Of a stretch of 25,688 bases of DNA, positions 1-25,688 are shown piece after piece. The number at the start of each line of letters is the position of its first letter. Positions within the stretch are counted from its first letter, which is position 1. The translations under genes and the position numbers were made by a program. Below the pieces are notes generated by a model. It worked only from the letters and a program-made list of their open reading frames with translations, was not told where the DNA came from and made no database searches. This DNA is from Gemmatimonadota bacterium (lineage in GTDB: Bacteria > Gemmatimonadota > Gemmatimonadetes > Longimicrobiales > RSA9): positions 1 to 25,688 of the forward strand of contig JBBDRO010000073.1 in NCBI GenBank assembly GCA_040905425.1. Direction: 5' to 3'.

Positions 1-105
1 GGCCAGCAGGCTGAGTGCCCGCCCGGCCGCGCCCAGCTCGCCCCGCCACCAGCGCCGGGCAAACCCCTCCATGCCGCCGCTCGCCACCCGCATGCGCTCA
101 CCCAT
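1..105 (-). CDS. lpxK: 5' fragment of a gene running off the window, probably tetraacyldisaccharide 4'-kinase
   Basis: ATG at 105 overlaps the upstream stop, with alternative in-frame ATGs at 93 and 72. The frame is open to base 1: MGERMRVASGGMEGFARRWWRGELGAAGRALSLLA. The amphipathic Trp-containing N-terminus resembles LpxK and the gene follows lpxB/DUF374. No catalytic motif lies inside the window. Confidence 0.5.
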   Translation of the reverse strand, partial: MGERMRVASGGMEGFARRWWRGELGAAGRALSLLA

Positions 106-808
106 GCGTTGAGCCCTGCGCTGAGCCCTGCGTTGAGCCCTGCGCTGAGCCCTGCGCTGAGCCCTGCGTGAAATGGGCGTCGGCGCGCGCCGTCAGCCGG
201 TTCAGTTCCGCTTCCAGGCGGGCGCCGGCGGCGTCCATGTCCGCCTGGCCCGCGTCGCGCGCCACCCGGTGCGGCTCGCCGTGCAGGAGGTGCACCCGCG
301 CGTACGGCTGCGGCACCAGGAAGCGGTCCCAGTCACCGGGCCACCAAGCGCGATTCGCGCCCGCCGCCAGGGGCACGATGGGCAGCCCCGTCAGCCGCGC
401 CGCTAGGAGTACGCCGGGCTGCAGCCGCTGGCGCGGCCCGCGGGGGCCGTCGGGCGTGAGCACCAGGGTGTGCGCGCGACTGCGGCGCACCAGTTCGCGC
501 AGCGCGGCGCCCCCGCCCCGCGAGGTGGAGCCGCGCACGGGGTGGTAGCCCCAGCCCGCCACCACGCCGGCAATGTAGTCCCCGTCGCGCGACTGGCTGA
601 TCATGGGGGCGTAGTCGCGGTCCCGGTGCCGCCAGGCGAGCGGGAGCAGACGGCCGTGCCAGGCGGCGATGATGACCGGCCCCTCGGCCCGCAGCGCCTC
701 GAAGCGCTCGCGTCCTTCCTCCGTGTAGCGGCACGAGTGGAGGATGGCCTCCAGCGCGCGGCGGCCGAGCGCCACGCCCACGCGGACCTTCAGCGGCGCG
801 CGGCTCAT
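98..808 (-). CDS. DUF374 / lysophospholipid acyltransferase family protein (LpxJ-like lipid A secondary acyltransferase)
   Basis: 236 aa with motifs AWHGRLL, ISQSRDGDYIA, VRGSTSRGG and TPDGPRGP typical of DUF374. ATGA overlap with the lpxB stop. Confidence 0.85.
   Translation of the reverse strand: MSRAPLKVRVGVALGRRALEAILHSCRYTEEGRERFEALRAEGPVIIAAWHGRLLPLAWRHRDRDYAPMISQSRDGDYIAGVVAGWGYHPVRGSTSRGGGAALRELVRRSRAHTLVLTPDGPRGPRQRLQPGVLLAARLTGLPIVPLAAGANRAWWPGDWDRFLVPQPYARVHLLHGEPHRVARDAGQADMDAAGARLEAELNRLTARADAHFTQGSAQGSAQGSTQGSAQGSTHG
110..169. repeat. Tandem repeat, 5 x 12 bp TGAGCCCTGCG(C/T), encoding (T/A)QGS x5 at the DUF374 C-terminus
   Basis: Units read directly at 110, 122, 134, 146 and 158, with a degenerate unit at 98-109. 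Confidence 0.95.
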
Positions 809-2013
809 GCATCCGCCAGCAGGTCGGCGGCCAGGGCGGCCACACGGTTGGCGCTGCCGGGCGCCGCTGCCGCGGCGCCGGCATGGCTGGCCGGCCCGGG
901 CGCGGCGTCAGCGGGGCCGGTAGGCGGGACCGGCAGGTCGGCGCCGCCAGGGTCGAGCGCCGCCCGTACCCTGGCCAGCGCCGCCACCGCCCTGTCCCGC
1001 TCCGGCGCGTGGCGATCCAGCAACGGCAGCAGCGCCGCCGCGAGCGCGGCCGGCGTGGCCCTGTCCTGGAGGAACTCGGGTGCGGCACGCTCGCCGGCCA
1101 CCAGATTCACCAGACCCACGTGCGGCACACGCACGAGGCGCCGCGCCAGGGCAAAGGTCAGCGGGCTGGTGCGGTAGGCCACCACCAGCGGCGTGCCCGC
1201 CAGCGCCGCCTGCAACGTGCCCGTGCCGGATTTGACCAGCGCCGCGTCGGCGTGGGCCAGCAGCGCGTCCGCGTCCGCGGTACGGGGCAGCGCGGCGCCG
1301 GCGTAGAGGCGCTCGTCCAGCCCCGCCGGGCGCGCCACCACCGGCTGCACGTCGGGACGGTGGCGCCGGACGAGTTCGGCCGCCTCCGCGAAGACGCCGA
1401 AGTGGCGGCGCACCTCCTGCGCCCGTGAGCCGGGGAAGAGCGCCAGCACGGGCTGCTCCGGCCGGATCCCGGTGGCCGCGGCGAACGCGGCCCGGTCGGG
1501 CACGGCCGGCCGGTTGTCGAGCAGCGGATGGCCCACGAAGACGGCGTCCGCGCCCGCGGCACGGAAGAGCTCCTCCTCGAAGGGCAGGATGACGGCCAGG
1601 CGGTCCGTGTGCTCCGCCAGCTGGCGCATGCGGCTGCGGTGCCATGCCCAGACCTGGGGCGCGATGTAATAGAGCACCGGCACACCCCGTCCGTGCGCCG
1701 CCCGGGCCAGCCGCAGGTTGAAGCCGGGATAGTCGATCGGCACCACCAGATCGGGCGGCCGCGCGTCCAGCTCGGCGCGCATCCGGCTGAAGAGACCGAT
1801 GAAGTACGGCAGGTGGGCCAGCACCTCGGTGAAGCCCATCACGGCCAGCTTGTCCAGCCCGGCCATGAGGCGTACGCCCTCGTCCGCCATGCGTGGCCCG
1901 CCCAGACCGTACAGGTCGGCATCGGGCCAGCGGCGGCGCAGCGCCCGGGCCAGGCTGGCGCCGTGCAGGTCGCCCGAGGCTTCGCCCGCGGACAGGAGAA
2001 TGCGTGGGGGCAC
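805..2013 (-). CDS. lpxB: Lipid-A-disaccharide synthase
   Basis: SAGEASGDLHG, IDYPGFN, YYIAPQVWAW, ILPFE, FVGHPL, LFPGSR and KSGTGTL motifs; lpx cluster context. Confidence 0.97.
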   Translation of the reverse strand: MPPRILLSAGEASGDLHGASLARALRRRWPDADLYGLGGPRMADEGVRLMAGLDKLAVMGFTEVLAHLPYFIGLFSRMRAELDARPPDLVVPIDYPGFNLRLARAAHGRGVPVLYYIAPQVWAWHRSRMRQLAEHTDRLAVILPFEEELFRAAGADAVFVGHPLLDNRPAVPDRAAFAAATGIRPEQPVLALFPGSRAQEVRRHFGVFAEAAELVRRHRPDVQPVVARPAGLDERLYAGAALPRTADADALLAHADAALVKSGTGTLQAALAGTPLVVAYRTSPLTFALARRLVRVPHVGLVNLVAGERAAPEFLQDRATPAALAAALLPLLDRHAPERDRAVAALARVRAALDPGGADLPVPPTGPADAAPGPASHAGAAAAAPGSANRVAALAADLLADA

Positions 2014-2024
2014 GTCGGCAGGCG

Positions 2025-2159
2025 TCAGAACGTCCGGCTCAGGTACCAGATGAGGAGCATGACCATGACCAGGCCGAGCAGCATCTTCCCCAGCTTCGGT
2101 GGCCGCGTGGGGCCGCCACTGAACCGCTTCCGCTCACGCCGGATTTCGATGAGCGACAT
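2025..2159 (-). CDS. Small (44 aa) predicted single-pass membrane protein, not in the ORF track
   Basis: ATG 2159 to TGA 2025: MSLIEIRRERKRFSGGPTRPPKLGKMLLGLVMVMLLIWYLSRTF. Basic N-terminus plus a ~15-aa hydrophobic helix; G/C-ending codons; fills the gap between the oxidoreductase and lpxB. Confidence 0.7.
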   Translation of the reverse strand: MSLIEIRRERKRFSGGPTRPPKLGKMLLGLVMVMLLIWYLSRTF

Positions 2160-3180
2160 GGCGTTGTATCCGTCCGATGATTTCCAGGGCCGTGGCGAGC
2201 GCCGCCCGGCCTTCGCGGCCCGACACCGCCAACGGCGCGTTACCCCGCACGGCGGCTACGAAACTGTCCAGTTCGGCACGCAGCGGCTCCGTGCCGTCCC
2301 CTTCCAGCACCACCCGTTCCAGGATGTCCTCGAGGCGCATGCCGGTGGCCGCGCCGGGCGCGGCTGCGGCACTCCCGGCGGGCCCGACCGCAAGGGCGGC
2401 CACGCCGCGCATGGCGGCCTCCACGTCCACGCCCGGGCGCAGGCGGAGAAACTCGCCGCGCCCCGCCGCCAGGTCCAGGGAGATGTAGCCGGAGCGCTGG
2501 AAGAAACGGATCTTGCGCATGCGCTCCAGTGAAACGCGGCTGGCGGTGAGGTTGGCCACTCCGCCGCCCTCGAATTCCAGGCGCGCGTTGGCAATGTCCG
2601 GGCTGGGTGTGAGCACCGGCACGCCCACGGCGGCCACGCTGGCTACCGGCCGCCCCATGAGACTCAGGACCAGGTCCAGATCGTGGATCATGAGGTCCAG
2701 GACCACGGCCACGTCGGTGCCCCGGGGCCCGAAGGGCGCCAGCCGGTGGCTCTCCACGAAGAGCGGCTCCTCCAGGTACGGCTCGCACGCCCGGAGGGCG
2801 CCATTGAAGCGCTCCACATGGCCGATCTGAACGAGCGCGCCGCTGGCCGCGGCCCGCTCGAGAATCCGGTCGGCCGCCTCCAGGGTGGGCGCGATGGGCT
2901 TCTCCACGAGCACGTGAACGCCCCGCCCCACGGCCTCCAGCGCCACCCGCTCGTGCGCTTCCGTGGGTACGGCGATCACGCAGGCGTCCACCTGGTCGAG
3001 CAGACTCTCCAGGTCGGCCGCTGCGGGAACGGCGAGCTGGCTCGCCACCTCGGCCAGGCGCTCGGCGTGGGTGTCGAAGATGCCGCGCAGCTCGGCGCCC
3101 GGCACCTCCCGCAGGATGCGCGCGTGATGGAAGCCCAGGCTGCCCACGCCCACCACCCCGATGCGCACGGGCTGGCTCAC
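2134..3180 (-). CDS. Gfo/Idh/MocA family NAD-dependent oxidoreductase, GnnA-like (putative UDP-GlcNAc 3-dehydrogenase)
   Basis: Rossmann GVVGVGSLG, EKP, GHVERFN and VVLDLMIHDLD motifs. Lies between lpxA and lpxB with a GTGA overlap to lpxA. The family is secure; the substrate is inferred. Confidence 0.88.
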   Translation of the reverse strand: MSQPVRIGVVGVGSLGFHHARILREVPGAELRGIFDTHAERLAEVASQLAVPAAADLESLLDQVDACVIAVPTEAHERVALEAVGRGVHVLVEKPIAPTLEAADRILERAAASGALVQIGHVERFNGALRACEPYLEEPLFVESHRLAPFGPRGTDVAVVLDLMIHDLDLVLSLMGRPVASVAAVGVPVLTPSPDIANARLEFEGGGVANLTASRVSLERMRKIRFFQRSGYISLDLAAGRGEFLRLRPGVDVEAAMRGVAALAVGPAGSAAAAPGAATGMRLEDILERVVLEGDGTEPLRAELDSFVAAVRGNAPLAVSGREGRAALATALEIIGRIQRHVAHRNPA

Positions 3181-3965
3181 AGTGTGGTGCCCCGGTCGGT
3201 GCCCTCGAGGAACTCGAGCAGATGGCGCACCTCGTCCGTGAGCTCCACCTCCGCGCGCACGCGCTCCGCGGCCTGGCGGAGATTTTCCTTGGAGTGGAAG
3301 AGCATGCGGGAGGCGCGCTTGAGCGCCAGCCGGCTCGCCTCACTGAAGCCCCGCCGCTGCAGCCCCACCGAGTTCAGGCCATAGAGATCCAGCGGATTGC
3401 CCGCTGCCTTCTGGTAGGGCGGCACGTCCTTGCGCACCGCCGAGGCCCCGCCGACCATGGCGTGCGCACCGATGCGGACGAACTGGTGGATGGCCGTCTG
3501 GCCGCCCACGATGGCCCAGTCACCGATCTCCACGTGGCCGCCCATGTTCACCGCGTTCGCGATCACCACGCGGTCGCCGATGACGCAGTCGTGCGCCACG
3601 TGGGCGTAGGCCATGACCAGGCAGTCACTGCCCACGTCGGTGCGGCCGCGCGCCATGGTGCCGCGGTTCACGGTGACGTATTCGCGGATCACCGTGCGCT
3701 CGCCGATGACCACCCGTGTGTCCTCGCCCTCGAACTTCAGATCCTGCGGCTCGCCGCCGAGGACCGCGCCCGCGTGGATGCGGCAGTCGGCGCCGATGGT
3801 GGTGTTCCGCTCCAGGATGGCGTGTGGCCCGATCACGGCGCGCGCGCCCACTTCCACGCCGGGGCCGATGATGGCATAGGGGCCCACGATCACGTCGTCC
3901 GCCAGGCGCGCGTCGTCATCCACGATCGCGGTGGGGTGGACACCCCGCAGCAGTTGCGTGCTCAC
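3177..3965 (-). CDS. lpxA: Acyl-ACP--UDP-N-acetylglucosamine acyltransferase
   Basis: Hexapeptide repeats, PQDLKF, IREYVTVNRGT, AHVAHDC, HQFVRIG and GLNSVGLQRRGF; 262 aa. Confidence 0.97.
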   Translation of the reverse strand: MSTQLLRGVHPTAIVDDDARLADDVIVGPYAIIGPGVEVGARAVIGPHAILERNTTIGADCRIHAGAVLGGEPQDLKFEGEDTRVVIGERTVIREYVTVNRGTMARGRTDVGSDCLVMAYAHVAHDCVIGDRVVIANAVNMGGHVEIGDWAIVGGQTAIHQFVRIGAHAMVGGASAVRKDVPPYQKAAGNPLDLYGLNSVGLQRRGFSEASRLALKRASRMLFHSKENLRQAAERVRAEVELTDEVRHLLEFLEGTDRGTTL

Positions 3966-3969
3966 GCCC

Positions 3970-5265
3970 TCACCGGTCCACGATACGGGCCATCATCTCC
4001 GCTTCGGCCACCAGTTTGCCGTCCACGAAGCCCTGGCCCTTCATGCGGCACGTATGGCGGCGGAACTGGAGCATCTCCAGCTCGAAGCGGATCTGATCAC
4101 CGGGCGTCACCGGGCGCCGCCACTTCACTTTGTCCAGGGACATGAAGTAGACCACCTTTTCCTCGGGGTCCTCAACGGCGTCCATGAGGAGCAGGCCGCC
4201 CACCTGCGCCATGGCCTCGATGATGAGCACGCCCGGCATCACCGGGTGGTCGGGATAGTGGCCCTGGAAGAACGGCTCATTGATGGTGACGTTCTTGATG
4301 CCCACGATGCGCTTGCCGCCCTCCCACTCCACGATCCGGTCCACCAGGAGCATGGGGAAGCGGTGCGGCAGGTGCTGCATGATGCGCTGGATGTCCACGA
4401 TCGGTAGCTGCCCGGCGGCCTTTGCCGCGGCATCTCGGAGGGCCCGGGCCAGCGCCAGGTTGCCCGCGTGGCTGGGGCGCTCCGTGACCACGTGGGCGCG
4501 GACGCGCGCGCCCAGCAGCGCCAGGTCCCCCACCACGTCACCCACCTTGTGCCGCACGAACTCGTCCGCCCAGCGGAGCTCCCCGGACCCGGACGCCAGC
4601 CCCTCCTCGTCCAGCACGAGCGCGTTGTCCACGTTGGCGCCCAGGGCCAGTCCGCGGGCGCGCAGCGCTTCCGCCTCGCGCAGGAAGCCGAAGGTCCGGG
4701 CACCCGCCAGCTCATGCGCGAACGCCTCCGGCGTGACGTCGAAGGTGCCGAACTGGCGCTGGATGAGGGGATGGTCGAACTGGATGGTGGCGGAGATCCG
4801 CAGCGCCGACGCCGGTGTGGCCACGTAGGAGGCGCCGCCTTCAACGGCGGTCGTAATCGGTGTGGTCAGCTCCAACACGCGCGCGTCGGCCGCCTGCGGT
4901 GCCGTGCCCGCCTGCTCCAGGAGCGCCAGGAAAGGCCGGAAGCTGCCGTCGGCAATGGGCACCTCGGCGCCATCCAGCTCCACCACGAGGTTGTCGATGC
5001 CTCGCGCGGCCACGGCCGCCAGCAGGTGCTCCACCGTATCCACCCGCGCGCCTTCCGCTCCCAGAGACGTGCCGCGGTCGGTGGATACCACGTGTTCGAG
5101 GTCCGCAGGAATGTCCGCGGCGTCGGGCAGATCCGTGCGCCGGAAGCGGATGCCGTGCTCCGCGGGAGCGGGCCGGAACCGCACGGTTGCGGTGCGGCCG
5201 GTGTGCAGCCCCACGCCCTCGAGAGACGCCTCGGCCCCCAGGGTATTCTGCTTCGGTGCGCTCAT
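3970..5265 (-). CDS. lpxC-fabZ: Bifunctional UDP-3-O-acyl-GlcNAc deacetylase / 3-hydroxyacyl-ACP dehydratase (LpxC-FabZ fusion)
   Basis: N-terminal LpxC part: GVGLHTG, TVEHLLAA, ARTFGF, EFVRHKVGDVVGDL. C-terminal FabZ part: LPHRFPMLLVD, NEPFFQGHYP, MPGVLIIEAMAQ. One continuous 431-aa ORF. Confidence 0.96.
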   Translation of the reverse strand: MSAPKQNTLGAEASLEGVGLHTGRTATVRFRPAPAEHGIRFRRTDLPDAADIPADLEHVVSTDRGTSLGAEGARVDTVEHLLAAVAARGIDNLVVELDGAEVPIADGSFRPFLALLEQAGTAPQAADARVLELTTPITTAVEGGASYVATPASALRISATIQFDHPLIQRQFGTFDVTPEAFAHELAGARTFGFLREAEALRARGLALGANVDNALVLDEEGLASGSGELRWADEFVRHKVGDVVGDLALLGARVRAHVVTERPSHAGNLALARALRDAAAKAAGQLPIVDIQRIMQHLPHRFPMLLVDRIVEWEGGKRIVGIKNVTINEPFFQGHYPDHPVMPGVLIIEAMAQVGGLLLMDAVEDPEEKVVYFMSLDKVKWRRPVTPGDQIRFELEMLQFRRHTCRMKGQGFVDGKLVAEAEMMARIVDR

Positions 5266-6299
5266 TCGTCTGCCACGGTGCCGCGGTCCGCGAGGGCCCG
5301 CTCCAATGCGCGTACGCGCTTCATGAGATCGGGGAGGCGCGCCACGGCCGCCTGCGAACGAAGCGCCTCCCTGTGGGGGCGGGCGGGGTAGCCGCTGTAG
5401 ACCTGGCCCGCCGGCACGTCTCCGAAGAGGCCGGCCTGGGCGGCGATCGTGGCGCCGTCGCCTACCTGGGTATGTCCGGGGAGTCCGGCCTGACCCGCGA
5501 TCGTCACACGCTGGCCGATGGTGGTGCTGCCCCCGATGCCGGCCTGGGCCACGATCACCGTCCCCTGGCCCACGCGCACGTTGTGCCCCACGTGCGCGAG
5601 GTTGTCGATCTTAACCCCCGCCCCGATCTCGGTCCACCCCACGGAGCCACGGTCGATCGTACTGTTGGCGCCGATCTCCACATCGGGGCCGATGACGCAC
5701 CGGCCTACCTGCGGGATCTTGCGATGCTCCCCCTCAACGAGGGCATAGCCGAAGCCGTCCACGCCCGCCTTCACACCGGCGTGCAGGATGGTGCGGGCGC
5801 CGACTCGCACCCCCGCGTAGAGCACCACCTGTGGATGCAGGATGACGTCCTCGGCCAGCTCGCAGCCGTCACCCACCACGGTGTGAGCATGGATGCGCGC
5901 GCGGTCACCGATCACGGTGTCGGCACCGATGACCACGTACGGACCTATGCTGACGTGGCTCCCCAGGCGCACGCCGCGGCCCAGCACGGCGGTGGGGTGG
6001 ATGCCGGGCGCATGCGGCGCCGCTGGATAGAGGCGTTCCAGGAGCCGCACCAGAGCGGCGTAGACGTCCGGAACGGCTACGTGCGGCGGGGCTTCCGGAC
6101 CCAGTTCCGAGGCCAGTGCTTGCGTGACCAGGAGCGCTCCGGCGGCGGTGTCCGTCACGTCCGCCAGATACCGGGCCCGTGCCACGAAGGCCAGCTCGGC
6201 GGGACCGGCACGGTCGAGGGGGGCAACGCCCGTAATGTCCGGATCGTCGCCCCCCTCGTACGCCGCGCCGACGGTCGTGGCGAGCTCGCTGAGCTTCAC
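5262..6299 (-). CDS. lpxD: UDP-3-O-(3-hydroxyacyl)glucosamine N-acyltransferase
   Basis: DGFGY, KIPQVG, VEIGANSTIDRG and KIDNLAHVGHN motifs plus hexapeptide repeats. Confidence 0.97.
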   Translation of the reverse strand: MKLSELATTVGAAYEGGDDPDITGVAPLDRAGPAELAFVARARYLADVTDTAAGALLVTQALASELGPEAPPHVAVPDVYAALVRLLERLYPAAPHAPGIHPTAVLGRGVRLGSHVSIGPYVVIGADTVIGDRARIHAHTVVGDGCELAEDVILHPQVVLYAGVRVGARTILHAGVKAGVDGFGYALVEGEHRKIPQVGRCVIGPDVEIGANSTIDRGSVGWTEIGAGVKIDNLAHVGHNVRVGQGTVIVAQAGIGGSTTIGQRVTIAGQAGLPGHTQVGDGATIAAQAGLFGDVPAGQVYSGYPARPHREALRSQAAVARLPDLMKRVRALERALADRGTVADE

Positions 6300-6314
6300 G
6301 GTGCCGCCGCCTCC

Positions 6315-6863
6315 CTAGTCCTGCGGGGGCGGCGTAGCGCCGCCCGCGGGCTGCAGCAGCGCCACGATGGCCTCGGTAAGGTCCAGCGCCTCGTCGGCGG
6401 CCACCAGGATGCCGGTGCTGGAGTCCAGGATGAGCCCGTACCCGTGCTCCTGCCGGTAGGTCTGGATGACCACGTTGATGCGCTCCATGAGGGGCGCCAT
6501 CAGCTGACGCTGCTGCTGCTCGGCCTCCTGCTCCATCTGCGCCACGCGCTGCTGGAACTCCTGCTGCTTGGCCGTGATCTCCCGCTCGCGCTGCTGGCGG
6601 GCTTCCGGCGAGAGCATGGCCTGCTGCTGCTGGAAGGTGGTGAGCATGGTCTGCAGGGAGTCCTCGAGCGGCTGAACGCGCCCCGCGAAGCCCTGCTGGA
6701 GTTGCTGGATCTGGGCCCGCACCACGTCGGCGCCGGGCGCCTGCGCCAGCACGGCGTCCGAGTTGACATAGCCGATCTTCGTGGCCGTGCCCTGCCCGGC
6801 CGCAGGGGCGGCCGCGAGCCCGGCGCCGACGAGAGCGGCAAGTAGCACGAGTCTGGTACGCAT
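6315..6863 (-). CDS. skp: Periplasmic OMP chaperone, Skp/OmpH family
   Basis: Signal peptide, KIGYVN, Gln-rich coiled coil, GYGLILD...DLT C-terminus. Located between bamA and lpxD, with AGGAAGGA SD upstream. Confidence 0.92.
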   Translation of the reverse strand: MRTRLVLLAALVGAGLAAAPAAGQGTATKIGYVNSDAVLAQAPGADVVRAQIQQLQQGFAGRVQPLEDSLQTMLTTFQQQQAMLSPEARQQREREITAKQQEFQQRVAQMEQEAEQQQRQLMAPLMERINVVIQTYRQEHGYGLILDSSTGILVAADEALDLTEAIVALLQPAGGATPPPQD

Positions 6864-6908
6864 GACGTTGCAGTCCTTCCTGTGTGTTGATGGCGCCCCT
6901 GAGGGCGG

Positions 6909-9344
6909 TTAGAAGCCCTGTCCGAACTTGAAATGGAGCTGCCAGCCGGGATCGGTGCGGTCGAAGCCGTAGGCGTAGTCCAGGCCCAGCGGTCCGAACG
7001 GCGTTACGAGCATGACACCGAAGCCCGCGCCCCGCGCCAGGCGGGTCGGGTTGAATTCCGTGGGCGAACGCCAGACGTTGCCCGCGTCGTAGAAGAGGCC
7101 AACCGAGATGTTGTCGTTCAGCCGCATGGCGTACTCGGCGCTCAGGCGCAGGAACGCGTCCCCGAAGCGATCCACGAGCTGTACATCCCTGGAGCCCTCG
7201 GGCACGAAGCCCATGGGTGTGATGGTGTACTCCTCGTAGCCGCGGAGCGGCCGGCCGAACTGCACCCCGCCCATGAGGAAGCGGTCGAACGGGAAGCGGC
7301 TGGCGTCGCCGGCGATCATCCCCGCCTCGGCGGTGAGCCCGAGCGTGAGCCGGATGGGCTGACTGCCCGGCGCGTCTCCGCCCAGCGAGCCCACCGGTAC
7401 CCACCAGGTCCCCGAGGTGAGCAGCTTCTGGAATTCACCGTCCCCGCCGAGCAGCCCGCCGTTCAGCTCCAACTCCACCGTCTGCTGGGCGCCCGTGGTA
7501 GGGAACACCGGATGATCCACGGTGGAGCGCGTGAGCCCCAGGCTCACCGTGCTCTGCACACCGGGCGGCAGCGAGAAGACGGAGGATGTCTGATCGTCGT
7601 CGAAATCCTCGTACCGGGTGCGCGACAGCGAGTAGCCGGCGCTCAGGCGGGTACGGAAGTCGAAGACCGGAATGCCGAAGCGGAGCGATGCACCGGTCTG
7701 CCGGCGCTGCCCCTCGGCAAAGCTGATGAAACGGTCACGGCGGTTGAAGACGGACACCCCGCCGCTGTACATGGATCCCGCCAGCGACGGATCGGAGTAG
7801 CTGGCTTCGAAGTTGTTGGCGTAGCGCCCGAACTCCCAGCGCAGGTGGCCGGACTTGGCCTGGCCGAAGAGGTTGGGCTGGTCGTAGCCCAGGAAACCCG
7901 CCACGCCCGAGTACCCACCCAGCGTGGTGCCGAAGCTCATGGAGCCGGTCTGCTTCTCCTTCACCCGGTAGGTGAGCTCGATGTCACCGGTCTGTTCGTT
8001 GAGCCGGATGCCCGGCTGCTCCAGCGGCGTCTCGAAGAAGCCCAGCGCGGAGATCCGCTGATAGCTCTGAATCACCAGCTCCTGGCTGTAGACGTCACCG
8101 GGAATGGTGACGAGCTGCTGCCGGATGACGTCCTCGTGCGTGTACGTATTGCCTTCGATGGCCACCCGGCTGATGTAGGCCGGCGAGCCCTCGATGATCT
8201 CCCATGCCGCGCGTACGGCCGGCCGGCCGTCCTCGTCCGTGGCCGGCAGGCGCTCCACAATCGGCATCACGTTCGAGCGGACGTAGCCCTGGTTGGCGTA
8301 GAGGTTGCCCACCTCCAGCGCCGCGGTCTCGAAGGCCACGGCGTTGAAGACGGAATCACCGACCGCCGCCGAGCCCAGCCCCAGCCCGCTCAGCAGGCCG
8401 CTCCGCCGCTCCTCGAAATAGCGGCGCAGATCGGCCGTGGGGAAGACCCGGTTGCCGCGAATGCTGAAATCGGCCAGCCGGTACTGCGGGCCCTCGTCCA
8501 CGCGGATGACCAGGCGCCCCTTCCCCGTTTGCGGGTCCACCACCAGGGAATCACCCGTGACGGCAAAATCAATGTAGCCACGTTCCGCGTAGAATTGCGG
8601 CAGGGCACCGCGCAGGTCCGCCTGCAGGCGCACCTCGTCGTAGGTGCCGGTCCGGAACCAGAAGAAGCCCTCCGAGCGCGAACCGATCACGTCCTCCAGG
8701 CGGTCATCGGAGAACGCCTGGTTGCCTTCGAATGCCACGTCCGCGATGGCCACGCGGCGGCCCTCCTCGACCTCGAAAACCAGGCGGACCTCGCCTGTGG
8801 CGTCCTCGACCGGCTCGAGCACCGCTTCCAGCCGTCGTACCTGATAGCCCTTGCGCCCGAGCATGCTCCGGATCAGGTACTCCGCCTCGTGCACTTCAGC
8901 GGGGTCCAGCGGCGCGCCGGAGCGTAACCCCACGCTGTCGCGCACCGCCGACCCGCTGATCCGCTCCAGGCCGCTGAAGCTCACCGAGCGGAGCAGCGGC
9001 CGCTCGTCCACCTCGAAGCGCAGCACCACGGGTGCGGCCGGATCGTCGGGGTCACCCTCGGAGAACACCTGGATGTCCGAGAACTGCCCCGTCCCGAAGA
9101 GGCGCTGCTGGGCTTCCAGCAACTCACGACCGGTGATGGAGTCGCCGGGTGTGATGCCGATCTGGGCCAGGATCTGCGCCTCCGTCAGGCGCTCCAGTCC
9201 CACGACCCGCACGTCCGCCACCGGCACGCGCGGGGTAACGTCCTGACCCGCCACGGGTGAGGGCACGAGGAGCCACGACACCACGAGGGCCGCCGCGGCG
9301 GCGGCCCTCGTGCCTGCTGGCCCGAAAAGGGTCTTCAGATTCAT
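6909..9344 (-). CDS. bamA: Outer membrane protein assembly factor BamA
   Basis: 811 aa with signal peptide, POTRA-type repeats, NLFG, LRGY loop-6 motif, TPFGPLGLDYAYG and C-terminal Phe. Confidence 0.95.
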   Translation of the reverse strand: MNLKTLFGPAGTRAAAAAALVVSWLLVPSPVAGQDVTPRVPVADVRVVGLERLTEAQILAQIGITPGDSITGRELLEAQQRLFGTGQFSDIQVFSEGDPDDPAAPVVLRFEVDERPLLRSVSFSGLERISGSAVRDSVGLRSGAPLDPAEVHEAEYLIRSMLGRKGYQVRRLEAVLEPVEDATGEVRLVFEVEEGRRVAIADVAFEGNQAFSDDRLEDVIGSRSEGFFWFRTGTYDEVRLQADLRGALPQFYAERGYIDFAVTGDSLVVDPQTGKGRLVIRVDEGPQYRLADFSIRGNRVFPTADLRRYFEERRSGLLSGLGLGSAAVGDSVFNAVAFETAALEVGNLYANQGYVRSNVMPIVERLPATDEDGRPAVRAAWEIIEGSPAYISRVAIEGNTYTHEDVIRQQLVTIPGDVYSQELVIQSYQRISALGFFETPLEQPGIRLNEQTGDIELTYRVKEKQTGSMSFGTTLGGYSGVAGFLGYDQPNLFGQAKSGHLRWEFGRYANNFEASYSDPSLAGSMYSGGVSVFNRRDRFISFAEGQRRQTGASLRFGIPVFDFRTRLSAGYSLSRTRYEDFDDDQTSSVFSLPPGVQSTVSLGLTRSTVDHPVFPTTGAQQTVELELNGGLLGGDGEFQKLLTSGTWWVPVGSLGGDAPGSQPIRLTLGLTAEAGMIAGDASRFPFDRFLMGGVQFGRPLRGYEEYTITPMGFVPEGSRDVQLVDRFGDAFLRLSAEYAMRLNDNISVGLFYDAGNVWRSPTEFNPTRLARGAGFGVMLVTPFGPLGLDYAYGFDRTDPGWQLHFKFGQGF

Positions 9345-11831
<2,487 letters not shown>

Positions 11832-11862
11832 GCGCCCTCTCGCGCCCCTTGGAGCGGAATGT

Positions 11863-12966
11863 CTATGACGTTTCGGTGTCCGTCTCGGCGGGGACGTCCC
11901 CCTCCTCGGCGAGCACCCGTCTCACGTAGGAAGCTCGATGCAAATCGCCCTCCGCCTGTGTCAGCGAGCCACCGGTGGCCTGCTCCAGGTGGGCGGTCTG
12001 CGCAAATATCATGATCTTGTTCAGCGTGTATACACGGAGCCCATCCAACAGGTCCAGGCTCACGCCCAGCCGGACGCCGCTGAGCAGATTCATCACCTCG
12101 TCGAAGCTCAGCGCACGGGCGTAGCGCAGCAGGCCGTAGGCTCGCCAGATCTTGTCCTCGATCACAGTGGGGGCCTCCCGGAGGAGTACCTCCCGGGCCC
12201 GGGTTTCGTGGCGGATGACCTGGCCCACGATGTCCTCGAGGTGCTCCACCAGGTCCTCCTCGCTCTTGCCGAGGGTGGTCTGGTTGGAGATCTGGAAGAA
12301 GTTGCCCACCACCTCGGACCCCTCCCCATACAGACCCCGGAAGGTGAGTCCGAGTTGCCCGATGCCCTGGAGCACCCGGCCGATCTCCTTCGTGAGGACC
12401 AGCCCCGGCAGGTGCACCAGAATGGAGCCCCTGAGGCCCGTCCCCACGTTGGTGGGGCAACTGGTCAGGTAGCCGAACTCCGGATGGTAGGCAAACGGCA
12501 ACTGGCCACCCAGTTCCTCGTCCAGCTGGTCCACGCGCCGGAAGGCGTCGCGCAGCCGCAGCCCGGACAGCAACGTCTGCAGGCGGAGGTGGTCCTCTTC
12601 GTTGATCATGAGGCCCGCGGTATCCCGTGGACCCAGGACCAGTCCCGCTCCGCGCTGGGGGCCGTCCCCGTCCACGCCCGCCAGCTCGGCCGAGATGAGA
12701 TGCCGCTCCAGGAGGATGCGGCGTGAGCCGGGAGAAAGGGCCGCCAGCTCCAGGGCCATGCCCCCCTGCAGGCTCGAGCGATCCGCCGCGCGCCGGATCT
12801 TTTCGTGGATGCTCTCCCGCTCGGCCTCCTCCAGGCGCGGCCCGAAGGCGTGCCCCTGGAGGTTGCGGGCCAGGCGGACCCGGGTGGACAGCACGATGTC
12901 CGCGTGCGGGCCGCTGGCTTCCAGCCAGCCGAGGCCGAAATCGGCCATGGCGCCGAGATCCATCAT
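11863..12966 (-). CDS. mcsB: Protein-arginine kinase
   Basis: [43 protein letters not shown] and [11 protein letters not shown] (phosphagen-kinase fold of McsB), plus the helical C-terminal domain. Confidence 0.95.
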
Positions 12967-13460
12967 CCCACCGCCTCCAGCGTGCGGATCAGGTCGCGCA
13001 GCTCGGCGGCCCGCTCGAAATCCTCACTGCGCACGGCACGGTCCAGCTTGCGCTGCAGCCCCACGATGCGCTGCTCCTTCTCTGACTCGGTGGGGTCGGG
13101 CGGCAGGTAGACCTTGCCCACGTGCTGGGTGGCGCCGTGCAGGCGCCGCAGCAGCGCACGCAGGTGCGGCTCGAAGGACACCCAGCAGTGCGAGCAGCCC
13201 AGGCGCCCGGTGCGCTTGAATTCCTCCATGCCCAGCCCGCAGAACGAGCAGGTACCGTTGGCGGGCACGTCGGTGGAGGACTTCTTGCCCACCTGGGCCA
13301 GGAAATCGGTGAGCGGGAACTCGCCGGCCTGGGCCACGTCGGGCTCCAGCCCGCGCTCGGCGGCGCACGCCTCACACAGGTGGGAGGTGCGCATCTCGTT
13401 GTTCTCGATATGCGTCACGTGAATGATGGCCTCGCTGGCCTGACAATCGTCGCACTGCAT
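12963..13460 (-). CDS. mcsA: McsB activator (CxxC zinc fingers plus UVR domain)
   Basis: Start revised to ATG 13460 (MQCDDC; 165 aa) because the longer ORF overlaps lolD. Four CxxC motifs, GRLGCSHC, HVGK and EDFERAAELRD; ATGA overlap with mcsB. Confidence 0.93.
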   Translation of the reverse strand: MQCDDCQASEAIIHVTHIENNEMRTSHLCEACAAERGLEPDVAQAGEFPLTDFLAQVGKKSSTDVPANGTCSFCGLGMEEFKRTGRLGCSHCWVSFEPHLRALLRRLHGATQHVGKVYLPPDPTESEKEQRIVGLQRKLDRAVRSEDFERAAELRDLIRTLEAVG

Positions 13461-13464
13461 GATT

Positions 13465-14169
13465 CTACGCCGCCGAAAGTTCGTTGAGGCGTCCGTCATC
13501 CACGAGCATGATCCGGTCCGCCCGGGCCGCCAGCTCCTGGTCGTGGGTGGCAATCACCAGCGCCACGCCATGTTCGTCCCGCAGCCCGAAGAAGATCTCG
13601 TGCAGGTGGTCGCTGGTATGCACGTCCAGGTTGCCGCTGGGTTCGTCGGCCAGGACCACCGATGGCCGGTTGGCCAGCGCGCGCGCCACGGCCACCCGCT
13701 GCTGCTCACCGCCGCTCAGCTCGTGCGGCTGGTGGGAGCTGCGCGGCGTCAGGCCCACCTGCGCCAGCAGATCCGCGGCTCGCTCCCGAGCGCCGTCCAG
13801 CGGAACACCGGCAATGAGCTGCGGCATCATGACGTTCTCCAGAGCCGTGAACTCGCGTAGCAGATGGTGGAACTGGAAGACGAAGCCGATGCGCCGGTTG
13901 CGGACCACGGCCATCTCCGCGGGCGCCACCCCAGCCATCACCCGCCCATCCACCAGGACCTCCCCCGCCGTGGGCTGGTCCAGGAGGCCGAGCAGATGGA
14001 GCAGCGTGGACTTGCCGGCCCCGCTCGCGCCCACCACCGCCACCACCTCCCCCCGCGCCACAGACAGGTTTACCCCGTCCAGGATGGTGAGTTCGCTGCC
14101 GTCCTCCTCGTGGTAGACGCGGCGCAGCGCGCGGGCCTCCACCACGGGGGCGCGCCCTTCCTCACTCAT
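13465..14169 (-). CDS. lolD: Lipoprotein-releasing ABC transporter ATP-binding protein
   Basis: GASGAGKST, IGFVFQFHHLL (LolD signature), LSGGEQQRVAVARAL and ADEPSGNLD. Confidence 0.92.
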   Translation of the reverse strand: MSEEGRAPVVEARALRRVYHEEDGSELTILDGVNLSVARGEVVAVVGASGAGKSTLLHLLGLLDQPTAGEVLVDGRVMAGVAPAEMAVVRNRRIGFVFQFHHLLREFTALENVMMPQLIAGVPLDGARERAADLLAQVGLTPRSSHQPHELSGGEQQRVAVARALANRPSVVLADEPSGNLDVHTSDHLHEIFFGLRDEHGVALVIATHDQELAARADRIMLVDDGRLNELSAA

Positions 14170-15415
14170 GGCGGATGGCCTCCACCGGCACCAGGCGGGC
14201 GGCCTGCCGGGCCGGGTAGATGGTGGCCAGAAAGGAGATGAGCACGCTCCCCACCAGGATGAGGCCTATGTCGAGCGGCTGGATCGACACCGGCAGCGTG
14301 TCGATGAAGTACACCTGTGCCTCCAGCTTGATCAGCTCGTAGCGATCCACGAGTGTCACCAGCAGCCAGCCGCCGATGCCGCCGAGCACCGTGCCGATGA
14401 TCCCCACCGCCAGCCCCTGCAGCATGAAGATGCGCAGCACCATGCCGTCCGTCATGCCCATGGACTTGAGGATGCCGATCTCGCGCGTCTTGTCCGCCAC
14501 CACCATGACGAGGGTGCTCACGATGTTGAAGGCGGCCACCACCACGATGAGGAAGAGAATGACGCCCATGGCGATCTTCTCCAGCCGGAGCGCCGAGAAG
14601 AGCGCGGCGTTCATGCTCATCCAGTCCTGCGTGATGTACTCCCACCCGGCGGCTTCCGCCAGGCGCGGACCCACTTCCCGGGCCTGGTCCGGGTCGTGAA
14701 GGTTGACCAGGATGCCGGACACGGTGTCCTCGGGCAGCCCGAGCAGGTCCTGCGCCGCCGCCATGGGCACGTAGATGTCCACGGCATCGTACTCGTACAT
14801 GCCGGTGTCGAAGGTGCCCGCCACCTCGAACTGGCGCATGGCCGGCATGAGGCCGCCCGACACGGTGGGCTCCGCACGGATGTTCTCCATGGAGAGCACC
14901 AGCAGCGTGTCCCCCGGGAGCAGGCTGAGGTGGGCCGCCAGGCGGTAGCCCACCAGCGCGCCCGGCAGGCTGCTCCCCGTCCGGAAGCTGAGCTCGCCCT
15001 CCTGGATCTGCTCGTCCACCAGGGAGAGCGGCTCCCGGCCCGCGCCGGGCAGGATACCCAGCACCCGTCCGGGCTGCATGTAGAGGTTGTCCTGGCGCAT
15101 GGCCGCCACGTGGGAGACCACGTAGGGGGCCGTGGCCCGGACCTCCGGGAAGGTGTCGATGGCGCCCGCCACCCGCTCCCACCCGCCCAGGCGGAACGAC
15201 GCTCCCTGCTCGAAGACGTACACGTGCGGGTTCGTGCCCAGGATGCGGTCGCGCAGGTCCTCCTGCAGGCCGGCCATGACGGCGATCACGGTGATCAGCG
15301 CCATCACCCCCAGGAAGATGCCACCCACCGCGATGAGCGTGATGAGGGAGACGAAGCGCCCCTTCCGGCGGGAGGCCAGGTAGCGCCGCGCCATGTACCA
15401 CTCCAGGCGCTTCAT
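14162..15415 (-). CDS. Lipoprotein-releasing ABC transporter permease (LolC/LolE/LolF family)
   Basis: ARRYL N-terminus, TM1, periplasmic domain with FDTGMYEYD, VAAFNIVSTL, KTREIGILKSMG and YPARQAARLVP; directly upstream of lolD. Confidence 0.92.
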   Translation of the reverse strand: MKRLEWYMARRYLASRRKGRFVSLITLIAVGGIFLGVMALITVIAVMAGLQEDLRDRILGTNPHVYVFEQGASFRLGGWERVAGAIDTFPEVRATAPYVVSHVAAMRQDNLYMQPGRVLGILPGAGREPLSLVDEQIQEGELSFRTGSSLPGALVGYRLAAHLSLLPGDTLLVLSMENIRAEPTVSGGLMPAMRQFEVAGTFDTGMYEYDAVDIYVPMAAAQDLLGLPEDTVSGILVNLHDPDQAREVGPRLAEAAGWEYITQDWMSMNAALFSALRLEKIAMGVILFLIVVVAAFNIVSTLVMVVADKTREIGILKSMGMTDGMVLRIFMLQGLAVGIIGTVLGGIGGWLLVTLVDRYELIKLEAQVYFIDTLPVSIQPLDIGLILVGSVLISFLATIYPARQAARLVPVEAIRHE

Positions 15416-15434
15416 CGGGTCCCCGTACGGCCGT

Positions 15435-15532
15435 AAGCGACGATGCCCGTAATCTCACCGGCGCACGAGCGAACATCCCGGCTCACGCCGGTGGCTGGAG
15501 GTGCCCACGGAAGTGGACGGGGGACGTCGCTT
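15435..15532. other. Candidate structured intergenic element (three-way junction) between lysS and the Lol permease; function and strand unknown
   Basis: Nested complementarities: AAGCGACG 15435-42 with CGTCGCTT 15525-32; CCCGT 15446-50 with ACGGG 15517-21; CACCGGCG 15456-63 with CGCCGGTG 15486-93; GAGC 15467-70 with GCTC 15481-84; hairpin CCAC-GGAA-GTGG 15505-16. Confidence 0.45.
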
Positions 15533-15554
15533 GAAAGGGGCGCCGGAACGGGCC

Positions 15555-17105
15555 TCATGACTCCCCCTGCTCGGCGCGGAGCGTGGGGAACAGGATGACG
15601 TCCCGGATCGAGGGGCGGTCCGTCACGAGCATGACCAGCCGGTCGATGCCTATGCCCACGCCGCCGGTGGGCGGCATGCCGTACTCCAGGGCGCGCAGGT
15701 AGTCCTCGTCCAGGCGCTGCGCCTCCTCGTCACCCGCCTGCCGGAGCCGGGCCTGGTCCTCGAAGCGCGTGCGCTGGTCCAGCGGGTCGTTCAGCTCGCT
15801 GAAGGCGTTGGCCAGCTCGCGGCCGGCGGCGTACAGCTCGAAGCGCTCCACCAACGTGGGATCGCCGCGCTTGGGCTTGGCCAGCGGCGAGAGCTCGCGC
15901 GGGTAGTCCACCACGAAGGTGGGCTGCACCAGGGTGGGCTCCACCAGCGCCCCGAAGAGCTCGTCCAGCAGCTTGGGCCGGGACAGTTCATGGGCGTCCT
16001 CGATGCCCAGCTCCGCGGCGCGACGGGCCAGCTCCCCGTGGTCGGCGGCGGCCGCGTCGAAGCCGCCCCGCTCGCGCAGCGCGTCCAGGAAGCCCACGCG
16101 GGCGTAGGGCGGCCGGAAGTCCAGCGTACTGCCCTGGAAGGCCACCTCGTCGGCACCCGTGGCGGCGCGCACCGCCGTGCCCATGAGCGCCTCCACGGTG
16201 TCCATCATGTCCAGGTAGTCGGCAAAGGCCTGGTAGAACTCCAGCATGGTGAACTCGGGGTTGTGCGTGCGGTCGATCCCCTCGTTGCGGAAGTCCTTGC
16301 CGATCTCGTAGACGCGCTCCAGGCCGCCCACGATGAGCCGCTTCAGGTACAGCTCGTCGGCAATGCGCAGGTAGAGGCGCATGTCCAGGGTGTTGTGGTG
16401 CGTGGTGAACGGCCGGGCCGAGGCGCCGCCGTAGAGCGGCTGCAGCACCGGCGTCTCTACCTCCACGTAATCCCGCTCGTCCAGGAAGCCACGGATGGCG
16501 GACACGATGCGCGCGCGGATGCGGAAGACCTCCCGGGCGTCCGGGTGCACGGCCAGGTCCGCGTAGCGCTGGCGGTAGCGCTGCTCCACGTCCGCGAAGC
16601 CACCGTGGATCACCACCTGGCCGGTGGCCTCGTCCACCTCCTGCTTGCCGAAGGGGAGTGGCCGGAGGGACTTGGCCAGCAGCTCGACCGTGGTGGCGCG
16701 CAGGGTGACCTCGCCCATGCGCGTGCGCATGAGCGCGCCCTCCACGCCCAGCCAGTCACCCGCGTCCAGGAGCTCGATAACGGCCCAGGTCTCCTCCCCG
16801 AGGTCCTTCTTCCGCAGGTAGAGCTGGATGCGCCCGGAAGCATCCTCCAGGTCCGCGAACACGGTCTTGCCGTGCGAGCGCATGGAGATCAGCCTGCCCG
16901 CCAGGCGCAGGGGCGCTGTTTCCCCCTGCTCGTCGAGCGTGCCTCCGGCCTCCGCCTCCTCGAAGGCGGCCCGGGCGGCCGCGGCGCGGTGGGTCACGCT
17001 GTAGCCATACGCGAAGGGCTCCACGCCGAGGCGTCGCAACGCCTCCAGCTTGTGCAGCCGATCCTCCAGCACCTGGGTCCTGCTCTGGTCCTCGCTCACT
17101 TCCAT
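15555..17105 (-). CDS. lysS: Lysine--tRNA ligase (class II)
   Basis: OB-fold anticodon domain, RYRQRY, YGGASARPF, YLRIADELYLKRL, FRNEGIDRTHNPEF and GMPPTGGVGIGIDRL. Confidence 0.98.
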   Translation of the reverse strand: MEVSEDQSRTQVLEDRLHKLEALRRLGVEPFAYGYSVTHRAAAARAAFEEAEAGGTLDEQGETAPLRLAGRLISMRSHGKTVFADLEDASGRIQLYLRKKDLGEETWAVIELLDAGDWLGVEGALMRTRMGEVTLRATTVELLAKSLRPLPFGKQEVDEATGQVVIHGGFADVEQRYRQRYADLAVHPDAREVFRIRARIVSAIRGFLDERDYVEVETPVLQPLYGGASARPFTTHHNTLDMRLYLRIADELYLKRLIVGGLERVYEIGKDFRNEGIDRTHNPEFTMLEFYQAFADYLDMMDTVEALMGTAVRAATGADEVAFQGSTLDFRPPYARVGFLDALRERGGFDAAAADHGELARRAAELGIEDAHELSRPKLLDELFGALVEPTLVQPTFVVDYPRELSPLAKPKRGDPTLVERFELYAAGRELANAFSELNDPLDQRTRFEDQARLRQAGDEEAQRLDEDYLRALEYGMPPTGGVGIGIDRLVMLVTDRPSIRDVILFPTLRAEQGES

Positions 17106-17128
17106 CCTCTGCGCAACGCCTGGCCCCC

Positions 17129-18236
17129 TCAGGCCACGCCGGCGCCGAACTCCTTCAGGTATGCCTCGATGAACGGATCCAGGTCACCGTTCATGACACG
17201 TTGTACGTCGCCGACCTTCAGCTCGGTGCGATGATCGGTCACCTGCGTATACGGCTGAAAGACGTAGGAGCGGATCTGATGCCCCCAGGCAATCTCCGTC
17301 TTCTGGGATTCCACCTGCGCGCGCTCGGCTTCCCGCTGGTCCAGCTCTCGCTGGTAGAGCGCCGCGCGGAGCATCTTCATGGCCGTGGTCTTGTTCTGGA
17401 ACTGGCTGCGTTCGTTCTGGCAGGCCACCACGATCCCGGTGGGCTCGTGCGTGATGCGCACCGCCGAGCTGGTCTTGTTCACGTGCTGCCCGCCCGCGCC
17501 GCTGGCCCGGTAGACGTCGATGCGCAGGTGCTTGTCCTCGATCTCGATCTCGATGTCATCCTCCACCACGGGGTAGACGAAGACACTGGCAAAGGAGGTG
17601 TGGCGCCGGCTCTGCGCGTCGAAGGGCGAGATGCGCACCAGCCGGTGCACGCCCTTCTCCGCCTTCAGATAGCCGTACGCGTACTGCCCCCGGATCTCCA
17701 GGGTGACGTTCTTGAGCCCCGCCTCCTCGCCGTGGTCGATGTCCAGGATCTGCACGTCGTAGTCGTGCTCGGTGGCCCAGCGGCTGTACATGCGCATGAG
17801 CATCTCGGCCCAGTCCTGGGACTCCGTGCCCCCGGCGCCCGGCTGGATGGTGAGCAGGGCGTCCCGGGTGTCATCCTGGCCCTGCAGCATGGCGCGCAGT
17901 TCCAGGCGCTCCAGCTCAGCGTCCAGGCGGCCCAGTTCGGCGGCCCACTCCGTCTCCATGTCCTCGTCGGGATCGGCCTCGATGAGCTGTGCGAGTTCGG
18001 CCTGCTCGCCAATGCGCGTGGCCAGACCCTCCCAGGGCTCCACCCACCCCTTCAGGGTGTTGGCTTCGTCGATGACCGTGCGCGCGGCGTCCGGGTCGTC
18101 CCAGAAGCCGGGCGTGGCCATGCGCGCTTCCAGCTCATCCACCCGACCCCGCTTGGCGGCCACGTCAAAGATAGCCTCCGAGCGCGTCGAGGCGCCCTTT
18201 CACGTCCTTCAGTCGGTCCCGCTGCTCGCTGTCCAT
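17129..18236 (-). CDS. prfB: Peptide chain release factor 2, translated via programmed +1 frameshift (about 368 aa)
   Basis: ORF1 from ATG 18236 (SD GGAGAGGG) reads MDSEQRDRLKDVKGRLDALGGYL, then TGA at 18167-18165. The +1 frame continues DVAAKRG... and contains GAGGTES, the SPF tripeptide, GGQ and QIRSYV. Confidence 0.97.
18164..18179 (-). promoter_or_regulatory. RF2 autoregulatory +1 frameshift cassette
   Basis: The minus strand reads GGAGGC-TAT-CTT-TGA-C: an internal SD followed by the canonical CTT TGA C shift site. Confidence 0.96.
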
Positions 18237-18257
18237 CGTTCCCTCTCCGGATGCGCG

Positions 18258-18289
18258 CCGGGGCCGCCCATGGAAGTGGACGGCCCCGG
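18258..18289. repeat. GC-rich hairpin in the prfB leader carrying an 18-nt motif also present downstream of lysS
   Basis: CCGGGGCCG 18258-66 and CGGCCCCGG 18281-89 form a perfect inverted repeat. GCCCATGGAAGTGGACGG 18266-83 matches GCCCACGGAAGTGGACGG 15503-20 at 17/18 positions. Confidence 0.75.
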
Positions 18290-18302
18290 GTTCGATTGCC
18301 GT

Positions 18303-18332
18303 AAGCTAACCGCCCCGACCGGAGGCGGGCAA
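18303..18332 (-). promoter_or_regulatory. Putative sigma70-type promoter for prfB-lysS
   Basis: TTGCCC (18332-27), 18-nt spacer, TAGCTT (18308-03), within a 111-nt intergenic gap. Confidence 0.55.
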
Positions 18333-18347
18333 CCGGCGTGGAGCGCC

Positions 18348-19007
18348 TCAGAACAGCTTCTGCCCCCGGGCCAGGATGTCATTCAGCGCATCCCGGAAAT
18401 GCGTGGTCCCCTTGGCCGTTTCGATGCCCACCTGCGCCGCGTACTCCTCCCAGCTCTTCATGATCTCGTCGCGGAAGGTGGCGCGCAGGTTGCCGGCCGC
18501 GAGCGCCTGCTCCAGACGGTCCGGATGGTAGGCCACGATGTCGGAGACCAGCGCGCGCGCAATGCGCTTGGCGCGGGCGTCCGGATCCCGGCTGCCGAAG
18601 ACCGGACGCGGGGCCGTATCGGGGCTCCCGGCGGCCAGCGGGGTGCCCGCGGGCGGGGCGGCGGCCGGCGTACCCGTGCCTGGCAGTTCCCGGGGGAGCT
18701 CCGGTGACGTGGGCGCGGCCGGCGCTTCCGAGGGAGGCGGAGGTCCTGTCGGCGGTGCGGCGGCCGTCTCTATCATGGCTGCGCCACTCTCGGCGGTGGG
18801 CGCGGCGGTGGGCGCGGCGGTGGGCACGGCGGTGGGCACGGCGGTGGGCGCGGCGGTGGGCACGCGTTCCTCCGTGGCGGTGGCGTCGGGATGCTCCACC
18901 CGGAAGGTGTCCGAGCAGCGCGCGCAGCGGGCGCGCACCCCCGCGGCGGGGACGCGGGCCGGATCGACGCGGAAGACGGACTGGCAGCTGGGGCAGCGTA
19001 CGTTCAT
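18348..19007 (-). CDS. Zinc-ribbon (MJ0042-type) protein with Pro/Ala linker and helical C-terminal domain (RomX-like)
   Basis: N-terminal CPSC-x19-CARC, about 100 aa of P/A/T-rich linker, then an ~80-aa domain ARAKRIARALVSDIVAY...FRDALNDIL. ATGA overlap with the GGDEF gene. Confidence 0.85.
   Translation of the reverse strand: MNVRCPSCQSVFRVDPARVPAAGVRARCARCSDTFRVEHPDATATEERVPTAAPTAVPTAVPTAAPTAAPTAESGAAMIETAAAPPTGPPPPSEAPAAPTSPELPRELPGTGTPAAAPPAGTPLAAGSPDTAPRPVFGSRDPDARAKRIARALVSDIVAYHPDRLEQALAAGNLRATFRDEIMKSWEEYAAQVGIETAKGTTHFRDALNDILARGQKLF
18792..18863. repeat. Tandem repeat, 6 x 12 bp GGCGGTGGGC(G/A)C, encoding (V/A)PTA x6
   Basis: Units read directly at 18792, 18804, 18816, 18828, 18840 and 18852. 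Confidence 0.95.
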
Positions 19008-20002
19008 GGCTCGGTCGTGGCCTCCAGCTCCTCCGGCACGAAAGGCACACCACGACCGTCATCTCCGGGTTCATCGGAACGGCGGTCGACCGCGTACACG
19101 GAGCCGGGGAGCTTTTTCGCGAAAGTCTTCATTTCGGTCGCCAGTTCACTCACCCGGGCCGTATGGGTGAAGGTGCGTACCTGATTGGTCACCACGCCGA
19201 TGGAAAGGGTCATCAGGGGGACCCAGAGGATATTACCCCGCCGGTCGCGGCCGAGGAAATACCCCGCACTGCGGTCTTCCTCCGAATACTGGTACGCAAT
19301 GAGTTCATCGAACACCTCGATGATTTCTTCACAGCAGGCCTCCATGTGATCCAGGCCCACGTTGAAGATGAAGTCGTCCCCACCGATATGCCCGATGAAA
19401 CCCTCGGGATGATGGCCCTTAACCACGTCCCGCAGGATGCGCGCGAGCACGCGGATGACACGGTCACCCTCGTTGTAGCCGTAGCGGTCGTTGAACTCCT
19501 TGAAATGATCCAGATCCGCATAGCAGACGGCAAAGGTCTCCTGGCGGCGGATCCGCTCGGCCATGTCACGCTCGATCTGCGGCGTGCCGGGGAGGCGGGT
19601 GGTGGGATGGACGCTGACGTCGCGGTCGGCGCGCTGCAACATCATGTTGAGCCGCAGGATCTGCTCCCGTTCCGCCATGGCGTCGGTGAGCACCTCGTCG
19701 GCGCCCGCCTCCAGCGCCGCCTCCACCACGTCCGGACGGTCCCGATCGGCTACGACCACCACCGGCACGATGCCGCTGAAGGCGTCGCGCTTGAGGTGTC
19801 TGCACAGCTCGGTAGCACGTTTCGACCCGTCCTCGTCCAGTACGAGGCCGAGCGGATACGTGCGATTCACCAGGGCCACCACGTCGTCGCGGAGGGGGGT
19901 CACGTCGAGCGTGAGCCCCTCACCGTCGGCGAAGGTGCGCAGGACGGAGGGAATCTCCCGTGCGCCCGGTGAGTGATAGACCAGTTGCGTTCGAAGGCCC
20001 AT
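19004..20002 (-). CDS. Receiver-like domain plus GGDEF-domain protein (putative diguanylate cyclase, GGDDF type)
   Basis: HPTTRLPG, YADLDHFKEFNDRYGYNEGD, GHIGGDDF and TLSIGV motifs; degenerate REC domain (IVPVVVV, ALEAGADEVL). Start set at ATG 20002 because the TTG at 20041 lies inside the predicted -10 box. Confidence 0.88.
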   Translation of the reverse strand: MGLRTQLVYHSPGAREIPSVLRTFADGEGLTLDVTPLRDDVVALVNRTYPLGLVLDEDGSKRATELCRHLKRDAFSGIVPVVVVADRDRPDVVEAALEAGADEVLTDAMAEREQILRLNMMLQRADRDVSVHPTTRLPGTPQIERDMAERIRRQETFAVCYADLDHFKEFNDRYGYNEGDRVIRVLARILRDVVKGHHPEGFIGHIGGDDFIFNVGLDHMEACCEEIIEVFDELIAYQYSEEDRSAGYFLGRDRRGNILWVPLMTLSIGVVTNQVRTFTHTARVSELATEMKTFAKKLPGSVYAVDRRSDEPGDDGRGVPFVPEELEATTEP

Positions 20003-20039
20003 GCGCTCGGTAGGAGTGGGCTGTGGGGAAGGACGATCC

Positions 20040-20069
20040 AAGCTACGCCTGCCCCCGACGTGGTGTCAA
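20040..20069 (-). promoter_or_regulatory. Putative sigma70-type promoter for the GGDEF / zinc-ribbon pair
   Basis: Consensus TTGACA (20069-64), 18-nt spacer, TAGCTT (20045-40), directly after the rnr stop. Confidence 0.7.
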
Positions 20070-20076
20070 ATGGCGT

Positions 20077-22431
20077 TCAGGAGCGGCCACGTCCCTCCCG
20101 TCCGCCCGAGCGGCTGCCGCCGCCGCCTTTCGTGCCGCCGTTCCCCTTCGTGCCGCTCCGCTTGGAACCGCCGCTCAACTTCGTGCCGCTCCGCTTGGGA
20201 CCGCCACGCCCCTTGCTGCCGCCGCCTTTCGTGCCGCCGTTCCCCTTCGTCCGTCCCCCGCCCCGTGGCCGGCCGCCGCTGCTCTTCCCCGCCCCGGTTC
20301 CGCCCTCGTCGGACGGTGCCGCGCCGGGCCCATCCTCCAGGAGGAATTCGATGCGGCGCTGCTCCAGGTCCACGGAGCCCACCCGGACCCGCACCCGGTC
20401 ACCCAGCCGGAACTGCTTGCGGGTGCGCTCGCCCACCAATGCATAGCGGTCCTCGAGGAAGACGTAGTAGTCGTCCAGCGAACTCACGTGGACCAGTCCT
20501 TCCACGTGGAAGGCGTCCAGCAGCACGAAGAAACCGAAAGCCGCCACGCCGCTCACGGTCCCCTCGAAGGCGTCACCTACGTGACGCTCCATGAATTCCG
20601 TCTTCTTCAGGTCGATGCTGTCCCGCTCCGCCTCCACGGCGGCGCGCTCCCGCTCGCTGCCATGGCGGGCGGCCGTGACCAGCGCCTCACCCGCCTCGCC
20701 GGGCACCGCCCGCGCGCCCTCCAGCAGGTGCTCCACGGTGAGCCGGTGCACGAGCAGGTCCGGGTAGCGCCGGATCGGTGAGGTGAAGTGCCCGTAATGC
20801 TTGGCCGCCAGTCCGAAATGGCCCGCGTTCTCCACGCTGTAGCGTGCTTGCTTCATGGAGCGCAGGACCACCGTGGAAATGAGGCTCGACTCGGGGCGAC
20901 CCTGCACACGGGTCAGCAACCGTTGCAGATCGGCCGGCCCCACGGGGCCCCGGCCGCCCAGGCGATGGCCGAACGTGCCGGCCACTTCCCGGAGCTGCTC
21001 CAGTCGCTCCTCGTCCGGCCGTTCGTGAATGCGATAAACGAAGGGGATTCGCGCCCGCGAGGCGGCTCGGGCCACTGTCTCGTTGGCCAGCAGCATGAAA
21101 TCCTCGATGAGCTTGTGCGCCTCCAGACGGAGCACCTTCTGGACATCGGTGGGCTGCCCCTCGGCGTCCAGGATCACGCGGGATTCGGGCAGGTCGAAGT
21201 CCAGACTGCCGCGCTCCTGCCGGGCGGCACGGAGCGCTCTGCTCAGGGTGCGCAGGCCGTGCAGCGCCTGATCCACCTCGGCACCCAGGGAGCGCTCCCC
21301 GTCCAGCACCGCCTGAGCGTCCTCATAGGCAAGCTTGTGGCGACTGCGAATGACGCTGCGCACGATGCGGTGACCGTGCACTCTGCCATCCTCGTCCACT
21401 TCCACCAGCACGGTCATGGCGAGCCGGTCCACGTCGGGCCGCAGCGAGCAGAGGTCGGTGGAGAGGGCGTGGGGCAGCATCGGCACCACGCGATCCACCA
21501 GGTACACGCTCGTACCGCGCTCGTAGGCCTCGGCATCCAGTTCGGTTCCAGGGCGCACGTACCAGGACACGTCGGCAATGTGAATGCCCACCCGCCAGCG
21601 CCCCTGGCCAAGATCCTCGACGGAGAGCGCGTCATCGTGGTCCTTGGCGTCCGCGGGATCGACCGTGAAGACCAGGGTGTCCCGCAGGTCCGTGCGGCCG
21701 GCCATCTCGGCGGCGCCCAGGCCAGCCTCCCGGATGGCCGTGGCCTCCTGCTCCACCTCCGCCGGGAAGTCGGTCGGTAGTTCGTGAGCGTGGAGGATGG
21801 CCAGGACGTCCACACCGGGATCACCCAGCTTGCCCAGTACCCGCTCCACCTCACCGGAGGGACCCCGTTGCGGACTGCCCCAGTCGATGACCCGGACCAC
21901 CACCACGTCGCCATCGCCGGCCTCACCGGCCAGGCCGGCCGGTACGAAGACGTCCCGCTCGAGCTTGCGGTCCTCCGGGGTGACGAAGCCGTAGTTCTGG
22001 CCCGGGTGATAGGTGCCCACCACCGTCTCGCGGGCGCGGTGCAGCACGCGCACCACCGTGCCTTCCGGCCGCTTGTTGGGCTTCCGCCGCTCCACGCGGG
22101 CCACTACCCGATCCCGGTGCAACGCGGAACCGACGGCATTGGGCGGGATGAAGACATCCTCCTCGTCCTCCCCGTCCGTTACCACGAAGGCTGCGCCGCC
22201 GCGGATGGTCTGCAGGCGGCCCACGGCCAGGTTGATGCGCTCCGGGGCGGCATAGCGGTCTCTGCGCACCCGGTAGAGCAGACCGGAACCGGTCAGATCG
22301 TCGAGCAGCTCCTGGAAGGCGTCCAGCTGGTCGGCCGGTACGCCCAGACCCTCCGCGAGTTCGGCCGCCCGCATGGGTCGGCCGGCATCATCGCGCAGGA
22401 AATCGAGCAAGGCTTCGGCGGAAAAGCTCAC
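20077..22431 (-). CDS. rnr: Ribonuclease R
   Basis: N-terminal HTH, cold-shock domains, catalytic DPADAKDHDDA, HFTSPIRRYPDL, S1 domain and basic G/K/R tail. Start revised to GTG 22431 (784 aa) to avoid overlap with the upstream gene. Confidence 0.95.
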   Translation of the reverse strand: MSFSAEALLDFLRDDAGRPMRAAELAEGLGVPADQLDAFQELLDDLTGSGLLYRVRRDRYAAPERINLAVGRLQTIRGGAAFVVTDGEDEEDVFIPPNAVGSALHRDRVVARVERRKPNKRPEGTVVRVLHRARETVVGTYHPGQNYGFVTPEDRKLERDVFVPAGLAGEAGDGDVVVVRVIDWGSPQRGPSGEVERVLGKLGDPGVDVLAILHAHELPTDFPAEVEQEATAIREAGLGAAEMAGRTDLRDTLVFTVDPADAKDHDDALSVEDLGQGRWRVGIHIADVSWYVRPGTELDAEAYERGTSVYLVDRVVPMLPHALSTDLCSLRPDVDRLAMTVLVEVDEDGRVHGHRIVRSVIRSRHKLAYEDAQAVLDGERSLGAEVDQALHGLRTLSRALRAARQERGSLDFDLPESRVILDAEGQPTDVQKVLRLEAHKLIEDFMLLANETVARAASRARIPFVYRIHERPDEERLEQLREVAGTFGHRLGGRGPVGPADLQRLLTRVQGRPESSLISTVVLRSMKQARYSVENAGHFGLAAKHYGHFTSPIRRYPDLLVHRLTVEHLLEGARAVPGEAGEALVTAARHGSERERAAVEAERDSIDLKKTEFMERHVGDAFEGTVSGVAAFGFFVLLDAFHVEGLVHVSSLDDYYVFLEDRYALVGERTRKQFRLGDRVRVRVGSVDLEQRRIEFLLEDGPGAAPSDEGGTGAGKSSGGRPRGGGRTKGNGGTKGGGSKGRGGPKRSGTKLSGGSKRSGTKGNGGTKGGGGSRSGGREGRGRS
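20119..20250. repeat. Interleaved direct repeats in the RNase R basic tail
   Basis: 33-bp GCCGCCGCCTTTCGTGCCGCCGTTCCCCTTCGT at 20119-51 and 20218-50; 20-bp CTTCGTGCCGCTCCGCTTGG at 20146-65 and 20179-98. These encode TKGNGGTKGGG x2 and KRSGTK x2. Confidence 0.9.
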
Positions 22432-22447
22432 GGCAAGGACTTTCTCG

Positions 22448-23386
22448 TCACTGGAAGTGGAGTTCGAATGCGGCACTCCACCGGGGACGGTCGAAGGTTC
22501 CACCCAGGCTGCTACGGATGCGCAGGATCGGTGCTCCGTCGGCGCCACGCAGGCGCGCGAGGACGAATGCGTCCACCGCGCTCACGAGGTGGTTGGCAAG
22601 GATCGCACCGAGCAGGGTGGTGGCATCCCGGAAAGCTTCGTCGCTCCCCCGGATGAGTTCACGGAAAACCTGGCGCTCCAGGTCGTTGTTGCCCCAGGCC
22701 CACGCATAGCCCGGGGGGATGGCGTGCTCCATGTAGAAGGCCAGCGCGGCCTGGTAGGCGGGATCCTGGGGATCGGCCTGCGTACCCGCGGGGACGTAAA
22801 GCCCCACGGCCAGCTGCCATATTTCGCCATTGAACGTACGTGGATCCTCCTCGGGCTGGATGCCCGGCTGAGCGGGGTCCACGTCCCACGCACCGCTTGC
22901 CGTGTAATGATCCAGCGCTTCGTAGTACTCGAAAACCGTGTCTGGCCGGGCACCGGCACTGACGCGGCGCGGCACCGAGCGCGCCAGCTCACGATAACGC
23001 GCTTCGAGCTTGCGCGTGTCGCTGCGGCGGTCCGCGTAGGACAGCCACGCCCACGCCTCCACTACGGCGTAGGGAATCCACCGCTCGCTCTCCAGCAAGT
23101 ACTGGCCCGCACCGGGCAGCAGCGCGGAGGCCAGGAAGGCCGCGGCGGGCGCGGTGGCGTCCTGCTGGGCCACGAGGATCGGTGGCTGGTGTGCGTGGAG
23201 TCCGTGAACGGCAGGCGGCGTTTGCGCAGCGGCCGACATGCCGGCAAGGCCGGTCGCCCACACCAGGATCGCCCCGCGACCGGCCGCCCACGCCAGCACC
23301 ACGGCGCGGCCGGTCAGCCCGGCTCGGGTCATTCGGCCGCCGGCCGCGATCGCAGCCCCTTGCCGGCAACCACGCGCGGACCTCAC
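22448..23386 (-). CDS. Hypothetical exported/membrane protein with an AFLASALLPGAGQY segment
   Basis: Occupies the gap between the PorV-like gene and rnr. The start is GTG 23386 (GTGA overlap) or ATG 23332, not 23875. Signal-like N-terminus, S-x-x-LPGAGQ-Y motif, hydrophobic ILANHLVSAVDAFV and a beta-strand-like aromatic C-terminus. Confidence 0.75.
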   Translation of the reverse strand: MRSARGCRQGAAIAAGGRMTRAGLTGRAVVLAWAAGRGAILVWATGLAGMSAAAQTPPAVHGLHAHQPPILVAQQDATAPAAAFLASALLPGAGQYLLESERWIPYAVVEAWAWLSYADRRSDTRKLEARYRELARSVPRRVSAGARPDTVFEYYEALDHYTASGAWDVDPAQPGIQPEEDPRTFNGEIWQLAVGLYVPAGTQADPQDPAYQAALAFYMEHAIPPGYAWAWGNNDLERQVFRELIRGSDEAFRDATTLLGAILANHLVSAVDAFVLARLRGADGAPILRIRSSLGGTFDRPRWSAAFELHFQ

Positions 23387-24375
23387 AGGCGCACCGAGAA
23401 GGAGAAGTGCACCGGTTGGGCGCTGCCTCCGGCCACGTTCGAGAAGCTCTTGGCGGCACCGAATTCGAAGCGGTCGTAGTTGATGCCCACGCCGAGCGAC
23501 GTGCCACTGGTGAGCGTCTCGCCGCCGGCCCGACCCACCCAGAGGCGCAGGTCGTCCTCGAGAGAGAGTTCCGCCCCGAAGTTGACCAGGGCCTGGCCCG
23601 GTCCGCCCGCGCGATCCTCCACGTCCACGGCCAGGCGCAATTCGAACGGGCTTTCCGGGCGCACGAGATGGAGTGCTTCGTACGCGGCGCCCAGGCGGAC
23701 ACGGGCGGGCGTGGAGGAGGACTGCTCGGCATTCACCACCTGGAGCGGAAAGCCCACGTGCAGCAGTGATACGCCCAGCTCCAGGGCGGGTATGCGGCCG
23801 GGGGTGTACTGCACGCCAGCATCCACCATGTGCGTGGTGGCGGAGAATCCGGCCACACCGCAGGAGCCACTGCACTCCCTGCTGAACTGGTAAAGCTTGT
23901 AGGTCAGTCCTGCACGCAGGCCCGCGGCAAGGGGGGCGGCGAAGACCGCGCTCAGTGATTGATCGAAGATGGCCAGGTTACCGATGACGTTACCGGTCTG
24001 GTCCGTCACGTCTGACTCCCCGTAGTCGATGAGACGGTAGGTCACGCCGAACGTACCGATCTCCTCGATGCCGAAAGCCGCCCCGAGAACCGTGGTTCGG
24101 GATACCACCGTTTCCGAGGTATACACCAGAAAACGGGTGTCGGTCACCGCGCCCAGCCCCGCCGGATTGACGAACACCACGTCGCTGCCGGGACGTGCGG
24201 AAAGCGCCTGCCCCATACCGAGAGCACGCGCCCCCATGGGAATGAGGAGCTGCAGGCAGCACTCGTTCGCGGTCAGCGCTGGATCCTCCTGGCCGCGCAC
24301 CTCCGCGGCCCCGGCAAGGAGCATGAGCAAGACCACGCCGGCGGTACGCACCGTCCGGCTGTCACACGACGCCAC
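23383..24375 (-). CDS. PorV/PorQ (UPF0164)-like outer membrane beta-barrel protein
   Basis: Signal peptide, LLIPMGARALGMG...VFVNPAGL N-terminal signature, alternating amphipathic strands and C-terminal VHFSFSVRL. Exact start uncertain. Confidence 0.78.
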   Translation of the reverse strand: MASCDSRTVRTAGVVLLMLLAGAAEVRGQEDPALTANECCLQLLIPMGARALGMGQALSARPGSDVVFVNPAGLGAVTDTRFLVYTSETVVSRTTVLGAAFGIEEIGTFGVTYRLIDYGESDVTDQTGNVIGNLAIFDQSLSAVFAAPLAAGLRAGLTYKLYQFSRECSGSCGVAGFSATTHMVDAGVQYTPGRIPALELGVSLLHVGFPLQVVNAEQSSSTPARVRLGAAYEALHLVRPESPFELRLAVDVEDRAGGPGQALVNFGAELSLEDDLRLWVGRAGGETLTSGTSLGVGINYDRFEFGAAKSFSNVAGGSAQPVHFSFSVRL

Positions 24376-24399
24376 GGATTGCGCGTTGCTACCGCTCGC

Positions 24400-24564
24400 T
24401 CAGAGCGGCTTGGCCTCGTCCACGAGCATGACGGGAATGCCGTCCCGGATCTCGTAGCGGAGCTTGCAGTTGTGGCATGCCAACTCCTGCGCGTCCGGGC
24501 GGTATTCCAGTTCACCCTTGCACTGCGGGCAGACCAGGATCTCGAGCAGTTGCTCGTCCAGCAT
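24400..24564 (-). CDS. Trm112-like (UPF0434/YcaR) small zinc-binding protein, 54 aa
   Basis: [19 protein letters not shown]...CHNC...[23 protein letters not shown] upstream of ATG 24564. Confidence 0.93.
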
Positions 24565-24640
24565 GGGAAACTCCTCTGCAGAGCGGACGCTGTGTTCCGC
24601 TCGCTTGTCTGCAGGCGCCCTGATGCAGGGACCCTGCGTG

Positions 24641-25573
24641 TCAGTTGCCGTGTCCGTCGTCCCGCGGGGCGGCGTAGCCAAGATGCTGTAGCGAGGCGGA
24701 CTTGCGTCGCCACCCCGGCATGCTCTTGACCCACAGGTCCAGGTAGATCCGCTGCTCCAGGAACGCCTCGATCTTCTCCCGTGCGGCGGTACCGAGCGTG
24801 CGCAGGGCCACCCCGCCCTTGCCGATGATGATGCCCTTCTGGCTCTCACGATCCACGTAGATCGTGGCCCGAATGTAAACGGGATCGGCCTCCTCGCGGA
24901 ACTCCTCCACGCGGACCACGGAGGCGTAGGGGACTTCATCCGCGTACTGCTCGAAGATGGTCTCGCGAACCAGTTCCGCCACGAAGAAACGAACCGGCTG
25001 AACGGCAATGTCGTCCGCCGGGTAGAGGAAGGGGCTTGCGGGCAATGCCGCAACCATACGGCCCATGAGCTCCTCCAGTCCGGTCCCCTCCAGCGCCGAG
25101 ACGTGGTGCGCCTCCACACCGAGTTCGGACCGGCACCAGTCGGCCGCGATTGCCGGCTGGCTGTCCGGTGCGTCCGCTTTGTTCACGACGGCCAGGAGAC
25201 GGCCACGCCTTTTACGGAGATCCTCCAGCGCCTCTCCCACCGGGAGATCCGCTGGCTGTGTGCCGTCCAGGAGCAGCAGGACCACGTCGGCGTCCAGGAG
25301 CGCGCGGCGCGCCGCGTCCAGCATGCTGTGCTGGAGGGCGTAACGCGGCTCGAGCAACCCGGGCGTGTCCACGAAGATGATCTGGGCTTCGTCCGTGGTC
25401 AGGATGCCCGTGACGGCCTCCCTCGTGGTCTGCGCCCGAGGCGTGACGATGCTCAGCTTCTGGCCCACGAGGGCATTGAGAAGCGTGGACTTCCCCACGT
25501 TCGGGCGGCCGACGAGCGCCACGAAGCCGGCGCGCGTGGCTCCCGCGGCGCCGCGGTCTGCGTCGTGTGCCAT
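24641..25573 (-). CDS. era: GTPase Era
   Basis: [16 protein letters not shown] and NKAD G-motifs, EVPY, and KH domain IIIGKGG. Start revised to ATG 25573 (310 aa). Confidence 0.96.
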
Positions 25574-25580
25574 CCAAGCG

Positions 25581-25610
25581 AATCTAGGCGCTGCTCGCGC
25601 GCGCACGCAA
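25581..25610 (-). promoter_or_regulatory. Putative sigma70-type promoter for era, possibly leaderless
   Basis: TTGCGT (25610-05), 18-nt spacer, TAGATT (25586-81), then 7 nt to the ATG; no SD before the ATG. Confidence 0.55.
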
Positions 25611-25688
25611 GCGCTTGTGGCCACGCCGGATAGGGGCGCGGCCACCGTTCTGGTGGTTGCCGGACGTGCGAAGCCCCCCGACACCGGG

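Follow-up and report, generated by a model that had tools for sequence, protein, structure and literature searches.

Two overlapping genes of a Gemmatimonadota bacterium (assembly GCA_040905425.1, contig JBBDRO010000073.1) represent a real variant of the RomR/RomX polarity module, one in which the RomX-type protein is encoded together with a partner of the cyclase type; the mechanism of this variant we infer from comparison with known systems. The pair probably connects signalling by nucleotide second messengers with the cell-polarity switch of MglA. Our tentative reading is that the two genes form one expression unit which, in the class Gemmatimonadetes, may act as the RomR/RomX-type arm of this switch. 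Positions given below refer to the window, i.e., the whole stretch of 25,688 nucleotides that was analysed.

Results

Organization and expression of the locus

Gene 1 (19004..20002, minus strand) encodes a protein of 332 amino acids that consists of a pseudo-receiver and a GGDDF-type domain of GGDEF fold. Gene 2 (18348..19007, minus strand) was delimited from its open reading frame and the alignment of its homologues; it encodes a protein of 219 amino acids comprising a zinc ribbon, a linker, and a RomX-like domain. The longest open reading frame of gene 1 spans 19004-20041 on the minus strand, and translation probably begins at the ATG at 20002 because the homologues, which are 67–97% identical, are nearly all 329–333 amino acids long. 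Direct reading of the plus strand at 19004-19007 gives TCAT, i.e., ATGA on the minus strand, confirming the overlap of the gene 1 stop with the gene 2 start that was reported in a first-pass annotation of this DNA. The two genes are tightly coupled in related loci as well: among the 41 of 45 loci where the gene 2 start could be placed, 19 show a 4-nt overlap, 18 a distance of 0–30 nt, and 4 a distance of 48–76 nt. The downstream neighbours are prfB (17129..18236, minus strand, with its ATG at 18236) and, after it, lysS (15555-17105). A programmed +1 frameshift site, CTTTGAC, is located within prfB at 18170-18164 (minus strand), and CTTTGA is found in the same place in all 42 related loci.

A putative σ70-type promoter, TTGACA (20069-20064)-N18-TAGCTT (20045-20040), lies upstream of gene 1 (20040..20069, minus strand), its TTGACA beginning 8 nt past the stop codon of rnr. 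A consensus promoter scanner called no promoter and no minus-strand terminator in the region 17000-21000, and this site went uncalled because TAGCTT matches TATAAT at only three of six positions. Throughout the genome, TTGACA...TANNNT occurs 26 and 24 times with spacers of 17 and 18 nt versus 0–4 times with every other spacer from 10 to 26, and TTGNNN...TAGCTT 14 and 16 times with the same two spacers versus 0–5 times with others. Moreover, 24 of 29 related loci have TTGAC-N17/18-TAnnnT at a distance of 54–113 nt ahead of the start of the match. Judged by this genome-wide spacer test and by its conservation, the predicted promoter is more than a chance occurrence, and the view that the pair has a promoter of its own can be upheld. 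The separate prfB promoter that had also been proposed fared less well. A promoter-like site, TTGCCC-N18-TAGCTT, does precede the prfB ATG (18303..18332, minus strand), and TTGCC-N18-TAGCTT is found six times in the genome versus 0–2 times at other spacers, but a comparable site exists in only 10 of 42 related loci, the other 32 having no separate prfB promoter motif. A prfB promoter is thus plausible at the present locus and not a general feature.

The gene 2 protein combines a GltJ-type zinc ribbon with a RomX-like domain

As judged from sequence profile, fold, and conserved residues, the C-terminal domain of the gene 2 protein is homologous to RomX of Myxococcus, in line with the label it had been given initially. 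It forms a RomX-like helical bundle (residues about 136-219; 18351..18602, minus strand). A profile built from 31 family members and compared with the PDB matched RomX (8ZNA_A) with an E-value of 8.3e-9, positions 120-193 being aligned with residues 5-78 of the 95 residues of RomX. Foldseek comparison with 8ZNA yielded a probability of 1.00 and a TM-score, normalized by target, of 0.57 over 76 columns with 29% identity; the corresponding E-value of 4.1e-2 is weak because the whole 219-residue model served as the query. In the AF2 model, helices extend across residues 142-218 with pLDDT values of 76-94. R148, R151, and D156 are invariant in the 31 sequences and align with R11, R14, and D19 of RomX. 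Mutational analysis is reported to have shown that these three RomX residues are needed for GEF activity, and R11 and R14 for binding of MglA-GTP (10.1101/2024.02.20.581209). The L75A/R76A exchange in the Leu-Arg pair of RomX helix 3 reportedly breaks binding to the receiver domain of RomR (10.1101/2024.02.20.581209). In most of the 31 sequences an arginine or lysine at position 214 aligns with the arginine of this pair, the numbering of the aligned chain being off by one relative to the preprint. RomX Trp-87, described as buried in the RomR interface (10.1101/2024.02.20.581209), has no counterpart in the 31-sequence alignment; the gene 2 protein ends five residues past R214 in an invariant Phe219. 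A tblastn search of the genome detected no second RomX-like domain below an E-value of 0.3.

Two side observations on this domain came from the protein Atlas, where one structure match is to a Response_reg cluster. According to unnamed clusters with feature scores below 0.9, RomX-like domains may also lie behind GAF and receiver domains in Acidobacteriota.

The N-terminal zinc ribbon of the gene 2 protein (residues 1-37; 18897..19007, minus strand) is of the MJ0042/GltJ/ZitP type. It scored 50 bits against Zn_ribbon_4 (cut-off 30.3) and 42.7 bits against TIGR02098 (cut-off 20.9), and its profile matched the GltJ zinc ribbon 7ZOK (E 2.3e-5) and ZitP 2NB9 (E 2e-4) in the PDB, which bears out its earlier assignment to the AgmX/GltJ kind. 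Cys5, Cys8, Cys28, and Cys31 are invariant in the 31-sequence alignment, and the ribbon is modelled with a pLDDT of about 95. The zinc-binding cysteines of GltJ occupy the very same positions 5, 8, 28, and 31 (PMC11135422). GltJ (AgmX) of M. xanthus and ZitP of Caulobacter, which share the ribbon type with gene 2, are both polarity proteins. GltJ, however, resides in the membrane as part of the gliding machine and contains Linker and GYF domains, whereas the gene 2 ribbon sits at the N-terminus of a soluble RomX-like protein. ZitP binds PopZ, and the likeness of the gene 2 ribbon to ZitP is one of sequence profile. Ribbon and helical bundle are connected by a Pro/Ala-rich linker (residues 38 to about 135; 18603..18896, minus strand), which is predicted to be disordered (pLDDT 42-64) and varies in length among the homologues.

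The gene 1 protein consists of a pseudo-receiver and a GGDDF domain

The AF2 model of the gene 1 protein (pLDDT 86.4, pTM 0.80) contains an N-terminal (βα)5 fold with five strand-helix units in residues 6-126, and a profile search against the PDB matched the receiver of PleD with an E-value of 2e-5. We designate this region (residues 1 to about 126; 19625..20002, minus strand) a pseudo-receiver. Gene 1 has no Pfam Response_reg match at E ≤ 0.1 and is absent from the 55 PF00072 hits of the genome. The acidic pair, the Thr/Ser, and the Lys of canonical receivers are replaced in all 20 class sequences aligned, Asp56 being retained in 19 of them, and as judged from these residues the gene 1 receiver cannot undergo canonical phosphorylation. 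Three homologues from other classes (L014-L016), which have no RomX neighbour, still possess all of these elements, with DDE as the acidic pair, along with the phospho-acceptor Asp. Members of the class do have this neighbour, and in them the acidic pair, the Thr, and the Lys are gone; decay of the receiver thus coincides with the partnership.

The GGDEF-fold domain (residues about 132-311; 19070..19609, minus strand) was delimited by Pfam and alignments and is followed by only a short disordered tail in the AF2 model and the alignment. It scored 53.2 bits against Pfam GGDEF (PF00990; cut-off 23.8), a match that covers only positions 18-88 of the 161 model positions; the AF2 model shows the full GGDEF fold, and Foldseek matched it to many GGDEF domains. 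WspR, DgcR, and PleD were the best Foldseek matches over the whole length of the protein (E-values of 1e-15 to 1e-19, 15–18% identity). The combination of a pseudo-receiver with a GGDEF-type domain, recognized in the first-pass annotation, is hence supported by Pfam, alignment, AF2 model, and Foldseek. The motif itself had been taken for GGDEF and actually reads GGDDF (19370-19384, minus strand), which makes enzyme activity uncertain. It is invariant in sets of 26 and 23 aligned sequences and departs from the signature [G/A/S]G[D/E]E[F/Y]. Among the best 150 family representatives, 125 have no such motif other than GGDDF, and most of the rest have GGDDF or AGDDF/GGDDY.

D163, D165, N171, and D180 align with the D-x-D...N-D...G-D segment of PleD and are all invariant or nearly so; the position of N171 is occupied by Asp in homologues of family f11. 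From work on PleD, we take these residues to make metal and guanine contacts. The base-selecting position is Asp (D180) in the GGDDF family, which predicts specificity for GTP. The alignment revealed no RxxD inhibitory site, the stretch ahead of the motif being HPEGFIGHI. About 90% of the GGDDF domain is invariant across the order. With 2731 clusters at E ≤ 1e-30, the GGDDF family is a large one, and many of its members are fused to EAL or HD-GYP domains.

WspR, DgcR, and PleD are switched by receiver phosphorylation, carry GG[D/E]EF motifs, and have RxxD I-sites. The gene 1 protein has the same domain order with a helical linker, yet it is devoid of an intact phosphorylatable receiver, of GG[D/E]EF, and of the RxxD I-site. 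A parallel in terms of the motif is GSU1937 of Geobacter sulfurreducens, a Hypr-GGDEF protein reported as the first active GGDDF enzyme (PMC8835794). It makes cGAMP, and the active example was an engineered fusion (PMC8835794). At the level of the shared domain, GSU1937 resembles gene 1 in its variant GGDDF motif and in having neither an EAL nor an HD-GYP domain, but it differs by its transmembrane input and by a Ser at the base-selecting position, which is Asp in the gene 1 family.

Conservation of the gene pair and co-occurrence with MglA

The two genes had initially been regarded as a unit inserted among housekeeping genes. The order GGDDF, ZnR-RomX (zinc ribbon plus RomX-like domain), prfB, lysS was present in 43 of 43 assessable class loci and is the ancestral order of the class, and a recent insertion was rejected for this reason. 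The pair is indeed conserved together: of the 85 class genomes with a GGDDF gene, 82 have the ZnR-RomX gene as its immediate downstream neighbour in the same orientation (coordinates read by eye), the three misses being G027 and G111, where contigs end, and G105. In 43 of 48 Gemmatimonadota loci, zinc ribbon and RomX-like domain are both encoded by the next open reading frame; contig ends truncate the other five. None of 32 loci from other phyla has a zinc-ribbon or RomX-like open reading frame within 4 kb; the pairing is confined to Gemmatimonadota. Adjacency alone is weaker evidence for cooperation because the fixed place upstream of prfB-lysS shows that gene order is generally conservative here. 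The two genes are also separable, since three genomes keep only one of them. G061 and G079 have retained ZnR-RomX, prfB, lysS, and MglA and have no GGDDF match at E ≤ 1e-20; the RomX-like C-termini of both are still conserved. In G105, the GGDDF gene adjoins prfB, and both the RomX-like gene and MglA are missing. A fusion of GGDDF and RomX-like domains of the 'Rosetta stone' type was found in none of the 150 best GGDDF-family representatives. Five longer RomX-like proteins were detected, all of them zinc-ribbon proteins and none with a GGDEF domain. In a 218-residue fragment (P0380), a zinc-ribbon match follows the GGDDF C-terminus, probably as a result of a mis-called gene boundary.

The polarity switch to which the pair had been linked is encoded in the genome by two mglA/mglB sets, both on contigs other than that of the pair. 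Contig C65 carries a canonical mglB-mglA pair and contig C100 one MglA together with three Roadblock genes. With residues numbered as in the RomX preprint, the C100 MglA has kept R53, Q82, E108, and E111 and has D115, while the C65 MglA has kept R53, Q82, and E108 and has D111 and A115. Co-occurrence was assessed in 121 Gemmatimonadota genomes, which include the unpublished G057 and G097 and, being related, are not independent. A RomX-like gene is present in 88 of them and MglA in 97. MglA is present in every one of the 88 genomes with a RomX-like gene, and none of the 24 MglA-negative genomes contains a RomX-like gene; in the mixed family f2, the same three of nine genomes hold both. A GGDDF orthologue occurs in one of the 24 MglA-negative genomes (G105), in addition to two weak domain-only matches in family f10. 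The suggested search for romR returned no RomR-like protein: none of 54 of the 55 listed PF00072 hits combines an N-terminal receiver with a Pro-rich tail (>11% Pro), in a composition screen that is crude and cannot show absence.

Discussion

The gene pair resembles RomR/RomX of M. xanthus in the helical-bundle fold, the Arg/Arg/Asp triad, the co-occurrence with MglA, and a candidate partner of receiver fold, which here is encoded next door. It differs in that RomX is a free protein of about 90 amino acids, whereas the corresponding domain of gene 2 is fused to a zinc ribbon via a disordered linker of some 100 residues. RomR is described as a receiver followed by a linker rich in Pro and a C-terminal region rich in Glu, the latter binding MglC (PMC12719032). 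By contrast, the gene 1 protein has no Pro-rich linker or Glu-rich tail and combines a degenerate receiver with a GGDDF domain. RomX-fold domains are reported to be recurrently joined to receiver domains (10.1101/2024.02.20.581209), and Chakraborty and Gayathri describe fusions of receiver, zinc finger, and RomX fold, e.g., the AlphaFold model A0A2N6E6P0 from Desulfuromonas. These fusions contain the same three blocks as our gene pair, but do so in one polypeptide, and the available preprint text does not mention a GGDEF domain. In the gene pair, a degenerate receiver fold is encoded by the gene adjacent to that of the RomX-like protein and is linked to a GGDDF domain.

Precedents also exist for a connection of GGDEF-type proteins or c-di-GMP with the polarity module. 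CdgA of Bdellovibrio, a GGDEF-type receptor with a GVNEF motif, is reported to bind RomR and a TPR protein (PMC3983030; PMC11025332), and in M. xanthus the c-di-GMP produced by DmxA ensures that RomR is allocated symmetrically (PMC11255338). DmxA, a membrane cyclase, has its gene in one operon with ftsB. CdgA is a receptor that the accessible parts of these papers do not describe as being encoded with romX; it was considered as an orthologue of gene 1 and rejected, on the grounds of its reported GVNEF motif. Unlike gene 1, neither CdgA nor DmxA combines a pseudo-receiver with translational coupling to a RomX-like gene. The remark in the first-pass annotation that no description of such a module was known needs qualification: RomX-fold fusions with receivers and zinc fingers and the binding of CdgA to RomR are in print, and the variant with a cyclase-type partner is new.

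Based on these comparisons the following scheme can be drawn up. The RomX-like bundle would bind MglA-GTP via helix 1, and its last helix would bind the pseudo-receiver of gene 1 in the way RomX binds the receiver domain of RomR. The GGDDF domain would then take its input from contact between the proteins in place of phosphorylation; it would dimerize and make c-di-GMP, so that synthesis of the second messenger would be tied to the site of MglA-GTP. By analogy with GltJ, the zinc ribbon may serve to recruit MglB; by analogy with ZitP, its target may instead be a polar anchor. That MglA-GTP docks in this manner, via the RomX-like adaptor, on the dead receiver of the GGDDF protein and thereby elicits local c-di-GMP synthesis at one pole is, taken as a complete chain of events, decidedly doubtful.

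The two genes might cooperate without any catalysis, with the GGDDF domain acting as a sensor of GTP or c-di-GMP or as a scaffold and the gene 1 protein, in the manner of RomR, as a hub for positioning the RomX-like adaptor, much as the degenerate CdgA does at the invasive pole of Bdellovibrio. The departure from GG[D/E]EF is compatible with such a role, as are the failure of the composition screen to find a RomR-like protein among the receiver hits, the reported binding of CdgA to RomR, and the frequent EAL and HD-GYP fusions in the family, a context in which degenerate GGDEF domains are described as usually regulatory (PMC8835794). It is at odds, however, with the preservation of residues that align with the Asp/Asn/Asp substrate contacts of PleD and with a degree of invariance across the order that is typical of an active site. 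Moreover, degenerate GGDEF proteins usually bind c-di-GMP at the I-site, and the RxxD motif is missing upstream of GGDDF. GSU1937 also illustrates that GGDDF domains can catalyse, and we regard a purely regulatory role as unlikely. Alternatively, gene 1 and gene 2 could be independent neighbours within a conservative array (rnr, GGDDF, ZnR-RomX, prfB, lysS), the ZnR-RomX protein serving MglA alone and the GGDDF protein being a general signalling enzyme with an unrelated input. Each gene does survive without the other, the array including prfB-lysS is fixed across the class, and the GGDDF family is large and devoid of RomX neighbours in the loci from other phyla. Yet the genes overlap or nearly abut in the great majority of loci, share one conserved promoter, and are found together with a receiver whose phospho-acceptor machinery was lost as the neighbour arrived; furthermore, G105 is the only MglA-negative genome with a GGDDF orthologue, the f10 matches being weak and domain-only. 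Mere neighbourhood is in our opinion rather unlikely.

Finally, the resemblance to RomX could be structural only and gene 2 unrelated to MglA, with a role, for example, in translation termination. In all class loci examined, gene 2 immediately precedes prfB, and the two may be co-transcribed because most loci have no separate prfB promoter motif. Against this stand the profile match over nearly the whole of RomX with its invariant functional triad, the strict co-occurrence of the RomX-like gene with MglA, and the fact that the closest solved relatives of the ribbon are the polarity proteins GltJ and ZitP; we consider such a role highly improbable. A single expression unit that serves as the RomR/RomX-type arm of the MglA switch thus remains our tentative preference.

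To our knowledge, nearly all understanding of the MglA/MglB/RomR/RomX switch comes from Myxococcus and Bdellovibrio. Our study identifies an equivalent of RomX in Gemmatimonadota, a widespread phylum of soil and sediment, and indicates that the wiring differs there, with the RomX equivalent fused to a GltJ-type ribbon and translationally coupled to a cyclase-type pseudo-receiver protein. It also provides an example of a pseudo-receiver that may have swapped phosphorylation for a protein ligand, within a large protein family defined by the GGDDF motif. If the proposed mechanism is true, the GGDDF protein would be the replacement of RomR in Gemmatimonadota, and a Ras-like GTPase would control a nucleotide cyclase in bacteria, a prokaryotic counterpart of the G-protein control of palm-fold cyclases in eukaryotes. 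The gene pair thus offers a testable example of a possible junction between small-GTPase polarity and signalling by cyclic dinucleotides.

Results

Genes 1 and 2, encoding a 332-aa GGDDF protein (positions 19004–20002) and a 219-aa zinc ribbon–RomX-like protein (ZnR-RomX; 18348–19007), lie on the minus strand between rnr (20077–22548) and prfB (17129–18236), the latter followed by lysS (15555–17105; all minus strand). Their reading frames overlap by ATGA at 19004–19007, as the first-pass annotation had stated. A survey of 121 genomes from the phylum detected the GGDDF gene in 94 of them and ZnR-RomX in 88, tallies that include two unpublished genomes (G057, G097) on which no conclusion rests. 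Of the 85 genomes of the class Gemmatimonadetes with a GGDDF gene, 82 carry ZnR-RomX immediately 3′ of it in the same orientation (coordinate tables read by eye); the exceptions are two contig ends (G027, G111) and G105, which has no ZnR-RomX gene. A script-based check covered 80 public loci, a sample from the same species collection and not independent of the first: zinc ribbon and RomX-like domain occurred in the next ORF in 43 of 48 Gemmatimonadota loci, with prfB next and usually then lysS, while the remaining five end at contig ends. Thus, the two genes are conserved together across related genomes. Neither domain was detected within 4 kb of the GGDDF gene in any of the 32 loci of other phyla (Zixibacteria, Omnitrophota, Planctomycetes, Clostridia, Ignavibacteria, Nitrospirae, Elusimicrobia, Syntrophales and others). 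All six class loci among twelve regions inspected have the order GGDDF, ZnR-RomX, prfB, lysS; rnr precedes the pair in closer relatives only. Given this conserved order the unit is ancient in the class, and the earlier notion that it was inserted among housekeeping genes is rejected. Two complete genomes, G061 and G079 (loci L017, L018), represent natural "knock-outs" in which ZnR-RomX, prfB, lysS and MglA are kept and the GGDDF gene is missing; in G105 (L019) the GGDDF gene precedes prfB and lysS, and ZnR-RomX and MglA are both absent.

Pfam and NCBIfam match only the N-terminal MJ0042-type zinc ribbon of gene 2. An alignment of 31 homologues revealed an invariant ribbon (Cys5, Cys8, Cys28, Cys31), a linker that is rich in Pro and Ala and varies in length, and a highly conserved C-terminal domain of ~84 residues. 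The profile built from this alignment had three matches among all PDB sequences: M. xanthus RomX (8ZNA; E 8.3e-9, residues 5–78 of 95), the ZnR domain of GltJ/AgmX (7ZOK; E 2.3e-5) and the ZitP zinc finger (2NB9; E 2e-4). The first two bear out the zinc-ribbon/RomX-like identity proposed for this protein. In its AF2 model the ribbon (pLDDT ~95) is joined by a disordered linker to a helical bundle (pLDDT 76–94), and Foldseek ranked ZitP first and RomX second (probability 1.00, 76 columns, 29% identity). RomX residues R11, R14 and D19 correspond in the HMM alignment to R148, R151 and D156, which do not vary within the family; opposite the helix-3 arginine of RomX stands a basic residue, R/K214. 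RomX Trp-87 has no equivalent Trp in the family, whose C-terminal residue is an invariant Phe219.

The presence of mglA and mglB in the genome was confirmed. Contig C65 carries a canonical mglB-mglA operon (21500–22700), a Roadblock gene directly followed by that of a 195-aa MglA. Separate from it, a one-strand cluster on contig C100 (L007, C100:108000–120000, ~1200–11000 therein) encodes a second, 209-aa MglA, three Roadblock-domain proteins, a DnaA-like AAA+ ATPase and DUF4388/TPR proteins. Most class genomes likewise have two MglA matches. Acidic residues at MglA positions 108, 111 and 115 have been placed near RomX (10.1101/2024.02.20.581209); the C100 protein keeps R53, Q82, E108 and E111 and has D115, and the C65 protein keeps R53, Q82 and E108, with D111 and A115 at the other two positions. 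This genome contains a single copy of the RomX-like domain. MglA was found in 97 of the 121 genomes, including all 88 with a RomX-like gene, which is absent from all 24 MglA-negative genomes; these counts are inflated by relatedness. Both genes are missing from about four lineages (part of family f2 and most of f7, f9 and f10). Family f2 is mixed, with both genes in the same three of its nine genomes. An MglA match unaccompanied by a RomX-like one was seen in nine genomes, namely G027 (contig end), G075, G089 and six f11 and f12 members whose MglA matches are only weak. Of the 24 MglA-negative genomes, one (G105) has a GGDDF orthologue.

For gene 1, the Pfam match (53.2 bits) extends over no more than the first half of the GGDEF model. 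In the AF2 model (pLDDT 86.4, pTM 0.80) a complete (beta-alpha)5 domain is followed by a long helix and an entire GGDEF fold; WspR, DgcR and PleD are its best structural matches. In all 20 aligned class sequences the receiver's acidic pair, Thr/Ser and Lys are replaced, while Asp56 is kept in 19. Three homologues from other Gemmatimonadota classes (L014–L016) all keep every receiver residue, and at least one (L014) adjoins a histidine kinase gene. The cyclase domain is ~90% invariant across the order and keeps the residues aligned with the PleD D-x-D, Asn and Asp contacts; an RxxD site is absent. The description as a pseudo-receiver GGDEF enzyme therefore holds for receiver and fold but not for the motif, which is always the non-canonical GGDDF.

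A profile search of 1.84 billion representatives yielded 2731 GGDDF-family clusters at E ≤ 1e-30. GGDDF was the sole motif of its type in 125 of the best 150, and most others had GGDDF or AGDDF/GGDDY. Architectures include REC-GGDDF, three receivers plus GGDDF, kinase-REC-GGDDF, REC-GGDDF-EAL and REC-GGDDF-HD-GYP. This receiver-cyclase family (P0241–P0390; L067–L099) is large, spans many phyla and is commonly fused to EAL or HD-GYP; Pfam covers just half of its GGDEF domain, and no characterised member was found.

The longest ORF of gene 1 starts with TTG at 20041. Since this codon lies within the −10 box and nearly all homologues have 329–333 aa, translation probably begins at the ATG at 20002. 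The promoter suggested for the pair, TTGACA (20069–20064), 18 nt and TAGCTT (20045–20040; minus strand), begins 8 nt past the rnr stop. A generic scanner called no promoter in 17000–21000. TTGACA...TANNNT occurs 26 and 24 times in the 4.1-Mb genome at spacers 17 and 18 versus 0–4 times for any other spacing between 10 and 26, TTGNNN...TAGCTT 14 and 16 times versus 0–5, and TTGAC-N17/18-TAnnnT is present in 24 of 29 related loci, 54–113 nt upstream of the protein-match start. In view of this enrichment and conservation the promoter is real enough to act on. More generally, TTGACA-N17/18-TAnnnT is at least 6-fold enriched over other spacers in this genome and TAGCTT is a favoured −10 hexamer, and a standard TATAAT-based scan misses such sites. 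A separate prfB promoter is only partly upheld: a promoter-like site (TTGCCC-N18-TAGCTT, 18332–18303, minus strand) exists here, but a counterpart was seen in only 10 of 42 related loci, and across a large part of the class the upstream promoter may also serve prfB.

Two further features were noted on the minus strand. prfB contains a programmed +1 frameshift (18164–18236), its short first frame running from ATG 18236 to CTTTGAC (18170–18164), preceded by GGAGG; CTTTGA is at the identical place in 42/42 related loci. The C-terminal ~90 residues of RNase R (20077–20350) form a Gly/Lys/Arg/Ser-rich tail made up of near-repeats that contain GTKGNGGTKGGG-like units.

Discussion

Genes 1 and 2 form a real, conserved two-gene unit, and the best-supported reading is that of a RomR/RomX-like module. 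In M. xanthus, RomX helix 1 binds MglA-GTP; R11A/R14A abolishes binding and exchange activity, D19A exchange activity, and helix 3 contacts the RomR receiver domain via the Leu-75/Arg-76 pair and Trp-87 (10.1101/2024.02.20.581209). There is disagreement over whether RomR/RomX genuinely acts as an exchange factor (10.1101/2024.10.31.621274; PMC12719032). The ZnR of GltJ, whose zinc ligands C5, C8, C28 and C31 occupy the same positions as in gene 2, recruits MglB once MglA-GTP occupies the adjacent linker (Attia et al., PMC11135422). By analogy, the RomX-like bundle would bind MglA-GTP and have as its partner the pseudo-receiver on the co-translated GGDDF protein. Binding of the partner might then take the place of phosphorylation as the input of this protein, and the output would be local c-di-GMP synthesis by a putatively active enzyme.

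Several observations argue against this reading. The genes are separable, as seen in G061, G079 and G105, and the RomX-like C-terminus is still conserved in genomes lacking GGDDF; no GGDDF/RomX-like fusion protein was found among the best 150 GGDDF-family representatives or the five longer RomX-like proteins recovered. Trp-87 lacks a counterpart and the GGDDF motif is non-canonical. GSU1937 is an active GGDDF enzyme (PMC8835794), the only one reported in the literature searched. Taken together, functional coupling of the two products is plausible but unproven.

The building blocks of a RomR/RomX-like module are not new, because RomX-fold domains frequently share one protein with receiver and zinc-finger domains (10.1101/2024.02.20.581209). 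Links between c-di-GMP and polarity modules are also already described: Bdellovibrio RomR binds the GVNEF receptor CdgA (PMC3983030; PMC11025332), and in M. xanthus RomR is allocated symmetrically owing to DmxA (PMC11255338). Coupling of a RomX-like to a GGDEF-type gene did not appear in the titles or abstract openings of papers listed by full-text searches of a collection with few subscription journals. What is new is the variant of a known system: the RomR/RomX part of the MglA switch here has a cyclase-type candidate partner not described before, for which G061, G079 and G105 are useful comparison organisms.
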